Position numbers and translations under genes: made by a program
Notes under the pieces: model-generated
Told to the model about the DNA's origin: nothing
What the model saw: the letters and a program-made list of their open reading frames with translations, nothing else
Databases searched by the model: none
Source of the DNA: a bacterium
Lineage (GTDB): Bacteria; Patescibacteriota; Patescibacteriia; Patescibacteriales; GWC2-42-12
Assembly (NCBI GenBank): GCA_030650415.1
Contig: JAUSEG010000011.1
Coordinates: 1,687 to 65,686, forward strand
DNA: 64,000 bases
Direction: 5' to 3'
Shown here: positions 1 to 64,000 of the stretch, piece by piece
Numbering within the stretch: position 1 is the first letter of the stretch
How the letters are laid out: every line of letters starts with the position of its first letter

Positions 1-420
1 ATTAAATTTTAAAAATTCGTCTTTATCGATTAATTTTATCCAGCCAAACCGCCTAATATCGTTAAAAAAAAGCCTACTGCCATCATTAAATTTAAAAATA
101 ACCCGGCTGAATTTATTGGGTAATCCCCCGCTTTTATTTAAAATCGGGTGGCCGCCGGCCAGCCAGCCGGTTTTTGTTTTAAGAACCAGCTGACCGGTCA
201 TTTTTAAATGAATTATCAAATAATAACCGCCAAAATCAAAAACAATCATTTTCGCCCGGCGCCGAACGGCAATTACTTTTTTTCCCAGGAGATTTTTGAG
301 CTCTTTCCGAGATAGCTGAAAAACTTTTTTGTCCCTGGAATCAATGGCGACAAGTTTTTTATTTTTTAGTTTCTTGTCCAAATCGCGAACGATAGTTTCC
401 ACTTCCGGAAGTTCTGGCAT
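1..420 (-). CDS. mutM: Formamidopyrimidine-DNA glycosylase (Fpg/MutM), N-terminal 140 aa. The ORF runs off the window edge.
   Basis: Manual translation of the minus strand from the ATG at 420 gives MPELPEVETIVRDL...HLKMTGQL, the canonical Fpg N-terminus with catalytic Pro2/Glu3. There is no stop codon before position 1. Confidence 0.75.
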   Translation of the reverse strand, partial: MPELPEVETIVRDLDKKLKNKKLVAIDSRDKKVFQLSRKELKNLLGKKVIAVRRRAKMIVFDFGGYYLIIHLKMTGQLVLKTKTGWLAGGHPILNKSGGLPNKFSRVIFKFNDGSRLFFNDIRRFGWIKLIDKDEFLKFN

Positions 421-424
421 ACAC

Positions 425-580
425 TTAAAAAATTTCTAATTTCTAATTTTCAATTTTTAAACAATGACTAAATGTCTTAATTTTCAATTATTTCTTAAAA
501 AATTCAACTTAATTGAAAATTAATTCATTAAAAATTGTTTGAAAATTGGTAATTGAAAATTGAAAATTGTTACATAACTA
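425..580. repeat. AT-rich MITE-like element of the 'aattgaaaatt / attcattaaaaattgtttgaaaattg' family, copy 1.
   Basis: Near-identical blocks (ctaattttcaattt(t/c)taaacaatg..., aattaattcattaaaaattgtttgaaaattg) recur at 29880-30056 and 43975-44093. The arms are inverted. Confidence 0.7.
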
Positions 581-1142
581 TTATCTCCCCCACGTTATTG
601 CCTTTATCTATACCCGCGGCATTAGCTTCATCAGTGTCGATATGCATAGCCAACTTGAAAGTTGAGTCTACTCTAACCAGAACATTCTCGAACAATAAAT
701 CACGCGGTCCGCCGACATCAACCTTAACCCGATCGCCGTTTTCTACTCCCAGAGCATCGGCCGTTTCAGGATCAACATGAATATGCCTTAAAGCCAAAAT
801 CACGCCTCGTTTTAAAACTACCTCGCCGACCGGGCCAGAAACAATTATGCCCGGCGTTAAGTCCAAGTTTCCCGAATCTCTAACCGGCGGCTCTAAGCCA
901 AGCCTTTTAGCGTCGGTTTCCGAAACTTCCACCTGCGTTTCTTTGCGATATGGGCCGAGAATCCTAACCTTATCTATTTCGCCCGATGGACCGACCAATT
1001 TAACCTTTTCCTTGGCCGCAAATTGTCCGGTCTGGGATAAATCTTTAAATTTAGATAAAATAAAACCGGCGCCGAATAATTTTTCCGCGTCCGGTTTAGA
1101 TAAATGAATATGTCTGCCTGAGACTTCGATTTTTACTTGCAT
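570..1142 (-). CDS. PduL/EutD-like phosphotransacylase (phosphate propanoyl/acetyltransferase family).
   Basis: The 190 aa protein has two internal repeats, each with the metal-binding motif (VSGRHIHLS and ALRHIHVDP), as is typical of PduL. Confidence 0.55.
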   Translation of the reverse strand: MQVKIEVSGRHIHLSKPDAEKLFGAGFILSKFKDLSQTGQFAAKEKVKLVGPSGEIDKVRILGPYRKETQVEVSETDAKRLGLEPPVRDSGNLDLTPGIIVSGPVGEVVLKRGVILALRHIHVDPETADALGVENGDRVKVDVGGPRDLLFENVLVRVDSTFKLAMHIDTDEANAAGIDKGNNVGEIIVM

Positions 1143-1154
1143 AATAAAAATTAA

Positions 1155-2135
1155 TTATATATCCTTTTTTCTCAACAAGCCGTTTTGCGCGCCCTGTTGG
1201 CTGATTTCCGCGGCTGAATTTCTGGCCGCGAGATTAAGCGAGAGTTTTATATCTTTATTATAAAGCTCCCAGCCGGCGATAAAGGACGAACCGAAGGCGT
1301 CGCCTACTCCGGTTGTGTCAACGCGCTGGCGCTCTTTTATTATCGGCTGATGATAAGTTTTACCGGCGACCATGGCGTCGGCGCCGTGGCGGCCGTTGGT
1401 GACTACGACAATTTCCGGTCCATATGAGGTCAGAGCGGATAATAAATTTTTTTCGTTATTTAAAAAGGCCGCGCCCTGATTTTCATATTTTTTATCCGAC
1501 ATAATAAGCTCAATGGCTTCGTCCTTATTAACAATCAAACAGTTCGTACGCTTAAAATATTTTCCCAAAACTTTCACTCCGGCTAAAACCTGCCTATGGC
1601 CGGGGTTCCAGGCGATTTTCACGCCTTTAACCGAAAATATCTTTCCTAAATTTCCCAGCCAAACTCCGGATAATGAAGTTAAATACAGCCATTTTGCTTC
1701 TTCCATTATTCTTAATTCATGATTCATAATTCTTAATTCATTGTTGGCCGCCCGGTTAGAAAAGCAGATATGCTCATTCCCCGACCCGACCAAGAGGAAG
1801 GAAAAACCGGTCTCGGCTTTTTTGGTCTTTTGGATTAGAGACACGTCCACGCCTTGATTTTTAAAATTGTTTAAAATTATCCGACCGCGCTCATCGTCGC
1901 CGATGGAAGCCAGGCAAGCCGCTTTAAAACCGAGGCGGGAAAAACAAACCGCGGCGTTAGCCGCGCCGCCGCCAAAGCCGGAAAAAGACTTATCAACCTT
2001 TATTTTCGCGCCAAACTCAAAAGCCAGTAGCTTCTGCTTGGTTAAATTCTTTTTATTATTAATTAAAACTCCCTCCTTAGTATGAAAAGTAATATCTTCG
2101 GTCGCGCCGCCAATGGTAATCATGTCGTATTTCAT
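1155..2135 (-). CDS. PfkB-family carbohydrate kinase (ribokinase-like). It carries an in-frame repeat-derived insertion (see findings).
   Basis: The C-terminal motif DTTGVGDAFGSSFIAG is the PfkB signature 2, and Gly-rich anion-hole motifs are present near the N-terminus. Confidence 0.8.
   Translation of the reverse strand: MKYDMITIGGATEDITFHTKEGVLINNKKNLTKQKLLAFEFGAKIKVDKSFSGFGGGAANAAVCFSRLGFKAACLASIGDDERGRIILNNFKNQGVDVSLIQKTKKAETGFSFLLVGSGNEHICFSNRAANNELRIMNHELRIMEEAKWLYLTSLSGVWLGNLGKIFSVKGVKIAWNPGHRQVLAGVKVLGKYFKRTNCLIVNKDEAIELIMSDKKYENQGAAFLNNEKNLLSALTSYGPEIVVVTNGRHGADAMVAGKTYHQPIIKERQRVDTTGVGDAFGSSFIAGWELYNKDIKLSLNLAARNSAAEISQQGAQNGLLRKKDI
1700..1745. repeat. Tandem 'gaattaagaattatgaatcatgaatta' repeat module inside the PfkB kinase CDS. 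It encodes NELRIMNHELRIM.
   Basis: The same 'gaattatgaat(c/a)atg' motif forms the arms of the intergenic elements at 18540-18632 and 22795-22897. Confidence 0.6.
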
Positions 2136-2143
2136 ATTAACAT

Positions 2144-2230
2144 TGTCATGCTGGAGGGAACATCAGCGACCGATAGCATCTCAAGATTCTATCGCTCCTC
2201 CGCCAGCTGGCGGATCCGCTCCAGAATGAC
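2144..2230. repeat. Nested-palindrome repeat, family A (gtcatNctggaggga...cgaccgatagNatctca...ctccagNatgac).
   Basis: Read directly: tgtcatgctggagggaacatcagcgaccgatagcatctcaagattctatcgctcc...gctccagaatgac. Copies are at 17977, 27723, 31113, 36994 and 39030. Confidence 0.8.
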
Positions 2231-2247
2231 TATAATTATTGATTATC

Positions 2248-3117
2248 TTACTTTTTTAATAACTCTTTAATAAATCGTTTCATTTCCGGTCCGATGTCTT
2301 TACGGTCAAAAGCGTATTTAAGCATGGTCTTCATGTAATTTAACGGATCGCCGGTCGTTAACCATTCGCCGTCCTGCACTTCTTTGGCATAGAATTTTCC
2401 GCCGTTTCTAACATAAGTTTTTAACGCATCCACTAAATAAAGCTCATTATCCTTGCCTAGGGCGGTCTGCTTTAAAATATCGATAATCTCCTGATCTAAA
2501 ATCATCCGGCCGAAATCCGCTAATCTCGACGGCGCTTCTTCGGCGCTGGGCTTTTCAATGATATCTTCAATTTGCATGGTGCCTTTTTTAACTTTAACGA
2601 TGCCATAGCGATGAACCTGATCTAGCGGCACTTCTTGCACCCCGATCATTAAATGGCCGGTTTTATTATAATCATCCACCATTTGTTTCGCGAAAGGAAT
2701 TTTTGATTTAACCAAGTCGTCGCCCCAAACAAACATAAACGGCTCGTCTCTGACGATGCTGGAAGCCGACAAAACGGGCGTGCCGTTGCCATACGGCCCT
2801 TTTTGCCTGACATAAATAAAATTTGCCAGATTGGATATGCCTTTAATTTCTTCCAATAATTCTTCTTTGCCAGCTTTTTTTAGTTCATTAACTAAAGCCC
2901 AATTCTGATCAAAATGATCCTCCAGTGGCTTTTTATCCCACTTAGTCACTAAAATTATATCTTCTATGCCGGCCGCCACCAATTCCTCAACCACCAGTTG
3001 AATAATCGGTTTATCAACGATCGGCAACATCTCTTTAGGCATTGCCTTGGTAGCGGGTAATAAACGCGTGCCCGATCCGGCTACGGCCACTACCGCTTTT
3101 CTTATTTTTTTTATCAT
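2248..3117 (-). CDS. galU: UTP-glucose-1-phosphate uridylyltransferase.
   Basis: N-terminus KAVVAVAGSGTRLLPATKAMPKEMLPIVDKPIIQ and a length of ~289 aa are typical of GalU. Confidence 0.85.
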   Translation of the reverse strand: MIKKIRKAVVAVAGSGTRLLPATKAMPKEMLPIVDKPIIQLVVEELVAAGIEDIILVTKWDKKPLEDHFDQNWALVNELKKAGKEELLEEIKGISNLANFIYVRQKGPYGNGTPVLSASSIVRDEPFMFVWGDDLVKSKIPFAKQMVDDYNKTGHLMIGVQEVPLDQVHRYGIVKVKKGTMQIEDIIEKPSAEEAPSRLADFGRMILDQEIIDILKQTALGKDNELYLVDALKTYVRNGGKFYAKEVQDGEWLTTGDPLNYMKTMLKYAFDRKDIGPEMKRFIKELLKK

Positions 3118-3442
3118 AGGTTTCTAAAAATTGTTATTTTATATATATTATCGCCTAACGGTCTCGACTACTCTTATTATAATCCTTGTTTAAAAATCTG
3201 TCTAAATATTTTGGCTAGGCCAATTTTCCTAAAAAAGTCAAATTTCTATTTTTAGATAACATTTTTAACAAGAACTCTTTTAATAACCTGGGTTTTGGAC
3301 TATAATTAGATTAGTGAAATTATCTAATAAAAATATTATCATAATTTCGCATAACAAACAAATAAAGACTGATTCTACACGATTAGGTCGAAATTTTAAA
3401 AAACAAACTTTTTCATTTTTAATTGAGTCCTTTTAGAATTAA

Positions 3443-3480
3443 TAAAAAAGCCGCCTCAGCTTTTAGAGCGTTGGCGGCGA
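3443..3480 (-). terminator. Rho-independent terminator for the 3499..3981 gene.
   Basis: On the minus strand, a GCCGCC...GGCGGC stem (6 bp, 17-nt loop) is followed by TTTTTTATT. Confidence 0.5.
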
Positions 3481-3498
3481 TGGGTGTCAGATTGCTAT

Positions 3499-3981
3499 CT
3501 AAACACCGATTATTTTGACCTTGGGACATTCTTGAAAAACGGCTTTCTTTTTTTCGATTCGCGCCTTCATTGTGAAGACGTATATCTCATCAAACCCAAG
3601 GTCGTAGGCCTTGACGAGATCGTCGCCGTTGATCGGACACAAAGCTGAGCCGGCGTAGAGAATTGGCGGAACAACGGTTACGCCCTTACCAACGAACTTG
3701 TCTTGGAGTCTTCTTTCTTCATGCTCCAGAACGTCGCACATAATTATCCGTTCTTCCCATGTCTTTGTCACCCTGCGACCGAGTTCGTCGTATTCTACGG
3801 CATACCCAGCTTTTTCCAACGCGGCGCTAATTTTTGTTCCGCCTCCGCAGATGACTACGACGTAATTGCTTTGCGCTTTTTCAACAACGAAATCAAAGAA
3901 CTGCTGGCTGTCGGTGATATCACCTGAGCCTTTAACTAGAATGTTTTTCATTTTACACCCTCCACTTTTTGGATTTGCCAA
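3499..3981 (-). CDS. Short (160 aa) protein with an amino-acid-kinase-like (carbamate kinase fold) N-terminus. Function unknown.
   Basis: NILVKGSGDI...VVVICGGGT resembles the N-terminal ATP-binding Gly motifs of aspartokinase/UMP kinase family proteins, but the protein is far too short to be a canonical member. Confidence 0.3.
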   Translation of the reverse strand: MANPKSGGCKMKNILVKGSGDITDSQQFFDFVVEKAQSNYVVVICGGGTKISAALEKAGYAVEYDELGRRVTKTWEERIIMCDVLEHEERRLQDKFVGKGVTVVPPILYAGSALCPINGDDLVKAYDLGFDEIYVFTMKARIEKKKAVFQECPKVKIIGV

Positions 3982-4269
3982 CCGTTATTAGCTGGACATA
4001 TTATTAAAGCATATCTTGCTGATTTTGTCCATAGTAATACAAAAAATTCTAAAAGGACTCAAATAATAAGGTAAGTTTGTTTTTTAAAACTCAGGGGGTC
4101 GCTGCGCTTTCTTTTGCCCCCTTATCTGATATAATTACATTAAGGAAGGTCAAAAGAACCCTCGCCTAACACCGAATAAACGGAAAAGTCCTCAGCTCAG
4201 ACTTTTCGCAAATTTGACTTATTTTTTATTAATATGTTATCATAAAAACATACGAAATAAGTAAAAAAT

Positions 4270-4488
4270 ATGCGCAAAATAGACCTAAAATCAGTTGTTT
4301 GGAAAGAGGGAAAATATTATGTTTCTCAATGTTTAGAAGTTGAAGTCTCAAGTTTTGGTAAAACCAAAAAAGAAGCCTTGGCTATGTTGCAGGAAGCATT
4401 AGAATTATATTTTGAAGATATTCCGTTACCGAAAAAAGCTGAAGTAAAAAATCCGATTATTGCTTCGGTAAAGCTTCAATATGCCTAA
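4270..4488 (+). CDS. hicB: HicB-like antitoxin (short, RNase-H-like fold only).
   Basis: This 72 aa UPF0150-type sequence (YYVSQCLEVEVSSFGKTKKEALAMLQEALELYFE) overlaps the downstream hicA by 8 nt. Confidence 0.6.
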   Translation: MRKIDLKSVVWKEGKYYVSQCLEVEVSSFGKTKKEALAMLQEALELYFEDIPLPKKAEVKNPIIASVKLQYA

Positions 4489-4729
4489 ACCCTACCCACT
4501 GCGCATCGTCCTAAAAGTCCTTCTTAATAAGGGCTTCTTTTTTGTTTCGCAAAACGGCTCGCACGCCAAGTACCGTTGCCACCACGATCAAGAATTAACT
4601 GTAATCGTTCCGCTGCATGGCAAAGAGATTCGTTATGGCACTTTCAGGTCTATCTTACGCCAAGCTAAACTAACTGAAGAAAATTTTAAAAATAAAATAA
4701 GTCAAACTTCCAATATTCGGATACGTTAA
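4481..4729 (+). CDS. hicA: HicA mRNA-interferase toxin (YcfA family).
   Basis: This 82 aa protein contains GSHAKY...PLHGKEIRYGTFRSILRQAKL, the HicA dsRBD-like motif with the catalytic His. Confidence 0.65.
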   Translation: MPKPYPLRIVLKVLLNKGFFFVSQNGSHAKYRCHHDQELTVIVPLHGKEIRYGTFRSILRQAKLTEENFKNKISQTSNIRIR

Positions 4730-4738
4730 ACATAAATT

Positions 4739-5353
4739 ATGACTGGTAATAACACCTGGACGGCAAAACTTAAGAGAACGTTAACTTCAGTTTTGCCAAT
4801 CGCAAAAAATCGGACCGGCCAATGCCTTAATTGCGGCGCCTGCTGCAGACTGCCCAATGTCTGTTATTTCCTAAAATATAAATCCGACGGCAGTTCTTAT
4901 TGCTCAATCCATTCGCTTAGGCCGCTGAATTGCAGAAAATACCCCCGAACCGAAGCTGAACATATTACTAAAGAGACTTGCGGATTTAAATTTAAATATA
5001 ATAAAATATTAAAAAATAATTTTAATAACATGATAACTTACGAAGACTTCAAAAAACTGGAAATCAAAATCGGTAAAATAAAATCCGCGGCCAAAGCCGA
5101 AGGCGCGGATAAACTTTTAAAACTAATTTTTGATATCGGTGGCGAAGAACGGCAAATTATGTCCGCAATTGCCGAATACTATCCTGACCCGAGCGTCTTA
5201 GTCGGAAAAATGATACCGATCTTAACTAACCTTGAGCCCCGCACATTTAGAGGGCACCTTAGCCAGGGCATGATTATTGCCGCCGACCTCGACGGTTATC
5301 CGATACTCTTGCATCCGGAAAAAGAAATACCGGCCGGAAGCATGATTATATAA
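4739..5353 (+). CDS. Fusion protein: an N-terminal YkgJ-type CxxCxxCC zinc/iron-chelating domain plus a C-terminal CsaA/EMAP-like tRNA-binding domain.
   Basis: CLNCGACCRLP...CSIH...LNCRKYP forms the N-terminal domain. The C-terminal IKIGKIKSAAKAEGADKLLKLIFDIGGEERQIMSAIAEYY...GMIIAADLDGYPILLHPEKEIPAGSMI matches the tRNA_bind (Myf) domain consensus. Confidence 0.6.
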   Translation: MTGNNTWTAKLKRTLTSVLPIAKNRTGQCLNCGACCRLPNVCYFLKYKSDGSSYCSIHSLRPLNCRKYPRTEAEHITKETCGFKFKYNKILKNNFNNMITYEDFKKLEIKIGKIKSAAKAEGADKLLKLIFDIGGEERQIMSAIAEYYPDPSVLVGKMIPILTNLEPRTFRGHLSQGMIIAADLDGYPILLHPEKEIPAGSMII

Positions 5354-5399
5354 AATTTATTTAATAAAATACAAAAAATCTTGTTTTTTATAAACTGTT

Positions 5400-5915
5400 T
5401 TACTTTATGCACTTCAATTCAAAATAAATTTCGTCGTAAATATTAAATAGAAAAAAATTAAAAAATTTTTTAAACGGCAGCAAATTTCTTAATTTATGCC
5501 GTCGGTCGCCAAAATCTTTCGCCAACAATTTAACTTTTAAAACTTTAAACTTAGCTTTAGTATAAAAATGATATTCATGATCAGGACTAAAATACTGAAA
5601 ACTGTTTTCCGTAAAAAAATGCTTATGCGTCGGGTCGGAAAAAGCGCCGCTTGATTTGTAATATGGCAGGCTAATTTTAATAATCGCGCCATTTTTACAA
5701 ATACGACGAAGCTCTTCCATCACCGCGATTACATCGGTCAAGTGCTCCAATATATTATCGGCAATAACTTCGTCAACACTGTTATCGTCGAACGGGTAAG
5801 GCATTATATCTAAATCATGGACAATGTCGGCCGCTGCGGTTTTTATGCGGTCCACTCCGATAAAACCGGGATTTTTTTTATCGCCGCATCCTAAATTTAT
5901 TTTTTTTATTAGCAT
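5400..5915 (-). CDS. Class I SAM-dependent methyltransferase.
   Basis: Motif I INLGCGDKKNPGFIGVD and motif II DEVIADNILEHL are present. Confidence 0.7.
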   Translation of the reverse strand: MLIKKINLGCGDKKNPGFIGVDRIKTAAADIVHDLDIMPYPFDDNSVDEVIADNILEHLTDVIAVMEELRRICKNGAIIKISLPYYKSSGAFSDPTHKHFFTENSFQYFSPDHEYHFYTKAKFKVLKVKLLAKDFGDRRHKLRNLLPFKKFFNFFLFNIYDEIYFELKCIK

Positions 5916-5930
5916 AATTTATAAAATTAT

Positions 5931-6761
5931 TTAAATACCGAATTTATCATTTTTAATCCCCCACTTTAAAAAATACTTAAACCAGCTTTTAAGATGAACG
6001 CGCGCCACCCGGCTTTTTAAAATGGCTAATATCGGAGACTGCTCGCTTGATTCGCGGCGATGCTTATGCTTAACAACTATGTTATGGATATAATAGACTT
6101 GCCAGCCCGACCGCCAGGCGCGCCGACACCAATCACAATCTTCAAAATACATAAAATAACGATCATCGAAAAAGCCGATTTTATCGGTCAATTCTTTTCT
6201 AACGAGCATAAACGAACCCATCAGCCAATCTACCGGAACGGTTCTGTCATGTCCGAAATCGCGCATTAAATATCTGCCAACCTTGTTTTTAAAAAATTTA
6301 AATTTTACTTCAAACCCCAAGCGTCTGGCAAATTGATCTAGGAAGCGCGGATAGCGATAGCAGGATTCCTGAATCGTGCCGTCTAAGTTTAAAAGCTTGG
6401 GCGCGGCTATGCCGACCGCAGGATGGCTGGCCATAAATTCCAGCAACTTTTTAATGGCGCGGCCGCCGGCTAAAAATTCTATGTCCGGATTAAGAGGTAA
6501 ATAAAATTTCGCCGCGGCCCTCTTAAAACCAAGATTTAGGGCTTTGCCAAAACCAAGATTACCGCCCGGATTTATATAAACGACTTGCGGATAATTATTT
6601 TCCAACGCTTCTTTAATGCCGTCGGCGTTACCGGAGTTATCAACCACCTGGACAATAACCTTAATATTCTCATCGGCAATATCGGCAAAAAGCGACGCTA
6701 AACAGCGCAGTATGTCTTCTTTCATTTTCCAATTTACAATCACTATGTTTATATCAGGCAT
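5931..6761 (-). CDS. Family 2 glycosyltransferase.
   Basis: The N-terminus IVIVNWKMKEDILRCLASL and DxD-type motifs indicate a GT-A fold. Confidence 0.8.
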   Translation of the reverse strand: MPDINIVIVNWKMKEDILRCLASLFADIADENIKVIVQVVDNSGNADGIKEALENNYPQVVYINPGGNLGFGKALNLGFKRAAAKFYLPLNPDIEFLAGGRAIKKLLEFMASHPAVGIAAPKLLNLDGTIQESCYRYPRFLDQFARRLGFEVKFKFFKNKVGRYLMRDFGHDRTVPVDWLMGSFMLVRKELTDKIGFFDDRYFMYFEDCDWCRRAWRSGWQVYYIHNIVVKHKHRRESSEQSPILAILKSRVARVHLKSWFKYFLKWGIKNDKFGI

Positions 6762-6844
6762 ATTTTTACCCCGCTAGAAAAATTTTTTAGCGACGTTCGA
6801 GATTTACAAATTTATGCCCGTTTAGAAATTTTTTCTAACGGGGT

Positions 6845-7918
6845 TTACCAAAAAATTATTTTCTTTATAATTGCCCAGTAAGCGCTAAAAAGCGGATTAG
6901 CAATATACTGTAACGGCGGATTATTGATTTCCTGAAATAAAATTTTGCCGGTGAAAGGTTTAACGATTTCGCGATCCGAGAGTCTCCTTATGGAATTCAA
7001 TTCCTGCCTGAACTTTATGATTTTTTTCCAACTTTCCGCTTTTAAGAAATATCCATAGACTTTCAGCTTAACTTTAAACCAACCGCCGGCCAGCGAATAC
7101 ATCAATACACCTAAATCCATAAGGATCATGGCCGGCAGAATTAAAAGCAAGGTCAGAGGCTTATAGAAAGCTAAAACGGTGATATAGCGATTTCTTTCCA
7201 TGTAAAAAACCATCGTCATACTGCGGCTAAACTCGTATTTATGATAAACGATTGACTTGGGCGCTAAAACAATCTTATAGCCGGCTAATTTAACTTTCCA
7301 ACTCACCTCAATATCATCATGATACATATAGTACTCTTCATTATAGCCACCAATTTTATCCAAGACTTCTTTTTTAATTGCCAGAGAACAGCCGCTGGCA
7401 TAACCGTTAATCTCCGGCCAACCCGCAATCTCTCTGTCCGGCTCATTATAAAAACTAGTCATGCCAAAACCTAAAAAATGTATAATATTGCCTAAGCTAT
7501 TTATTCTGAGTTTCCCCCACTCCGCCTGATTTTTCGGATAGAGCAATATTTTTGACTGAACCAAGCCGACATCGCTTCCGCTCTCTAAGGCTCTAATAAG
7601 TTCCGCGAGCCAGTTGGCGTCGAACCTAGTGTCCATATTAGCGATCACAAAATATTCGCAGCCGTCCTCGGCGCCTTTTTTTATTCCCGCGTTATTGGCG
7701 GCCGAATAATTTCCGTCCGACCGAGGAACAATCACGGCTTCGGGATAGGTTTCACCAATATACTTTCTGGACTCGGGGCTCGAAGCATTATCAACAATAT
7801 AAACGGCGAATAAATCCTTAGGATAATTTTGCGATCTTAAGCTATCCCGGCATTCGACCAAGAATCTATTAACGTAATCTTTATAATTTACTAAGACAAT
7901 GGCGGTTTTTTTACTCAT
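6845..7918 (-). CDS. Family 2 glycosyltransferase with C-terminal membrane segments.
   Basis: AIVLVNYKDYVNRFLVECRDSL...YIVDNASS is a GT2 N-terminus. Hydrophobic C-terminal helices are present. Confidence 0.75.
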   Translation of the reverse strand: MSKKTAIVLVNYKDYVNRFLVECRDSLRSQNYPKDLFAVYIVDNASSPESRKYIGETYPEAVIVPRSDGNYSAANNAGIKKGAEDGCEYFVIANMDTRFDANWLAELIRALESGSDVGLVQSKILLYPKNQAEWGKLRINSLGNIIHFLGFGMTSFYNEPDREIAGWPEINGYASGCSLAIKKEVLDKIGGYNEEYYMYHDDIEVSWKVKLAGYKIVLAPKSIVYHKYEFSRSMTMVFYMERNRYITVLAFYKPLTLLLILPAMILMDLGVLMYSLAGGWFKVKLKVYGYFLKAESWKKIIKFRQELNSIRRLSDREIVKPFTGKILFQEINNPPLQYIANPLFSAYWAIIKKIIFW

Positions 7919-7949
7919 AAAATATTTTAAGCTTACCGCTATCCAAGCG

Positions 7950-8819
7950 TTAAGTTTTCCTCCGGCTTTTTAAATTTGCAATCTCGCTTAAGCGAGCGAT
8001 AAATATGCCAACCGGCCAAAAAATTTTTAAAATATAGTATTGCCAAATCGGCTGCCATTTTTTAAAATATTTAAGCATGGAGTCGCGAAAATATTCCTGG
8101 GTCTTGTCTCTCTTTACCTGTGAAAAACTTCTACCCACATAATCAACGCATTTTATATCCGCCGCGTACATAATTTCCCAGCCGGCAACCCTTACCCGAC
8201 GGCAGTAATCGACTTCCTCAAACCAAATAAAATATCTTTCATCCAACCAGCCGACTTTTTCCAGAACCTCTCGGCGAATCATAAAAAATGACCCCCTGAT
8301 AGACTCAACCGCTGAATCTTTTTCGTAATCAAAGTCCTTTTGCAAATAACCGTCCAAAACCGAAGGAAAAAGATGCGGCAATTTTAAAACTATGGCCAGC
8401 TGGTTAAGAGCTCCGGGAAAATGCCTGATTTGAGGAACCGTTTCTCCGCTCTCTTTAATTAAATGGCAGCCGCCCACGCCCGCCTGCTTATGCTCGTCCA
8501 GCCATTTAATCATTTTTTCTAAAGTCCCGGGCATGACCCGCATATCCGGATTTAACAGCAAAACATACCTGCCTCGGGACAATTTAATTGCCTGATTGTT
8601 GGCCTTAGAAAAACCGGCGTTATAATTATTGGCGATTAATTTAATCTCATTCCGGGAAGCGAATTCCGTCTTAATCATCTGGGCCGTATCGTCTTTTGAA
8701 TCATTGTCAACCACGAATATTTCGTATTCAATTCCTCGGCTATTGGCGATTATGGCATTTAAATTTTCTCTAACCAAATTTTTGACGTTCCAGGAGACGA
8801 TGACGATGGATAAATCCAT
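7950..8819 (-). CDS. Family 2 glycosyltransferase.
   Basis: LSIVIVSWNVKNLVRENLNAI...VVDNDSKDDT is a GT2 signature. Confidence 0.8.
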   Translation of the reverse strand: MDLSIVIVSWNVKNLVRENLNAIIANSRGIEYEIFVVDNDSKDDTAQMIKTEFASRNEIKLIANNYNAGFSKANNQAIKLSRGRYVLLLNPDMRVMPGTLEKMIKWLDEHKQAGVGGCHLIKESGETVPQIRHFPGALNQLAIVLKLPHLFPSVLDGYLQKDFDYEKDSAVESIRGSFFMIRREVLEKVGWLDERYFIWFEEVDYCRRVRVAGWEIMYAADIKCVDYVGRSFSQVKRDKTQEYFRDSMLKYFKKWQPIWQYYILKIFWPVGIFIARLSEIANLKSRRKT

Positions 8820-8842
8820 AAAATAAAAAATTATAAAACGGC

Positions 8843-10651
8843 TTATTCGCTCATTAGCTTCTCCAGATGATTCTTGGCCTTAATCCTTCTCTTAATCTGA
8901 CCGCGGCGGGACTTTATTTGCTTTCTCAACTTAAATAATTGCCAAACCTGCTTTAAAATATGGCGCTCAAACACCAAGACGAATAAATTACTCTTTATTT
9001 CATACCAGATGGTTTTTAATATCACCGGCTTGGAATAGCTTGAATCAAGCATTTTTTGCAAAATGATATGATGATTCAGCCATGACCATTCTTTATATTT
9101 TTCCTTCTTGCCCAGACGGCCCTTGATAATGCCAATTATACCCCGGCCTCGCGAGCTTATCGCTCGATCATGATAAATTACGGCGTTCGGATTATAAAGG
9201 CACTTATAGCCGGCCCATTCAAGGCGGTAGGCCAAGTCCACATCTTCTTTATACATAAACATCAGTTCGTCAAAATATTCTTTTCTGCCATCTTCGTTTA
9301 TAAAAGCCACGTCGTCTAAGGCCGACAGCCGGTAGATAGCGGCCGCGCCCGAGGCGCCAAAGATTTCTTCTTCCCGATCAAATTGTCCATGATCGATATC
9401 GCCCTGTCCGCGATCCATAAAACGATGCTCCTTCGTAATATTTATGCCGACCGTATCTATAAAATTAGTTTTACCCTTGCCCTCGGAGTCGCGCTCGGAA
9501 AAATCCCAACGCTTGATTTTACAAGTCGCCGAAGCGATCTGGGGCGTTTTCATCACCGAATTAACCAACTCTGAAACTACGTTGGGTTCATAAATCATGT
9601 CAATATTGCTGGCCAAAAAATAGCTGGCGGCATTTTTTCTGGCTTGGGTAATAAGCAGATTAAAAGCGCGGGCAAAACCCAAATTCTCCCCGCTTCTTAA
9701 AATTTTCGCCTCCGGATAATTAGCTTTAATAAATTTAACATTGTCATTGTCTGCCAGCTCGCTATTATCCATGAAAATCAATTCAATATTGCCGTAATCC
9801 TGTTTTTTTATGGAATCAATAAAATACGGCAAGTATTTCGAAGTGCGGTAAGAACCGTCCCTGCTGTCATATAAAATTCCGCCGATCACCACCTTAGGCG
9901 CGATTTTATTTTCCAGTTTTAACGGCTCAAGAGGCTTATTAAAATTTTTAATGGCAAAAGCCGCGTCAACCAAGCTCTCGTGCGTTCCGGCATCAAACCA
10001 AAAACCCTTAACGAAGCCGGCCTGCATTTTTTTATCCCTGATATACAGGTTATTCAAATCGGTAATTTCCAATTCGCCGCGCGCCGACGGCTTCATGGTT
10101 TTAATATAGCTGAAAACCTTGCTGTCATAAATATAAACGCCGATCGAAGCCCAGTTGGATTTCGGCTTCTCCGGCTTTTCTTCAATGCCTAAAACTTTAT
10201 CACCGTCCAATTCGGCTACGCCGAATCTTTGCGGATCACCGACCTGTTTTAAAAATATTTTCGCTCCGGATTCAAACTCCTGAATGTCTTTTATAAGATT
10301 ATCTTCTAAAAGATTGTCGCCGAAAATCACCACGAAATTATCGTCAGCGACAAATTCTTCGGCCAAACCGACGGCGTAAGCCAGCCCGCCCGCGTGATCC
10401 TGAATTTTAAAAGTAAAATTGGCATTAAAATCCCGGCCCGAGCCTAAGAGCTTGGCGAAATCGCCGGCATGATCCTTACCCGGTAAAATTAAAATGTCTT
10501 TTATGCCGGCTTTTAAAAGAGTTTGAATTGGATAATAAATCATCGGCTGATTATAAACCGGCAATAAATGCTTGTTGGTAACTTTAGTATTGGGATAAAG
10601 GCGCGTTCCGCTGCCTCCGGCTAAAATAACACCCTTCATTTTTTTTGGCAT
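8843..10651 (-). CDS. Bifunctional protein: a glucose-1-phosphate thymidylyltransferase (RmlA-like) N-domain fused to a GT2 glycosyltransferase C-domain.
   Basis: The N-terminus MKGVILAGGSGTRLYPNTKVTNKHLLPVYNQPMIYYPI is the RmlA signature. Residues ~260-600 carry GT2 features (ELIFMDNSELADN, DxD, downstream acceptor-site region). Confidence 0.75.
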   Translation of the reverse strand: MPKKMKGVILAGGSGTRLYPNTKVTNKHLLPVYNQPMIYYPIQTLLKAGIKDILILPGKDHAGDFAKLLGSGRDFNANFTFKIQDHAGGLAYAVGLAEEFVADDNFVVIFGDNLLEDNLIKDIQEFESGAKIFLKQVGDPQRFGVAELDGDKVLGIEEKPEKPKSNWASIGVYIYDSKVFSYIKTMKPSARGELEITDLNNLYIRDKKMQAGFVKGFWFDAGTHESLVDAAFAIKNFNKPLEPLKLENKIAPKVVIGGILYDSRDGSYRTSKYLPYFIDSIKKQDYGNIELIFMDNSELADNDNVKFIKANYPEAKILRSGENLGFARAFNLLITQARKNAASYFLASNIDMIYEPNVVSELVNSVMKTPQIASATCKIKRWDFSERDSEGKGKTNFIDTVGINITKEHRFMDRGQGDIDHGQFDREEEIFGASGAAAIYRLSALDDVAFINEDGRKEYFDELMFMYKEDVDLAYRLEWAGYKCLYNPNAVIYHDRAISSRGRGIIGIIKGRLGKKEKYKEWSWLNHHIILQKMLDSSYSKPVILKTIWYEIKSNLFVLVFERHILKQVWQLFKLRKQIKSRRGQIKRRIKAKNHLEKLMSE

Positions 10652-10680
10652 AAGTATATATCAAATAAATAATTATAAAA

Positions 10681-11550
10681 TTACTTTGGCTCTTTACTAT
10701 ATAAATATTCTTTTAAGGCTTCCTGATAATTCCTTAACGGCGGCAGCTTGGTATTAAGCAGCACCGCGTACTTCGGCCTCTTGGCCGGGCGAACCAGCTT
10801 ATCGCCGGCTATTGGCTTGACTTCGGTTTCAATTTTAGCCAGTTTAAATAATTCCACCGCGGCTTCATACCAGGTGCAAGCTCCGCTATTGGTTAGATGA
10901 TAGATGCCATAACCATAACCGCCGTCTACTAATTCGCGCGTAGCTTTAGCCAAGTCCGGCGTATAAGTAAAACAGCTGGCTTCATCATCAACTACTTCCA
11001 CGCTGGCTTTATTCTTGCCCTGCTCAAGCATAATGTCAAAAAAATTTGCTTTAGCCATTTCGCTCTGTCCTCGAGGACCGAATAATTTTGAAGTTCTGAC
11101 TAAATACCATTTTAAACCCTGGCCGCTTAATTCTAAAATCCTTTTTTCGCCGTGAAACTTTGACTTGCCATAGCGATTGATCGGCTTGGGCTCATCGGTT
11201 TCAACGTAGCCGCTGTCTTTTTCACCGTTAAAAACGTAGTTGGTGGAATAATGAATTAAAGTAGCGCCGATTTTTAAACAGATTTCGGCTAAAAATTTCG
11301 GCCCGTCAATATTTAACTTTTTCGCCAATTCATATTCCTCGTCGTTATCCTCACATTTGTCCACGGCGTTATAGGCCGCGGCGTTAATCACCAGTTCGGG
11401 TTTTACTTCTTCGACTTTTCTTAAAATTAACTCTCGGTCGGTTATATCAATTTCTCCCCTGTCCCAGCCTAAAACTTCGTTTCCTTCGGCGAAAACTTTC
11501 ATTAATTGCCTGCCCAGACTGCCCTTAGCGCCTAAAATTAAAATTTTCAT
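10681..11550 (-). CDS. rfbD: dTDP-4-dehydrorhamnose reductase (RmlD). The start was moved to MKILILG, because the longer ORF start lies inside a repeat.
   Basis: MKILILGAKGSLGRQL Rossmann motif; length ~290 aa. The upstream 24 codons (MEMDSRLRGND...) are encoded by the palindromic repeat. Confidence 0.8.
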   Translation of the reverse strand: MKILILGAKGSLGRQLMKVFAEGNEVLGWDRGEIDITDRELILRKVEEVKPELVINAAAYNAVDKCEDNDEEYELAKKLNIDGPKFLAEICLKIGATLIHYSTNYVFNGEKDSGYVETDEPKPINRYGKSKFHGEKRILELSGQGLKWYLVRTSKLFGPRGQSEMAKANFFDIMLEQGKNKASVEVVDDEASCFTYTPDLAKATRELVDGGYGYGIYHLTNSGACTWYEAAVELFKLAKIETEVKPIAGDKLVRPAKRPKYAVLLNTKLPPLRNYQEALKEYLYSKEPK

Positions 11551-11559
11551 ATTACCATG

Positions 11560-11686
11560 ATTGTCATTGCGAACAACTACCACTCCACTGTCATTCCCGC
11601 GCAGGCGGGAATCCATTTCCACTAAAATTTCTGGATTCCCGCCTGCGCGGGAATGACAAACAAAATTATGCTCCTCGCAATGACAT
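11560..11686. repeat. Compound nested-palindrome repeat, family B (tgtcattcccgcgcaggcgggaatcc ... ggattcccgcctgcgcgggaatgaca), flanked by tgtcattgcga/ctcgcaatgaca.
   Basis: Perfect inverted arms are read directly. The same module is at 32281, 36195, 39297 and 42093. Confidence 0.85.
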
Positions 11687-12417
11687 TAATAAATAATTTT
11701 CTCTAAATAGTTTTTTACTTCCAGCTGGCGTTTTAAAGGATTTTCCAATTCAATACTGATTATCTCAGCCAGATAATCTTTATATTTTTTTACATAATCC
11801 ACTTCGCTTAAATCGTCGAGCCAATGAGTGCTATAATCAGTATAGCTCTTATTTAAAAAACGATCTTGATAAGTAACCGGCTTTAATTTTACTGCGGAAA
11901 TATGATTAACGCCGATCTTATATTTTTTCGCCAAATCTTTAATTGTTATGAATTCTTCCGACTGCTCGCTTTTTGAAAGGGCGGCAGCTTGCCAATGGCT
12001 TAAATCTATACAGAGTCCGCCATATTTTTTTAAATCATTCTTTGTGGGTGAGCCTTCACTATTATTTTCAATATAAATATTTCTATTGTATTTTCCATAA
12101 TCAATTAAGAAGGGATACGGGGTATTTTCCGGATGAATATTAAAAACTTCGGTCTTAAAACGGCTAGCTAGATAATCCAACTCGGGAATCTCCATATCAT
12201 TTCTTAGATGCACGTGCGGAACGTTTTTCAAGCCGGTATTTTCCAAAAGCTTATATAATTCTTGTCTTTCCTCAAAATTCAAGCAAGTTAAAAATAAGGC
12301 AATTTCTTTTATGCCTAATTTATCAATCTCTTTAACTTTATTCCGCCATTCGCCTTTAGCAATAGTAGTTAAACCAAGCAAAATCTTTTTTACCCCGTTA
12401 GATGCTTTGTTATACAT
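11686..12417 (-). CDS. Putative sugar isomerase/epimerase (xylose-isomerase-like TIM barrel). Uncertain.
   Basis: GLCIDLSHW resembles the (L/V)ClDtgH motif of AP-endonuclease-2/xylose-isomerase-like TIM barrels. It sits between rmlD and rmlB. Confidence 0.35.
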   Translation of the reverse strand: MYNKASNGVKKILLGLTTIAKGEWRNKVKEIDKLGIKEIALFLTCLNFEERQELYKLLENTGLKNVPHVHLRNDMEIPELDYLASRFKTEVFNIHPENTPYPFLIDYGKYNRNIYIENNSEGSPTKNDLKKYGGLCIDLSHWQAAALSKSEQSEEFITIKDLAKKYKIGVNHISAVKLKPVTYQDRFLNKSYTDYSTHWLDDLSEVDYVKKYKDYLAEIISIELENPLKRQLEVKNYLEKIIY

Positions 12418-12536
12418 ATTTTATAGCCCCGATAAATTAAGGAATCTAACGGGGTGAATAATTTTACCTCTTAAACTACCTTAAATCTACCTAAAAATCA
12501 GCGTTTTGTCAAAGGTAAAAATCTTTTATAAAATAA

Positions 12537-12572
12537 AATACTCCCCTATTTAGGAGAGTATCTTATGAAAAA
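12537..12572 (-). terminator. Hairpin plus U-tract downstream of rmlB.
   Basis: On the minus strand, atactctcc-taaa-taggggagtat is followed by tttattttat. Confidence 0.4.
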
Positions 12573-12576
12573 AATT

Positions 12577-13608
12577 TTATTTTTTATATTGTCCGGAGTA
12601 GTAGCTGCTATAAATATCGCCTTCTTTAATCTTTCTCCACCACAGTTCATTATTCTTATACCACTCAATGGTTTTTAATAAACCCTCTTTTAAACTATAC
12701 TTATGGTTCCAGCCCAATTCATTCCTTAATTTTGAACTGTCTACGCCATAGCGGAAATCATGCCCGGGGCGGTCGGTGACGAATTCAATTAAGCTCGGCG
12801 GCTGATTAAGCAGGCGCGCCAATCGGCTGGACATTTCAATATTGCTAATTTCGTTGCTACTCGTGCTTATATTATAGACTTCGCCGATTCTGCCTTCATG
12901 AAAAATCAAATCCAAAGCTTCGCAGTTATCTAAAACATAAATCCAGTCGCGGCGGTTTAACCCGTAGCCGTAGAGCGGCGCCTTCTTGCCTTCCATTAAA
13001 TTAGTTATAAATAAAGGAATAAACTTTTCCGGATGCTGATAGGGACCGAAATTATTGGTCGTTCTGGTTATAATAACCGGTAATTTATAGGTTTCATAAT
13101 ATGATCTGACTAATAAATCGGCGCTGGCTTTTGAGGCCGCGTACGGACTGGCTGGCGTAAGCGGAGCCGTTTCCGAATAGTAACCGGTTTCAATACTGCC
13201 GTAGACTTCGTCCGTGCTGATATGCAAAAATTTCTTAATTTTAAATTTTCTGGCCGCCTCGAGAAGAGTCTGCGTGCCGAGAATGTTGGTAGATAAAAAT
13301 TCCTGCGGGTTGGTAATCGATCGGTCAACATGCGATTCGGCGGCGAAATGCACAACTCCGTCAACCTTGGAAATTAAACTTTCCACTATCAGGGTATTGC
13401 GAATATCGCCATTTACAAACCAATATCTTCTCTGCTCGGGCAAAGCGCCATCCCCGTAATTTTTCTCAACTTCAGTTAAATTATCTAAATTGCCGGCATA
13501 GGTTAAACTATCCAGATTGATGATAACATCGCCAGGATATTTATTTAACCAATAGCTTATAAAATTTGACCCAATGAAACCGGCCCCGCCGGTAACTAAT
13601 ATTTTCAT
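12577..13608 (-). CDS. rfbB: dTDP-glucose 4,6-dehydratase (RmlB).
   Basis: MKILVTGGAGFIGSNF, YxxxK and the ~340 aa length are typical of RmlB. Confidence 0.9.
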   Translation of the reverse strand: MKILVTGGAGFIGSNFISYWLNKYPGDVIINLDSLTYAGNLDNLTEVEKNYGDGALPEQRRYWFVNGDIRNTLIVESLISKVDGVVHFAAESHVDRSITNPQEFLSTNILGTQTLLEAARKFKIKKFLHISTDEVYGSIETGYYSETAPLTPASPYAASKASADLLVRSYYETYKLPVIITRTTNNFGPYQHPEKFIPLFITNLMEGKKAPLYGYGLNRRDWIYVLDNCEALDLIFHEGRIGEVYNISTSSNEISNIEMSSRLARLLNQPPSLIEFVTDRPGHDFRYGVDSSKLRNELGWNHKYSLKEGLLKTIEWYKNNELWWRKIKEGDIYSSYYSGQYKK

Positions 13609-13620
13609 AAACCACTAAGA

Positions 13621-13665
13621 TAACTGAATAATATTTATTCAGTTATCTTAGTCTTTTTTTAGGTT
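13621..13665 (+). terminator. Perfect 13-bp-stem hairpin (aagataactgaat/attcagttatctt) followed by a T-run. It is terminator-like in plus-strand orientation, although there is no plus-strand gene upstream.
   Basis: Read directly: aagataactgaataatatttattcagttatcttagtcttttttt. Confidence 0.35.
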
Positions 13666-13713
13666 TTGTCAAGTTCGGGAGCAGTCGGCTGGAATAATAT
13701 TATTGTCACAATC

Positions 13714-14484
13714 TTAGTCTTTTATTTTCGCCATGGTTTCTTGATATTTATGGCGAAAATCCTTTCTTACGCCGTTATAAGATTTTTTAAACAACGACAC
13801 GGAAATATGGTTTATCACATAACGAAAGCCAGCGCTTATTATGCCTTCCTTTTTCAGCCTCCGCCCCGAGGACTGGACTAAAAATTTGTAATTAAACTTT
13901 ACTATTCCAACCTTGCTTAAGCGCATCGCCGTATCCGTGTCATCACCGTAGAAGGTCAAGGCAACATTATAACCGCCAATTTCTTCCAGAGCTGATTTTT
14001 TTATTACCACATTCCCGCCCATAATCGCTCCGCCCTTTTTAAAAAACCTGTTATTGATGACATAAACCGGATACGCCAGATAATAATACAGCTTGGCCAT
14101 TAGGGATTGTATCGAAGATATGTCGTAAAATATATACGGTCCGCTTAAGGCAACAAGCTTCGGATTATCCTTAAATTCTTTAAATACCATATTTATCCAA
14201 TCTTTAGTAATCCTATTATCAGCGTCAATGTTGGCTATTAAATCCCCGGTGGCCTTGGTTAAACCTAACTGGCGGGAACGGTTAGTGCCTTTTTTCGGTT
14301 CATCAAAAACTTTTACTTGACTATAGCTTAAAGCCACTTCCCGCGTTCTATCGGCGCTGGCATTATTGATCACAATAACTTCAACTTCATGACCGCTGTT
14401 TTTCGCGGCACGAGAAATTGATTCCAAACACTTACCTATGTATTTCTCTTCGTTGTAGGCCGGTATGATGATGCTCAATTTCAT
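13714..14484 (-). CDS. Family 2 glycosyltransferase.
   Basis: LSIIIPAYNEEKYIGKCLESI is a classic GT2 start. Confidence 0.8.
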   Translation of the reverse strand: MKLSIIIPAYNEEKYIGKCLESISRAAKNSGHEVEVIVINNASADRTREVALSYSQVKVFDEPKKGTNRSRQLGLTKATGDLIANIDADNRITKDWINMVFKEFKDNPKLVALSGPYIFYDISSIQSLMAKLYYYLAYPVYVINNRFFKKGGAIMGGNVVIKKSALEEIGGYNVALTFYGDDTDTAMRLSKVGIVKFNYKFLVQSSGRRLKKEGIISAGFRYVINHISVSLFKKSYNGVRKDFRHKYQETMAKIKD

Positions 14485-14503
14485 AAGATTATTCGATAAA
14501 AAA

Positions 14504-15781
14504 TTATTTTTTAATATCTTTAACTTTAGAATTTTTCATCGGCGCTCGGAGATAATCTATATTGGCCTTGAACTGGGAGCGTTCCGGCTTCTTTTCCCCG
14601 TCTATAAATGAACGCGTAACCCCCTGCGATTGCAAGACTACTTTTCTTCGACCATCGGCTTTACGCATGCCAAACCTGTTTTCAGGGAACGGCGTGAATT
14701 TATCTAAAATTCTTCCCTTTAAATCCTTAGGCGGTTCATCAATGGCTTCATACAAGCCCAGCGCCGAAGGTAATTTTATGCCACGTTGCCTAAAATCAAC
14801 CAACAAGTGCTTAAAAGCTCTAAAAAATGCGTCATAAAAATAACGCTGGCTCTTTTCTCCGCCCCAGGGAAATTTAGACGGCATGCCAACCTCGCCAACC
14901 TCATAATCAACCCCCCAATCAGCCACTTCCTCCAGCATCTCACGCAAATAATCCACGTCTTTAACTAATTGCTTAAAAACACCTCTGGTCGGAGGCCATT
15001 TGAGAAACCTGGCATCATTTTCAGGATGGTCTACAGTTTCTTTTATCTCTGCCGCGATCGTTTCTAAAGGATAATGCCAAGTCCCGGGATAATAATCAAT
15101 GGCGATCCTATCAAAACTATCTTTAATTTTTTTCAACTCGGGTAAAAAATCTTTGGCGTCAGCGCCGGCAAACTTGGCCAGACTATTGGCATTAACCGTG
15201 GCCATTAATTTTAAATCAGGATTGTATTCTTTAAAAACCTCTCTAGTAATCCGACAAAGTTCCGGGATATCTTCTACGGCAACCGGTGTATATATTTTGT
15301 TGTTCAACTCATTTAAAATTTGCACGGTGGTTATCGGCTGGCCACCGGCTTGTTCTAAGCCATGCTTTATTTCTTCGGCATATTTCCTAAATTCCACAAA
15401 AAATTCTTCCTTCTTCCCCCCTTTATAAAGTTTTATCGCCCACTCGGGCGGATTGGATAAAATAATAATCGGCGGTTTTAAACCGGCTTCTGCTTGAGCG
15501 CGTTTAGCATCCTTATATCTATCCATCAGTTTAGAGTCAAATTCACCGGGTTTATTTTCCAGCTTGCCCCAATGAAAATCATAACGCACTCTAGCCACGC
15601 CGTCTTTAGCTACATCCTGATAAAACTCTCTCAAACTTTCCGGATCACCCGTATCGAGATTATCCGGACTATGATCAGTAACATAAACTTCCAAAGCGAA
15701 TTCTGGCTCTTTCTCTGGTTGAGTTTCGCTCTGTTCTCTTTCTGCCGGTATCAGCGGCATGCTTGGCATCGTTTCCTTCAT
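14504..15781 (-). CDS. Putative clan GH-A-like glycoside hydrolase (TIM barrel).
   Basis: VQILNELN resembles the NEP acid/base motif of GH-A (GH5-like) enzymes, and a later GEVG could supply the nucleophile Glu. No signal peptide is obvious. Confidence 0.4.
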   Translation of the reverse strand: MKETMPSMPLIPAEREQSETQPEKEPEFALEVYVTDHSPDNLDTGDPESLREFYQDVAKDGVARVRYDFHWGKLENKPGEFDSKLMDRYKDAKRAQAEAGLKPPIIILSNPPEWAIKLYKGGKKEEFFVEFRKYAEEIKHGLEQAGGQPITTVQILNELNNKIYTPVAVEDIPELCRITREVFKEYNPDLKLMATVNANSLAKFAGADAKDFLPELKKIKDSFDRIAIDYYPGTWHYPLETIAAEIKETVDHPENDARFLKWPPTRGVFKQLVKDVDYLREMLEEVADWGVDYEVGEVGMPSKFPWGGEKSQRYFYDAFFRAFKHLLVDFRQRGIKLPSALGLYEAIDEPPKDLKGRILDKFTPFPENRFGMRKADGRRKVVLQSQGVTRSFIDGEKKPERSQFKANIDYLRAPMKNSKVKDIKK

Positions 15782-16953
15782 ATTTTTTTATAATCTTTTA
15801 TTACTCCTTTATACAACTTTTCCCATTCTTTGGCAATATTGGGAGCGGAAAATTGCTGGACAAAATTATGAGCGCCTTGGCTTAATTTTTGGCGCAGTTC
15901 TTGATTTTCTAAAAGCAAAATAAATTTCTCGGCCATGGCCTCATAATCGCCAACTTTCACCACATAGCCATTATGTTCATTAACATATTCCGGCAAGGCC
16001 CTGGCGTCAACCACCACCGCTGGTAAGCCGCAAGCCATAGCCTGCATTAAAGTTAAACTTTGAGTATCAGAAGTTGAAGCGATAGAAAAAACTTCCGCGG
16101 CTTGATATAATCTAGCTAAGTCCGGCTGGCTTAAGGTACCGAGAAACTTCACTGCTCTGTCTAAATTTAATTCTTTAACCAATCGTCTAAGCTCGGGCTC
16201 AAACTTACCCGTACCGGCAATAGCCAAATTAATGTCTTTAACTTTCTTCTTAGCCAGAGCCACCGCCCGAATAACCACTTCAATATTCTTCTCTGATGCC
16301 AGCCGGCCGGCATAAACAATGGTATTACTTGATAAACCGAATTTTTCTTTAACCGCTAACCCGTCTGCGGACGGACAAAAAATATTAGTATCGACTGGAT
16401 TGGAAATCACTTTATAAGGTCGATTAAAACCAAACTCTTTCATCTCCTTAAATACCGATTGCGACGGCGCGGTCGTGAAAGCACATTGATTATAATACCA
16501 GGTGGCGTAATTCACGCTAATTTTTTTTAAATATTTAGATTTAATTTTAATAAATTCGGAAATCGCGGTATGGTTAGTGCCTAGGAGAGGTATTTTTTTT
16601 GATCCGGCTTTTATCATAGCTTCGAGACCAGCGCCAAAGAAAAGTTGTGAATGAATAATATCCGGTTTAAATCCTTTAAAAAGACTCGGAGAAAAGAGCG
16701 GCAAAACCAGTCTGGCCTGCAGGCCGGCAAACGGCGCGGCCAGAGAGAACAGACGGTTAATATTAATTCTACTGTCTAACGCCAGCTCTTTAACCGGCAA
16801 ATTTATCGCCCGATAATTCTTAGCGCTATATTTAGGCACATAAAAATTTATTTCATGACCCAGCTTTGCCAATTCGTCGGCTAACAACCTGACGGAGTCG
16901 GATATGCCGCTTAACTCCGGGTAAAAATTATCGCTAAAAATAGCTATTCTCAT
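15778..16953 (-). CDS. GT4 (GT-B fold) glycosyltransferase.
   Basis: The ~390 aa protein has the C-terminal E-X7-E region and a GTGKFEPELR...LSQPDLARLY retaining GT4 pattern. Confidence 0.8.
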   Translation of the reverse strand: MRIAIFSDNFYPELSGISDSVRLLADELAKLGHEINFYVPKYSAKNYRAINLPVKELALDSRININRLFSLAAPFAGLQARLVLPLFSPSLFKGFKPDIIHSQLFFGAGLEAMIKAGSKKIPLLGTNHTAISEFIKIKSKYLKKISVNYATWYYNQCAFTTAPSQSVFKEMKEFGFNRPYKVISNPVDTNIFCPSADGLAVKEKFGLSSNTIVYAGRLASEKNIEVVIRAVALAKKKVKDINLAIAGTGKFEPELRRLVKELNLDRAVKFLGTLSQPDLARLYQAAEVFSIASTSDTQSLTLMQAMACGLPAVVVDARALPEYVNEHNGYVVKVGDYEAMAEKFILLLENQELRQKLSQGAHNFVQQFSAPNIAKEWEKLYKGVIKDYKKI

Positions 16954-16960
16954 ATTATAA

Positions 16961-17569
16961 TTAATAATCTATTTCTTCCCGCGAAATTCTTTTGGAAATC
17001 TTAACAAACGCATAGTTAATAATAGCAAATAAAATTACAACCGCGACAATCAAATACTGCCCATAATAGAAGTATTTGGCGAACGAATCGTAAGCCCGGC
17101 CGAAAAAGTAGCCTAGTAGCGTAAAAAAAATCGCCTTGGGCAGGCTCAAAGCCAGTAAAATATAAAAAAACTTTTTAAAGCGCATTTTGGCCGCGCCGGT
17201 GACAATAAATCCGAGCACGGGAATAATCGGAGAATATTTTATTATCAACAGCGCCTTCCAGCTATGCTGATGCAACATTTTCTCAAGCTTAAGTATTCTC
17301 TCTCTGGTTAAACCGAAATAATGGCCGAATCTTTCCACCACTCGATCCCGACTGATTCGGCCGATTAGATAGAGCGCCAGGTCGACAGCCATTTCTCCAA
17401 AAAAAGCCAAGCTGAAAATAATATAAATATTAAAATAGCCTAGAGCCGCGGCAAAAGCGGCCGCGGAAATAAAAACCGGGCCGCCGATAATTATAGCGAC
17501 AAAAATTAAAAAATAACCGTTAGCCAGAACCCAGGATAAAATTGTGGAAAAAGTTAATGCTGCCATCAA
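16961..17569 (-). CDS. DedA/SNARE-associated (TVP38) family membrane protein.
   Basis: Multi-pass hydrophobic protein with GYFLIFVAIIIGGPVFISAAAFAAALG and the GRISRDRVVERFG motif. Confidence 0.65.
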   Translation of the reverse strand: MMAALTFSTILSWVLANGYFLIFVAIIIGGPVFISAAAFAAALGYFNIYIIFSLAFFGEMAVDLALYLIGRISRDRVVERFGHYFGLTRERILKLEKMLHQHSWKALLIIKYSPIIPVLGFIVTGAAKMRFKKFFYILLALSLPKAIFFTLLGYFFGRAYDSFAKYFYYGQYLIVAVVILFAIINYAFVKISKRISREEIDY

Positions 17570-17967
17570 ATAATTTTAATCTTTTTTAACACTGCTTCGG
17601 CCTGACCCGCCTTATATTCTTTCTGCGGCCATAACTTTAAACTATCATTTTCCGTTCTGGGAACAACATGAAAATGCAGGTGCGGAATAATTTGCCCGGC
17701 TACGGGGTCGTTGTTCATTTGCACATTATACCCTCTAACCGACAAATTTTTCTTTAAACTCAAACCGACTTTTTTTACGATATTAATAACCCGGCACAGC
17801 GTTTCCTCGTCCGTTTCCTCAATATTGGCATAATGCTTTTTAGAAACCACTAAAGTATGGCCCGGATTTACCGGATTAATATCTAAAAATGCCAGAGTCT
17901 CCTCATCTTCATAAACTTTATAACTCGAAATTTCACCGTTAATAATTTTACAAAAAATGCAAGGCAT
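17566..17967 (-). CDS. HIT-family (histidine triad) nucleotide hydrolase. The start was moved to MPCIFCKI.
   Basis: HxHxHxx motif (HLHFHVVPR); the N-terminus MPCIFCKII is typical. The longer ORF start runs into the family A repeat. Confidence 0.8.
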   Translation of the reverse strand: MPCIFCKIINGEISSYKVYEDEETLAFLDINPVNPGHTLVVSKKHYANIEETDEETLCRVINIVKKVGLSLKKNLSVRGYNVQMNNDPVAGQIIPHLHFHVVPRTENDSLKLWPQKEYKAGQAEAVLKKIKII

Positions 17968-17976
17968 ATTGTATTC

Positions 17977-18074
17977 TGTCATGCTGGAGGGAGCGCCAGC
18001 GACCGATAGCATCTCATTTTAAAGCGCCACACCACAAGATTCTATCGCTCCGCTTCGCTACGCTCCAGAATGAC
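17977..18074. repeat. Nested-palindrome repeat, family A copy.
   Basis: tgtcatgctggagggagcgccagcgaccgatagcatctca...agattctatcgctcc...gctccagaatgaca. Confidence 0.85.
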
Positions 18075-18076
18075 AA

Positions 18077-18529
18077 TTAACCAATTTTATACGGCGACTC
18101 GGTATTGCTCTCCCACCTTACTTCGTCCACCTCGTCTTTCTTTCCCTCGCCTCTATATAATTTATCCGGCAGATTTACGCACCAGCCGTCTACCTCGCCA
18201 AGGCATTTATAAGCATGCACTACGCCGGGCGGAATAATTACCAAAAGCGGATTGTTCTCTCCGGCAGCCATTTTCATATGTTCATTTTCGGCTCCAGCCT
18301 TTCCTCGCCTATCCCAAAGATGAAGCTCAAAATTACCCGGCCCAACGAAGACGAAGCAATCGCTTTGATATTTATGCTCATGCGGACCGCGTATGACGCC
18401 CGGCTTAGTTACGCTCGTATAACCCATGGCCGGCTTAAAATTAATTTCATCGCTGCGATAAATTTCCGCCAGCCAGCCCCTGGAATCACTGTTCTTGGCT
18501 ATTTTTTTTATAATTACTCCATTAATCAT
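18077..18529 (-). CDS. RmlC-like cupin (dTDP-sugar epimerase/isomerase, WxcM/FdtA-like).
   Basis: This ~150 aa protein has a D-x-RG-W-L motif near the N-terminus and conserved His residues in a cupin barrel. It sits in the rhamnose/glycan locus. Confidence 0.5.
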   Translation of the reverse strand: MINGVIIKKIAKNSDSRGWLAEIYRSDEINFKPAMGYTSVTKPGVIRGPHEHKYQSDCFVFVGPGNFELHLWDRRGKAGAENEHMKMAAGENNPLLVIIPPGVVHAYKCLGEVDGWCVNLPDKLYRGEGKKDEVDEVRWESNTESPYKIG

Positions 18530-18539
18530 ATTTGATTAT

Positions 18540-18632
18540 ATTATAACATTTTGATAACGAATCATGAATTATGAATCATGGGGCTTGCTAATATTATTCT
18601 CTGCATTTTCCATAATTCATGATTCATTATTC
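18540..18632. repeat. MITE-like inverted repeat, family C2 (gaatcatgaattatgaatcatgg ... ccataattcatgattcattattc).
   Basis: A second copy with the same internal 'ttttccataattcat' lies at 22795-22897. The same motif is inserted in the PfkB CDS. Confidence 0.75.
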
Positions 18633-20185
18633 ATAATTCCTTTTCTGGCTTTAGGCGTTACCCAAAAACCCATATACTTTCCTAACATCATTCTGGTCTG
18701 CGCTTCCAGCCCCGGGATAGCGCCAAAAATTATAATGCTGATAGGTAAAATCAGCCATTGCAGTACCATGATAATGCTTTTTATAAAACTGTATTGGCTG
18801 GGGCGCTTAGGCAGGAGTATGGTTGAAATAATCGCTGAAAAAATCATGCCGACCATGGCGACAATCATCAAAGTCCGAGAGACCGCCGGCAAGTTGCTTG
18901 ATAAAACCGTAACATTAAAATTATTCCCGCCCAAAATCATCGGCAGCCAGCCGACGATGCCGATTATTAAAGAATTTGTCGCCCAAGAATGAAAACCGTA
19001 AAATTGAACTAAAATTTTATTTATCATCTTGCCAATCGGCAGGGTTTTTCTTTCCTTGATGGTATTAAACATTAAATACGGCAAATTTTCCACTCCCCAG
19101 CCCCAGCGTCTCTGCTGTTTGTATAGATTTTTTATGGTTTGCCAGACGGTTAAATCCATGCAAACGTCCATGGAAACCGGAAAATATAGCGGTTCAACCC
19201 GATAGTCTCCCCGATAGTAGCAATAACAATGCCAGAAAATGCGCGAATCCTCGCTCACCATATTGGTGGACCAAAAATCAATATCCAGAAGCGCCCGCCA
19301 AGTCATTGAATGCGAAGAATAGGTCGCCAACTTTTCCTGCCTGATCTGCTGCATCATCTGCCAAAAAGTATTTGAAGAAGCGGCTACTCGCGAAAAAAAC
19401 GGCGCTTGCCAAATATTATTGTGATAGATGGGAATCGGCTGATAGCTTGCCCGATAAGGATTCTTAACCGTTAAAAACTTATGAGTCAAACAGAAAAAAT
19501 ATCCGGAGATTACCACCGTATCCATGTCAAAAACGCTGATTAAAATTTTATCGTAATTATAATTAAACTTATCAATAATTTGAATTTTCACCTGCTTCGC
19601 CGCCCAAGTTTGATTTGCCCCCTTGCCTTTTAGCTCGCCGGCAAGATTATCCGGATGAACGGTAACTAAAAAATGTTTGAATTTAAAACCAAATTCCCGC
19701 TCAATCACTCTGGCTCTGGCCTTGGCTTCGGCTCCGGCCCGCTCTTCAATGGCTAAAACCACAATCATTTTATCTGCCGGATAGCCGTCCCTTATTAATC
19801 CCTCAAAACTTGGCCTGATTACTTCCAGGCTTTCATCGTAGGTTGGAAAAATAACCAGCTGAACAACTTCCGACCAATTTAAATTACTCCCAACGTTCAT
19901 CGGCAGTTTTTCGCATTTCTCGCGCCAATCAATTTTAACATTCTTCTTAATACCTATATAAGCGGCAAAAAGATGGATGCCTAAATAAATAACCAGGAGC
20001 AGCCAATAAACATCAAAACCAATAATAAAATATGCCGCCCAAACCGGCTTAAGCCAGGAAAATAAAACTAAAATAATCAGCGTAGCCCAAGAAAAACCAC
20101 CTGGTAAAATTTCCAACAAACGGTAAAGCCTTCTGTCTTTTTTTATAACCAGGTCGGAGGCTTTGCTGATTTTCAGGTAATTCAT
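18617..20185 (-). CDS. Membrane-embedded processive GT2 beta-glycosyltransferase (cellulose/chitin-synthase-like).
   Basis: QQRRWGWG (the Q(Q/R)xRW motif), D,D,D motifs, and multiple TM helices on both sides of the catalytic domain. Confidence 0.7.
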   Translation of the reverse strand: MNYLKISKASDLVIKKDRRLYRLLEILPGGFSWATLIILVLFSWLKPVWAAYFIIGFDVYWLLLVIYLGIHLFAAYIGIKKNVKIDWREKCEKLPMNVGSNLNWSEVVQLVIFPTYDESLEVIRPSFEGLIRDGYPADKMIVVLAIEERAGAEAKARARVIEREFGFKFKHFLVTVHPDNLAGELKGKGANQTWAAKQVKIQIIDKFNYNYDKILISVFDMDTVVISGYFFCLTHKFLTVKNPYRASYQPIPIYHNNIWQAPFFSRVAASSNTFWQMMQQIRQEKLATYSSHSMTWRALLDIDFWSTNMVSEDSRIFWHCYCYYRGDYRVEPLYFPVSMDVCMDLTVWQTIKNLYKQQRRWGWGVENLPYLMFNTIKERKTLPIGKMINKILVQFYGFHSWATNSLIIGIVGWLPMILGGNNFNVTVLSSNLPAVSRTLMIVAMVGMIFSAIISTILLPKRPSQYSFIKSIIMVLQWLILPISIIIFGAIPGLEAQTRMMLGKYMGFWVTPKARKGIMNNES

Positions 20186-20188
20186 AAA

Positions 20189-20947
20189 TTAACGATTTAA
20201 GCCGCCAACCAATTTTTTATTCCATCTGTGCTTAAAAACAGAATAAATATATCTCTTCATCTGGAAATTGAATAGGCACCAAAACAACTGATGAATTTTT
20301 TTAGGCCTGGTGACATTAGTAAAAGAACCGCGCTTAATCGCGGCAAAAATACTGGCCGCGTCAAAACTATCAGCCTCGATCAAAGCATAATCAGTATTAA
20401 AATATTTTAGAAAATGAGCATCCGAGGTAGCTACCAGGGGCTTATTGAATTTATCGGTAATTTTTCGAGTCTTTCTGTTGGAATTTAATAATCGCCGGGA
20501 ATAACACCAGCAGTGCTCCACGCTATCGAACAAATCTATATTTTTAACTAACTTTTTCTTGCCCATGGAGAAAAGACGAGTAGCTAGGGGGTGCGGCGCT
20601 AAAACAAAAATTTCCGGATGTTTTTCCTTGTACTCCGCTAATTTCTTAAAACTGTTTATTTTTTCAACCGCCGCGGCTTCTTGCGGATCAATGTTAAGAA
20701 TAATCAAGTCATTACGCTTAATTTTTCTCATCTGAAGTTCAACGCCCAAGAGCAAGATGATTCCCTTGCCGGCGGCATATTTAACATAATCATCTTTATA
20801 GATAACTTTTTTATGGCAAGTCAAGCCTAAAAGCTTAAAACCCAATTGCTCGGCCCAATCTATAAGCTCATAGACATTATATTTTATAAGATGCCCCTCA
20901 AGTTTATCCTCAATTGTATGAATATGCAGACTGGCTTTTACTATCAT
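20189..20947 (-). CDS. PHP-domain phosphoesterase (CpsB/YwqE-like).
   Basis: N-terminal LHIHT (HxH), APHP and C-terminal SDAH motifs. Confidence 0.5.
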   Translation of the reverse strand: MIVKASLHIHTIEDKLEGHLIKYNVYELIDWAEQLGFKLLGLTCHKKVIYKDDYVKYAAGKGIILLLGVELQMRKIKRNDLIILNIDPQEAAAVEKINSFKKLAEYKEKHPEIFVLAPHPLATRLFSMGKKKLVKNIDLFDSVEHCWCYSRRLLNSNRKTRKITDKFNKPLVATSDAHFLKYFNTDYALIEADSFDAASIFAAIKRGSFTNVTRPKKIHQLFWCLFNFQMKRYIYSVFKHRWNKKLVGGLNR

Positions 20948-21001
20948 AAATTAAACCAAAGTTAAATTTCCGGTAATTTAAAAACTCTGCTCGCCTCTTA
21001 A

Positions 21002-22792
21002 TTATGCCGCCCCGCCTGTCATGTCAGATCCCATGGCTTTATTTTGCCTGACCGAGGTTTTTTCGCTGATCCCGCGTTCTTCCGGCCTGCCTGCCCGATA
21101 GTTAGACTCTGCCTCCGAATATTTATTTTGATTTGAATAATCCGGCCTCGCTAGAGAAGCGGACTGGCCTATTTTAGACAATTCTTTTTCCTTAGCTTCC
21201 AGCCGTGATTTTACCTCTTGCTTCTTTTCGTTTTTCACGGCAATCAAACAATCCTTGCAAAAAATCGGCCTTATCCCATCCGGTATAAAGGATATTCGCG
21301 TTGTCTTAGCGCAACGGCTGCAGACGGCATCGTGCTTGCTGCTTTCCGATTGAATATCGGCTTTCGATCTGGATTTATCCAGACTTTCGTTATTTATGGC
21401 AGACGCCGGATTTCTCGGAATTTCTTTTTTTCTTTCAGCCGCCGGCCTGGCTGAAGTTTCTCTGTCCCTGGCTGGTCTTTTCTCCGACTCTCTTTCTCCG
21501 CCGTCGCTTTCGTCGTTATTCGTGTGCCAGCGGATAATTTTATCTTCAACGGACGTTCTCGGCTTAGAATATCTTTCTCGCGAAACTTTTATAACTTTTT
21601 CTTTATTGTTGGTTTTCTCCGCCTCGCTAAAAGGCGGCAAACCTCTAGCCGAAAAAGGATCGGAGGAAACTCCGTCAATCATTAATTTTATGTAAAATTC
21701 ATATTTAGTCAAATTTACTAAGTCTTCCTCTAAAAATACCGGGGTAAATTCTTTAACTAGCTCTTCGGCGTCAGTCGCGCCGACTCGAAAAACAATTAAC
21801 GTGCCGACGTTGCCGAAAACCGCCGGCTTAACGATTTCGCCGAGCTGCTCGATATATTGATGAGCCATAACTAGATTCAGCCGATATTTTCTGGCCTCGG
21901 ATAAGATATTGGCAAAACTGTCGGTCGTAAAATTTTGAAATTCATCAATATAAAGATAAAAATCTTGGCGATCTCTTTCCAATATATCAACCCGGCTCAT
22001 AACCGCCAGCTGCACCTTAGTAATCATCATGGCGCCTAAGAGCGCCGAATTATCTTCGCCGATTCTGCCCTTGCTTAAATTCATAATCAAAATTTTTCCG
22101 CTATCCATGACTTCCCTTAAATCGATGGTTGATTTAACCTGGCCGACGATATTTCTGATTAAAGAGCTTGATAAAAACTGCCCGACTTTATTTTGAATCG
22201 GCGAGACCGCTTCGGAAGCGAAATTATTGGCATAGCCGGCGAATTCGTTGACCCAAAAAGATTTAACCACCGGATCCTGAATTTTTTCAATAACTTTTTT
22301 TCTAAAATTCTTATCAGAGAGCATTCTGGTAATCGCCAGGAGCGTTGAGTCAGGATAATCCAAAATCGCCAAAATGGCATTCCTTAAAATATACTCGAGC
22401 CGAGGCCCCCAGGAATCGGCCCAGAGTTTTTTAAAAACTCCGATTAAGCCGGAAGCAACCAAGTGCCTTAAGTGCGGCTCAACCTTTTCGACCACGTTAA
22501 AGGCGATCGGGTAGTCCATATCGGCCGGATTGAAATAAATTACATCATTAACCCGGTTAGCCGGTATATAATCAATAACTTTTTCGGCTAAATCGCCATG
22601 CGGATCAACCACCATCACGCCTTTTCCAGATCTAATATCGTCAATAATCATATTTTCTAAAACCGTGGACTTACCCATGCCGGTTTTTCCAACCAAGTAC
22701 ATATGCCGGCGGCGATCGTCGATTTTAATGCCGAACTTTCTATGTTCGTTGCGGAAGTTGGTTTCGGCGAAAACTGTAATTTGATCTGACAT
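21002..22792 (-). CDS. VirD4/TraG/TrwB-like P-loop ATPase (type IV coupling-protein family) with a disordered, charged C-terminal tail and a CxxC...CxxC zinc ribbon.
   Basis: Walker A YLVGKTGMGKST; Walker B LYIDEFQNF; a TraD/TraG-like C-region AHQYIEQLGEIVKPAVFGNVGTLIVFRVGATDAEEL; a C-terminal CSRCAKTTRISFIPDGIRPIFCKDC. No TM segments in this ORF. Confidence 0.55.
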   Translation of the reverse strand: MSDQITVFAETNFRNEHRKFGIKIDDRRRHMYLVGKTGMGKSTVLENMIIDDIRSGKGVMVVDPHGDLAEKVIDYIPANRVNDVIYFNPADMDYPIAFNVVEKVEPHLRHLVASGLIGVFKKLWADSWGPRLEYILRNAILAILDYPDSTLLAITRMLSDKNFRKKVIEKIQDPVVKSFWVNEFAGYANNFASEAVSPIQNKVGQFLSSSLIRNIVGQVKSTIDLREVMDSGKILIMNLSKGRIGEDNSALLGAMMITKVQLAVMSRVDILERDRQDFYLYIDEFQNFTTDSFANILSEARKYRLNLVMAHQYIEQLGEIVKPAVFGNVGTLIVFRVGATDAEELVKEFTPVFLEEDLVNLTKYEFYIKLMIDGVSSDPFSARGLPPFSEAEKTNNKEKVIKVSRERYSKPRTSVEDKIIRWHTNNDESDGGERESEKRPARDRETSARPAAERKKEIPRNPASAINNESLDKSRSKADIQSESSKHDAVCSRCAKTTRISFIPDGIRPIFCKDCLIAVKNEKKQEVKSRLEAKEKELSKIGQSASLARPDYSNQNKYSEAESNYRAGRPEERGISEKTSVRQNKAMGSDMTGGAA

Positions 22793-22794
22793 AA

Positions 22795-22897
22795 TAAATG
22801 CAAATGAATTATGAATAATGAATTATGAATAATGGAATTTTACTGATTAATTTTTGCGTTTTCCATAATTCATAATTCATTATTCCTAATTCATCTA
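22795..22897. repeat. MITE-like inverted repeat, family C2 copy.
   Basis: gaattatgaataatgaattatgaataatgg...ttttccataattcataattcattattcctaattc. Confidence 0.75.
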
Positions 22898-24361
22898 TTA
22901 TACCACCGGTAAATTGCTTGGCGGTTCGGCTTTAATTATAATCTGGGGTTTTATGTCGCCCCCGCCGCTATCCAGATTAAATATATCCGATCCGGAACCG
23001 CCTCCGGCCAGCTCTTCAACCGCCCGATCTCTGATTACCGGCAAACTGGACGGCGGTTCGGCTTTTCTGCCCGGCGCTTTCTGAATCGAAGGCGATTTAA
23101 CCGAAGCCTCAACCGGAAAGTGCCAAATTGTGGCCAGCTCTTCGGTATTAAGTATATGCGGCATGCGCCCTCTAATATCGCTCCGATATTTATAAGCGAT
23201 CATTAATTTCATTTTCCTGGCATTAAGGCGGGATTTGCCGAAAATCATATTATACTTCAGCTTGGTTATGGTGCCGTAGTCGCCAACGTCCGGTTTATAT
23301 GAATTTAAATCATTAAAATTAAATTGCTTCATGTAGCCGGTAAAACCATAACTGACTTTATTTTTATTAATTACTTCTTTCCTGGCCACATAAGCATATC
23401 TGATTTTTACTTCAAAACCTAATTTACCGACCTTCTCCTGAATTTCCTCTATCTGCCTTTTCTGCTTTGGCTTTAAATTCATCATCTTAAATTGTTCCTC
23501 TTTTTTTTCCGGTTTTTTATCGTCTTCGATGTCTGACCAGAGAGGATAGATTATCTCACTTATAAAAGTCATCGATTTCACCAGGCTATCTGAAAGTTTA
23601 TCAACTAAATTGTTCCTGCTGGTTTTTTCGCCGATGATCCTTTTTATTTCCTCGTCGCCTTCTTCCGCCCAGTCCTGGCCGATCGGTATTACCAGTATCT
23701 GATACCATAATTGCTCGCCCTTCTTTAAACTGCCCATTAAATCCATCAGCGCGGCCATCGGATCTTTAAACTGGGTTTCCGGCTCGCCCATAGTATGTTC
23801 AAAGTGCTCATAAGTCTTAATCGGATAAACCGAATTTTCAATCAACTTAAATTCCCCGCCGAAAACATCATATTGATCATCAGGATACTTTGTCGGAAAA
23901 CCCTCGGTATAATCATTAACTTCGGTAATCTCCGCGTCAGGATATTGCGAATAAATCGCGGCGTCAACCAAATAACGGTATTTTTCCGGCGCCCAGATTA
24001 AAAATTGAATATAGCCGTCAATGCTGACGATCTCAAAGCTGAAATATAATTGCCACTCTCCCTTCCACCATTTTTCATAAAGATCCTGAGTGCTATGGGC
24101 GCCGGCCAGATAGGCAAAAATATTTTCCACGGCCCTGGGCGTTTGAGCGTTGCCTCGGGGAATATCAATCGCCAATAAAATGGTTTTTTGTTTCGCGCCA
24201 AAAGCCAGTCTTATATATCTAAGCCAGACCTGAGTGGTCCCCCAAACGAAGGCAATAGCCAGCGGAATCCAGCCTACATAGAGAAGCACATATAACAACA
24301 GCTGATCCGAGGGCAAACTTAAAAAATTTAAAATTGGCTGTAAATCTATGACTATATTCAT
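22898..24361 (-). CDS. Membrane-anchored hypothetical protein (two N-terminal TM helices and a ~430 aa soluble domain with a Lys/Glu-rich segment). Likely partner of the downstream VirD4-like ATPase.
   Basis: LLLYVLLYVGWIPLAIAFVWGTTQVWL TM region. The gene is separated from the ATPase by one repeat only, on the same strand. Confidence 0.45.
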   Translation of the reverse strand: MNIVIDLQPILNFLSLPSDQLLLYVLLYVGWIPLAIAFVWGTTQVWLRYIRLAFGAKQKTILLAIDIPRGNAQTPRAVENIFAYLAGAHSTQDLYEKWWKGEWQLYFSFEIVSIDGYIQFLIWAPEKYRYLVDAAIYSQYPDAEITEVNDYTEGFPTKYPDDQYDVFGGEFKLIENSVYPIKTYEHFEHTMGEPETQFKDPMAALMDLMGSLKKGEQLWYQILVIPIGQDWAEEGDEEIKRIIGEKTSRNNLVDKLSDSLVKSMTFISEIIYPLWSDIEDDKKPEKKEEQFKMMNLKPKQKRQIEEIQEKVGKLGFEVKIRYAYVARKEVINKNKVSYGFTGYMKQFNFNDLNSYKPDVGDYGTITKLKYNMIFGKSRLNARKMKLMIAYKYRSDIRGRMPHILNTEELATIWHFPVEASVKSPSIQKAPGRKAEPPSSLPVIRDRAVEELAGGGSGSDIFNLDSGGGDIKPQIIIKAEPPSNLPVV

Positions 24362-24409
24362 GAGGATCTATTAATCAATTAGTTACTGCTATTTTACCAT
24401 ATTTCGCCA

Positions 24410-24445
24410 AATAAAAAAACACCCCGCAAAATGCGGGGCGTATTT
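24410..24445 (-). terminator. Rho-independent terminator downstream of the sigma-like gene.
   Basis: On the minus strand, ccccgcattttgcgggg is followed by tgttttttta. Confidence 0.55.
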
Positions 24446-24482
24446 TTATGAGATATCGTCAAGTTCTTAAATTTGGCTTAAA

Positions 24483-25709
24483 TTACTTTTCGGTTAGAGC
24501 TCTATCTTTAATTGCATATTTGCCGTCTGAAGCCGGCTCAAATTTATCCCGATTCATCAAAGCCAAGTTAATCGTCGCCTTCTTAACCATTCTTTGCCCC
24601 AAAACTTTATTAATAATTTCTTCGCGGTTTAGCGGGCGATCGGCTTCTATCATGACTTTTTCAATTACTTCGGTGACCGTGCCTTTCTCATAGCCCCATT
24701 CCTTTAAGCCGTAAAGGCCGCGTCCGACTAAAATATATTTATCGTCTAAAATCAATTCATTATGAACCGTAGCCGCGTTGGCCTGCTTTTTATCAAAACC
24801 GATTTGATTGATTCTATCGGCAATCTCGGCGAAATGCATGGGCTTGCTGTTATTTTTTAGAATTAAATAAATTTTATCATTAATAGTCTTGGGCTTAATC
24901 TCGCGCGATTCATCAATGCCCCAATGGCCGAATTTATTCTGTTCAATTTTCTTAGCGGCTTGAAGAACCGAATAAAGCGCTTTGTTTTGATTAATGAAGT
25001 CGGCCGGCTCCTTGAATAAATTGCTGACTAAGACACCGGAAATATCAAGATTATTGGTTTGCTTGAATTTATCTTCGCTGGCCTTATAAGCGCTAAGCTC
25101 TTTTGATAAGTTAATCAGATCTTCGGTCATGAAGATTTTTTTAGCTTCTCTGACTTTAGCTAAAAGTTCAACAGTCAAATTTTCCAGATGCTCAAGCGAC
25201 TGATATTTCAATTTTAAAGATTCTTTAAAAACTGCCGAATCATTGATTTCCTCGAATTCACTATGCAATAACCGGGAAATTAAAAAGTCAAAATGGCGCT
25301 TATGCTTTATCTCATTTTCTTCTTTTTTGCCGGCGCCAATGGAAAAGTTAACTAAATTATTAAATAAGTATTCCTTTTCCATAAATCCGCCATGTTCTTC
25401 CAGTAAATGGATAATAACATTTTTCAAACCGGACAAATAGCTATCCAAATTTTCCAGCTGTTTCAGCCGTTTGATGCTTGAAGTTTCGATTTGCCTGATC
25501 CTTTCCCTGGTTAAACTATGGATCTTGCCGATTTCCTCCAAAGTTTCCTTATCATCGCCATGCAAGCCGAAGCGCCTGACTAAAATATCGCGCTCTCTTT
25601 CGTTGAGTTCGCTGAATAAACCATTGATAATTTCAATCGCGTCAAGCATGGCCACTTCTTCGGCTTGGTGATTATTGATTATTTGGTCTAAGATGGATTT
25701 ATTTTCCAT
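24483..25709 (-). CDS. Sigma-70 region-4 (HTH) domain protein with a C-terminal HARE-HTH domain. Putative RNAP-associated regulator.
   Basis: The N-terminus ERDILVRRFGLHGDDKETLEEIGKIHSLTRERIRQIETSSIKRL is sigma70 region 4. The C-terminus MHFAEIADRINQIGFDKKQANAATVHNELILDDKYILVGRGLYGLKEW is a HARE-HTH (RpoE-delta-like) domain. No region 2 is recognisable. Confidence 0.55.
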   Translation of the reverse strand: MENKSILDQIINNHQAEEVAMLDAIEIINGLFSELNERERDILVRRFGLHGDDKETLEEIGKIHSLTRERIRQIETSSIKRLKQLENLDSYLSGLKNVIIHLLEEHGGFMEKEYLFNNLVNFSIGAGKKEENEIKHKRHFDFLISRLLHSEFEEINDSAVFKESLKLKYQSLEHLENLTVELLAKVREAKKIFMTEDLINLSKELSAYKASEDKFKQTNNLDISGVLVSNLFKEPADFINQNKALYSVLQAAKKIEQNKFGHWGIDESREIKPKTINDKIYLILKNNSKPMHFAEIADRINQIGFDKKQANAATVHNELILDDKYILVGRGLYGLKEWGYEKGTVTEVIEKVMIEADRPLNREEIINKVLGQRMVKKATINLALMNRDKFEPASDGKYAIKDRALTEK

Positions 25710-26219
25710 AATTCGGTGAACTCATTACAAGTCTTAATATTTTATTATTCACTAAAACAAAATTTCTTTTCTACGATTCTCGCCCCGAGCTTGTCGAGGG
25801 GTAGAATTTCTATAAATTGCCGGGGGAAAATTATATTAAACAAGATAAATTAACTTCTGTCTATATTTAATTAATATTGCTTTACGCGGTCAATTTTTAC
25901 TCTGATTTATTTTATGAAAACATATTAACATATTTTTTTTTATAAGTCAAGGGGTATTATAATAATATCTATAATTAGCCATATATATTAAACAATCTTA
26001 ATTTCTAAATAAATTTGCAGCCATAAAAAATCTTAAAATAATTATCTAATATTAACACTAATTTTTATATAGGTTGACATTTATACTGACTTATGATACG
26101 GTATTTTATCGTTCATTAAAAAATTTATGTCTGTGAAACTGCCACTAGACGACTATAAGTAGCCGCCTGATTGCAGTTTCGCAGTATAAACAAACCAAAA
26201 ACAAAAAACAAGTAAAACT

Positions 26220-26426
26220 ATGAGAAAATCATTCCTTTGGCTCTTCGGCTGCATCGCTGGGCTTATCCTCGCAATCGTGCTGTCGTTCAAAGCCAGCACC
26301 ATCAAAATCGTGCCGGTGCAAATTACCAACTCGCAAACCGAGACATCGGTAACTCTGGCGCCTGTCGCGCCGGAGTCCAATCGGGTGACGGTTAACTTCA
26401 GCGGTGTCCAACCGGTCATCAAGTAA
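26220..26426 (+). CDS. Small (68 aa) signal-peptide/TM protein in the GC-rich island.
   Basis: MRKSFLWLFGCIAGLILAIVLS hydrophobic N-terminus. GC-rich codons and an A/C-rich SD-less leader. Confidence 0.4.
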   Translation: MRKSFLWLFGCIAGLILAIVLSFKASTIKIVPVQITNSQTETSVTLAPVAPESNRVTVNFSGVQPVIK

Positions 26427-26463
26427 TGTCGGTCAACAAAAACAAAAAAACAGCAGAAACAAA

Positions 26464-27636
26464 ATGAAAAAAACAATGTCGGTAATAGCACTGGCGCTTC
26501 TCGCAGCCAGTGTAATGTTCGCTCAAGACCTTCCACCCGTCTCCGGTGGCGACAATTCAGGCGGAGGCGGATCGGGCGGTGGCGGTGGAAGCTCTGTGCC
26601 GCCAACCTTCACGGGGCCTGACAAGGTGCCGTTGGCTTCGCCAAAGGTGCTACAGGCCTACGCCCTGACCCTGGTCGGAACGATAGGAGTGCAAGTGTAC
26701 GGAAATTCGGTCTCCGGCGACAGTTATCGCTGGGTGGACTACCCGTACGAGGATGCCGACCCCGATCGCATGGCCAGCATAGCCAGTTCGATCGAGCTGA
26801 AATTCAGCGCAACCACGGATGATCAACTGACTTCATGGGTGTCGTATAACAGTCGAATGTTCACCCTGACAGACCCGGATGAAAATGAAGTCACAACCGC
26901 ATTTGGCTTGTTCAACGGAGGCAAAAACTTCAAGCTTGAATACTTCAAAGATGCGTGGCGGGTGCCTACCAACGCCTACGCTGTTGAACTTGAGGTTGGC
27001 CAAGTTCCTTGGGTAGTCCCTGGGATGAGAAATGCCTACATCACGACTCGAGATGAAAAAGGCAACTACACCGGATACTACGATTTCCGGCAACAGCAGG
27101 GCGACTACTGGCTGGATCGCGGGGTTATATTCCTTACCGAGCAACTGACCTCTCGCCGCGGAGACCTAACCACGATTTTGGAAAACGGTTCCAAGGTCGT
27201 CTATGACATCACAAGCGGTTGGCGAAAATACTCGCCGACGATCAAGGGTAGCGGCTTCAAGCCGACGATCAAAGGGATTCGGACCGTGCCTGACAATACG
27301 ATTGATATTGTTTATCGGGAAACAGACGAAATCGTCAGAGTCGCCTACACTGGGGATTATCACGGCTCAAACACGTTTCAAAATGTGTTTGTGGAATTCC
27401 CTGGAGAACTGAAGCGGTATCCGGCCAAAGTTTTTGTCATCGACACGAGACTCTTGGCGTTAAACCCTGACGCCGAATGGCTGGAATTCAATCCGTATGT
27501 TGAGCCGGTATGGTTCAGGATGAAAGTCGGCCAAGCCGTGCTCATCCGCTTCGAGTACCAAATCGATCCGGAGCCGCTGGACAATGGTGGCGGCGGTAAG
27601 GGCGCCAAAGTCGCGCCAGTCAAGCTTGAGGAGTAA
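26464..27636 (+). CDS. Secreted hypothetical protein (signal peptide, Gly/Ser linker, ~330 aa domain of unknown function). The start was set at MKKTMSV.
   Basis: MKKTMSVIALALLAASVMFAQD signal peptide, a GGGGSGGGGGSS linker, GC ~55% against ~37% for the flanks, and a terminator at 27669-27706. Confidence 0.55.
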   Translation: MKKTMSVIALALLAASVMFAQDLPPVSGGDNSGGGGSGGGGGSSVPPTFTGPDKVPLASPKVLQAYALTLVGTIGVQVYGNSVSGDSYRWVDYPYEDADPDRMASIASSIELKFSATTDDQLTSWVSYNSRMFTLTDPDENEVTTAFGLFNGGKNFKLEYFKDAWRVPTNAYAVELEVGQVPWVVPGMRNAYITTRDEKGNYTGYYDFRQQQGDYWLDRGVIFLTEQLTSRRGDLTTILENGSKVVYDITSGWRKYSPTIKGSGFKPTIKGIRTVPDNTIDIVYRETDEIVRVAYTGDYHGSNTFQNVFVEFPGELKRYPAKVFVIDTRLLALNPDAEWLEFNPYVEPVWFRMKVGQAVLIRFEYQIDPEPLDNGGGGKGAKVAPVKLEE

Positions 27637-27668
27637 CCCCAAGCAAATTTTGCACCTTCAAAAACAAC

Positions 27669-27706
27669 AGCGCCAGCTTCACCTCGAAGCCGGCGCTCTT
27701 TTTTTA
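27669..27706 (+). terminator. Rho-independent terminator of the island transcript.
   Basis: agcgccagcttc-acctc-gaagccggcgct followed by ctttttttt. Confidence 0.6.
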
Positions 27707-27722
27707 CTTAAAATTTTCCTTC

Positions 27723-27861
27723 TGTCATTGCGAGAAGTAAAATTCATTCGTCATTCTGGAGGGAGCGTCAGCGACCGATAGAATCTCATAATATAACATG
27801 AGATGCTATCGCTCCACTTCGTTCCGCTCCAGCATGACAAAAAAAGTCGCTCGCAATGACA
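27723..27861. repeat. Compound nested-palindrome repeat (outer tgtcattgcgag/ctcgcaatgaca, inner family A).
   Basis: Three concentric inverted-repeat pairs are read directly. The element is nearly identical to 31113-31259. Confidence 0.85.
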
Positions 27862-27871
27862 ATCATTATAT

Positions 27872-28816
27872 TTAATCTCCAAAATACTCCACCTCTTCTT
27901 CTAAATTTATTTTGTATTTATTCTTAACTTTTTTCTTAACTAAATTTATCAAGCTTAAAACATCTCTAACGCTGGCTCGACCGGTATTAATTATAAAATT
28001 AGCATGCTGGTCGCTGATTTTTGCCTCTCCCCTAGTCCGGCCTTTAAGGCCGAGCTGATCAATTAAATAAGCCGCCCCGATTTTACCGCCCCTGAATAAG
28101 CCTTTTTTTTCTAAATCCAGAGCCAGCTCACGGTTTTCTTTCAATATTTTTTTATATTCCAAGTTTTTAAAAATACAGCCGGCGCTCGGTTCTTTAGGGT
28201 TGGTTCGCGCCCGATTGGTTATATTCACTTTGGCTAAATTCTTAATTTCTGTTGCCTCGCCCGGGGTTAATTTTAAATTAACGCTAACAATCAGCAGATT
28301 TCTATTTTCCTTAAAAATGGAATGACGATAGCTAAAACCGCAGGCCTGATTATTTAATTTCACCAGTTCACCTTTAGCTTGATCATAAGCCTCGGCTTCG
28401 GCTACCTGCCCGGAAATATCACTGCCATAAGCCCCGGCATTGCCCCTAACCGCGCCGCCCAGGCTGCCGGGTATGCCGGCCGCCCACTCCAAGCCGATTA
28501 AACCCAAGCCATAAGTAACTTCGGCAAGTTTAGCTAAACCAATGCCGGCCCAAGCCGATATAATATTTTCGTTAACAGTATAATCTTCACCGGAAATCTT
28601 TATTACCAAGCCTTTTATTTTTTTCTTAATAATTAAAACATTGCTGCCGCCGGCTAAAAATAATAACGGCAATTTTTTATTTTTTGCCCAATTTATCGCC
28701 TCGATCAGTTCTTTTCTATTTTTTACCGCCACAAAAAACTCCGCTCGACCGCCGATTTTAAAAGTCGTCAAAGACGTTAAATTGTAATTTTTTTTAATAA
28801 TTTTTTCTATGGGCAT
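27872..28816 (-). CDS. murB: UDP-N-acetylenolpyruvoylglucosamine reductase.
   Basis: FKIGGRAEFFVAVKNRKELIEAINWAKNKKLPLLFLAGGSNVLI (FAD-binding). The start was moved to MPIEK to exclude the repeat-encoded extension. Confidence 0.85.
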   Translation of the reverse strand: MPIEKIIKKNYNLTSLTTFKIGGRAEFFVAVKNRKELIEAINWAKNKKLPLLFLAGGSNVLIIKKKIKGLVIKISGEDYTVNENIISAWAGIGLAKLAEVTYGLGLIGLEWAAGIPGSLGGAVRGNAGAYGSDISGQVAEAEAYDQAKGELVKLNNQACGFSYRHSIFKENRNLLIVSVNLKLTPGEATEIKNLAKVNITNRARTNPKEPSAGCIFKNLEYKKILKENRELALDLEKKGLFRGGKIGAAYLIDQLGLKGRTRGEAKISDQHANFIINTGRASVRDVLSLINLVKKKVKNKYKINLEEEVEYFGD

Positions 28817-28825
28817 ATTAATTAA

Positions 28826-29016
28826 GCTGTCATTGCGAGCCGCCCTTGTAATCAAGGCGGCGAAAAAATTGTCATTGCGGGCTTGACCCGCAATCCAGGT
28901 TTCAATTTCACAAATGACTTATATAATTATTAACCTTATAAACAAAACTATTTAGTTTTAAATCTGGATTCCGGCCTGCCTACCGGACAGGCAGGCTCGG
29001 AGGCCGGAATGACAAT
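28826..29016. repeat. Two adjacent palindromic modules (tgtcattgcgagccgcc.../ttgtcattgcgggcttgacccgcaatcc and ggattccggcc...ggccggaatgaca).
   Basis: Read directly. They share arms with the elements at 40672-40905 and 45165-45350. Confidence 0.75.
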
Positions 29017-29043
29017 AAGATCGGTTGCCTCAATGACAAAAAA

Positions 29044-29925
29044 CTACGGCAATAAAATTGAAATAACCGATAAAGAGGCTAAATCAATCTGCGGCTCGAT
29101 CGTGGCGCTTTGCCAAACCTCATTATTTTCTTTTATAACTTTCGTCACCCGGCCGATAACTAAGCCGCGCGGTATGTTCTGCTCCAGCCCGGAAGTCGCC
29201 ACTAAGTCGCCGGCCTTAATATTTTCGGTTTGGGGTATAAATTCCATTTTAATGGTTAGCCCCAACTCGCCGGCGGCTATGCCGGAGGTTTTTTCCTCGC
29301 CTAAGATAGCGGCCGCTAATTTGCAATTTTTATTGGTTACTAAATATATTTCAGAAAGATTATCTTTAACATTAACGATTTTACCGATAATAACGCCTTG
29401 GCTCGTCTCGCCCGAGCTTACGAAGCTGACTACCGCTAGACCGGCGAACAGGCCGTCTCTTAAGCCCTTATCAATTAATACCGACCGGCTGTCTGCCGGC
29501 TCGCCTTCGAGTTCGCCTCGAGAAATTATATTAGCCATTAAGTAACGCTTGCCGCTTTTTTCCAAAAAGTTTAATTGTTTCCTTAAGGCCAAGTTTTCTT
29601 CTTTTAAAAATTTCAACTCAACATTCTCGGCCGTTAAGCGATTTATCATAACGCCCGCTTCCTTTAACTTAGCCGCTAAATCAACCTTGGCGGTTTGATC
29701 AGAATAGGTCCGATTTAAGCCCGAACTCAAAGAATAAAATATTTTAAATACGGGATTGAGTCTCTTGGCTAAAAATGATTCCACCGGATTTAACAACTTA
29801 GCATAATGCAAAACCAACAGCAGCACAAGAGCTACTACAATATATACATATTTTTTCAAATTTATTCTCAACATACTATCTAATTTAATTGCCACATACC
29901 TAATTTTCAATTTACTAATTTTCAA
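29044..29925 (-). CDS. mreC: Rod shape-determining protein MreC.
   Basis: N-terminal TM, coiled-coil and C-terminal beta domain (GDLVATSGLEQNIPRGLVIGRV). It is immediately downstream of mreB. Confidence 0.8.
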   Translation of the reverse strand: MKISKLKIRYVAIKLDSMLRINLKKYVYIVVALVLLLVLHYAKLLNPVESFLAKRLNPVFKIFYSLSSGLNRTYSDQTAKVDLAAKLKEAGVMINRLTAENVELKFLKEENLALRKQLNFLEKSGKRYLMANIISRGELEGEPADSRSVLIDKGLRDGLFAGLAVVSFVSSGETSQGVIIGKIVNVKDNLSEIYLVTNKNCKLAAAILGEEKTSGIAAGELGLTIKMEFIPQTENIKAGDLVATSGLEQNIPRGLVIGRVTKVIKENNEVWQSATIEPQIDLASLSVISILLP

Positions 29926-30056
29926 TTTTCAAACAATGCTCTAATTTTTAATGATCAATTATCTCTACTTCGCCAAGCCTACGGAGGATAAGCAATTTTA
30001 AAATTTAATCATTGAAAATTCATTGAAAATTGATAATTGAAAATTAAAAATTATTT
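29880..30056. repeat. AT-rich MITE-like element, family C copy 2.
   Basis: aattttcaatttactaattttcaattttcaaacaatg...cattgaaaattcattgaaaattgataattgaaaatt. Confidence 0.7.
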
Positions 30057-31100
30057 TTAATATTCTTCCGTCGCCGGCGATAAAACTTTGGCTAAGAGCT
30101 CCGGATCCGAGAGCAAGATACCGGTGCCTCGAACCACGCAGGTTAGAGGATCTTCGGCCACTCTGACCGGAATTTTCGTGGCTTGGGCGATTTCTTTATC
30201 CAGTCCGCGAAGCAAGGCGCCGCCGCCGGTTAAGACTATGCCGTGCTCGTAAATATCGGAAACCAATTCCGGCGGCGTGGTCTCTAAAGTTATTTTAATG
30301 TTTTCTATAATCTGACGAATAATCCTCTGCATGGCTTCCCTGACCTGACTGTCGGTAATAATCACTTCCTTAGGCAGGCCGTTAATTAAATCTCGGCCTC
30401 TTAAGGGCATTTCTATCGACTCTTTTAAGGGCGCGGCCGAACCGATTTTAATTTTAATATTTTCCGCCACCTGCTCGCCGATTAAAATATTAAATTCTTC
30501 GCGCACATACTGAATAATGTCATTATCCAGGGCGTTACCGGCCAACCGTAAAGTTTTCCAGGTAACGACTCCGCCCAAAGAAATAACTGCTATCTCGGTC
30601 GTACCGCCTCCTATATCAACTACCATAGTGGCTTGGGGTCCGACAACATCTAAACGCGTACCGATAGCCGCGGCCATGGATTGCTCAATTAAAAATACCT
30701 CGCGCGCTCCGGCTGATTTAGCCGCGTCTTCAACCGCTTTCTTTTCCACTTCGGTGATATCCAGCGGGATGCCGATAATTACCCGGGGCCTCGGCACTAA
30801 AGTAAAATATTCGCTATGCACTTTATCAATGAAATATTTAAGCATTTTTTCCGTCACTTCAAAATCGGAAATTACGCCGTCGACTAAGGGCTTAATGGCT
30901 TGAATATGAGGCGGAGTTTTCCCTAACATCTTCTTCGCTTCATGGCCCACGCATAAAATTTCATCGGTGCGCAAATTAACCGCTACCACCGATGGTTCGT
31001 TAATAACAATCCCCTTTTCCGGGGTATAAACTAGGGTATTGGTCGTTCCCAAATCTATGCCCAAGTCTTTAGAAAATCTGCCAAAAAATTTATTTAACAT
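30057..31100 (-). CDS. mreB: Rod shape-determining actin homologue MreB.
   Basis: GIDLGTTNTLVY and DIGGGTTEIAV phosphate motifs. The start was moved to MLNKFF. Confidence 0.9.
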   Translation of the reverse strand: MLNKFFGRFSKDLGIDLGTTNTLVYTPEKGIVINEPSVVAVNLRTDEILCVGHEAKKMLGKTPPHIQAIKPLVDGVISDFEVTEKMLKYFIDKVHSEYFTLVPRPRVIIGIPLDITEVEKKAVEDAAKSAGAREVFLIEQSMAAAIGTRLDVVGPQATMVVDIGGGTTEIAVISLGGVVTWKTLRLAGNALDNDIIQYVREEFNILIGEQVAENIKIKIGSAAPLKESIEMPLRGRDLINGLPKEVIITDSQVREAMQRIIRQIIENIKITLETTPPELVSDIYEHGIVLTGGGALLRGLDKEIAQATKIPVRVAEDPLTCVVRGTGILLSDPELLAKVLSPATEEY

Positions 31101-31112
31101 TATATTTATTAT

Positions 31113-31259
31113 GTCATTGCGGGCTATTATTCTTTCTGTCATTCTGGAGGGAGCGCCAGCGACCGATAGAATCTCGCTGTAAACACTCTAACCATGAGAT
31201 GCTATCGCTTCACTTCGTTTCGCTCCAGCATGACAAGAAATTAGTCGCTCGCAATGACA
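31113..31259. repeat. Compound nested-palindrome repeat (family A inside tgtcattgcggg/ctcgcaatgaca).
   Basis: Read directly. Confidence 0.85.
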
Positions 31260-31368
31260 ATAAAAGCATTCTTTATTCTTTCAGTTTACTCTAAAATCAC
31301 CCAATCTGTCAAAAAAACGGCTGCTCCTTAAAAGCAACCGTTTTTCTGATATTTAAGCAGATTTTAAA

Positions 31369-32277
31369 TTATTTTTTCCATTTCTCCCAGGTTACCAATA
31401 ACGGCGGAGCGACGAAGATCGAAGAATATGTACCGAAAAAAATACCAACCGCTAAGGCCAGGGCAAAAGTCCTGATACTTGAACCGCCGAAAATAATAAT
31501 TGAAGTTAAAACCAGAAGCGTCGTCATACTAGTATTAACCGAACGCACCAAGGTTTGATTTAAACTCATATTAACCGTGCCTTCAAAGTCCAAATCGCTC
31601 TTCGGTAAATTTTCTCGAATCCGGTCAAACACCACGATGCTATCATGAACTGAATAACCGATAACGGTTAAAACCGCGGCCACAAAAGCTATGTTTATTT
31701 CCACATCGTAAAAATGACCTAGAATGGCGAACACGCCCATAGTAATCACCGCGTCATGAAACATGGCGATAATCGCCGCTAAACCATATTTCCAGGAAGC
31801 CACCGGGCGCGAAACTTTCCTAAAGGCGTAAGTTATATAGAGAGACATGGCGATTAGCGCAAAAAATAAAGCCCAAAGCGATTTAGCTTTTAATTCGGCG
31901 CCAATAGAAGGTCCGACTGATTCAAAGCGCAACTCTTCAATTGCATTATTTTTATCTGCAATCTTCGCCGCATCGGTTAATTTAGTTAAAATCGCCTGGT
32001 GAGTTTCTTCCGCCGTTTCCTGAAATCTTAAAAGCATGTCAATCTCGCCTACCGGTTGAATAATTAAACTACCTAATTTAAGGTCGGCTAGATCGGCTTC
32101 GGTTTGACTGACGGTCGGCCTTTGGCCAGCGAATCTTACTTCCAGTAAACTGCCGCCGGTAAAGTCAATACCGTATTTAAAACCCCAGACTAAGAGCGCG
32201 GCTAAAAAAACCACGAACAAAGCGCCGGAAATCGACAGCCAAATTTTTCTTTTTTGAATTATTTTGAAGTTAGTCAT
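31369..32277 (-). CDS. secF: Protein-export membrane protein SecF.
   Basis: The ~300 aa protein has a six-TM C-terminal region and an FDVEINIAFVAAVLTVIGYSVHDSIVVFDRIRE motif. Confidence 0.85.
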   Translation of the reverse strand: MTNFKIIQKRKIWLSISGALFVVFLAALLVWGFKYGIDFTGGSLLEVRFAGQRPTVSQTEADLADLKLGSLIIQPVGEIDMLLRFQETAEETHQAILTKLTDAAKIADKNNAIEELRFESVGPSIGAELKAKSLWALFFALIAMSLYITYAFRKVSRPVASWKYGLAAIIAMFHDAVITMGVFAILGHFYDVEINIAFVAAVLTVIGYSVHDSIVVFDRIRENLPKSDLDFEGTVNMSLNQTLVRSVNTSMTTLLVLTSIIIFGGSSIRTFALALAVGIFFGTYSSIFVAPPLLVTWEKWKK

Positions 32278-32280
32278 AAT

Positions 32281-32500
32281 TTTCTCTTTGTCATTCCCGC
32301 GCAGGCGGGAATCCAGGGGTTAGCAGTAAAAATATACTGCTTTCTCTAAACCCTACACAATATAAAAATTTTAAATTAGCGCACGCTCAGTAAAAATATT
32401 CCTACTTCTCCCTCCTGGATTCCCGACAGCCTTCGGCTTCGGGAATGACAGACTAAAAAAAGACCGCTTCGCTTCATTCCTCGCAATGACAAATTATCTT
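32281..32500. repeat. Composite family B element (tgtcattcccgcgcaggcgggaatccaggggttagcagtaaaaat...ctccctcctggattcccg...gggaatgaca...ctcgcaatgaca).
   Basis: Closely related to 42093-42320. Confidence 0.8.
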
Positions 32501-32528
32501 AATTTGCAATTTATAAAACTTTAAAAAA

Positions 32529-32837
32529 TTATTCAACAGGTAACTCTTTTACATTGTGATTTGGGCAATTGAAACGGATTGTGTCAACTATCATAACCTT
32601 TCCGTCCTCAATACCACCAACATCTGGTAAGTTGCCCAACTCCTGTTCTATATCTTTTTGCGTCAAATCACCATTTTTCAATTTTTCTAAAAGTCGATTT
32701 TTCGCCTGTTCTGCCACGCTCAACATTGCTGAAAGGCTAAGTTTTAATGCCATTGGAGGGAGTTTCTCTAAGATGCTATCTATGATGGGTGTGACTGAAG
32801 CAACCTGCTCTCCTCCTTCGTGTCCCATATTTTTCAT
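32529..32837 (-). CDS. Hypothetical 102 aa protein between secD and secF.
   Basis: An ORF only; it is not YajC-like (no TM segment). Confidence 0.25.
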   Translation of the reverse strand: MKNMGHEGGEQVASVTPIIDSILEKLPPMALKLSLSAMLSVAEQAKNRLLEKLKNGDLTQKDIEQELGNLPDVGGIEDGKVMIVDTIRFNCPNHNVKELPVE

Positions 32838-32861
32838 ATGATTTTTGATTAAAATAAATTA

Positions 32862-35051
32862 TTATTTATTCTCCCTCGCCTTCACCGACGTAATTAGGCC
32901 ATGGCGTTTTTCCAACCAGGCCGGCGGAATCAGACTCAAGAAATTTCTGGTGATAAAGATCGCGGTAAACATGGAAATTATAACGCCCAAGCCTAAAGTT
33001 ACCGCGAACCCCTTAACCGCGCTGGTAGTGAACATGATTAAAATTAGACAAATTATCAGAGTATTAAAATTACTATCCCTGATCGACGGCCAGGCGCGTT
33101 TAAAGGCTTCGTTTAAGGCCACGGACAATGGCTTGCCGGCTAAAATTTCTTCTCGTAGTCTCGCAAAAATTAAAATATTAGCGTCCACAGCCATGCCGAC
33201 CGAGACGATCGCTCCGGCTAGTCCGGCCAAAGTAAGAGTTACCGGCGCCAAACCGCCGATGAAATACAAAATAATATAGCTCAAGAATGCCAATAAGATA
33301 AACCAACTATTAACCGTAATACCGATGATTAAGAAAATGCCGACTAAGACCAGCGCTGCCATGGAAAAACCGATTTTAAATAAAGTAAATACCAATAAGC
33401 TATAAACTACCAGAGCCAAAACCGCCATTAATCCCGGTAATCTATAGAAGACAATCATGAATAAAGCGATTATTACAAAAGCGATTAAACCGGCGCGCAG
33501 GCTATCATCAACAGATTTTTGCCCTAGGCTTGGGCCAACGGTTTGCTGATTAACTAAGTTAATCGGTACGGGCAAAGCGCCGGCGTTTAGCCGTTGCGCG
33601 AGAAGCTTAGCTTCGGTAATGTTAAATTTTCCGGAAATTACCGCTTTACCGCCGCTAATTTTTTCATTAACATTCGGTATGCTGATGGCGTAGCCGTCTA
33701 AATAAATCGCCACCGGTTTATTAATATTGCGAGCCGTTATGGTTTCAAAAAATTTCGCGCCTTCATCGTCAAAAGCCAGAGAGACTTCGGGGGAACCATC
33801 TTGAGGATTAAACTCCACCGATGAGGTCTTTAAATTTCGACCGGTCAATTCAGTATTCTTCCATTCGCTTTGCACGCCGATAATATCCTGCTCGATTTTA
33901 GTCTTTATGAAAATATGGCTTAAATTAAATTCTTGAATTTTTCTTTCTTCCTGTTTATAAATTAAGTGCCAGCCGAATTCGGTTTCAACCGGGCCGGAAA
34001 TCGTACCCACCGCCTGTTTAAAGACTTCGTCTTCAAACGGCTTGACCATAGCGCCCAAACTGAACCAACCCAACTCGCCGCCCGAGTCTCGCGCGCCAGG
34101 TTCGGTGGAATTCTGCTTAATTAAATCTTTAAAATTTGCCGGCGTAGCCTCTAGTTTTAATTTATTGACTTTTGCCAAAGCTTCTTCTTTAGTAAAACCG
34201 CTTTCGCAACCGGTATTATCTTTAAAACAAATCAGAAGATGCGAAGCCTTTACTTCTTTTTCCGGCTGATTATTGAAAGGATTAATTTTTTCTCTCTTGC
34301 CTTCGACTTTAATAATTTCAAAACCGCCGTTAATACGCCCTAAATCGGCGCTCGATTTTCCTACGGCAATATTTTTCGCTAAATTATATATTCCCGGGTT
34401 ATCTTTTTCCGTAATCCAACCCAGACTTCCGCCGTTAGCTTTAGTTTTTTCATCTTCGCTATAAGCCGCAGCCAGGGCCTTAAAATCTCCGCCGGATATA
34501 ACTTTGCCTAAAACCTCGGTAGCGCGCGCTTCAGCCGCCTTATTATAATCATTCAACTCTTTAGTTTCCGCGTCAGTCATTTTCCTAATTTCTTTATTTT
34601 CTTCCTTAAATTCCAAGAGCGGAGTTTCGCCGATATTTTTAATCGCCTGCTTAATATCTTTAATACCGGCCAGTTCAACGATTATCCGGTAATCGCCGCC
34701 GGAAGTTCGGTTAATTTGCACATTAGGCTCGCTGACGCCAAAAATGTTTATTCTTCTTTCAATTACATCGCGAACGCCTTCAACCGCATTACCTTTATCG
34801 GCGGTTGCGATAGCGCTAACATCAGCCTGATAAGTTAATTGCGTACCGCCCTGAAGATCAAGCCCCAACCTAAAAGGCATTTCTTTAACTTTAGGGAAAG
34901 GCGCTTTAAATTTATCGACCGCTCGATTGTAATAAGATCCGAAATCAACCAGCGACGTCGCTAAAACCAGTAAAATAATACCAACAAAGGTCCACCAAAT
35001 CTTTCCACGGCTGGTGGGTTTTAATAATTTCTGTAAAATGTTGTCAGACAT
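32862..35051 (-). CDS. secD: Protein-export membrane protein SecD with two parvulin-type PPIase domains inserted in the periplasmic head domain.
   Basis: SecD N-terminus LGLDLQGGTQLTY; a C-terminal six-TM region; internal ...ANGGSLGWI... and ASHLLI...SGGELGWFSLGAMVKPFEDEVFKQAVGTISGPVETEFGWHLIYK parvulin signatures. Confidence 0.85.
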   Translation of the reverse strand: MSDNILQKLLKPTSRGKIWWTFVGIILLVLATSLVDFGSYYNRAVDKFKAPFPKVKEMPFRLGLDLQGGTQLTYQADVSAIATADKGNAVEGVRDVIERRINIFGVSEPNVQINRTSGGDYRIIVELAGIKDIKQAIKNIGETPLLEFKEENKEIRKMTDAETKELNDYNKAAEARATEVLGKVISGGDFKALAAAYSEDEKTKANGGSLGWITEKDNPGIYNLAKNIAVGKSSADLGRINGGFEIIKVEGKREKINPFNNQPEKEVKASHLLICFKDNTGCESGFTKEEALAKVNKLKLEATPANFKDLIKQNSTEPGARDSGGELGWFSLGAMVKPFEDEVFKQAVGTISGPVETEFGWHLIYKQEERKIQEFNLSHIFIKTKIEQDIIGVQSEWKNTELTGRNLKTSSVEFNPQDGSPEVSLAFDDEGAKFFETITARNINKPVAIYLDGYAISIPNVNEKISGGKAVISGKFNITEAKLLAQRLNAGALPVPINLVNQQTVGPSLGQKSVDDSLRAGLIAFVIIALFMIVFYRLPGLMAVLALVVYSLLVFTLFKIGFSMAALVLVGIFLIIGITVNSWFILLAFLSYIILYFIGGLAPVTLTLAGLAGAIVSVGMAVDANILIFARLREEILAGKPLSVALNEAFKRAWPSIRDSNFNTLIICLILIMFTTSAVKGFAVTLGLGVIISMFTAIFITRNFLSLIPPAWLEKRHGLITSVKARENK

Positions 35052-35226
35052 AAATTAATAACACCCCATCAGGGTGTAATATTTAAATGAAGTTGTAACT
35101 CTTTCTAATATTTTAAACTACTTTTCAGATAAAATCAAGTTCACCCCGTGAAATAATTTTGCTTATGCAAAATTAGCACCAAGCGCTATTTCATGGGGTA
35201 AAAATAAATGGCTAAGATTAAAAGAA

Positions 35227-35721
35227 TTATTTACCATTTTCCAGATAAACCGCGGTGTTATTCTCTAGCGCGGCCAAGCATTGGGGCAATCTCCGTTTTA
35301 ATTTATCATTCAATAGGGGCAACGCGTCATCAATTTTAATAAATCTATATTCAACAATTTCTTGGCCGTCCACTTTTATGTTTTTCATCTCGCTAGCGCT
35401 TAATTTCCCGCCAAAAAAGACAAACTGTAAATTTTCATTTTTTTCTTCTCTGGCTGGCGCATAATCAACACCCAAAAACTTTACATCAGCCAAACTAAGG
35501 CCAGTTTCCTCTTTAACTTCTCTAAGACAGGCGATTTTCGGCGATTCGTCTTTTTCAACCACTCCGCCGGGCAATGTCCAATGATCTTTATAACTCGCTT
35601 TAACAAATAAAATCTCACCGGTGTCGTTCATAATTATCGCGCCGGCGCCCATTCTTTTCTTCGGCAGATTTTTATAATAATCATTAGCCATATAATTTTC
35701 TCTTCGTCTCAAGCCACTCAT
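35227..35721 (-). CDS. Nudix hydrolase.
   Basis: Nudix box GGVVEKDESPKIACLREVKEETGL. Confidence 0.8.
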   Translation of the reverse strand: MSGLRRRENYMANDYYKNLPKKRMGAGAIIMNDTGEILFVKASYKDHWTLPGGVVEKDESPKIACLREVKEETGLSLADVKFLGVDYAPAREEKNENLQFVFFGGKLSASEMKNIKVDGQEIVEYRFIKIDDALPLLNDKLKRRLPQCLAALENNTAVYLENGK

Positions 35722-36184
35722 TGAATGCCTTATAAAATTTTCCGTTTATTTTAAGATCGGCGATAATCGCTTGCGGTGTTGAGATATGTTTAATATAGCT
35801 TAAACTTTCTTCCGGTGATAGAAATTTTATGCATTTAACTGCTATTTCAGTATCCGACTTTCCATCCCATTTATTAATCTTAAATGTACCATCCAATTTT
35901 TTATCCCAGGTAGCGTCAACGATTTTCCATTCTCCGTCAACGTTAATTTCAATATAAGTGTGAGAGGATTCGTCATCATGCGACACGCCTTGAATTTCCT
36001 TTGGCAAATTGAGATCGCTCCATCTGAATGTGCATAAGCGATATATTACGTCATATCCTCCCCGCTTTAATATCTTAAATAACTTTTCTGCTTTTCCAGT
36101 GCAACACTCATCCGGCTCTTCTAAAGAAAGAGGGATTCTGTACGGAATATCTCTAACTTTTTCGAATTCTTTAATGATACTCAT
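35684..36184 (-). CDS. Transglutaminase-like (Cys-His-Asp) domain protein.
   Basis: Cys in CTGKAEKLFKIL, His in SHTYIEINVDGEWKIVDATWD and an Asp downstream. Confidence 0.45.
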   Translation of the reverse strand: MSIIKEFEKVRDIPYRIPLSLEEPDECCTGKAEKLFKILKRGGYDVIYRLCTFRWSDLNLPKEIQGVSHDDESSHTYIEINVDGEWKIVDATWDKKLDGTFKINKWDGKSDTEIAVKCIKFLSPEESLSYIKHISTPQAIIADLKINGKFYKAFNEWLETKRKLYG

Positions 36185-36194
36185 ATTTCTACCG

Positions 36195-36238
36195 ATCCCT
36201 CCTGGATTCCCGCCTTCGCGGGAATGACAATAAAAGTA
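36195..36238. repeat. Single family B palindromic module (ctcctggattcccgccttcgcgggaatgaca).
   Basis: Read directly. Confidence 0.7.
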
Positions 36239-36252
36239 GTTATTTTCTTACT

Positions 36253-39200
36253 TTATGCCCCATGGCACTTCTTATATTTTTTGCCAGACCCGCACGGGCA
36301 GGGATCATTCCGCCCAATTTTCTGGCCTTCGGCATCTTTGGCTTTTTCATGAACTAAATCTACCGGTTGATTTTTTTTATTTTCACTACTCTTAAAAGCG
36401 GAAAATGATTCTGTGCTCTTATCCATAGTCTTGGCCGGGGCGATGTAATTCTGCGGCCGCGTCTTCAATGTTGGCATGGCGAAATTACCGAAGTCCGCCA
36501 CTTTAAAAATGGAATAAGCCACTTGCTTTTGAATTAAATTATTTAATTCATTATATAAAATATAAGCTTCTTTTTTGTATTCTATGAGCGGATCTCTCTG
36601 GCCATAGCCGCGGAGCCCGATGCCGGCGCGCATATGATCCATGGCTTCCAAGTGCTCCATCCACAGCATGTCAAATGACCTTATAAGAACCGCTTTTTCA
36701 ACTTGGCGCCAATCGATTCCGGCCTCTCCGGCCAGTTTAATAATTTTTTCATAGTTGGTTTTTACCAAAGCCATGAGGTGGTCGCAAATTTTCGTCCTAA
36801 CTCTTACTTTTTCCAGCTTATCGCCGTCGCCGGCCAATCCCGTAAGCTCATCTTTTAATTTCGCTTCCACCGGCAAAATGGTTGACATAACCTGATAAAT
36901 TTCTTTAATATTCCAATCCGCGCTTGCATCGGCGGCCGTATGAAAAATTACCGCCTGCTCGATTTCGTTTTCAATCATTTCTAAAATTATTTCTGTCATC
37001 CTGGAGGGAGCGGAGCGACCGATAGGATCTCCCTGTTTTGCCTCTGAACTATGGGATTCTATCGCCTTCGGCTCCAGAATGACATTACCACTTTCCGCCA
37101 ACTCCAATATCTCTCGCCTCTTCCGATAGGTTGTCTCGCGATGCTTATTTATTACATCATCATATTCAACCAAGTGTTTTCTAGTATCAAAATTATTGCC
37201 TTCAACTTTTTTCTGCGCCGATTCGATGGAACGAGAAACCATGCCATTCTCTATTGGCAGGTCTTCCGGCACTCTTAAGGTGGTCATTAAGTTCTTCATC
37301 CGGTCGCCGCCAAAAATTCTCATCAAATCATCTTCCATGGAAACATAGAATTGGCTTGATCCCGGATCGCCCTGGCGGCCGGCGCGGCCTCGAAGCTGAT
37401 TATCAATGCGCCTGGCCTCGTGCCTTTCCGTGCCAATAATATGCAAACCGCCAGAGGCCAGCACTTTTTTATATTCTTCTTGCCAGATTTTATATTCCGG
37501 GTTTTCCTCTTTTCCGTCTTCCATCAATTTGCTTGGCGGTACTCCGCCGAGCATAATATCCACACCTCTTCCGGCCATATTGGTGGCGATAGTCACGGCG
37601 CCCAAACGCCCGGCCTGAGAAATAATTTTGGCTTCCTTTTCATGGTGTTTGGCATTTAAAACCTGCGGTATAATCCCTTCTCGTTCGAGCATCTCGCCCA
37701 AGACTTCATTTCTTTCAATGGAGATGGTGCCGACTAAGATCGGCTGGCCGGTAGCGTGCCGGCGCTTCACTTCTTCAATCACGGCTTTAAACTTTCCATT
37801 TTCGGTCCGATAAATTAAATCATTAAGATCTTTTCTAACCATCGTCCGATTAGTCGGTATCACCACGGTTTCCAGTTTATAAATTTTGGAAAATTCCTCG
37901 GCTTCGGTTATGGCCGTGCCGGTCATGCCCGAAAGTTTCTTATACATTCTGAAATAATTTTGAAAAGTCACGGTGGCTAAGGTCTGTGATTCGCGTTGAA
38001 CTTTAACTTTTTCCTTAGCTTCAATCGCCTGGTGCAAACCCTCGCTATAGCGCCGGCCATGCATTAAGCGGCCGGTAAATTCATCAACAATAATTACTTC
38101 GTTATCTTTCACCACGTAGTCCCGATCGCGCTTAAATAAAACTCGCGCTTTTAGAGCTTGCTCAATATGGTGCACTTCGGAAATTCCGCCCGAGGTATAA
38201 ATATTATCCACGCCCATTAATTTTTCCATTTTAGCGATACCGGCTTCGGATAAAGTGGCGGCGCGCATTTTTTCATCAACATTATAATCGCCCTGCCCTG
38301 AGTCATCCGAAGGGTCATTTTCGGTTAAACGTTCAACCAAGTCGGAAAATTTAAAATATTTATCCGTCGATTCTTCGGCTGGAGAACTGATTATAAGCGG
38401 CGTTCTGGCTTCATCAATTAAAATTGAATCGACTTCATCGACGATAGCGTAATATAAATCCCTTTGCGCCATTGAATTTAAATCCGGCACCATGTTATCC
38501 CTTAAATAATCAAAGCCGAATTCATTATTCGTGCCATAAAGAATATCGCAAGCATAGGCCTCTTTACGTGGCACTTCAACTAATTTGCCTTCGTTTTGGT
38601 CATTGAAAATTTGATCATTGGGATTTGTTTGAAAATTGTCTGGCTTCGCCAGATCTGGCGTAGCCAGAGAAATTGGAAATTGAAAATTTTTTCCCGAATT
38701 ATAAATATAGGCTTTTTCATGTGTTATACATCCCACGCTCAATCCAAGAAAACTGTAAATCTTCCCCATCCATTCGGCGTCGCGCTTGGCCAGGTAATCG
38801 TTAACCGTAATTACATGCACGCCCTTTTTAGGCAGAGCGTTTAAATAAGCGGGCAAAGTAGCCACTAAAGTTTTACCTTCGCCGGTTCTCATTTCCGAAA
38901 TTTGCCCGCGATGCAGCGCCAGGCCTCCGAGCAACTGCGCGTCATAATGCCTCTGGCCTAGGGTTCGCTTGGCCGCTTCTCTAACCACGGCGAAAGCTTC
39001 CGGCAGAATTTCTTCCAGCCTTTTTTCTATGTCATCCTGGAGCGAAGCGTCAGCGGAGCGATAGGATCTCATTTTTTCATTACCCGCGCTGAGCAAAACC
39101 GAAGCGTCAGTCTCCACCTCCAATCTTTTTCTAAACTCGGCCGTCATATTCCGCAACTCATCATCGCTCATCACTTCAAACTTTTTTTCCAAAGCATTAA

Positions 39201-39276
39201 TCTCCGCCACAATCGGCCTTAAGCCTTTTATGATCTTTTCATTCGGATCACCAAAAATTTTATCGATTAAACTCAT
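36253..39276 (-). CDS. secA: Preprotein translocase ATPase SecA (1007 aa) with three in-frame repeat-derived insertions.
   Basis: DEAD-like motor motifs, the C-terminal zinc site [14 protein letters not shown], and the N-terminus [14 protein letters not shown]. Confidence 0.9.
36994..37084. repeat. Family A palindromic element inserted in frame in secA. It encodes [31 protein letters not shown].
   Basis: tgtcatcctggagggagcggagcgaccgataggatctcc...gattctatcgcc...ctccagaatgaca; translation checked by hand. Confidence 0.85.
38601..38690. repeat. 'ttgaaaatt + ggcttcgccagatctggcgtagc' module inserted in frame in secA. It encodes [20 protein letters not shown]....
   Basis: The same 'ggcttcgccagatctcgcgtagcgatgac' module occurs at 40830, 42240 and 45250 (intergenic). 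Translation checked by hand. Confidence 0.75.
39030..39072. repeat. Half family A element inserted in frame near the secA N-terminus. It encodes [16 protein letters not shown].
   Basis: atgtcatcctggagcgaagcgtcagcggagcgataggatctcat; translation checked by hand. Confidence 0.75.
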
Positions 39277-39296
39277 AAATTATTTATTGTCATTGC

Positions 39297-39415
39297 GGGT
39301 AATTAAATAAAGCAATCTTCCCCATTCTGTCATTCCCGCGCAGGCGGGAATCTAGAAAACGTATTTATACCTCGCACCCCTAGATTCCCGCTTTCGCGGG
39401 AATGACAAAATAAAC
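39297..39415. repeat. Family B compound element upstream of secA.
   Basis: ttgtcattgcgggtaatt...tgtcattcccgcgcaggcgggaatctag...tagattcccgctttcgcgggaatgaca. Confidence 0.8.
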
Positions 39416-39523
39416 GAGGTTGTTACTACTACACTAATTACAATGACATAACAATATAATACTATAAAAACACACGCTATAGCGTGTTAAATGATTATAT
39501 AATTAATCAACCGTAAAGGCAAC

Positions 39524-39552
39524 TTGACAAAGATAATATTATATGATATAAA
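39524..39552 (+). promoter_or_regulatory. Candidate sigma70-type promoter for the small membrane protein gene.
   Basis: TTGACA (39524-39529), a 17-nt spacer and TATAAA (39547-39552), about 55 nt upstream of the ATG at 39608. Confidence 0.3.
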
Positions 39553-39607
39553 AAATTTGCTCTAAAAATGTCCTTTTGAAACAAACAAACCTCAACAAAA
39601 ATAAAAC

Positions 39608-39790
39608 ATGAAAATTAAAACCATACTAAAAAGCCCAGTATTCACTCTATTCGCGGGTCTATTTATTCTACTCGCATGGCAAGTTTTTAGCAGCAGGTGG
39701 GAAATCATGCTAGCGGGTTCAATATTTACCGTGATTGTAATGTTTCTGTTAATAGCTTCGCTAATTAACAACGAGAGTAGCGGTAGTTAA
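39608..39790 (+). CDS. Small (60 aa) two-TM membrane protein.
   Basis: Two hydrophobic helices (VFTLFAGLFILLAW and SIFTVIVMFLLIASLI) and an upstream promoter-like sequence. Confidence 0.35.
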   Translation: MKIKTILKSPVFTLFAGLFILLAWQVFSSRWEIMLAGSIFTVIVMFLLIASLINNESSGS

Positions 39791-39926
39791 AACCGCCCCA
39801 TGCTCTCACGCCCCAATCGGAAATTTTCCGAGCGGGGCTCTTTTTTATATCATGACCCCCTGCTTTTTTAGCGCTTTAACCCAAAAAAACAACTTCATAG
39901 ATTTGAAATTATTTTTTGCGTATGAA

Positions 39927-40220
39927 TTAAACGGTTTTTTCTTTCAACCCTCGTTCAACCAACGCCCGACTGATTTCCGGCTGCGGCGGCAATTTTTCCA
40001 GTTCATTTATATGCAGATAATCGTGCCGATCCGCTCTTAATTCCAAATCCACAATCCGCCTGTCGGCCCAGCCAAACATTTCCGTCTTCGTCGGTCGTAA
40101 TTTTATTTCTCTTTCAAGATTACCTAATCTTCCTTCAACTTTATCAAATCTCCCCCCCACTTTATCAAATTCGCCCTTAATAATTCCGGCTAATTCATCA
40201 ATTGTTATATTGTCTGCCAT
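39927..40220 (-). CDS. Hypothetical protein with short internal repeats (FDKVGGRFDKVEGRLGNLE).
   Basis: An ORF only. The start was set at MADNITIDE. Confidence 0.3.
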   Translation of the reverse strand: MADNITIDELAGIIKGEFDKVGGRFDKVEGRLGNLEREIKLRPTKTEMFGWADRRIVDLELRADRHDYLHINELEKLPPQPEISRALVERGLKEKTV

Positions 40221-40317
40221 ATTTTTTAAATTATTTTTATGCTTTATGTCTCTATTATACTTCACTAAATAAAATTTGGTCAAGCAAATATGTGGCTTAA
40301 AAAAATTCTGTCTTATT

Positions 40318-40662
40318 TTATACCATCGCTCCCAATTTTTCCTTCTTTTTCTTCCGGCCGATTTTCTTGTCCTTATATTTTTTTATAACCAATTCCAAAT
40401 GATCCTTAACTTTATCAATCGCTTTAAATAAATCTTTTTCGGTTTTCTCCACTCGGAGTAAATCTCCGGCCACGGTTAAATTCACTTCAGCGCGGTAAAT
40501 TTCTCCCTTTAGATGATGGTTGGTGGTTTTTTCAAGTTCCACTCGCGCGCTAATAACTTTCAGCTTGCCAAAATACTTTTCCAGCATGTCCATTTTTTCC
40601 TGCGCGTAGTCTTTTATTTTAGGCGTTAACTCCAAGTTAGTTGCTTTGATGTTTAAATTCAT
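40318..40662 (-). CDS. hpf: Ribosome hibernation promoting factor / ribosome-associated inhibitor (S30EA family).
   Basis: MNLNIKATNLELTPKIKDYAQEKMDMLEKYF is the family N-terminus. The protein is ~114 aa. Confidence 0.8.
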   Translation of the reverse strand: MNLNIKATNLELTPKIKDYAQEKMDMLEKYFGKLKVISARVELEKTTNHHLKGEIYRAEVNLTVAGDLLRVEKTEKDLFKAIDKVKDHLELVIKKYKDKKIGRKKKKEKLGAMV

Positions 40663-40671
40663 ATTATTTTA

Positions 40672-40905
40672 TGTCATTGCGAGCCGCCCTCTTTTTTGTC
40701 ATTCCGGCCTTTAAGCCGAAGGCTCGCCCCGTTAAATCCCTACGGGACGCAAAGCGTATTTAACGGGGCGAGCCGGAATCCAGGTTTTGGCGCTAAGAAC
40801 AAATTTCTGGATTGTCGTGGCTTCGCCAGATCTCGCGTAGCGATGACGAGGTCAAGCCCGCAATGACAAACAAAAATTAAACTCCTCGCAATGACGTTAG
40901 GTTAT
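40672..40905. repeat. Composite palindromic repeat region (tgtcattgcgagccgcc, tgtcattccggcc...ggccggaatcc, ggcttcgccagatctcgcgtagcgatgac, cgcaatgaca x2).
   Basis: Read directly. The modules are shared with 28826-29016, 42230-42320 and 45165-45350. Confidence 0.8.
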
Positions 40906-42083
40906 TAAAATATCTTATTCCAAATATTGCTAAAAAATCCGCCAAATTTTGACACATCCCTAAGCGTCACCACTAAAACCAAAATCATAAGCAATATAAA
41001 ACCGATATTATGTATGGCATTTTCCACTTCTCTCTTAACCGGCCCTCGCTTAATTTTTTCAATAATCAAGAATAAAAATCTTCCTCCGTCCAAGGCGGGA
41101 AAAGGAAAAAAATTAATCACGGCCAGATTGATGGATAAAAGCGCCGTGAATTGCATGAGATAAACGAAGCCCATCCGCGCTACCTGCCCGGTGATAGTGG
41201 CAATACCAACTGGGCCGGCCAAATCAGCGGTCACGCCCTGGCCGAAAATCAAGCCCTTGATTAATTCATAAAATGCTACAATAATCGCCCAAATTAATAT
41301 AAAGGTGGTTTTAAAACCTTCCCAAATCGCTAAGTACCAAGGATAGCGGACGATACCGGTTTCGCTGATGGCCACGCCGACTCCGCCCTTGCCGATTTCC
41401 GGCATTAAAACGGGCGTGATGGTTTTATCAATCAGCTCTTGCCCGCGCTTGATTTTATAAACCAAGCCTTGCCCGGTCTTAGAATCCACATAATTTTGTA
41501 ATTCCGCGAAACTTGAAAATTTATTATTATCAATGCTAAAAATCGTATCCCCAATTTTTAAATCGGCCTTTTCCGCCGGCGAGCTCTTTATAACCTGAAC
41601 GATTTGAATTTTCCGATCGCTGACTAAAGCGCGGGCGTCTAAACCGTTATCCAGGCTCTGCGGCAAGCCGACCATGAAACCAGCGATTATTAAAATCATG
41701 GCCAAAACAATATTCATAATTACGCCAGCGGAGAGCATCACGCCTCTTTGCCAAACCGGACGCGAAGCAAAACTATCCTTTTCCTCGACCAGCCCTGAGC
41801 TTGCCGAAGGGCCGTTCTCGCCCTTAATTTTAACGAAACCGCCTAAAGGCAGCCAATTTAGAGAATAAACCGTGCCCGGGCAATCGGTTACTTCCTTGCC
41901 GCCAAAAATCTTCTTCCATTGGCCCTGGTCATTTTTATAAAAACCGAAAGCCCGAGGCGGAAAGCCCAGTCCAAACTCTTCGGCCTTAACGCCGAATTTC
42001 CTGGCCGTCATAAAATGCCCCCACTCATGCGCGAGCACTAAAACCGACAGAACCGCGAGAAAAATAATTATAGTTAAAAGCAT
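40905..42083 (-). CDS. rseP: RseP/site-2 zinc metalloprotease with a PDZ domain.
   Basis: HEWGHFMTARKFGV (HExxH), a PDZ region and a C-terminal LDGG motif. The start was moved to MLLTIIIF (the longer ORF start is repeat-encoded: ...DSRLRGND...). Confidence 0.8.
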   Translation of the reverse strand: MLLTIIIFLAVLSVLVLAHEWGHFMTARKFGVKAEEFGLGFPPRAFGFYKNDQGQWKKIFGGKEVTDCPGTVYSLNWLPLGGFVKIKGENGPSASSGLVEEKDSFASRPVWQRGVMLSAGVIMNIVLAMILIIAGFMVGLPQSLDNGLDARALVSDRKIQIVQVIKSSPAEKADLKIGDTIFSIDNNKFSSFAELQNYVDSKTGQGLVYKIKRGQELIDKTITPVLMPEIGKGGVGVAISETGIVRYPWYLAIWEGFKTTFILIWAIIVAFYELIKGLIFGQGVTADLAGPVGIATITGQVARMGFVYLMQFTALLSINLAVINFFPFPALDGGRFLFLIIEKIKRGPVKREVENAIHNIGFILLMILVLVVTLRDVSKFGGFFSNIWNKIF

Positions 42084-42092
42084 AAATTTTTG

Positions 42093-42320
42093 TTTGTCAT
42101 TCCCGCGCAGGCGGGAATCCAGGGGTGAGCAGTAAAAATGCATTCCACCACCCTAAACTCTATATGATATTAATATTTTATAAAAGCGTGCGAACATTAA
42201 TAATGGTCCTGCTACTCCCTCCTGGATTCTCATGGCTTCGCCAGATCTCGCGTAGCGATGACCGATAGCCTTCGGCTTCGGGAATGACAAGAAGAATTAG
42301 GGGTTCTCGCAATGACAGTT
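42093..42320. repeat. Composite family B element, near-duplicate of 32281-32500.
   Basis: tgtcattcccgcgcaggcgggaatccaggggtgagcagtaaaaatgc...ctccctcctggattc...ggcttcgccagatctcgcgtagcgatgac...gggaatgaca...ctcgcaatgaca. Confidence 0.8.
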
Positions 42321-42324
42321 CGGC

Positions 42325-42879
42325 CTAAATAGTCATTATCTCTTCGCCTTTTTTATCCTTAATTTTTTTGATTTCATCGTTCCTGGACGCGATTTCTTCG
42401 TCCAGCTCTTTAAGATAGCGAAATTTATCATCTTCATTTACGGCCTTGCTCTTAAACGCCGCCTCAATCAATTCTTTAATTTCATCCCTGGTTTTTCTTA
42501 AAGAGATTCTGGCGGTTTCCATTTTTTCGTTTAATTTCTTAACCAGCTCATTGCGATTTTCTTCGGTTAACTGCGGTATCACCAGCCTGATTTTATCTCC
42601 CTCATTAACCGGATTGATGCCTAAGTCGGCGGCCACAATGGCTTTCTCGATATCTTTAGAGATACTCTTATCCCAAGGAGTTACTACTAGGCTGCGCGCT
42701 TCGGGCACGCTGATGCTCGCTAGACCGACTAAGGCGGTTTTAGCGCCATAAGCTTCTACTATAATATTATCCAAAATGGCTGGGTTGGCCCGTCCGGTTC
42801 TTAAACTGGAAATGTCTTTCTTAAAAAAATCTATTACTTTAATCAGGTCATTTCGCTTGGCTTGAATGTATTGATTCAT
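42325..42879 (-). CDS. frr: Ribosome recycling factor.
   Basis: The 184 aa protein shows the typical RRF profile (DFFKKDISSLRTGRANPAILDNI...). Confidence 0.9.
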   Translation of the reverse strand: MNQYIQAKRNDLIKVIDFFKKDISSLRTGRANPAILDNIIVEAYGAKTALVGLASISVPEARSLVVTPWDKSISKDIEKAIVAADLGINPVNEGDKIRLVIPQLTEENRNELVKKLNEKMETARISLRKTRDEIKELIEAAFKSKAVNEDDKFRYLKELDEEIASRNDEIKKIKDKKGEEIMTI

Positions 42880-42896
42880 ATTATTATATTAAATTA

Positions 42897-44000
42897 TTAT
42901 TTTTTCTTTGGTATCTGCTTGACCGCCAGATAAATGATACTCGGATTTTTCGGATCAATCAAGAGCCTAAAGCCGGTTCGGCTCGAAGGCAGCTTATTCG
43001 AACTCCAATTTTTTCCGCCGTCTAAAGAGCGATAAAAAGTTGTATCAGTTACATAATAAATTTCGTTAGTATCAAAAGGATTAATGGCAATGGCATTTAT
43101 TTTAATCCGCGCTTTCTCAATAATCAGCTCGATTTTAGACCAAGTTTCGCCGTCGTCGGCTGACTTGATAAAACCGAAATTAGTGGCTAAAAAAACGGTT
43201 GGCTTTTCCGCTTTAACCATAGCCAAATCGCGAAAAGCTCCGGTGCCATCAAGAACTTTTAGCTTATCGCTTAAGTTTACCCAGCTCGAGCCGCCGTCGG
43301 TAGTGCGAAAAATTCCTTTGGCAAAAGCGCCGACAAATATAATCTTGGCGTTAACCGGGCTAATAACAATTCTATCGACTGGACTTTCAAACCTGTTTAA
43401 AGTTTGCCAACTCGCTCCACGATCCAGACTCTTGATAATTTCGCCGCGCGAAGTGCCGATAAAAACATTATTGTTATTGTTGCTATCGATAACTAAAGCG
43501 GTGATGATTACTGCCGGATCATTATCAAAATAGGTAATAGCCCAGGCGCGGCTGCAGTCCACTGATTTATAGACCTTATTGGCCGCCGTCGCGTAAATAA
43601 CGCACTTATTAGCCGGATCAACCGCGACATTGGTTACCGTCACTTTGCCCAAACCGGTGGCTATTTGCCAGCCCTCTCCGCCGTCGTAGCTGTAAAACAA
43701 GCCGTTGCCAATGCTCCCGGCGTAAATTGCTTTGCTATCCTCCGGATCCAGAGTTGAAGAAATTATGTCAACCGTGTTAAAACTTCTTTTCGAGCCGACT
43801 GTTTGAATTAAAACTTTCTGATTCCAAAGCGTTCCTTTATTAAGGGATTTATAAATTCCGCCATCGGTTAAGCTTGCGTCAGCGCCGGAACCGGTATTGA
43901 AACCGATGGTACAACCGGATAAAAAAAGCGCCGTTAATGGCAGCAACCATACTAATTTTAAAAATTTGGTTTTGGACATAAATTTAAATTTAATTTTCAA
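42897..44000 (-). CDS. Lipoprotein with a BNR/Asp-box beta-propeller (Ycf48/sortilin-like).
   Basis: Lipobox LFLSGC, and at least five S-x-D-x-G-x-(T/S)-W repeats (SYDGGEGW, SLDRGASW, TTDGGSSW, SADDGETW, SLDGGKNW). Confidence 0.6.
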   Translation of the reverse strand: MKIKFKFMSKTKFLKLVWLLPLTALFLSGCTIGFNTGSGADASLTDGGIYKSLNKGTLWNQKVLIQTVGSKRSFNTVDIISSTLDPEDSKAIYAGSIGNGLFYSYDGGEGWQIATGLGKVTVTNVAVDPANKCVIYATAANKVYKSVDCSRAWAITYFDNDPAVIITALVIDSNNNNNVFIGTSRGEIIKSLDRGASWQTLNRFESPVDRIVISPVNAKIIFVGAFAKGIFRTTDGGSSWVNLSDKLKVLDGTGAFRDLAMVKAEKPTVFLATNFGFIKSADDGETWSKIELIIEKARIKINAIAINPFDTNEIYYVTDTTFYRSLDGGKNWSSNKLPSSRTGFRLLIDPKNPSIIYLAVKQIPKKK

Positions 44001-44093
44001 TTTCTAATTTTCAATTTCTAAACAATGTCCTAATTTTCAATTTGTTAATTAAAGAATTAATTCATTAAAAATTGTTTGAAAATTGAGAATTGC
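43975..44093. repeat. AT-rich MITE-like element, family C copy 3.
   Basis: ctaattttcaatttctaaacaatgtcctaattttcaatt...aattaattcattaaaaattgtttgaaaattgagaattg. Confidence 0.7.
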
Positions 44094-45113
44094 CTATATG
44101 CTCGCCGCCACATTTTCCAGCGTTAACTTGGGATTTACATTATTCGCCAAATATTCTTTAGCTTGCTTTAGGGCGTCAATCAAACTTAGCAAAGATTTCA
44201 TGCTCAGTTTATTTTTTACCGCTGACAATTCTTCGTTAAAAGCTTCGTGCTGAATTAAATCGGCTAAATTTAATTCCATGAGCATTAAATCTCTGATTAG
44301 GTTTTGCCAAACATCAATAATTTTTCCGACTGACTTAACCGCTTCTTGCCCGCGCGCATTTTTCCCTAAAATATTTTCAATCGCTTTAAAGCGCTCGTTA
44401 ATATCCAGGTTCAATAATCCAACAAAGCCTTGAACATTGGCTTTGTAATTTTCATAATATTCTTTCTCCTCTAAAAACTTTAAAGCTATCGCCGGCCGGC
44501 CGGCCGACAAACGGGAAAAATTTTTAGCCTGGCTCCTCTGAGCGCCATGATTTTTAATCAAATCATCATAAATCATATCGCTTTTTACCGGCTGAAATCT
44601 TAAAATTTGGCTGCGCGAAACTATGGTCTTAGGCAGGGTTTCAAAATCCGTGACAGTTAAAATTATTACTACTTTAGCTTTGGGTTCTTCTAAAGTTTTT
44701 AGAAGCGCGTTAACCGCCCCCTCGCTTAGGGCTTCCGCGCCCTCGATAATGCCGATTTTATAAGAATTTAAAAACGAACTTAACCCCAGGCTTCTGATAA
44801 AATCTCTAACCTGCTCGATAGAAATATTTTTTTTATCAGCCTCTTTTTTTATTAAATAAATATCGCCATGAATTCCCTTAAGAGCCTCTCGACAGGCCGG
44901 ACACTTGCCGCAAGGCAGAGTTAATTGATCCTTGGCTTCGCAGACCAGGCTTTGCGCAAAAAAATTAGCGGCCGTGGCCTTGCCTAAACCGGCCGGACCG
45001 GTAAATATATAACTGCCGGAAATGTTTTTATTAATTAAGCTTTTAGCTAAAAATTCAAAAATATGGCTATTGCCAATTAATGGCCAGCTTAATTTGACTT
45101 TTGTTTCTTCCAT
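44094..45113 (-). CDS. holB: DNA polymerase III delta-prime subunit (clamp-loader AAA+).
   Basis: FTGPAGLGKATAANFFAQSLVC...CGKCPACREALKG (Walker A plus Zn module). The start was moved to MEETKVKL (the upstream 54 codons are repeat-encoded). Confidence 0.7.
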   Translation of the reverse strand: MEETKVKLSWPLIGNSHIFEFLAKSLINKNISGSYIFTGPAGLGKATAANFFAQSLVCEAKDQLTLPCGKCPACREALKGIHGDIYLIKKEADKKNISIEQVRDFIRSLGLSSFLNSYKIGIIEGAEALSEGAVNALLKTLEEPKAKVVIILTVTDFETLPKTIVSRSQILRFQPVKSDMIYDDLIKNHGAQRSQAKNFSRLSAGRPAIALKFLEEKEYYENYKANVQGFVGLLNLDINERFKAIENILGKNARGQEAVKSVGKIIDVWQNLIRDLMLMELNLADLIQHEAFNEELSAVKNKLSMKSLLSLIDALKQAKEYLANNVNPKLTLENVAASI

Positions 45114-45164
45114 AAATAAATTATAGCTTTTAAAGACGAATAAGTCAAAAAAGTTCAAATCCTG

Positions 45165-45350
45165 ATTGTCATTGCGAGGAGCCCTGTAATCAGGACGACG
45201 CAACGGTCTTACTGTCCTGTCATTGCGGGCTCCGACCTCGTCATCGCTACGCGAGATCTGGCGAAGCCACGACAATCCAGAAACTTACGCTAAATATATA
45301 AATCTGGATTCCGGCTCGCCTTCGGCTTAAAGGCCGGAATGACAATACTT
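45165..45350. repeat. Composite palindromic repeat region.
   Basis: tgtcattgcgaggagccctgtaatcagg...cctgtcattgcgggctcc...catcgctacgcgagatctggcgaagcc...ggattccggc...gccggaatgaca. Confidence 0.8.
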
Positions 45351-45392
45351 TTTTTGCTTGCTTTTTTCCCTTCTTTCTGTTATATTAGCCAC

Positions 45393-46733
45393 ATGAATAA
45401 TAAACTCAAAAAATTAGTTTTATTCGGCGGAGACATAGTTCTCCTGTATTTTTCCTTATATTTAACCCTTATAATTAGATACTGGGGAAAATATACGGAT
45501 CTGACCTGGTCTAATCATTTTTGGCCATTTACTCTGATCTTTATCCTCTGGGTACTGATTTTTTACATTTCCAATCTTTACAATCTTAATCTGGCCGTAA
45601 ATAATTTTAAATTTTACCAATCAAGCGGCCGCGCCATAATAATTTCCGGGCTGGTTTCTTTGGCTTTTTTCTATTTATTACCCCAAGTCGGCATCGCGCC
45701 AAAAAGAAATCTATTCATCTACATTATAGTTTTCGCGGCTATTTTCTATCTCTGGCGCCAATTTTATAATTGGTCGTTAAAGTCATATCTGCCCAAAATA
45801 AATATCGGCATAGTCGGCTATAATAATTTAACGGCGGAAATTATAAATGAGTTTAAACAGAAGCCTCATCTCGGCTATAACTTAAGCTTTATCGTTGACG
45901 ATAAAACGCAGACCGGAACTCAGCCGATTTCCGAATTGGAAGAATTAATCGCTAATAATAAACTGGATACCATAATATTATCCAGCGACCCGCACCAGTC
46001 GGAAAGTTTAAGAACCGCTTTATTTAACAGCTTGCCTTATAAAATTAGCTATATTAGCCTGCCGAATTTTTACGAAACCATTACCGGCAAAGTTCCGCTG
46101 GATTCGGTTAATCAAATGTGGTTTCTAGAAAACTTGAATGAAAATAATAAAATTTGGTTTAACCGGCTGAAAATAATCTATGATTTTATTCTGGCCTTAA
46201 TAATTTTTATTATCACTTTGCCTTTTTGGATTATCATCGCGATAATAATAAAAATTGAAAGCCGCGGACCGATTTTTATTATTATGGAACGACTGGGAAA
46301 AAATAATAAAGTTTTTAAATTGATAAAATTCAGGACTATGCGGGAAGAAGACAATGATCGCTCGCCCACCCGGGCTAATGATCCGCGTATTACTAAATTC
46401 GGTAATATTTTAAGAAAAACCAGGCTTGACGAACTGCCACAGGTAATAAATATTTTGCGCGGTGAAATGAGCTTTGTCGGTCCGAGGCCGGAACGGCCGG
46501 AATTATCTGAAAATCTGGAAAAGCAGATCCCCTTCTATGGCCAGAGAACCTTGGTTAAACCCGGCCTAACCGGTTCCGATCAAATCTCCGGCGAATACCA
46601 TTCGCCATCGCAAGCCGACAGCTTAAAAAAATTGCAATACGATCTCTTCTATATAAAAAACCGGTCCATATTTCTGGACCTGGCTATTATTTTAAAAACT
46701 ATCGCGACGGTTTTAAGCCGAAAGGGAATGTAA
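45393..46733 (+). CDS. Polyprenyl-phosphate sugar phosphotransferase (WbaP/exopolysaccharide 'sugar transferase' family, initiating glycosyltransferase).
   Basis: N-terminal TM helices. The C-terminal catalytic domain contains RPGLTGLWQVSGR-like (KPGLTGSDQISG) and DLxYI motifs. Confidence 0.8.
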   Translation: MNNKLKKLVLFGGDIVLLYFSLYLTLIIRYWGKYTDLTWSNHFWPFTLIFILWVLIFYISNLYNLNLAVNNFKFYQSSGRAIIISGLVSLAFFYLLPQVGIAPKRNLFIYIIVFAAIFYLWRQFYNWSLKSYLPKINIGIVGYNNLTAEIINEFKQKPHLGYNLSFIVDDKTQTGTQPISELEELIANNKLDTIILSSDPHQSESLRTALFNSLPYKISYISLPNFYETITGKVPLDSVNQMWFLENLNENNKIWFNRLKIIYDFILALIIFIITLPFWIIIAIIIKIESRGPIFIIMERLGKNNKVFKLIKFRTMREEDNDRSPTRANDPRITKFGNILRKTRLDELPQVINILRGEMSFVGPRPERPELSENLEKQIPFYGQRTLVKPGLTGSDQISGEYHSPSQADSLKKLQYDLFYIKNRSIFLDLAIILKTIATVLSRKGM

Positions 46734-46758
46734 TATAAAAATTAACAAAACTATTTTT

Positions 46759-47436
46759 TTAATCCTTTAATTGCCTAACGATTTCAAACGCCTCGGCGTT
46801 TTTATAACCAACCTCTAAGCCCCGATACTGCGCCAAAATTCTTATGCCTTCTTTTGAACGAGGATGCGGATAAGCTTTCAATTCTTCTCGGTAAACTTCC
46901 ATGGCCTTCATTTTTTGATTAATAAAATTATCGATGTCATTATAATAAGTCGGGCAGAACAAACTCTTTTTCTTTTTCGCCTGCCATTCGGTTGACGACA
47001 GAACCTCAAAGGCCAAAATATTTTTAACAAAAAACTTCGGCTGCGGCCGGCAGGCGGTCATTACCGCCTGAAAAGTCAGGCGATGGTCAATATTTAAATC
47101 ATCGCCAAAATGCGTGTAGACTAAAGACGGTTTTATCGCATAAACTATTTTTTCCACCTTTTTCACGATTTCCAAAAGCGGTACGGAATCAAATTTATTA
47201 TCAGGCAAGGTCTCTAAAAAAACTTTTCCGGCTCCCAGTATTTTAGCGGCCAGCTTGGCTTGATTGGCTCTCTTTTTAATATCGGCGGCATTGGCGCCCC
47301 TGGAAGTAACACCGTCGCCTAAGAGCAAAATGCTTACTCTATCACCGGCCTTGGCGTGTTTTAAAATTGTGCCGCCGGCGCCGATGACTTCATCGTCCGG
47401 ATGAGCGGCAATCACTAAAATTTTATTTCTACTCAT
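46759..47436 (-). CDS. PIG-L/LmbE-family N-acetylsugar deacetylase.
   Basis: IAAHPDDEVIGAGGTI zinc-binding motif. Confidence 0.75.
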   Translation of the reverse strand: MSRNKILVIAAHPDDEVIGAGGTILKHAKAGDRVSILLLGDGVTSRGANAADIKKRANQAKLAAKILGAGKVFLETLPDNKFDSVPLLEIVKKVEKIVYAIKPSLVYTHFGDDLNIDHRLTFQAVMTACRPQPKFFVKNILAFEVLSSTEWQAKKKKSLFCPTYYNDIDNFINQKMKAMEVYREELKAYPHPRSKEGIRILAQYRGLEVGYKNAEAFEIVRQLKD

Positions 47437-48157
47437 ATAATTTCTGATTAGTTAATAAATCTTGTTTTGTGATATTGCCTGACATTAAAACTTCTAAACT
47501 CCTATCGCCTTCATTAAATAATAAATCAATAATGCTCATACAGGGCGAAAAACCTTTCCCTAACTGCTTATACTTCGGGTGATTGTAATCTTGAAAATAT
47601 ATTTTGACGCCGGCCGCAACGAATTTTTCCTTTTCGGCATAATCTTTGCCTAAAGCGCCAAAAATATAAATATCGGCTTTTAGCTTTTTGCACATATCTA
47701 ATACCAACTCCGATTTATAGCCTTGAAATTTTAACTCCGAGGCCTTAGAATAATCAACTTTGATCCCCAACTGCTCTAAAAACCACTTCAGCATATATTC
47801 ATTAAGCTCGGATAAAAACTGCCAATCTCTTTTGTAAGTCTGCTCTAAAAATTCCGCGTATTTATCAAAATAAGGGGCTTTTTTATAATTTAAATAAATG
47901 GATTTCCAATGTTTTTTCCGCCAGTCCAGGCCGTTATTAATTTCTATCTCCCCAATTTTTTTTTCACGATAACCGTTAGTTAAAACCGGCACGGTTAACC
48001 AAATGTCGCCGTTAGCGGTTTTTATTTTATTTCGACTATTAAAATCCTTAACTTGATATTGCACATCGTCAAAATAGCAATAAGCGTCACTGCAGGCGAT
48101 CTTATGGAAAAGGCCCAACCAAGGCAGGTAAACTGGTTGATGAGCGGTTAGAATCAT
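47429..48157 (-). CDS. WbqC-family protein (polysaccharide/O-antigen locus protein).
   Basis: LTAHQPVYLPWLGLFHKIACSDAYCYFDDVQY matches the WbqC-like family N-terminus. Confidence 0.6.
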   Translation of the reverse strand: MILTAHQPVYLPWLGLFHKIACSDAYCYFDDVQYQVKDFNSRNKIKTANGDIWLTVPVLTNGYREKKIGEIEINNGLDWRKKHWKSIYLNYKKAPYFDKYAEFLEQTYKRDWQFLSELNEYMLKWFLEQLGIKVDYSKASELKFQGYKSELVLDMCKKLKADIYIFGALGKDYAEKEKFVAAGVKIYFQDYNHPKYKQLGKGFSPCMSIIDLLFNEGDRSLEVLMSGNITKQDLLTNQKLYE

Positions 48158-48186
48158 ATAATCGGACCTAACTGGCTGAGTTAAAT

Positions 48187-49524
48187 TTAATTATTATTTT
48201 TATTTTTTTCTAATTGTTTGACAATAAGTTTTTCAACTTCTTCACTGGGAAAATCGTCAATATCGCGTTCGCGCCACTTTTTTTGCGCTAACATAATATA
48301 AGGCTCAATCAGTTGCCAATCTTCTCCGGGAAAATTTTTCCGAGAATTATCCTGACGAAAACAAAGTCCGGTTATCCAGTAAAGCGGAGAGATCATCAAT
48401 TTTAGATTACCCCAGCCTTCCATGGTTGTTGGTGGAACGAATTTTGGATAACCGTCTACTCCGTTGACTGCGTCTTGGTACATTGGCGTCCCCGGATAAG
48501 GCGCGTAATTAAAAATAGAAACCCGGGCGTTCGGATCGTTCTCTATCAACCAATCTATCATATCTAAAGTATCATTAAGTTGAGCCTTGGTTTCTCTGGG
48601 CATATGCGCCATAAAACTATACATCACCGATATCCCCGATCCTCGAAAAAGCTTAGCCGCATTTTTTATTGTCGCTACGCCTTCGCCCTTTCTGATAATA
48701 TTTCTTAGAAAAAAATCATTGCCTGACTCACAGCCGATTTCTAAAGAATAACAATTCGATTTAGCCAAAGCTTCGACCATTTCTGGGGTAATATAATTAG
48801 CGCGAATATTGCCATCCCATTTCACCTTAATATCTCTCATAATTTCCCCAATCTGGTTAATTCTCTCAACGCGATCTATTGCCACCATTTTGCCGCCGAC
48901 CCTATAAACACCGCAAGCAATATTAGGGTCAGAGAAGGACATCTCCTTAAAACCAATATCTTTATGGATAATCTTTAATTCTCGGTCTACATCATTAATA
49001 TCTTTGGGCTCCCAGGGAGAACTCAAAGTGCAAAACGAACAACCGAAAGGACAGCCGCGAGAAGTAAAATATTGCATATCGGTCCGCTGAAAATGAATTT
49101 TAGTATGCTCATTGTAGGGGAATAAGTCTTCTCCGTAAACTCTCTCGGTCCAAATTTTATCTACAAAAGGTTCGGCCAAAACTTGCTCCGGCAGAATACG
49201 GGCGTGGTGGCCGCCAAGACCGGCGGTAATGCCGGGTTTAATTTTTTTCGCCAGCTTTAAAATCCTGGCTGCGCGGCCGGTTTGATAACCAGTAAAAGCA
49301 CTGACGCCGATTTCTTTCGAACGTTTTATTAAATCCATGAGCATCTCGTCAGAATCAAACCGCTCGTCAAAATATTCAACTCTAAGCCCCTGCTTTTCAA
49401 ACATCGCTCCGGGAAATAAAATTGATAAAGGCAAATACTTAGTCGGAGAATCTTGAGTTGGCTTGGGATAAGCCAATAAAATGTCGATTAATTTCATAAT
49501 TTTATAATTAATTTTTTCTCGCAA
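48187..49524 (-). CDS. Radical SAM enzyme with a B12-binding N-terminal domain (class B).
   Basis: The radical-SAM cluster motif CPFGCSFC and an upstream Rossmann-like B12-binding region. Confidence 0.7.
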   Translation of the reverse strand: MREKINYKIMKLIDILLAYPKPTQDSPTKYLPLSILFPGAMFEKQGLRVEYFDERFDSDEMLMDLIKRSKEIGVSAFTGYQTGRAARILKLAKKIKPGITAGLGGHHARILPEQVLAEPFVDKIWTERVYGEDLFPYNEHTKIHFQRTDMQYFTSRGCPFGCSFCTLSSPWEPKDINDVDRELKIIHKDIGFKEMSFSDPNIACGVYRVGGKMVAIDRVERINQIGEIMRDIKVKWDGNIRANYITPEMVEALAKSNCYSLEIGCESGNDFFLRNIIRKGEGVATIKNAAKLFRGSGISVMYSFMAHMPRETKAQLNDTLDMIDWLIENDPNARVSIFNYAPYPGTPMYQDAVNGVDGYPKFVPPTTMEGWGNLKLMISPLYWITGLCFRQDNSRKNFPGEDWQLIEPYIMLAQKKWRERDIDDFPSEEVEKLIVKQLEKNKNNN

Positions 49525-50197
49525 TTATTATATATTCATCAAATTGCGCCGTTTTGTTCTTTTTGTCATAAACTTCATATAGTGAATGGCGCATAATATT
49601 TTCAATTTTAAATTTAAAAAATAATTTAATGATCTCTTTTTTGGTAAAAAAATGCGCTATGCCGGAATTATAAAAACTACTGCCCGGCTTAAAATCTTCA
49701 TAAGTCTCAGACCCAATTTTTTCCCCCATTTTTATATCGGGATGAAATTCATTAAATACAAAACTGACGAATAGCCCGCCGGTTTTTAATTTTTTATAAA
49801 CTTGGTTTAAGACTAGTCTTATATCCTCCGAATTATTAGCGTACAAACTCTCCCGGTCCAAGCAAGCGTCAAAATAATCATCGGGGTAAGGCAAGGCGGT
49901 AAAATCGCCTTGGCGGAAATCCGCTTTTAGCCCCAACTTTTTAAATTTTTTCCGGCAATGTTCAACCGCCGACAAAGCGCCGTCCAGGCCATAGGCGCTA
50001 AACCCTTGTTCGGCAAAAAATTTTGAGTGATTGCCCGCGCCACTGCCCAAATCCAATATTTTAATTTTTCGCCTTTTAGCTGGTTTAAAGCGATAAAAAT
50101 TCTTGGCGAAAATACTGACTACCAAATCATAAGGATATTCGTTAAGCTGCCGACGGCGACTATAAATATTTTTTTCCCATTTTTCATCAAAAGCCAT
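49508..50197 (-). CDS. Class I SAM-dependent methyltransferase.
   Basis: ILDLGSGAGNHSKFF motif I; an acidic post-II motif. Confidence 0.7.
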   Translation of the reverse strand: MAFDEKWEKNIYSRRRQLNEYPYDLVVSIFAKNFYRFKPAKRRKIKILDLGSGAGNHSKFFAEQGFSAYGLDGALSAVEHCRKKFKKLGLKADFRQGDFTALPYPDDYFDACLDRESLYANNSEDIRLVLNQVYKKLKTGGLFVSFVFNEFHPDIKMGEKIGSETYEDFKPGSSFYNSGIAHFFTKKEIIKLFFKFKIENIMRHSLYEVYDKKNKTAQFDEYIIIARKN

Positions 50198-50205
50198 ATC
50201 TATAA

Positions 50206-50637
50206 TTACTTTATATTTTTAAAATAACTATCTTTTATTACGAAGGGGTTGCCAATCACCAAGGAATATGGAGGAATCTGGCATGGTTTGGCAATAATTG
50301 TCCCGGCGGCTACCACGCTGTGATGGCCGATATGAACACCGCCGCCGATAAAAGAATGGGAACCGACGAAAACATTATTTTCTAAGGTTATATTCTGCCT
50401 TATGATCCCAGAAGCCTTCTCAATCGCTTTGTTGTGTGAATCCGCCACATTAATGCTCACAAAAGATGCAATATCACAGTTATCGCCGATTTTTAATATG
50501 GCACCTTTCGCGTTTATTTCTGAAAGCAAGCCAACATTAATATTTTTCCCGAATTCAGGCTCGCCACCCACATAAACCAAAGGGTGAAATTTATTTATCG
50601 GCATTTTAATTAGTTTGGCAATAATTTTTTTTAGCAT
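50206..50637 (-). CDS. Hexapeptide-repeat (left-handed beta-helix) acetyltransferase.
   Basis: [LIV]G-x4 hexapeptide periodicity (IGDNCDI, VGSHSFIGGGVHIGHHSVV). Confidence 0.65.
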   Translation of the reverse strand: MLKKIIAKLIKMPINKFHPLVYVGGEPEFGKNINVGLLSEINAKGAILKIGDNCDIASFVSINVADSHNKAIEKASGIIRQNITLENNVFVGSHSFIGGGVHIGHHSVVAAGTIIAKPCQIPPYSLVIGNPFVIKDSYFKNIK

Positions 50638-50641
50638 AAAA

Positions 50642-51700
50642 TTATAAATCTAATTTAGTAAAAATATAACCCTGGTTATAATTTTTTTTAGCAATTTTAC
50701 CGGCTATTCTTGGTAAATATTCCGGCGGTAAACCTGTACCCGGCCTTTTAATCTCTAAATCTTTCGCGGTTATCTTTTGGCCTTTTTTAATCGCTAGCGC
50801 CGCGATGACACTGCGCCGAGCGATATCTCTGATTTTTTTTTCTTCCTTTGATAAAACTATTTGGGAGTTGCCAAGTATTTTCTCGGCCTGGCGTACTTGA
50901 TGAACTAATACGGACAATTCTTTCGGATCAGCGGCAAACCAATGATCTGGTCCGGCAAAATTATGATTAAGAGTAAAATGTTTTTCAATTAAAACCGCGC
51001 CCATAGCCGTGGCAACGACCGCTGCACTTAGCCCTTCTGTGTGATCGGAAAAACCGACAAGACAATCGCTAAAAACTTTTTGCAGTGTCTTAATCTGGTT
51101 TAAATTCGCCTCCTGAGGCGACGTAGGATAAAGCGAAGTACATTTTAGTATAATTATTTTATTGTTTCCAGCTTTTTTTATTACCCGAACCGCGCTCCTT
51201 ACTTCGCTTAGAGACGCCATGCCGGTAGAAATTATCATTGGCTTTCGCATTTTGGCATAATATTCGAGCATCGGCAGATTGGTCAAATCATCAGAGCCGA
51301 CTTTTATAGCCGGCATATTAATCTCGCGGCTGCAAAGATAATCAACTGTTTTAAAACTGTTGTCCTGGGGGGAGGAAAAAAGTATAACATCGTTTTTCTT
51401 TGCATAATCAAAAAGTAACTTTTGCTCTTTCTGATTTAGCTCACATCGCTTAAACATTTTATATTGCACCTCGGTTTCCTTTTGACCGCGGCTTTTATAA
51501 GTATAGGTTGAAATTTTATCGCCGACAAAATCTTCGGTAATAAAAGATTGCATTTTTACCGCGTCAGCGCCAGCCCTTTTAGCCGCTAAAATCATTTTTT
51601 TAGCCAGATTGATACTGCCGTTATGATTAAGGCCAAGCTCGGCCACTATAAAAACTGGTTGGTTTTTGCCTATTATTTTATTGACAATTTTTATTTCCAT
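50642..51700 (-). CDS. Nonulosonic acid synthase (NeuB/PseI/LegI family) with a C-terminal SAF domain.
   Basis: The N-terminus FIVAELGLNHNGSINLAKKMILAAKRAGADAVKMQ is the NeuB signature. Confidence 0.8.
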   Translation of the reverse strand: MEIKIVNKIIGKNQPVFIVAELGLNHNGSINLAKKMILAAKRAGADAVKMQSFITEDFVGDKISTYTYKSRGQKETEVQYKMFKRCELNQKEQKLLFDYAKKNDVILFSSPQDNSFKTVDYLCSREINMPAIKVGSDDLTNLPMLEYYAKMRKPMIISTGMASLSEVRSAVRVIKKAGNNKIIILKCTSLYPTSPQEANLNQIKTLQKVFSDCLVGFSDHTEGLSAAVVATAMGAVLIEKHFTLNHNFAGPDHWFAADPKELSVLVHQVRQAEKILGNSQIVLSKEEKKIRDIARRSVIAALAIKKGQKITAKDLEIKRPGTGLPPEYLPRIAGKIAKKNYNQGYIFTKLDL

Positions 51701-52308
51701 ATATATTTCCCTTGCTTTATTTGCTTAACGCCAGTTTCTTCTAGTTTAATCCGCTCACTCATAGCACGACTCCAATAGGCCAGGTCAATAATTTTCTTCC
51801 ATTTTTTTTCGCCATATTTTAAGACAACCGCTTCAGCCGAGATTAATTTAATTTTCGCCACCCTTTCCAAGCTCTTAACATCTGGGGCCAGCGCCAGCAT
51901 AGCTTTAATTCTTTTAAAATGGTACCGATTCGATATAATAGCGGCCTGCCTTATTTTATTTTTCTTAATTATGCTTTTTAAGGCTTTAAGCTGCCCATAA
52001 GTATTTCCAGATTTGGTCTCTATGCTAATTCCTCGAGCCGGAACAGCTAAATTTATTAATTCGCTCTTTATTACTTTGGCCACGGCCGGTGATCCAGAAA
52101 TATTTTTTAATTGGCCACGGCCGCCCAGCACTATAAAAAACGAATTCTTATTTTCCCGATATAGATAGGCGGCGGCTATCACCCTTAATCTATCGCCGCT
52201 AACTCCAAAATTATCACCCTCATCATAATTAGTAGTCCGCCAAATACCAGCATCATTTATTAAAGCGCCTCCCAGAATAAAAATCACTTGTTTAACGACT
52301 TTTTCCAT
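51691..52308 (-). CDS. DUF218/YdcF (ElyC/SanA-like) family protein.
   Basis: The IVLGG... pattern and NTYGQL motif are characteristic of DUF218. Confidence 0.45.
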   Translation of the reverse strand: MEKVVKQVIFILGGALINDAGIWRTTNYDEGDNFGVSGDRLRVIAAAYLYRENKNSFFIVLGGRGQLKNISGSPAVAKVIKSELINLAVPARGISIETKSGNTYGQLKALKSIIKKNKIRQAAIISNRYHFKRIKAMLALAPDVKSLERVAKIKLISAEAVVLKYGEKKWKKIIDLAYWSRAMSERIKLEETGVKQIKQGKYIWK

Positions 52309-52311
52309 AAA

Positions 52312-53637
52312 TTATGTCAATCTGATAAATTTAGTATGAGCCACGGGTCCTTGCAGCAATTCCTTAACTTTATTTTTTAGAACCGCTTGTCTAATTACGG
52401 CAAAAACTTCCTGTACCGCATGTAAATATTTTTTAGCTTGCTCTTCTTTTAAGGCGTAACTTATATCTATACTACCGTTGGCTAAAAAACCGCGTTTCAA
52501 CATTTCCTGAGTAAATAAGGTCATAACCGCCTGGCTATTTGAACCGTAATCAAAGGCCAAACCAATTAATTGAGGAAAGCCGCCAATCTCCAGTTTCACG
52601 CCTAATTTTTCCGCTTGTTGCCGCAGACCGTTTTTTATAATCAGACCAATTTTTTCTAAATGGCTTGGTACTTTTTTGTCTAACATTTTCCTAATGGTCG
52701 CTAAAGCGGCGGTCGGGCCAATGCGTTCGCTCCAACTAGAGCTCGAAATAAATGAATCCTGTGCGGCTTGCATAACCTTAGCTTTACCAATAATCGCGGC
52801 CATTGGAAAACCATTGCTCATACCCTTAGCGAAAACCGCTATGTCTGGATTAACTCTGTATTTAAGATGAGCGCCGCCAACATTTAACCTCCAGCCGATG
52901 GTTACTTCATCAAAAATTAAAACCGCCCCGACGCGGTCAGCAATTTTTCTAACTTTTTCTAAAAAGCCATTTTTCGGCTCATGATCTCTCATCGGCTCCA
53001 TGGCAATAACGCCGATATCGTCATTTTCAGCCACGATTTTTTCTAGTTCCTCGATCTTATTATAATTAAACGGTATGACCGTGCCGGCTAAAGCGCGCGG
53101 CGCGCCCTTAGGCGCTAAACCGGGTAATAAATGACCGTCTAAATTTTTGTCATTGGCTAAATTAGCGGCTAAATACCAATCATGCCAGCCATGATAGCCG
53201 CAAAAAGCGATTCTGTCTTTGCCGCTGTAAGCTCGCCCAATTCTAACCGCCACGGCCATGGCTTCGCCGCCGCCCCTGGCGTATCTTACCATCTTCGCCC
53301 AAGGATGCAGGCGGCAGAGCAATTCGGCCAGTTCCACTTCTTCGGGCGGGTTCAAAGTTGAGATATTACTTTGATCAATGGCTTTTTTTACCGCTCGGTT
53401 GACGTCTTCATCCGCGTAACCTAATATGCTGGCGCCGATACTGGCGCAGGTATCAATATATCTATTGCCGTCTAGATCCCAAACCATAACGCCTTTAGCT
53501 TTTTTAAAATATGACGGCCACTGTTCGGGCAAGAAAAGTTCGGCACGCTTGGACAATAATTGCGAACCGCCCGGAATTATTTTTTTCGCCCGGCGCCAAA
53601 GCGCCTGGCCTTTTTTAAGATTTTTTAGATTTTTCAT
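52312..53637 (-). CDS. Class III PLP-dependent aminotransferase (glutamate-1-semialdehyde aminomutase-like).
   Basis: LIFDEVTIGWR and the PLP-lysine region AVFAKGMSNG. Confidence 0.75.
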   Translation of the reverse strand: MKNLKNLKKGQALWRRAKKIIPGGSQLLSKRAELFLPEQWPSYFKKAKGVMVWDLDGNRYIDTCASIGASILGYADEDVNRAVKKAIDQSNISTLNPPEEVELAELLCRLHPWAKMVRYARGGGEAMAVAVRIGRAYSGKDRIAFCGYHGWHDWYLAANLANDKNLDGHLLPGLAPKGAPRALAGTVIPFNYNKIEELEKIVAENDDIGVIAMEPMRDHEPKNGFLEKVRKIADRVGAVLIFDEVTIGWRLNVGGAHLKYRVNPDIAVFAKGMSNGFPMAAIIGKAKVMQAAQDSFISSSSWSERIGPTAALATIRKMLDKKVPSHLEKIGLIIKNGLRQQAEKLGVKLEIGGFPQLIGLAFDYGSNSQAVMTLFTQEMLKRGFLANGSIDISYALKEEQAKKYLHAVQEVFAVIRQAVLKNKVKELLQGPVAHTKFIRLT

Positions 53638-54418
53638 GTTTTCGTTTATTTTTTAAATATATTTTATCTTTTTTTAAAATCTTAAAGATACCCTGGTTTC
53701 TTTTAATTTTCATATTTTTAAGCATAGCTTCCGGATGTTTGGTTAAAAGCGAAATATAGTTTAAATAGCTATCGGTAATTTTACTGTTCTCTATGACGAA
53801 TTTTACCACCTCAAAATCTTCCGGCTCGTCCACGGTTAAACGGAAATGCGACCAGTCATAAGGAGCGGCGTAATTGCCTTTTTTATATTTTTTATAGCGA
53901 AACATGTATTCATTTACTTCTTCGCGGTCGGAAGGCAGTTCAGCTTTTTTAGCCGTCTCATGTAAAATGCGCTTTTTAAAAATTTCCGTATCCATGCCGT
54001 CGGGAAAAGTTTCGTGGCCGGGCAAAGCGTTAGAAGCGTAGTCATAATCGCTATTTTCAAAAAAAGATATTGTCTGGTCAATCACCGCCGGGTCAATCAG
54101 CGGGCAATCTGCCGTAACCCGCAAAACATTGCCATACTTAGGATGTTTAAGCGAGCATTGATAAAAACGATCCAGAACGTCATCTTCGGAGCCGCGGTAG
54201 CATTCCATGCCGATTTTTTTACATAATTTTTCTATGCCGTCATTTTCCTTATTTTTGGAGGTCGCTACCATTATTTTACCAATTTTTTTTGCCTGTTTGA
54301 CGCGCTTTATCTGGTATTCAAGCAAAGGCGTTCCGTTGACTTTCATAAGAACTTTGCCGGGCAGTCTGGTGGACCCCATACGGGCCTGGATGATGCATAA
54401 ATTTTTTATTTTTTCCAT
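53615..54418 (-). CDS. Nonulosonic acid cytidylyltransferase (CMP-NeuAc synthetase/PseF/SpsF family).
   Basis: The N-terminus CIIQARMGSTRLPGKVL. Confidence 0.75.
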   Translation of the reverse strand: MEKIKNLCIIQARMGSTRLPGKVLMKVNGTPLLEYQIKRVKQAKKIGKIMVATSKNKENDGIEKLCKKIGMECYRGSEDDVLDRFYQCSLKHPKYGNVLRVTADCPLIDPAVIDQTISFFENSDYDYASNALPGHETFPDGMDTEIFKKRILHETAKKAELPSDREEVNEYMFRYKKYKKGNYAAPYDWSHFRLTVDEPEDFEVVKFVIENSKITDSYLNYISLLTKHPEAMLKNMKIKRNQGIFKILKKDKIYLKNKRKHEKSKKS

Positions 54419-55314
54419 AGACTTGGGAATATAATATCTTTTTCAATATTAATAAATTTATTTTTTAACTCTTCGAAACATTTCTCGCCATCAATCGGGC
54501 GTTCGGCCAAATTAATAATTTCTTTGAGCTGTTCCAGGTTGTCAACGCCGAAAACCACATAATCAATATCCTTATTTTCTAGGGAAAATAATAAAGCGGT
54601 CTGAGCTCTAGTTAGACCGTAGCGACCGATAATTTCGTCTAAACTTTTAAGATACTCCTTAACTTTTTCTAAAGACGCGGGAATTTTATCTTCACTCATA
54701 AGAAATAAACCTTGCAAAAAAACGCTACGGACAAAAACGGTTTTACCCTTTTTCTTGGCTAGCTGAAAAAAACCTGATTTATCCATTCGTTGATCAAAAA
54801 TGTTATATGGAACTTGGATATAATCAACTTCTTTAAGTTTTGCGGCGTAAATCGCGTCCGCTTCTTCATAAATAGAAACACCAAGATTTTTAATTAATCC
54901 CTGTCTTTTCAGGTCGACCAAGGCACTGACAATTTTATCTTCTCTAATATATTCTGGCGTATGCAAAAGGTAGCCGTCAACGTAATCTCTCTTTAATCTA
55001 CTCAGAGATTCTTCCAAATTACCGAAAATAATATCGCTTATCTTTCCCTTTATCTCCGAAATAATATTAGATTTTAACTTCGTAATTATTTTTATCGCGC
55101 CGCCTAAACCCCGACTTTCGGAAAATTCTCCTAAAATTTCTTCCGCATCCCCATAAGCGCGCGCCGTATCAAAAACCCGAAGGTCTTTTTTGTAAGCGAA
55201 ATCAAGCATAGCCAGAGACTTTTCCCGCGACGGTTTCCCTGTCTGGTTATTAATGCCATAGGCCAGGCCGAATTGCGCCGTACCTAGCGCTAATTTATTT
55301 AATAGGTTTTTCAT
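54406..55314 (-). CDS. Aldo/keto reductase.
   Basis: FDTARAYGDAEE and the AKR barrel pattern. Confidence 0.65.
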   Translation of the reverse strand: MKNLLNKLALGTAQFGLAYGINNQTGKPSREKSLAMLDFAYKKDLRVFDTARAYGDAEEILGEFSESRGLGGAIKIITKLKSNIISEIKGKISDIIFGNLEESLSRLKRDYVDGYLLHTPEYIREDKIVSALVDLKRQGLIKNLGVSIYEEADAIYAAKLKEVDYIQVPYNIFDQRMDKSGFFQLAKKKGKTVFVRSVFLQGLFLMSEDKIPASLEKVKEYLKSLDEIIGRYGLTRAQTALLFSLENKDIDYVVFGVDNLEQLKEIINLAERPIDGEKCFEELKNKFINIEKDIIFPSLWKK

Positions 55315-56404
55315 ACTTATTTATATAATCGGCGAATTCCTTTTTTCTAATTTCATTAATTTCACGAAAATATTTTTTATCATAAAATTTCTCTAAAGTT
55401 AAAAGCGGTACAGTCTGTCCGCCGAATCCTTTCTTAAAATGCGAAATGTTAATTTCTTTGGCCGTGGGCAAATCGTATGGCAATGGGCCGGACTGCTGGA
55501 TGCCGATATCGTAAAAATTCATGCCACGACTTTTCATCCACAGCATAGCTTCCCATTCCAAGCGATGCCTAATCGGCAAATATTCAAAGTCGGGGTCATT
55601 GGCGGCCGAAAAGCCCTCGGCCTGCTTCTTGTATATGGTATAAAATTCAAAACCGATATTTTTTTGGTTTAAACTCGCTACAACTAAAAAGCCAAGTCCT
55701 CTTTTGGCTTGGTCAAACATTAACTCAAAGGTCTTATTCGGGCGAGTTTTTCTTCCTGATGCCTTATGGTGCATTTCTTTATATTCATAAAAAATTCCTT
55801 TGGTAATATTCATGTTATCATAAAATTTAATCTCAAATTTATCGCCTTTTAGAATACTTCTTCGATGATTACGACGCAATTCATCCCATAATACTTTTTC
55901 TTCTTTCCTCAAATCTATCAATTGAGTACTTAAAGAAATATCATTAAAGCCATGACTTATCAGGCGTTTATATTGGCCGCCCTCCGCAACCTTATCAAGA
56001 AAAAGCGGCCTTAATCTTAATCTTAAGCGCTTTACCTTACTCTCGGCTGCCAAACGATCTATTTCTGTAAAAATAAGTCGATAAATTAAATCTTGTTCTG
56101 CCACCGTTAAGTTATCCGACAACGCCGGAGCCGGTATGGCCCCACCGCAGCCACTAAAGGAAAACTCAAAAAAATAATTTTCGTTCAAACCAATAACTTC
56201 TAAAATTAAGGGAATGATCGCTAAAATTTTATTTTGCCGCCCGATAAAAAAACTAAAATTTTTCGTTTTTAACTCCGGCTTATAATTTAAAATATACTCT
56301 AAAGTATCCGAGGTGTGCCAAAACCAAGCGCCATCGCTTTCTAGGCAAAATTCATCCCAATCTTTATATTCATTCTCAGTCAATTTGGTAATTTTATAAT
56401 CCAT
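55295..56404 (-). CDS. Putative FemAB-family (GNAT-fold) aminoacyl/acyl transferase. Uncertain.
   Basis: The ~370 aa length and an RNHRRSILKG (K-x-R-x-x-I-(R/K)-K-like) motif. Function is inferred from context only. Confidence 0.35.
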   Translation of the reverse strand: MDYKITKLTENEYKDWDEFCLESDGAWFWHTSDTLEYILNYKPELKTKNFSFFIGRQNKILAIIPLILEVIGLNENYFFEFSFSGCGGAIPAPALSDNLTVAEQDLIYRLIFTEIDRLAAESKVKRLRLRLRPLFLDKVAEGGQYKRLISHGFNDISLSTQLIDLRKEEKVLWDELRRNHRRSILKGDKFEIKFYDNMNITKGIFYEYKEMHHKASGRKTRPNKTFELMFDQAKRGLGFLVVASLNQKNIGFEFYTIYKKQAEGFSAANDPDFEYLPIRHRLEWEAMLWMKSRGMNFYDIGIQQSGPLPYDLPTAKEINISHFKKGFGGQTVPLLTLEKFYDKKYFREINEIRKKEFADYINKYEKPIK

Positions 56405-58019
56405 AACGTGATTTGCTTATTGACATTTCTATTAATTGTTTGTTTTTATTAAACCCGCCTGTTTGAAAACCGATTTTTTTATAAATTCTGATTGCCGGTT
56501 TGTTCCCCGGATAGACGCTAAGAATAATCTTATTTATTCCTAATTTTTTAAAAACATATTCCAATGACAGCTTAGTTGTCTCAAAACCAATTCCCCTTCC
56601 CCAATAATTTCTATCGCCGATTAACATGCCAAATCTAGCCTCTTGTTTATGTCCCTCAACCGGTTCTATCTTTACCGTACCGATATGTCTATGGCTTTTT
56701 TTATCAAAAATACCCATAAAAAAGATCTGGGAATTTTTAGAGTTACGCGCCAAATAATCTCTCAAACCAACCAAGGTACAATTTTTAGTCTCGAGGTATT
56801 TATTAACTTCTTTATCATTTAGCCAGTCACAATAATTCTGAGAAGTATCATTTAGATTCAATTTTCTTAAATACACTTGTTGGCCTATTATTTTATAGCC
56901 GTTTCTTTCCGCTCCGGCTAAAAAATATTTTTTTATCAAACCGGTAATAAATTTGACTTGGGCAATTGTCAAGCCCGGATAGCACGGTAGAGTCAGGCAA
57001 GAGCTTTGATATATTTCTTCATTAATTAACTTAACGTTTTGATAACCATTATTTCGATAATACGGATGGGAATATACAGCCGGGTAATGGAAATTAACAC
57101 CTACACCTTGGCTATTCAAATAGGCTGCTAGTTTATCCCGGTCTTCCGGATCAACCGCCCTGATCACATAAATATGACAAGAGGAATAATCATTCTTTAA
57201 TTCTAAGGGCAAAATGATTTCCCTTGTTCCTGCCAGCTCCTTTCCATACCATTTAAAAACTTTATGCCTTTGCTTGATAAATTTATTAATTTTACTTAGC
57301 TGGTTTACGCCTAAGGCCGCTTGAATATCGGTTAAACGGTAATTAAAACCCATCTCAATCATGACATTTTTCCCTTTTTTATCTTTATAAATGCCGTGGC
57401 TCCGCAAAAGCTTCAATTTATCGTAATATTTTTTATTATTGGTCAAAATCGCGCCGCCCTCGCCGGTAGTGATGCTTTTTACCGGATGAAAACTAAAAAC
57501 TGACATATCGGTATTCAATGAACCAATTTTTTTATTTTTATATCTGGCTCCAAGAGCGTGACAAGCATCATCAATCACCATTAATTTATATTTTTTAGCA
57601 ACTTTAATTATTTTATCCATCTCGCATGGCTGCCCGGAAAAATGAACCGGCACAATCGCTTTGGTTTTCCTGGTTATCAATTTTTCAATTTCATCTTCAT
57701 CAATATTGTAACTATCAATTCTGATATCGCAAAACACCGGCTTAACACCTAAAATTATTAGCATGTTCGCAGTGGCCACAAAGGTGTTGGCAGTAGTTAT
57801 TACTTCGTCGCCTTTCTTTAAGCCGGCCGCAAAATATGCCAAATGCAATGAGGCCGTGCCGCTCGAAACTGCCACAGCATACTTGGCCCCACAATATTTT
57901 GCCAAAGCCTTTTCAAATTCTAAAACTTTCGGTCCCTGTGTGAGCCAATCTGATTTTAAAACCTTAGCAACTTCACTCATATCCTTTTTATCAATAAATT
58001 GGTGGCCGTAAGGTATCAT
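56394..58019 (-). CDS. Fusion protein: a DegT/DnrJ/EryC1 PLP sugar aminotransferase (PseC-like) plus a C-terminal GNAT N-acetyltransferase.
   Basis: The N-terminal IPYGHQFIDKKD...SGTASLHLAY...HPVKSITTGEGG (PLP-Lys) region is followed by a GNAT motif A (NYWGRGIGFETTKLSLEYVF). Confidence 0.75.
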   Translation of the reverse strand: MIPYGHQFIDKKDMSEVAKVLKSDWLTQGPKVLEFEKALAKYCGAKYAVAVSSGTASLHLAYFAAGLKKGDEVITTANTFVATANMLIILGVKPVFCDIRIDSYNIDEDEIEKLITRKTKAIVPVHFSGQPCEMDKIIKVAKKYKLMVIDDACHALGARYKNKKIGSLNTDMSVFSFHPVKSITTGEGGAILTNNKKYYDKLKLLRSHGIYKDKKGKNVMIEMGFNYRLTDIQAALGVNQLSKINKFIKQRHKVFKWYGKELAGTREIILPLELKNDYSSCHIYVIRAVDPEDRDKLAAYLNSQGVGVNFHYPAVYSHPYYRNNGYQNVKLINEEIYQSSCLTLPCYPGLTIAQVKFITGLIKKYFLAGAERNGYKIIGQQVYLRKLNLNDTSQNYCDWLNDKEVNKYLETKNCTLVGLRDYLARNSKNSQIFFMGIFDKKSHRHIGTVKIEPVEGHKQEARFGMLIGDRNYWGRGIGFETTKLSLEYVFKKLGINKIILSVYPGNKPAIRIYKKIGFQTGGFNKNKQLIEMSISKSRYGL

Positions 58020-58023
58020 AAAT

Positions 58024-59016
58024 TTATAAATTTTTTAAATCTTTAACAATTTTAACCAGCTGTTCGCTTAATAGCCAATTATTATTGGTGTGGCTTTCGT
58101 AACAAAAATCCGGTGATAATTTTTTACCTTGTTGATAATACTTTTTGTACACTTCTGACAAAAATTGATAGCATTCACTTAAAATAATATAATAATTCCC
58201 CACTTCCACCGTATGCCTGGCTTCTTCCTTTGATAAAAGCATCTCATGAATTTTCTCTCCCGGCAGAGCACCGATTACTTCTCTTTTTACTCCCGGCTCA
58301 AGGGCTTCGAGAAAATCTACTAACTTCATACTGGGAATCTTGGGAATAAAAATTTCCCCTTTTTCCATATTTTCTAAGGCAAACATCACCAGTTCAAAAC
58401 TTTGCTCAAGAGTAATCCAAAATCTAGTCATTCTTTCATCGGTAATGGATACCGGCTGATGGCTCAACAACTTATCCACGATACTGCCCCGGCTACCGAT
58501 AACATTGCCGTAACGCACGCAGCTAAATTTGGTTTTACCGTCAGAATAAGAATTACCGCTAATGAATAATTTTTCGGCGCAAAGCTTGGTTGAACCATAT
58601 AAACTTGTCGGCTGGGCGGCTTTATCGGTGGAAACTAAGATGGCCCTTTCCACCCCCTGGTCAATGGCGGCATCAATTACATTTTGACTGCCCAAAATAT
58701 TAGTTTCCACTGCTTCAAAGGGATTATATTCCATGGTGGTGACCTGCTTTAAGGCAGCGGCATGAATGACTATATCAACGCCGTGGAAAGCGCGCTGCAA
58801 GCGGTGCAGGCTTCTGACGTCGCCGATAAAAAATCTGATCCTTTGGTTATTTTTCAATTCTACCTGCATTCGCGATTGCTTAAGTTCGTCCCGGCTAAAA
58901 ATTATAATTTTTTTTGCTTCAGAATTATTTAAAAGATACTTAACAAAACTCTTGCCGAAAGATCCGGTTCCGCCGGTAATTAAGATAGTTTTATTTCTTA
59001 AAATTTCCATGGACAT
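58024..59016 (-). CDS. UDP-GlcNAc 4,6-dehydratase (PseB/FlaA1/CapD-like SDR).
   Basis: KTILITGGTGSFGKSF and the TDKA...YGSTK catalytic triad region. Confidence 0.8.
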   Translation of the reverse strand: MSMEILRNKTILITGGTGSFGKSFVKYLLNNSEAKKIIIFSRDELKQSRMQVELKNNQRIRFFIGDVRSLHRLQRAFHGVDIVIHAAALKQVTTMEYNPFEAVETNILGSQNVIDAAIDQGVERAILVSTDKAAQPTSLYGSTKLCAEKLFISGNSYSDGKTKFSCVRYGNVIGSRGSIVDKLLSHQPVSITDERMTRFWITLEQSFELVMFALENMEKGEIFIPKIPSMKLVDFLEALEPGVKREVIGALPGEKIHEMLLSKEEARHTVEVGNYYIILSECYQFLSEVYKKYYQQGKKLSPDFCYESHTNNNWLLSEQLVKIVKDLKNL

Positions 59017-59020
59017 ATAT

Positions 59021-60457
59021 TTATTTTAATTCATTAATTATAATTCTTAAAATATTATCAGTACAGTCTTGCTTGGTTATTTTTTTATTCCTATTAAAAT
59101 AATTTTCCACAAACCCGTGAATACTGGCTATTTCTAAGGCCTTAAAGTAATTTATAATCGACTGATTATCGGATTGATAACCACTTTCGATTTTTCTTAT
59201 CGCCGACCGGCAAGTTTCCACATTATTAACTTTAAAAACGCCCGGGCAATCACTGTACCACGCGTAACCAAAAACTAGGGCCGGCTTGCGCCGCACAGCC
59301 GCCTCCCAGCCGGCTGTGCCTGTAACTGTCGCCACTGCTTGCGATTGCTTAATTAGAAAAAAAGTGTCTGTTTTAACAGGAATCAACCTAACCTTATCTA
59401 TTTGAGAAATCTGGCGATAATATCCGGGGTAACGACTATCAGTAAAGTTCAAACCGAAACCTAGCCAAGTCGTTGGATGTTCTTTAACGTAGATTACCCA
59501 ATCTTTTGGCAATGAACTCGCTAAAATTCTAATCATTAATATTTGATTAGTGAAGACCCCGCCCATCGGACTGGTTGAACATTCAGGCTGATAATGCAAA
59601 GGCACATAAATAAATTTTTTAGTAAAATCTGGCCGAGGTTCATAAAAACGGTGATATTCTTTTTGCGGGTTATCAATCAATAATTTTTTTAAATATAATG
59701 GAACTTTTTTAAATATAGTAAAATCCCTTAAGCTTTTTAAGGTAATTCTTATTTTTAAAATAATTTTATTTTTCAAGCTGCCCTTCTTTAAAAAATCTTG
59801 AATATAGCTTGGGGTAGCATCATTGCCTTCGGTTGTATTGAATTTATAATATAGGCGCAAGTCTTCACTCAAATCTTCCAAAGAAAAATTTTTGTCCTTA
59901 TTTCTGGTTGACTCCGACAATAACTTCCTAGAACCCTCACGAATATTATCATACCAAATCATTCTACCGGCTATCCCGATATCGTGAAATATCAATACTC
60001 TTATATTTTGCTGACGCGCCATTTCATAAATTATATAGTTATAGCCAGGATGCGGAGGGGCGGATATAATCATCGCCTCTGGCTTATATTGATTAAATAC
60101 TCCATTCCAATAGCTTAACCAGCCATAGTAATAATTTTTTCGTTCATCTACGCATATTCCTTTAAAATGCTTATTCATCATGGTTAAAATTATTGATTCA
60201 GCGCTTGAAAATTTATTGATTAATTCTTCGCTGGGTGGATCAAATTTGACTTGTTTCAACTCGTTTGGCGGAACGCCTATCCAAGCATCCCAATGATCAT
60301 GTAAAATTATTCCGGAAAATTTTCCTTCTTCTTTTTTAGCTTTTACAAATTTTTTATTGGCTACCCAATAGACTAACTCGTGTCCGTTTTTCTTTAAGCT
60401 GGAAACTAAATTTAAAAATTCCGGACTATCATCTAACCAAATCAATAATATACGCAT
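59021..60457 (-). CDS. Hypothetical protein, possibly a capsule/polysaccharide glycosyl- or phospho-transferase (KpsS/CDP-glycerol transferase-like).
   Basis: The only evidence is its position in the sugar cluster. No motif was securely recognised. Confidence 0.25.
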   Translation of the reverse strand: MRILLIWLDDSPEFLNLVSSLKKNGHELVYWVANKKFVKAKKEEGKFSGIILHDHWDAWIGVPPNELKQVKFDPPSEELINKFSSAESIILTMMNKHFKGICVDERKNYYYGWLSYWNGVFNQYKPEAMIISAPPHPGYNYIIYEMARQQNIRVLIFHDIGIAGRMIWYDNIREGSRKLLSESTRNKDKNFSLEDLSEDLRLYYKFNTTEGNDATPSYIQDFLKKGSLKNKIILKIRITLKSLRDFTIFKKVPLYLKKLLIDNPQKEYHRFYEPRPDFTKKFIYVPLHYQPECSTSPMGGVFTNQILMIRILASSLPKDWVIYVKEHPTTWLGFGLNFTDSRYPGYYRQISQIDKVRLIPVKTDTFFLIKQSQAVATVTGTAGWEAAVRRKPALVFGYAWYSDCPGVFKVNNVETCRSAIRKIESGYQSDNQSIINYFKALEIASIHGFVENYFNRNKKITKQDCTDNILRIIINELK

Positions 60458-60478
60458 AAAAAATAAATAATTAAAATT

Positions 60479-61513
60479 TTAAAAGTTTTCAACCGACAAT
60501 AATATTTTTTTTATCCCCGCCACCGTCAATTTTTTAACATTTTTAGAAGAATAATCTCCTGTTTTAGCCTTTCTGGCCCCCAGATAACAGTCATTTTTTA
60601 AAAACTCATAACCAGAGCTTGGCTCCAATAAATTCGGCAAAACGATAAACATGTCATCCAATTCCAAGGCGCCAATAGATTCTTCGATGGTTAGCAGCTT
60701 TTCATGGATTCTTTCACCACCGTTTTTTCCAATAATCTTCACGGAAACTTTCTGACTAATTTTATTTTTTTCACAACAGACCTCTGTCACGGCTCGAGCT
60801 AAATCTTTTAAAGTTACGACCGGCATTTTTAGCACAAAAATTTCATTATTCTTCATTAATTCAACAGATTTAAAAACCAGTCGGACCGCTTGCGGAATTG
60901 ACATAATAAATCTTGTCATCTTCGGATCGGTAACTGTAATCGGCTGACCAGACTTGATTTGGTTAATAAATAATGGGACGACTGACCCGCGCGTGCCCAA
61001 AACATTGCCAAAGCGTACACAGCAAAATTTTGTTTTCTTCTTTCCTTTATAAAGGAAGCTGGCTAAAATCAATTTTTCCGCTAGAAGCTTGGTACAACCC
61101 ATAACATTAGTCGGGTCCGTGGCTTTATCGGTTGAAATCATGATAACTTTGTCAACTTGATTGGCGTAGGCGCAATCAATCACGTTTTGCGTCCCCTGTA
61201 CATTGGTTTTGACCGCTTCAAAAGGATTCCTCTCGCAGGCTACTACATGTTTTAAAGCGGCCGCATGAAAGACAATATCAATATTTTCCATTGCCATGTT
61301 CAATCGCTCTTTATCGCGCACATCGCCAATTAAAAAATTCACCGATGCCGGCGGGTAAATTTTGTGCATCAATTCAAACTGTTTAGTTTCATCGCGGCTA
61401 TAAACCCTAACCTGATAAGGCTGGCACTTTAATAGTTCTTTAACAATCGCCGAACCGATTGAACCGGTGCCGCCGGTCACTAGTATTCTTTTATTTTTAA
61501 ATTCATTGGCCAT
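60479..61513 (-). CDS. Second PseB/CapD-like NAD(P)-dependent sugar dehydratase/epimerase.
   Basis: KRILVTGGTGSIGSAIVKELL and STDKATDPTNVMGCTK. Confidence 0.8.
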   Translation of the reverse strand: MANEFKNKRILVTGGTGSIGSAIVKELLKCQPYQVRVYSRDETKQFELMHKIYPPASVNFLIGDVRDKERLNMAMENIDIVFHAAALKHVVACERNPFEAVKTNVQGTQNVIDCAYANQVDKVIMISTDKATDPTNVMGCTKLLAEKLILASFLYKGKKKTKFCCVRFGNVLGTRGSVVPLFINQIKSGQPITVTDPKMTRFIMSIPQAVRLVFKSVELMKNNEIFVLKMPVVTLKDLARAVTEVCCEKNKISQKVSVKIIGKNGGERIHEKLLTIEESIGALELDDMFIVLPNLLEPSSGYEFLKNDCYLGARKAKTGDYSSKNVKKLTVAGIKKILLSVENF

Positions 61514-61523
61514 AAATTTAATA

Positions 61524-62648
61524 TTAATGATTCAATCTATTTATTTCATTTAATAGTTTAGCAATTATATATTTACAGTCCTGCTCAGTTAAACCGAGAT
61601 AAATCGGTAAAGCCAAACTATATTCGCTCATTTCTTCGCTGATCGGAAAATCGCCATTTTTATAACCGAATAATTTTTTATAAAAATTAAACAAATGGAT
61701 AGAGGGTAAATATGGTTTCGTGCTGACGCCGATATTTTTTAATTTTTTTATTAGTAAATTGCGATTAATTTTTTTATTTTTTATTTTAATGACATAAACA
61801 AACCAGGTATGAGTATTTCCCGCGGCAACGCTCGGCGCCTGGATTAACTCGCTATAAGGCGCTAAAATTTTATTATACCAAGCGGCGATTTTCCTCCGCT
61901 CCCTAATCATAAAATCAAGTTTAGCGAGCTGGCTTATGCCTAAAGCGCAGCTCATTTCATCCAGCCGGTAATTATAACCCAAATATTTGTGATCCAGCCA
62001 TTGATCATTTTCCGCCCGCCCTTGATTTTTTAAACTCTGGCAGATTTCATAAATTTTTTTGTTATTGGTTACGATCATGCCGCCTTCACCAGTGGTCATC
62101 TGCTTATTTGGATAAAAAGCGAACACTCCGGCCTGGCCGAATGTGCCGGCCGGCTGGCCTTTATAAGTCGCGCAGACTGACTCGCAGGCGTCTTCAATAA
62201 TCTGTAATTTATATTTTTTAGCCAATTTCATAATCTGGTCCATCTCACAGGGTTGGCCAAAAATATGCACCACCAAGATCGCTTTAGTTTTTCTGGTAAT
62301 TTTTTCTTCAATTTTATCAAAATTTATATTATAAGTAAGCGGGTCAATATCAACGAATACCGGCTTAGCGCCGACATATAATATTGAATTGGCCGAGGCC
62401 ACGAAAGAAAAAGGCGTGGTTACCACTTCGTCCCCTGCGCCTAAGCCGCAAGCAAGCATTACCAGATGCAAGCCGGCCGTACCGCTAGAAACCGCACAGG
62501 CATATTTTACGCCTAACTTCTTGGCAAATTTTTTTTCAAATTCGCTGATTTTTGGCCCCAAGCTCAAATAATCGGAATCTAACACGGCTAAAACGCTTTT
62601 TTTATCTTTAGCCGTAATATAGGGCTTGGCGATTGGATAATATTTCAT
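61524..62648 (-). CDS. DegT/DnrJ/EryC1 PLP sugar aminotransferase (PseC/LegC-like).
   Basis: SGTAGLHLVM...NKQMTTGEGG (PLP-Lys). Confidence 0.8.
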   Translation of the reverse strand: MKYYPIAKPYITAKDKKSVLAVLDSDYLSLGPKISEFEKKFAKKLGVKYACAVSSGTAGLHLVMLACGLGAGDEVVTTPFSFVASANSILYVGAKPVFVDIDPLTYNINFDKIEEKITRKTKAILVVHIFGQPCEMDQIMKLAKKYKLQIIEDACESVCATYKGQPAGTFGQAGVFAFYPNKQMTTGEGGMIVTNNKKIYEICQSLKNQGRAENDQWLDHKYLGYNYRLDEMSCALGISQLAKLDFMIRERRKIAAWYNKILAPYSELIQAPSVAAGNTHTWFVYVIKIKNKKINRNLLIKKLKNIGVSTKPYLPSIHLFNFYKKLFGYKNGDFPISEEMSEYSLALPIYLGLTEQDCKYIIAKLLNEINRLNH

Positions 62649-63064
62649 TTTGATTTATTTGTTAGCTTTTTTATTATTTTAATCGGTACTCCGCAAGCGA
62701 TTACATTGGGCGGAATATTTTTGTTAACGAAACTAAAAGCACCTATCACGGAATTCTCTCCGATAGTAACTCCGGGCATAACCACGCTATGCGAACCAAG
62801 ACAACATTTTTTTTTCAACACGACTTTGCCAATTTTATTATCAATAGTAGATACTGAATAGATAGAACAATGCGATCCGATTTGCACCTCGGCCTCAATC
62901 GTCACGCCGTATTTAGCGTTAATATAGGTAAAAGCTCCAATATCGGTTTTATAGCCCAGCTCGAGATTATTCTTATTTTGAACCAGCCAATTATATTTTG
63001 TCAGTTTTCCTTCTTTAATTTTTGGTTTTTTCCAATTGTTAAATCTTTCACTTATAAATTTCAT
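62645..63064 (-). CDS. Hexapeptide-repeat acetyltransferase (PseH/WbbJ-like).
   Basis: LbH periodicity (IGSHCSIY, LGSHSVVMPGVTIGENSVIGA). Confidence 0.65.
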   Translation of the reverse strand: MKFISERFNNWKKPKIKEGKLTKYNWLVQNKNNLELGYKTDIGAFTYINAKYGVTIEAEVQIGSHCSIYSVSTIDNKIGKVVLKKKCCLGSHSVVMPGVTIGENSVIGAFSFVNKNIPPNVIACGVPIKIIKKLTNKSK

Positions 63065-63711
63065 ATTATTTCTCTAATAATAATAAAAGCTTCTGCCGCC
63101 AGTAAGCCAGATTCTACTCCCCTCTTCTTGGCCATGACAGTTATGCCTTCCAAGGATCTCGGATGGGGATATTTTCTTAATTCGCTTTTATAGCAAGCCA
63201 TTGCTTTTAATTTATCTTTTAAAGTTTCTGTTATATCCATATACAATGTAGGCATAAATTGTTTTACTCCCCAGGCTGCCCCCGAAGGAGTTTCATAGGC
63301 TAAAATCTTTTTTATTTTATTTCTAAACGGTCTGGCGGAAACAAGGCAGGCCTCAAAAACTAAACGATGATCTTGGTTTAAATCTCCGACATAAGGAATA
63401 TATAAAATTTCAGGATCAACTTCTTCTATAACTTCGCTAATTTTATCATTTAACTCCTTTTGCGGAATTGTATCAAGCTTGACGGTCGGCAACTCTAAAA
63501 AATACGTTTTTTTAAATCCTAAAACCGCGTTGGATTTCTTTATGTCTACCGCCTTATCTTTCAGATATTTTTCAGTCCAATCGGGCGCATAGGCCTTAGT
63601 AACAACACAAAGAAAAGCCTCGTCTCCTTCATTCACGTATCTTTTAATCATTCCCCCGCAGCCTAAAACTTCGTCGTCGGGATGAGGAGCGATAACCAAT
63701 ATTTTTTTCAT
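63061..63711 (-). CDS. PIG-L/LmbE-family deacetylase (second copy).
   Basis: VIAPHPDDEVLGCGG. Confidence 0.75.
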   Translation of the reverse strand: MKKILVIAPHPDDEVLGCGGMIKRYVNEGDEAFLCVVTKAYAPDWTEKYLKDKAVDIKKSNAVLGFKKTYFLELPTVKLDTIPQKELNDKISEVIEEVDPEILYIPYVGDLNQDHRLVFEACLVSARPFRNKIKKILAYETPSGAAWGVKQFMPTLYMDITETLKDKLKAMACYKSELRKYPHPRSLEGITVMAKKRGVESGLLAAEAFIIIREII

Positions 63712-63721
63712 AATATTAAAG

Positions 63722-63991
63722 TTATTTTCTTACGGACACAATAAAATGAGAGACTTTCCTGGCCATATTATTTATGGTTCTCTCCGTGTACTCAATTTTA
63801 ATATCACCAAATTGCCGCCACTGTGATTTTAGCTCTTTTTTATCAAAAAAATGGATAATTGTCTGCGTTTCAACAAAATTTTTTATGTAATAAGTGTCTT
63901 TTTCCATCCTCGCTCCGCCTTTATATAAAGAGTCGCGCTTGGTTTTGCATAATGAGAAAATACGGCCGCCCGGCTTTAAAATTCTCTCCAT
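63722..63991 (-). CDS. C-terminal part of a probable SAM methyltransferase. The gene may continue beyond the window.
   Basis: LKPGGRIF is typical of the post-motif-III region of class I methyltransferases. The window ends at 64000. Confidence 0.35.
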   Translation of the reverse strand: MERILKPGGRIFSLCKTKRDSLYKGGARMEKDTYYIKNFVETQTIIHFFDKKELKSQWRQFGDIKIEYTERTINNMARKVSHFIVSVRK

Positions 63992-64000
63992 CTCCGATAT

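Follow-up and report, generated by a model that had tools for sequence, protein, structure and literature searches.

A parvulin module at the junction between the P1 base and P1 head of SecD in Patescibacteria

The handover of nascent secretory chains from the Sec channel to extracytoplasmic chaperones is under active study (HTL–SurA, PpiD–YfgM–SecDF, the Mycoplasma translocation–folding dome). In E. coli, the parvulin chaperone PpiD, which acts with YfgM on SecYEG and is anchored in the inner membrane, touches SecD and works together with SecDF at a late stage of translocation, and doubt has been cast on how important its parvulin domain is (PMC9643414). The P1 and P2 domains of SurA have been modelled as bound to the P1 head of SecDF (PMC9987972). 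In Mycoplasma pneumoniae, a wall-less or reduced bacterium, a PrsA-like dome covers the Sec translocon including SecDF (10.1101/2025.04.25.650208), and Mpn444 crosslinks to SecD (10.1101/2024.09.05.611430); the PrsA-like foldases concerned (Mdp/Mpn444–Mpn436–Mpn489) are tied to SecYEG–SecDF almost obligately. As for PrsA of B. subtilis, its PPIase activity is dispensable in vivo (PMC12445088).

Here we describe a SecD in which parvulin domains are part of the polypeptide itself. The gene lies on the minus strand of the stretch of DNA that we analysed as a whole (64 kb, hereafter the window), together with that of its partner subunit. The features are as follows.

32862..35051, minus strand: secD, 729 aa plus stop, with the parvulin module inserted; an uninterrupted single ORF
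34908..35012, minus strand: TM1, residues 14-48 (hydropathy; AF2 helices 14-36 and 38-48, pLDDT 88-95)
34596..34877, minus strand: residues 59-152, the N-terminal half of the base of P1, containing LGLDLQGG (Sec_GG motif) and LLEFKEE (hinge strand) (Pfam; Tth SecDF 29-118)
34290..34574, minus strand: parvulin 1 body, residues 160-254, comprising α1-α3, β2, α4, β3 and β4 (Rotamase; AF2 pLDDT 95-98)
33939..34259, minus strand: parvulin 2, canonical and complete, residues 265-371 (Rotamase_3, 1e-25)
33903..33935, minus strand: strand QEFNLSHIFIK, residues 373-383, the putative displaced β1 of parvulin 1 (DCA; single-parvulin SecDs)
33534..33896, minus strand: P1 head, including the strand that returns to the base, residues 386-506 (SecDF_P1_head 398-495; Tth SecDF from 144; AF2 pLDDT 90-97)
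33372..33533, minus strand: TM2-TM3, residues 507-560 (Tth SecDF up to 315; AF2 helix 507-560)
33249..33371, minus strand: extra 41-residue hydrophobic hairpin, residues 561-601 (unaligned to Tth or E. coli SecD)
32892..33248, minus strand: TM4-TM6, residues 602-720, with GMAVDANIL and D623 (Tth SecDF 305-425, E. coli SecD 501-611)
31369..32277, minus strand: secF, which encodes the 302-aa partner subunit (Pfam matches to Sec_GG and, at 4e-61, to SecD_SecF_C)

The protein scored 337.8 bits against the NCBIfam model TIGR01129 (secD; cutoff 244.4), and 4/4 Pfam SecD models exceeded their gathering thresholds, with matches to Sec_GG (residues 59-78), SecD_1st (residues 91-152, E 4e-16), SecDF_P1_head (residues 398-495, E 9e-28) and also SecD_SecF_C. 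Its N-terminus, MSDNILQK, is kept across homologues. The order of TM1, a large P1 (base and head) and five TMs is colinear with Tth SecDF and E. coli SecD, and TM1, P1 base, P1 head and TM2-6 are shared with the solved SecD/SecDF structures (Tth 3AQP and 5YHF; 5XAN; E. coli 5MG3). The AF2 secondary structure agrees with this topology, the two additions being the parvulin module and a hairpin between TM3 and TM4. Of the layout proposed in the initial annotation, the N-terminal TM was found, while LGLDLQGG, taken there for the start of the head, is the Sec_GG motif that opens P1, and the supposedly normal bundle of six C-terminal TMs consists instead of five canonical helices plus the 41-residue hydrophobic insert at 561-601.

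The hallmarks of SecD are retained: Sec_GG, D623 within GMAVDANIL, and an adjacent secF with HDS and VRSVNTS motifs. GMAVDANIL aligned to GAAVDGNVL of the Tth protein, with D623 invariant in 105 sequences and N625 likewise invariant alongside it; L146, E147 and F148, in the hinge strand of the P1 base, are invariant too. We take D623 to be the Asp that is conserved in TM4 as part of the proton path (D340 in Tth, as reported by Tsukazaki 2011). In all of the related loci checked (32/32), secF lies downstream of secD.

Alignment with Tth SecDF (3AQP) located the insertion, since residues 56-151 correspond to Tth 29-118 and residues 385-557 to Tth 144-315. Some 233 residues forming a double-parvulin module stand where Tth SecDF, like the known SecD/SecDF proteins, has a base-to-head connector of about 25, that is, at the P1 base-to-head junction, between the base strand LEFKEE and the P1 head. 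The module is not, as had been proposed, inserted inside the periplasmic head.

The name that NCBI gives to an identical protein (P0001), 'MAG: peptidylprolyl isomerase [bacterium]', could by itself suggest a chimera, in which faulty assembly or a frameshift had joined SecD to a separate parvulin gene. Nothing else speaks for such an artefact, to which we attach next to no probability: the parvulins are internal, with SecD P1 segments on both sides and a single reading frame throughout, and hundreds of independent assemblies have the same colinear architecture. In particular, of the closest clusters at 90% identity, which come from independent assemblies, 120/120 contained the Rotamase and SecD domains in colinear order, so the frameshifted fusion of two genes that the initial annotation had allowed for can be set aside. 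Both the architecture and its conservation are direct observations.

Two stretches of the protein were matched by the Pfam models Rotamase_3 and Rotamase (E 9e-37 and 4e-31, respectively). Domain 1 reached 48.6 bits and domain 2 90.9 bits, with gathering cutoffs of about 22 bits. The proposal of two parvulin domains is thereby borne out, the matches at ~160-372 being highly significant; significant matches within ~170-390, on which that proposal depended, were also obtained when each domain was scanned alone. For parvulin 2 (261-367) the match (1e-25) covered the full profile, whereas for parvulin 1 (~166-250) the Rotamase match (1.7e-12) spanned profile positions 11-96 only, and the parvulin 1 body is without an N-terminal β1.

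Parvulin 2 has the strand order of a canonical parvulin, as judged by both Foldseek and DCA. Its PPIase fold superposed on those of Pin1, PrsA and SurA-P2 with TMt values of 0.77-0.84 and an rmsd of ~2.5 Å over 105-111 columns (Foldseek), and BLASTP found it 38% identical to Pin1, with H59, C113, S154 and H157 of Pin1 opposite H271, E317, F359 and H362. The domain carries H271, E317, M335, F339, T357, F359 and H362, and there is a pair of Cys residues, C275/C282. In parvulin 1, E245 occupies the position of the β4 His, meaning that the domain lacks this catalytic His and is, to that extent, degenerate. Its best match in the PDB was the P1 domain of SurA (8e-11), with 'gfEiikv' opposite 'gfHilkv'. 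The two parvulins do not appear to stem from a recent internal duplication, as their local similarity is limited to 26 residues around GGxLGW. A search for another parvulin ORF elsewhere in the 64-kb window found none, which is the one result that bears on the initial suggestion of few standalone periplasmic chaperones.

A comparable arrangement is that of E. coli SurA (1M5Y), which also has two consecutive parvulins, an inactive-type P1 followed by an active-type domain; SurA 169-368 aligned to residues 167-374 with E 1e-19. However, the SecD module is without the N- and C-terminal chaperone core of SurA (the SurA model NF008038 gave 80.9 bits, its cutoff being 394, and matched only P1-P2, SurA 193-387), it is covalently part of SecD, and its parvulin 1 appears to be permuted around a nested parvulin 2. 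PrsA of Bacillus, Staphylococcus and Listeria is likewise an extracytoplasmic, membrane-tethered, non-phospho-specific parvulin with its PPIase as an inserted domain, and the PrsA PPIase domains matched parvulin 2 with E 1e-14 and TMt 0.83. Unlike PrsA, the SecD has neither a lipobox nor an NC dimerisation/chaperone domain, and the models PRK03002, PRK03095 and PRK02998 scored 70-85 bits (cutoffs 343-361) through the parvulin part only. PrsA also has Asp at the position of Pin1 C113, as opposed to Glu in the clade of the window.

The similarity to PpiD, likewise a membrane-anchored parvulin chaperone touching SecD, ends with PpiD being a separate protein, equipped with large chaperone domains and a TM anchor of its own. 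In the same way, the Mycoplasma dome is a non-covalent assembly of large separate lipoproteins, whereas the compact module described here is part of the SecD chain.

The initial annotation had the two parvulins simply in tandem. A different arrangement was suggested by SecDs with a single parvulin, in which the order is LEFKE, α1, the remainder of the domain up to FGYHII, 12-16 residues, ASHILxKT and then the head: the His-bearing β1 strand follows β4, and no strand precedes α1. Moreover, the parvulin-less protein P0186 equals P0139 minus exactly the parvulin module, with the displaced strand missing too. The module would accordingly be circularly permuted, the β1 of parvulin 1 being supplied by residues 373-383, located after parvulin 2.

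Mean-field DCA on 275 sequences (Neff 182, two dominant clades) pointed the same way; this set replaced an earlier one of 129 sequences (Neff 61), which was too shallow. Between the last strand and β4 of parvulin 1, 9/132 cells exceeded the 99th percentile and 3 the 99.9th, and between the strand at 265-275 and β4 of parvulin 2, 9/156 cells exceeded the 99th, compared with 0-1 for the alternative strand pairings. The top partners of residues 373-381 trace an antiparallel ladder (Q373-K252, E374-R253, N376-G251, H379-E245, I380-I246, F381-G243), and the His-dyad positions are directly coupled in both parvulins (H271-H362 and E245-H379). Coevolution thus indicates that a canonical parvulin 2 (265-371) is nested in a permuted parvulin 1 (160-254 plus 373-383).

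We also considered two other pairings, of which the first was rejected in favour of nesting and the second is not supported. With two permuted units in plain tandem, each β4 would pair with the next strand, yet there are 0-1 strong DCA cells for this arrangement versus 9 for the nested one; the co-invariance of H271 with H362, and the joint drift of positions 245 and 379, oppose it as well. With LEFKEE acting as the β1 of parvulin 1, a single strong cell was observed, and this strand is present also in parvulin-less SecDs. Our literature searches brought up no parvulin described as permuted and nested, and this topology may represent a new structural variant of the parvulin fold.

The conservation of the catalytic residues was assessed in 276 sequences that were 36-100% identical. 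Of these homologues, 268/276 have H271 and 272/276 have H362, while F359, F339 and T/S357 are conserved, and the full parvulin 2 set (H271, H362, D/E317, F359, F339, T/S357) is kept in ~97% of the sequences; this retention is observed directly. Position 317 is Glu in the clade of the window, mostly Asp in SecDF fusions, and either of the two in a mixed representative set, as against Cys or Asp in characterised parvulins. Judged by its residues, parvulin 2 is a domain that keeps an apparently complete Par10/PrsA-type active site with Glu at the acid position, and it may well have prolyl isomerase activity.

The module could instead be a non-catalytic holdase, or grip, that widens the substrate surface of the P1 head, as may also be true of SurA P1 or of the parvulin domain of PpiD, PPIase activity being irrelevant or absent. 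The degeneracy of parvulin 1 (E245) and its kinship to the inactive SurA P1, its closest solved relative, would suit such a role, as would the Glu at position 317, a residue uncharacterised in parvulins. Also, PPIase-dead PrsA still supports secretion (PMC12445088) and there are doubts about the part played by the parvulin domain of PpiD (PMC9643414), so that conserved catalytic residues are no proof of selected catalysis. Nevertheless, parvulin 2 retains its catalytic residues, and its active site is kept, whereas in parvulin 1 the corresponding sites (245 and 379) vary freely beyond the clade of the window, as would be expected from purifying selection on catalysis. For this reason we regard a purely holding function as unlikely.

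AF2 prediction with 105 diverse sequences gave a pLDDT of 90.2 (94-98 in the parvulin region) and a pTM of 0.62, up from 0.36 in a first run with 58 sequences of >=59% identity; a pTM of 0.62 leaves the placement of the module relative to the P1 head uncertain. Foldseek matches of the model were SecDF, SurA and the PPIase domains of Pin1 and PrsA. The insertion sits exactly at the hinge governing head movement, and DCA couples α1 of parvulin 1 to the post-strand linker 387-393. Such features might be expected if the module were unrelated to client folding and served either to regulate the swing of the P1 head or to dock SecDF to YidC, signal peptidase or cell-wall/surface-layer machinery; the additional gain of a TM hairpin suggests altered partner contacts. 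Yet the gene neighbourhood (secA, a Nudix gene, secF and mreB) points to no partner, and pure docking would leave the conservation of the catalytic pocket unexplained, which makes this role quite improbable in our view.

We consider it probable that the protein is a functional SecD of the proton-driven SecDF motor, with a parvulin module built in at the hinge between P1 base and head. The chain would run from the LEFKEE strand through the parvulin 1 body and parvulin 2 to the displaced β1 (LSHIFIK) and on to the P1 head. According to this reading, the head would catch the unfolded chain leaving SecYEG and swing with proton flow, the module moving alongside; the chain would be held by parvulin 1, and its prolyl bonds isomerised by parvulin 2. 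Export and the first folding steps would thereby be coupled in cis, and the module presumably to translocation, as other bacteria achieve in trans via PrsA, SurA, PpiD or the Mycoplasma dome. The coupling of a PrsA/SurA-type foldase to SecDF, proposed from the outset, survives as the best-supported reading, albeit a conditional one, and with the qualification that neither a SurA-N nor a PrsA-NC domain is present; in PrsA and SurA, most chaperone activity lies in these NC/N-terminal domains.

The architecture had been called uncommon, which is true outside Patescibacteria but not within. A parvulin was found in about half of the best 150 SecD representatives at 50% identity, and in 118/120 SecDF fusions of Peregrinibacteria/Gracilibacteria. 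The GTDB loci cover at least seven named Patescibacteria lineages, among them Falkow-, Uhr-, Magasanik-, Buchanan-, Komeili- and Peribacteria, with single-parvulin versions in Buchananbacteria and Komeilibacteria. Thus, parvulin-bearing SecD is common within Patescibacteria and uncommon only outside, although no description of a parvulin–SecD fusion turned up in our literature searches.

More tentatively, it is quite possible that in much of Patescibacteria a foldase was absorbed into the SecDF motor as a permuted parvulin, in many lineages with an intact one nested in it, and that the P1 swing hands the chain to this on-board isomerase, replacing standalone periplasmic parvulin chaperones. 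If so, the fusion would be a cis version, in reduced genomes, of the SurA, PpiD and PrsA partnerships with SecDF, and a natural 'Rosetta stone', giving evidence of parvulin chaperones acting at the P1 head. A conserved parvulin fusion in the moving P1 lends independent support to a foldase–SecDF partnership, and it fixes the point at which the foldase is attached to SecDF. The fusion also bears on the economy of envelope proteostasis in ultra-small Patescibacteria and, as a compact system within a single chain, is well suited to structural and biochemical work.

A scan for promoters gave no signal above shuffled expectation, and there were no Rfam matches across the whole window. The hairpin at 561-601, which Tth and E. 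coli SecD/SecDF are without, is predicted by AF2 as helices 564-577 and 584-598 with a pLDDT of only 57-65, and roughly half of the close homologues lack it. At the same TM3-TM4 site, 197/387 collected proteins have inserts of 41-51 aa, with a mean hydropathy of 1.8.

The secD gene is an uninterrupted ORF across which neither GC content nor GC skew shows any break, and a Pfam scan of its product returned the following domains, in residues of the encoded protein:

32862..35051, minus strand: secD with the parvulin module, 729 aa
Residues 59-78: Sec_GG
Residues 91-152: SecD_1st
Between SecD_1st and SecDF_P1_head: two Rotamase/Rotamase_3 stretches
Residues 398-495: SecDF_P1_head
Also matched: SecD_SecF_C

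When the two parvulin stretches were scanned alone, the first (parvulin 1, residues ~166-250) matched Rotamase with E = 1.7e-12, only from profile position 11, and the second (parvulin 2, residues 261-367) matched the full Rotamase_3 profile with E = 1e-25. The NCBIfam secD model TIGR01129 gave 337.8 bits, above its cutoff of 244.4 bits. The protein is thus a SecD by every testable criterion, with two parvulin matches, as the initial annotation had proposed. It is neither a SurA nor a PrsA: the N/NC chaperone domains are missing, and the corresponding NCBIfam models matched the parvulin part only, with scores far under their cutoffs.

Alignment to Thermus thermophilus (Tth) SecDF (3AQP) paired residues 56-151 with Tth 29-118, 385-557 with Tth 144-315, and 587-708 with Tth 305-425. 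The parvulin region therefore stands in place of the short connector between a P1-base strand (LEFKEE here, LEFRIV in Tth) and the P1 head, so that an insertion in P1 holds, but the site is the base-to-head connector rather than the head itself, where it had been placed initially. AF2 modeling with 58 close homologues gave a pLDDT of 72.6 and a pTM of 0.36; with 105 sequences (36-78% identity) these values were 90.2 and 0.62. In the latter model, pLDDT was 94-98 for the parvulins, 79-97 for the P1 base and head, 85-94 for the canonical TMs, and low (57-65) for a hairpin inserted between TM3 and TM4 (helices 564-577 and 584-598). The best Foldseek matches were SecDF structures (3AQP, TM 0.50; 5XAN; 5YHF), then SurA, then the PPIase domains of Pin1 and PrsA.

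Comparison of SecDs bearing a single parvulin (homologues P0133, P0139, P0141, P0142, P0182 and P0217; related GTDB loci L028-L032 and L035) revealed a common order: IGETPxLEFKE, alpha1, SEDPGSKxxGGxLG, FGYHII (beta4, with its His), 12-16 residues, xxASHILxKT, and W..TGL of the head. None of these proteins and loci has a His-bearing strand before alpha1. A parvulin-less CPR SecD, P0186 (…LEFKEQNPLPE, then ETDSIDFENWQPWK…), corresponds to P0139 minus exactly the parvulin module, meaning that the ASHIL strand is part of the module, not of SecD. The beta1 of the inserted parvulin thus comes after beta4.

In the window protein, LEFKEE is followed by body 1 (160-254, beta4 GFEIIKV), the strand KEVKASHLLICF (265-276), body 2 (288-371, beta4 FGWHLIY), FNLSHIFIK (374-383) and the head. 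For 275 double-parvulin inserts (Neff 182), mean-field DCA yielded two antiparallel ladders:

Last strand (373-381) with beta4 of body 1: Q373-K252, E374-R253, N376-G251, H379-E245, I380-I246, F381-G243
Strand 265-275 with beta4 of body 2: E266-R370, K268-E368, S270-Q367, H271-H362, L272-L363

The N376-G251 coupling (2.17) was the eighth strongest pair overall, and H379-E245 reached 1.67; strand 265-275 was also coupled to the core of body 2 (L272-I311, A269-M335/F339). Cells above the 99th percentile numbered 9/132 for the last strand with body 1 and 9/156 for strand 265-275 with body 2. Pairing each strand with the preceding body gave 0/144 and 1/143 such cells, and pairing LEFKE with beta4 of body 1 gave 1/108; the former arrangement was rejected, and the latter is not supported.

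The Foldseek alignments of the AF2 model with Pin1, PrsA and SurA-P2 domains cover 105-111 columns at ~2.5 Å, a span that parvulin 2 could reach only with a canonical beta1. H271 and H362 (268/276 and 272/276 sequences, respectively) are co-invariant, and positions 245 and 379, occupied by E in 114/119 and by H in 110/119 sequences of the window's clade, both drift outside that clade. The AF2 strands 243-254, 265-276, 360-371 and 373-383 are of matching length. From the agreement of DCA, Foldseek, conservation and strand lengths, we infer that parvulin 1 is circularly permuted, its beta4-beta1 connection containing parvulin 2 as a nested canonical domain. Of the "tandem" parvulins first described, the two domains stand, but the couplings favor nesting. 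A recent duplication of the two bodies is not supported, because their similarity is short and centered on GGxLGW.

Parvulin 2 is 38% identical to human Pin1 over 110 columns (BLASTP), using a Pin1 sequence that agrees in length and numbering with PDB 1PIN. The equivalent residues are H59=H271, C113=E317, M130=M335, F134=F339, T152=T357, S154=F359 and H157=H362. F359, F339 and T/S357 are kept across the 276 sequences; at position 317 the window's clade has E, SecDF fusions mostly D, and a mixed representative set either. Parvulin 2 lacks the basic loop with which Pin1 binds phosphate, and so falls into the non-phospho-specific Par10/PrsA type. Among solved structures, parvulin 1 is closest to the SurA P1 domain (E = 8e-11), whose beta4 His aligns with Glu245. 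Parvulin 2 also has a cysteine pair in its beta1-alpha1 loop (HLLICFxxxxGCESG):

34206..34229, minus strand: C275/C282

Both cysteines occur in 119/119 members of the window's clade and each in 9/39 mixed representatives, whereas the Peregrinibacteria group (SecDF fusions found with the homologue P0136) lacks both. The pair probably forms an extracytoplasmic disulfide.

In SecDF, it is established that the P1 head binds the unfolded chain as it emerges and swings around the hinge between base and head, powered by protons flowing through the TM domain (Tsukazaki 2011 and Furukawa 2017, as cited in PMC9643414 and PMC9987972). Both connections of the module lie at this hinge (after LEFKEE, and back via strand 373-383 and helix 387-391), and the N-terminus of alpha1 couples with residues 387-393 by DCA; on these grounds the module would probably sit beside the P1 head. 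Most economically, it would be an on-board PrsA/SurA-like unit of SecD, in which the emerging chain would be bound by parvulin 1, degenerate and SurA-P1-like, and parvulin 2 would catalyze prolyl isomerization during chain release. A purely holdase module is the main rival to such a unit, because the PPIase activity of PrsA is dispensable in vivo (PMC12445088).

SurA binds the holo-translocon, and AlphaFold models place its P1/P2 domains on the P1 head of SecDF (PMC9987972). The Sec translocon of M. pneumoniae, SecDF included, carries a dome of PrsA-like lipoproteins (10.1101/2025.04.25.650208), and Mpn444 crosslinks to SecD (10.1101/2024.09.05.611430). In these systems the parvulin-Sec partnership is in trans; in the window SecD it would be in cis. 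In full-text literature searches, neither a SecD-parvulin fusion nor a permuted parvulin turned up; public sequences carry automatic names ("peptidylprolyl isomerase" or "SecD/SecF"). The protein offers natural fusion evidence together with an unusual, probably nested and permuted fold, of interest to translocation specialists albeit not categorically new.

An identical protein is present in NCBI, titled 'MAG: peptidylprolyl isomerase [bacterium]', and all of the best 120 90%-identity clusters (58-100% identity) contain Rotamase and SecD Pfam domains, their named members being Falkowbacteria, Parcubacteria or Patescibacteria. These data rule out an assembly artefact and, together with the single ORF, the frameshifted fusion of two genes that had been considered at the outset. 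Run exhaustively against 1.84 billion 50%-identity representatives, phmmer returned 3585 proteins at E<=1e-30, the best 150 of which were annotated with HMMs built from the window SecD family. Among these 150, ~75 were plain SecD or SecDF without a parvulin, ~55 had one detected parvulin (some with room for a divergent second) and ~18 had two; ~19 were SecDF fusions, with or without parvulin. With one of the SecDF fusions, the parvulin-bearing P0136, as the query, 118/120 of the matches listed had Rotamase domains, and the named ones were Peregrinibacteria, Gracilibacteria or Patescibacteria. Two SecDF fusions 56-57% identical to P0136, P0294 and P0298 (962 and 978 aa), have no Rotamase domain, which suggests that the module was lost secondarily in the P0136 clade.

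When GTDB was scanned with the insert alignment, every full-length match lay in a Patescibacteria-type record (Falkow-, Uhr-, Magasanik-, Buchanan-, Komeili- and Peribacteria, and the Parcubacteria group); the other matches, covering the parvulin part only, were standalone SurA/PpiD-type genes of other phyla. The architecture, initially called uncommon, is so only outside Patescibacteria and is not rare within the lineage (about half of the best 150 with parvulin). Some loci with a Patescibacteria-type SecD-parvulin gene (L005, L008, L012, L016, L018, L020-L024 and L029) carry odd labels, such as 'uncultured Gammaproteobacteria bacterium', 'Candidatus Binatia' (L005, 65% GC) and 'Lysobacteraceae' (L029, 30% GC). 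The adjoining SecF proteins are 41-53% identical to the window SecF, as in bona fide CPR loci, and mis-binning or placeholder taxonomy is the probable source of the labels.

Around secD, export and cell-shape genes are grouped on one strand (30057..39276, minus):

36253..39276, minus strand: secA
35684..36184, minus strand: 166-aa ORF without a Pfam match, overlapping the Nudix gene by 38 nt
35227..35721, minus strand: Nudix hydrolase gene
32278..32861: secD-secF spacer, 584 nt
32529..32837, minus strand: orphan 102-aa ORF inside the spacer
31369..32277, minus strand: secF, downstream of secD
30057..31142, minus strand: mreB

No yajC was seen between secA and mreB, and no further parvulin ORF within the 64-kb window; an Rfam scan of positions 1..64000 gave no family at gathering score, hence no tRNA, rRNA or riboswitch match. 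In the nearest relative of this locus, secF directly adjoins secD or overlaps its end. The 102-aa ORF matched nothing in Pfam and, by tblastn, nothing in the 80 related loci; it may be an orphan gene or a non-coding insertion.

The C-terminal TM bundle, initially described as normal, turned out to contain ~40 hydrophobic residues between TM3 and TM4 that, by the 3AQP alignment, have no counterpart in Tth SecDF:

33249..33371, minus strand: strongly hydrophobic TM3-TM4 insert, 41 aa (residues 561-601), predicted two-helix hairpin

About half of the close Falkowbacteria-type relatives lack this insert. Inserts of 41-51 aa occur at the same site in 197/387 collected homologues, including 120/120 of the Peregrinibacteria-type SecDF fusions listed and some parvulin-less CPR SecDs (P0151, P0163).

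Follow-up and report, generated by a model that had tools for sequence, protein, structure and literature searches.

Described palindromic and miniature elements

To our knowledge, the colonization of housekeeping genes by palindromic repeats inserted in frame is regarded as near-unique to Rickettsia. REP, REPIN and BIME elements, another group of bacterial repeats, are reportedly mobilized by RAYT (TnpA-REP) transposases (Nunvar et al. 2010; Bertels and Rainey 2011). REPs are extragenic by definition and have the conserved 5' terminal motif GTAG.

Rickettsia palindromic elements (RPE) are characterized in their descriptions as short palindromic repeats of ~100–150 bp (Ogata et al. 2000 Science 290:347 and Ogata et al. 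2002 Genome Res 12:808, summarized in PMC10969869). ERIC/intragenic enterobacterial elements (Delihas 2007) and Coxiella QMITE1/2 (PMC5896051) represent MITEs with in-frame fusions. A literature search on palindromic elements, MITEs or in-frame insertions in CPR/Patescibacteria found nothing relevant.

The locus considered below belongs to a metagenome-assembled genome (MAG) of the Patescibacteria (CPR). The whole stretch of DNA that was analyzed, 64 kb, is referred to as the window. The secA gene located in it has very probably been colonized at three permissive loops by short, non-coding, hairpin-forming dispersed repeats.

The secA gene and its three sites

The ORF carrying the repeats is, judging by its sequence, SecA, the protein translocase ATPase. 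Its Pfam domains are SecA_DEAD, PP_bind, P-loop_SecA, SecA_SW and SEC-C, the best similarity to SecA proteins of solved structure is strong (E 3e-234 vs E. coli SecA), and the translation contains the Walker A (MRTGEGKT), DEVD and C-terminal zinc-finger motifs. The gene order S30AE-secA-NUDIX-secDF is kept in orthologous loci. The initial annotation described an otherwise canonical SecA with three in-frame insertions derived from repeats, and this description is borne out in both parts: the ORF is intact with all its domains, and the three segments are present and match, at the DNA level, repeats dispersed between genes (Table 1).

Alignment to the solved SecA proteins breaks at query positions 54–86, 184–235 and 732–855. 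In an AlphaFold model of moderate quality (mean pLDDT 69), values below 50 are found at 56–76, 196–229 and 731–757, between confidently modeled helices or strands. Together, these data place the three sites in predicted loops, in agreement with the surface loops proposed earlier. Two of the sites belong to NBD1: site 1 is located between its N-terminal helices, and site 2 occupies the tip of one of its hairpin loops. Site 3 separates the long scaffold helix from the helical wing domain.

The alignment with orthologues that had been suggested as a check shows the segments to be insertions relative to both the solved SecA proteins and the syntenic orthologue P0006, which is 88% identical outside the sites and shorter by 25, 31 and 12 aa at the three of them. 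Homologous peptides at the same positions in unrelated SecA proteins, which would have pointed to ancestral protein sequence, were not observed: none of the solved SecA proteins aligns across site 1 or site 3, and at site 2 only that of T. maritima (3DIN/3JUX/4YS0) has extra residues. This ~55-aa insertion is the protein's own; it lacks meaningful similarity to the window insert and is not known as repeat-derived, although it likewise occupies the NBD1 loop and is tolerated in a functional, crystallized SecA. The inserted peptides of the window are patchily distributed in one CPR clade, and closer relatives do not have them.

Table 1. Positions in the window of secA, its insertions and representative intergenic repeats
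Feature	Position	Strand	Remarks
secA ORF	36253..39276	minus	intact, 1007 aa, every SecA Pfam domain
Site 1, single family A arm (half-element)	39030..39072	minus	aa M69-D82
Extra segment adjoining site 1	39073..39110	minus	~aa 56-68, partly window-specific (ASVLLSAG)
Site 2, half of A/T-rich family C element	38602..38688	minus	aa N197-N225; family D3/D9
Nested 30-nt palindrome CTGGCTACGCCAGATCTGGCGAAGCCAGAC (sense strand) within site 2	38638..38667	minus	aa L204-D213
Site 3, full family A palindrome TGTCAT..ATGACA	36994..37084	minus	aa V732-T761, in frame
Family A, full intergenic reference copy, 38-nt-arm variant	27749..27839		nested inside TGTCATTGCGAG..CTCGCAATGACA palindrome
Family A, other full intergenic copies	2144-2231, 17977-18075, 31137-31235		between ORFs
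Family B, intergenic reference module containing GGCTTCGCCAGATCTCGCGTAGCG	40807..40847		family D7
Family B, other intergenic modules	42222-42262, 45233-45273		
Family C, intergenic reference palindrome	431..571		
Family C, other intergenic copies	29895-30055, 43984-44108		
TGTCAT-type palindromes (family D and one other)	39288..39413		directly upstream of secA start codon
Family D arm	36184-36235		just 3' of secA stop codon

Repeat families of the window

The termini of family A are the inverted repeats TGTCATyCTGGAG...CTCCAGrATGACA. The terminal 12-mer of this family occurs 11 times in the window (vs 0.08 expected from shuffles), and its intergenic copies are strong hairpins (z -4.9 to -8.4). 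Matches in the window also exceed expectation for family C (14 vs 0.97) and for the family B core (5 vs 0.00). One repeat is nested in another in site 2 of secA, site 1 of P0003 and tgt of L116, as well as among intergenic copies.

An Rfam scan of the window matched no family, which sets the repeats apart from the RNA families described so far. No consistent direct repeat, as expected of a target-site duplication, surrounds the five family A copies in the window. Ten selected ORFs of the window (plus-strand ORFs, the neighbors of secA and two repeat-associated ORFs) include no transposase, and no parent IS was identified for the repeats.

Insertions at the three sites

The site 3 element, ~90 nt long, belongs to the 37-nt-arm ('coding') variant of family A. 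It had been recognized as an in-frame copy of this family, and the four further full copies in the window, all intergenic, agree with that assignment. Its hairpin (-32.4 kcal/mol, z -2.1) keeps the terminal stem despite the coding position. An independently assembled genome, P0004 (GCA_964560005), carries this element in frame too, and at the identical codon. Both alleles lack the conserved LSS motif, which points to one ancestral or exchanged allele rather than to repeated independent insertion; gain, loss and allele exchange are therefore inseparable. Family A was also looked for in the 15-kb locus of P0004 outside secA, where none was found. An exhaustive phmmer search of 1.84 billion cluster representatives with the exact 33-aa site 3 peptide, a length that gives low power, returned no other protein at E<=0.001. 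That particular version of the peptide is thus rare; the result is uninformative on family A as a whole, since the coding copies in other genes differ in frame, orientation and loop sequence.

Site 1 was initially read as a half-element and does align as one family A arm. This arm is also present in four other assemblies (P0010, P0016, P0021 and P0003), with nucleotide identity of 37/39 to P0010 and 21/21 to P0003. An 11-nt direct repeat, CGAAGCGTCAG, delimits the extra segment adjoining site 1 (copies at 39043-39053 and 39100-39110); this segment has no second copy within the window.

Site 2 (38601-38690 in the initial annotation) was considered a single module. Its derivation from repeats stands, but the structure is a nested composite, in which half of a family C element is split by a family B-related palindrome. 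Similarity to one half of family C is 81% over 37 nt, and the family C part is common to the window and P0020 (~90% nucleotide identity). Relative to P0020, the nested palindrome is an exact insertion of 30 nt, or 10 codons, with no flanking direct repeat. Over its 24-nt core, the palindrome corresponds to three intergenic family B sites with 2 mismatches, and as a whole it forms a hairpin of -20.5 kcal/mol (z -6.2). This insert is known from one assembly alone (1 member, 1 contig). Specificity of site 2 to this genome applies to the 10-aa nested peptide only; the flanking NFQFPIS/NFQTN.. are common to several relatives.

Family A in other genes

A scan of metagenome DNA with the left arm of family A yielded 65 copies on 62 contigs, 16 of which are in frame and deep inside long ORFs. 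At least 10 unrelated housekeeping protein families contain the element in frame. The hosts identified by Pfam, in a scan that left out hosts L137 and L141, are P-type ATPase, LeuRS (at two different sites), ThrRS, TatD, UvrD, GT4 glycosyltransferase, topoisomerase I, TGT and a radical-SAM enzyme; according to BLASTP, a further host is another SecA, in which the element is inserted elsewhere. Coding copies occur in both orientations and in several reading frames. Half copies are present among the metagenome copies, and lengths inside ORFs, measured from GTCAT to ATGAC, are not uniformly multiples of 3.

The 37-nt-arm variant is located inside ORFs in 14/25 copies, vs 2/40 for the 38-nt variant (p=5.6e-6). 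An explanation of this enrichment by stop codons in the left arm was rejected: both variants have two open frames there. Repeat inserts of this kind explain part of the odd length variation and of the 'low-complexity' inserts in CPR core proteins, and in CPR MAGs they can mislead alignment, phylogeny and gene calling.

Turnover of inserts and conservation of arms

Across 44 SecA homologues, these three sites are either empty or occupied, in patchwork fashion, by differing repeat peptides. Among homologues of 65–91% identity, the contents of the sites do not follow the SecA tree, and pairs of 95–99.8% identity differ by whole inserts. The insertions had been thought to create lineage-specific SecA variants; they do vary among relatives, but not simply by lineage, the sites being hot spots that are used repeatedly and whose contents turn over. 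Of the 18 substitutions between P0038 and P0039, half fall within ~110 nt of the indel, and between P0020 and P0029 the coding flanks of the insert differ too. With dozens of alleles, SecA sites 1–3 represent a tractable system for studying both the tolerance of peptide insertions and the movement of elements.

The two secA orthologues with the site 3 element (77.8% identical) have no differences in the arms (0/75 nt), in contrast to 5/15 nt in the loop. All 25 third codon positions of the arms are conserved, whereas the other third positions are 58.5% identical between the orthologues. The tgt orthologues (78.4% identical) likewise have arms of ~100% identity. The flanks of the site 3 element are 80% and 77% identical, compared with the gene average of 77.8%. 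The contrast of arm and loop conservation, as well as the variant enriched in coding positions, provides testable handles on the mechanism.

Comparison with known systems

The CPR elements resemble RPE as short palindromic dispersed repeats of several families in a reduced genome, with no known transposase, and in their occurrence both in intergenic DNA and in frame in unrelated housekeeping genes, where a peptide is added without destroying the host protein. They differ from RPE in size (~66–130 nt) and in belonging to a different phylum (Patescibacteria/CPR). In the CPR elements, moreover, both orientations as well as several frames are read, half-elements and nested composites occur commonly, different families reuse the same host sites among relatives, and an arm variant differing by 1 nt is tied to coding copies. 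The initial annotation equated the insertions exactly with RPE. What remains of this is the dispersed palindromes and their in-frame position in unrelated genes, that is, a likeness of behavior and not membership. By analogy, the CPR elements appear to work like RPE; taxonomically they stand apart, the host not being Rickettsia. A second, unrelated reduced-genome lineage (CPR/Patescibacteria) thus displays RPE-like behavior, with several families and at apparently high frequency.

Like MITEs, the CPR elements are small, non-autonomous, bounded by inverted termini and mostly intergenic, being sometimes in frame inside ORFs. Unlike MITEs, the whole element is one long hairpin instead of two TIRs around a core, and its frequency in conserved essential genes is apparently much higher. 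Neither a consistent target-site duplication nor a parent IS was found. As in REP/REPIN elements, two inverted arms fold into a long hairpin whose loop varies, single arms are often left as remnants, the 5' end has a short conserved motif (TGTCAT here), and intergenic copies form mosaic or nested clusters. In contrast to REP/REPIN, the arms are longer (37–38 nt), and the elements are not exclusively extragenic, with 16/65 family A copies and the secA copies inside ORFs.

Origin and possible role of the insertions

The repeats probably constitute a superfamily, the modules of which begin with TGTCAT, end with ATGACA and fill intergenic DNA as nested mosaics. Their distribution suggests that the elements are or were mobile, via transposition or recombination-mediated copying. 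Insertions in an essential gene would survive only if they were in frame, stop-free and in a tolerant loop, so the visible inserts would be a filtered set of survivors. Preservation of the frame suggests that the inserted DNA is translated, presumably as ~14–31-aa surface loops, probably disordered. An existing element may serve as a landing pad for later insertions, and both hot spots and nesting would follow from this. The perfect conservation of the arms could result from homogenization against the genomic pool or from constraint on the hairpin or recognition sequence.

Two other kinds of insertion were considered and rejected. Inteins are far longer than the inserts (at least ~130 aa vs 10–31 aa), and the latter have no boundary Cys/Ser or His-Asn and no intein Pfam domain. 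Programmed bypass or RNA excision would make the strict preservation of frame and stop codons needless, the insert being removed before translation.

It is very improbable that the segments are an ancestral, fast-evolving SecA linker with coincidental, low-complexity likeness to repeats. The three sites are indeed loops of variable length in SecA generally, and the peptide NFQFPISNFQTN of site 2 has a simple composition, but this reading is already contradicted by DNA matches to intergenic copies far above shuffled expectation, by the same element within at least 10 unrelated proteins, by close syntenic orthologues devoid of the segments, and by conserved arms around a variable loop, which is not a protein-level pattern. 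An artefact of assembly or binning, with chimeric joins at repeats that happen to keep the frame, could be imagined for a MAG that is rich in repeats and whose 30-nt insert at site 2 comes from one assembly. Such an origin is extremely improbable, given that GCA_964560005 has the site 3 copy too, with codon and frame unchanged, that the site 1 arm recurs in four other assemblies, and that all three inserts are stop-free and in frame in a secA otherwise collinear with its orthologues. The earlier statement that the frame is genuinely preserved, and not a product of sequencing errors, is supported by the same recurrences.

Colonization of secA by mobile repeats is compatible with a further proposal, namely that the inserts are kept for a function, either as SecA surface loops (lineage-specific interaction or variation cassettes) or as mRNA/DNA hairpins within the gene. 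Arms conserved even at their 25 third codon positions, with replication in tgt, speak for such a role, as do the distinct coding-enriched variant and the terminal stem retained in the coding copy. On the other hand, the contents of the sites are freely replaced among close relatives, some of which have them empty, and this speaks against a protein function that is required; gene conversion from the genomic pool explains a conservation limited to the arms equally well, and the hairpin of the coding copy is weaker than those of intergenic copies. Selective retention is, on this evidence, distinctly unlikely. A hairpin could in principle affect translation pausing, mRNA stability or recombination. 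Somewhat better placed, though still doubtful, is the possibility that the patchiness arises mainly from homologous recombination, or allele exchange, between co-existing CPR strains, the repeats being its substrates and not the products of new transposition. Consistent with exchange are the discordance between site contents and the SecA tree, the clustering of substitutions near the indel in P0038/P0039, the differing coding flanks of P0020/P0029, and the derived allele, including the LSS loss, shared by the window and P0004. However, the site 3 flanks are no more similar than the gene average, and the clean 30-nt insert at site 2, as well as family A in many unrelated genes, requires de novo insertion at some time.

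An extension of the reading in which mobile repeats colonized secA could be offered as a speculation that is rather unlikely to hold in full: a CPR superfamily of REPIN/RPE-like elements with TGTCAT termini, including a gene-dwelling sub-lineage, in which arms are actively maintained, copies serve as landing pads and loops as exchangeable cassettes. If so, arms would be kept up by a mobilizing enzyme or by conversion even inside essential genes, and the permissive loops of SecA, aminoacyl-tRNA synthetases, topoisomerase I and other proteins would diversify protein surfaces between strains.

Repeat-Derived Segments of SecA

The initial annotation, according to which SecA carries three palindromic repeats as in-frame peptide segments, is essentially right: the protein of the window accommodates three repeat-derived peptide insertions in surface loops, composed of four repeat pieces. 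The quoted peptides are all present in the translation of the secA reading frame. Its product is a complete SecA with 5/5 SecA Pfam domains (Pfam scan), which matches E. coli SecA structures (E = 3e-234) and is identical to a database entry, the SecA of an uncultured bacterium MAG. The closest SecA relatives bear Patescibacteria, Parcubacteria or Falkowbacteria annotation, and the gene order S30AE - secA - NUDIX - secDF - mreB is common to the window and orthologous contigs.

Features of the secA locus and of the repeats of the window
Feature	Position	Strand	Remarks
secA ORF	36253..39276	minus	1007 aa
Site 1	39030-39072	minus	aa 69-82; single family A arm
Site 2	38602-38688	minus	aa 197-225; half of A/T-rich palindromic family C
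Near-perfect 30-nt palindrome splitting site 2	38638-38667	minus	core matches family B
Site 3	36994-37084	minus	aa 732-761; full family A copy
11-nt direct repeat CGAAGCGTCAG	39043-39053, 39100-39110		starts 57 nt apart, 46 nt between
Further full family A copies	2144, 17977, 27749, 31137		intergenic (4/4)
Family C copies matched by site 2	431-571, 29895-30055, 43984-44108		intergenic
Nested palindromic mosaics	11589-11685, 27723-27861, 28828-29014, 31112-31259, 32289-32491		intergenic
Nested palindromic mosaics	39288-39413, 40672-40900, 42095-42317, 45167-45344		intergenic

Derivation of the segments from palindromic repeats is confirmed by their intergenic matches. Family A has the layout TGTCATyCTGGAGGGAGCG.CAGCGACCGATAGnATCTC - loop - GAGATkCTATCGC..CGCTCCAGmATGACA, and its terminal 12-mer occurs 11 times in the window against 0.08 expected. 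The core of the site 2 palindrome (GGCTTCGCCAGATCTGGCGTAGCC), matching three intergenic family B modules at two mismatches, has 5 matches against 0.00 expected. Site 2 had been described as one repeat module; its repeat origin stands, but it is a nested composite that is genome-specific only in part. Hairpin folding is strong in the intergenic family A copies (z = -4.9 to -8.4) and weaker in the site 3 copy (z = -2.1), which retains a 12-13-bp terminal stem; the site 2 palindrome reaches -20.5 kcal/mol (z = -6.2). The 11-nt direct repeat near site 1, which encloses most of the arm and the window-specific ASVLLSAG codons, may be a scar of duplication or microhomology.

Location of the Insertion Points

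Alignment with E. coli SecA is interrupted at query positions 54-86, 184-235 and 732-855. When residues are numbered as in E. coli, with the Walker A lysine K108 as anchor, site 1 falls between about E55 and L60 (N-terminal helices of NBD1), site 2 between about I156 and A165 (NBD1 loop), and site 3 directly after about 674, where the long scaffold helix meets the helical wing domain. In an AlphaFold2 model of the window SecA (63 homologues as input, mean pLDDT 69), residues 56-76, 196-229 and 731-757 have pLDDT <50 and are all coil, flanked by the confident elements H38-51/H77-106, E189-192/E232-235 and H698-729/H759-779. The low-pLDDT coil predicted at each site agrees with the proposed surface-loop position. 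At exactly the site 2 position, crystallised T. maritima SecA carries about 55 inserted residues of unrelated sequence, so this loop is demonstrably permissive. That close relatives might lack insertions is borne out by the homologue P0006 (syntenic orthologue, 933 aa, 88% identity outside the sites), with 25, 31 and 12 aa fewer at sites 1, 2 and 3.

Turnover among SecA Relatives

The inserts had been regarded as creating lineage-specific SecA variants. Sites 1-3 are not one-off lineage markers but recurrent hot spots, and their contents turn over throughout an entire clade of the candidate phyla radiation (CPR, Patescibacteria). In a MAFFT alignment of the best 60 SecA homologues (65-81% overall identity) all three are hypervariable; in relatives they are empty or contain other recognisable repeat peptides, such as SPQPPLLKGE/PLNPPLSGG, VIARSDSDEAIS..EIASLPPVARNDK, PPLNLPLNKGE.., IPGLTRDPGVRDTEMDSGSEAGMTNKG and NDQIPNPKSQ... 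On an NJ tree computed from the alignment after masking, site contents form a patchwork discordant with phylogeny. At site 3, the window and P0004 (87% identity outside the sites) share the family A copy, which is missing from P0002, P0003, P0005 and P0006, although these are closer to the window than P0004; P0045 has a family A-like copy there in reversed orientation. The site 1 arm is found again in a separate clade (P0010, P0016, P0021), and in P0003 its 5' part is replaced by a CCCCCC..GGGGGG palindrome. The peptide LNPSASASLRRDGPL(E/Q)(V/G)GQD occupies site 1 of P0004 SecA (L081:6001-8994) and site 2 of P0009, and thus one repeat family occupies different SecA loops in different lineages.

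Comparison of site 2 between the window and P0020 reveals an exact 30-nt (10-codon) insertion, the family C segment being otherwise roughly 90% identical. Entire inserts distinguish even near-identical SecAs: the difference between P0020 and P0029 (97.9% identity) amounts to 22 aa at site 2 plus 36 aa at site 3, and that between P0033 and P0037 (95% identity) to 29 aa at site 3. P0038 and P0039, from sibling samples (L150:1501-4413, L151:448-3417), are distinguished by 18 substitutions in 2.9 kb and a 57-nt in-frame site 3 indel, a duplication of the AATCCCCCCAACCCCCTT motif. Nine of these substitutions cluster beside the indel, a pattern suggestive of a tract of recombination or conversion.

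Family A in Other Genes and Conservation of Its Arms

Family A colonises many other core genes. Its left arm was found in 65 copies on 62 metagenome contigs (contig scan), 16 of them in frame within ORFs of 171-1047 aa, a copy being counted if at least 40 codons from both ORF ends. Hosts identified by a Pfam scan, which left out L137 and L141, are heavy-metal P-type ATPase, LeuRS (two different sites), ThrRS, TatD, UvrD, GT4 glycosyltransferase (interdomain linker), topoisomerase I, TGT (queuine tRNA-ribosyltransferase) and a radical-SAM enzyme; BLASTP added one more host, a further SecA in which the element sits elsewhere. In-gene copies are full and half, in both orientations and several frames, and the GT4 copy, though read from the opposite strand, shares its 89-nt subfamily with the secA copy. 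The 37-nt left arm (4-nt spacer form) lies inside ORFs in 14/25 copies versus 2/40 for the 38-nt arm (Fisher p = 5.6e-6), a contrast persisting with orthologous duplicates collapsed (about 11/9 versus 2/35, rough hand recount). The secA copy has the 37-nt arm, the four intergenic window copies the 38-nt one.

The secA genes of the window and P0004 are 77.8% identical in nucleotides (58.5% at third codon positions), and the 150-nt flanks of site 3 are 80% and 77% identical. The element itself has 0 differences in 75 arm nt and 5 in the 15-nt loop; arms unchanged by chance would have P of about 7e-9 at the gene-wide rate, or about 1.5e-6 from third positions only. Likewise, the tgt copies have essentially identical arms in host genes of 78.4% identity (L116:2153-2240, L140:6309-6384), and just one of the two contigs has a further small palindrome (CCCCGGCTCAAGGCCGGGG) nested in the right arm. 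Selection on the peptide cannot account for the identity at synonymous positions, which leaves two explanations: the arms are homogenised against the genomic repeat pool, or the hairpin or recognition sequence is under constraint. The coding-associated variant and the arm-specific conservation point to element-level processes still acting.

Comparison with Known Elements

The architecture resembles that of REPINs: arms come in pairs or as singlet remnants, the 5' motif is conserved, and mosaics are formed. By definition REPs lie outside genes, whereas family A also occurs within ORFs.

Rickettsia palindromic elements (RPE) are described in the review PMC10969869 as several short palindromic repeat families, many in frame within unrelated metabolic genes, with insertions that the host fold is predicted to accommodate (Ogata 2000 and 2002, cited there). 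The parallel with RPE drawn in the initial annotation holds for behaviour; it is a likeness of behaviour, in a host of a different phylum. In-frame MITE fusions in enterobacteria and Coxiella are on record (PMC10969869, PMC5896051). Neither a consistent target-site duplication (five window family A copies, 30-nt site 2 insert) nor the transposase of a parent IS (ten selected window ORFs) was found, so MITE status is unconfirmed. Literature on CPR/Patescibacteria, incompletely covered, yielded nothing on in-frame palindromic repeats, which is absence of evidence only. Conceptually, the SecA inserts extend a known kind of phenomenon to a new lineage.

Repeat Landscape of the Window

Intergenic clusters of the window are nested mosaics of modules beginning with TGTCAT(T), of at least six types (for example TGTCATTGCGAG.., TGTCATTCCCGCG.., TGTCATTGCGGGC.., TGTCATkCTGGAG.. 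and TGTCATTCCGGCC..), organised like BIME/REPIN. Family A copies 27749 and 31137 are enclosed by another palindrome. Nesting, being both intergenic and intragenic, suggests that existing elements are preferred insertion targets; such a preference would account for repeated hits on the same protein loops. The 5' ends of ORF calls such as 10681-11622 and 40905-42143 run into palindromic mosaics.

In a PfkB-family sugar kinase (ORF 1155-2135, minus strand), NELRIMNHELRIM at 1679-1739 is coded by repeat family GAATTAAGAATTATGAATCATGAATTA..., with intergenic palindromic copies at 18553-18645 and 22803-22894; it is probably a second case in the window of a repeat inserted in frame.

An Rfam scan of the whole 64-kb window gave no family (tRNA, rRNA, riboswitch or other) at threshold, the 26000-28000 region included, and ORF 26404-27636 had no Pfam match. 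This plus-strand ORF (410 aa, GTG start) is overlapped by minus-strand ORFs. G+C is 0.47 at 26000-28000 versus 0.36-0.44 in all other 2-kb blocks, and GC skew, otherwise uniformly negative in the window, is about 0 there. Nearly all long ORFs of the window are on the minus strand.
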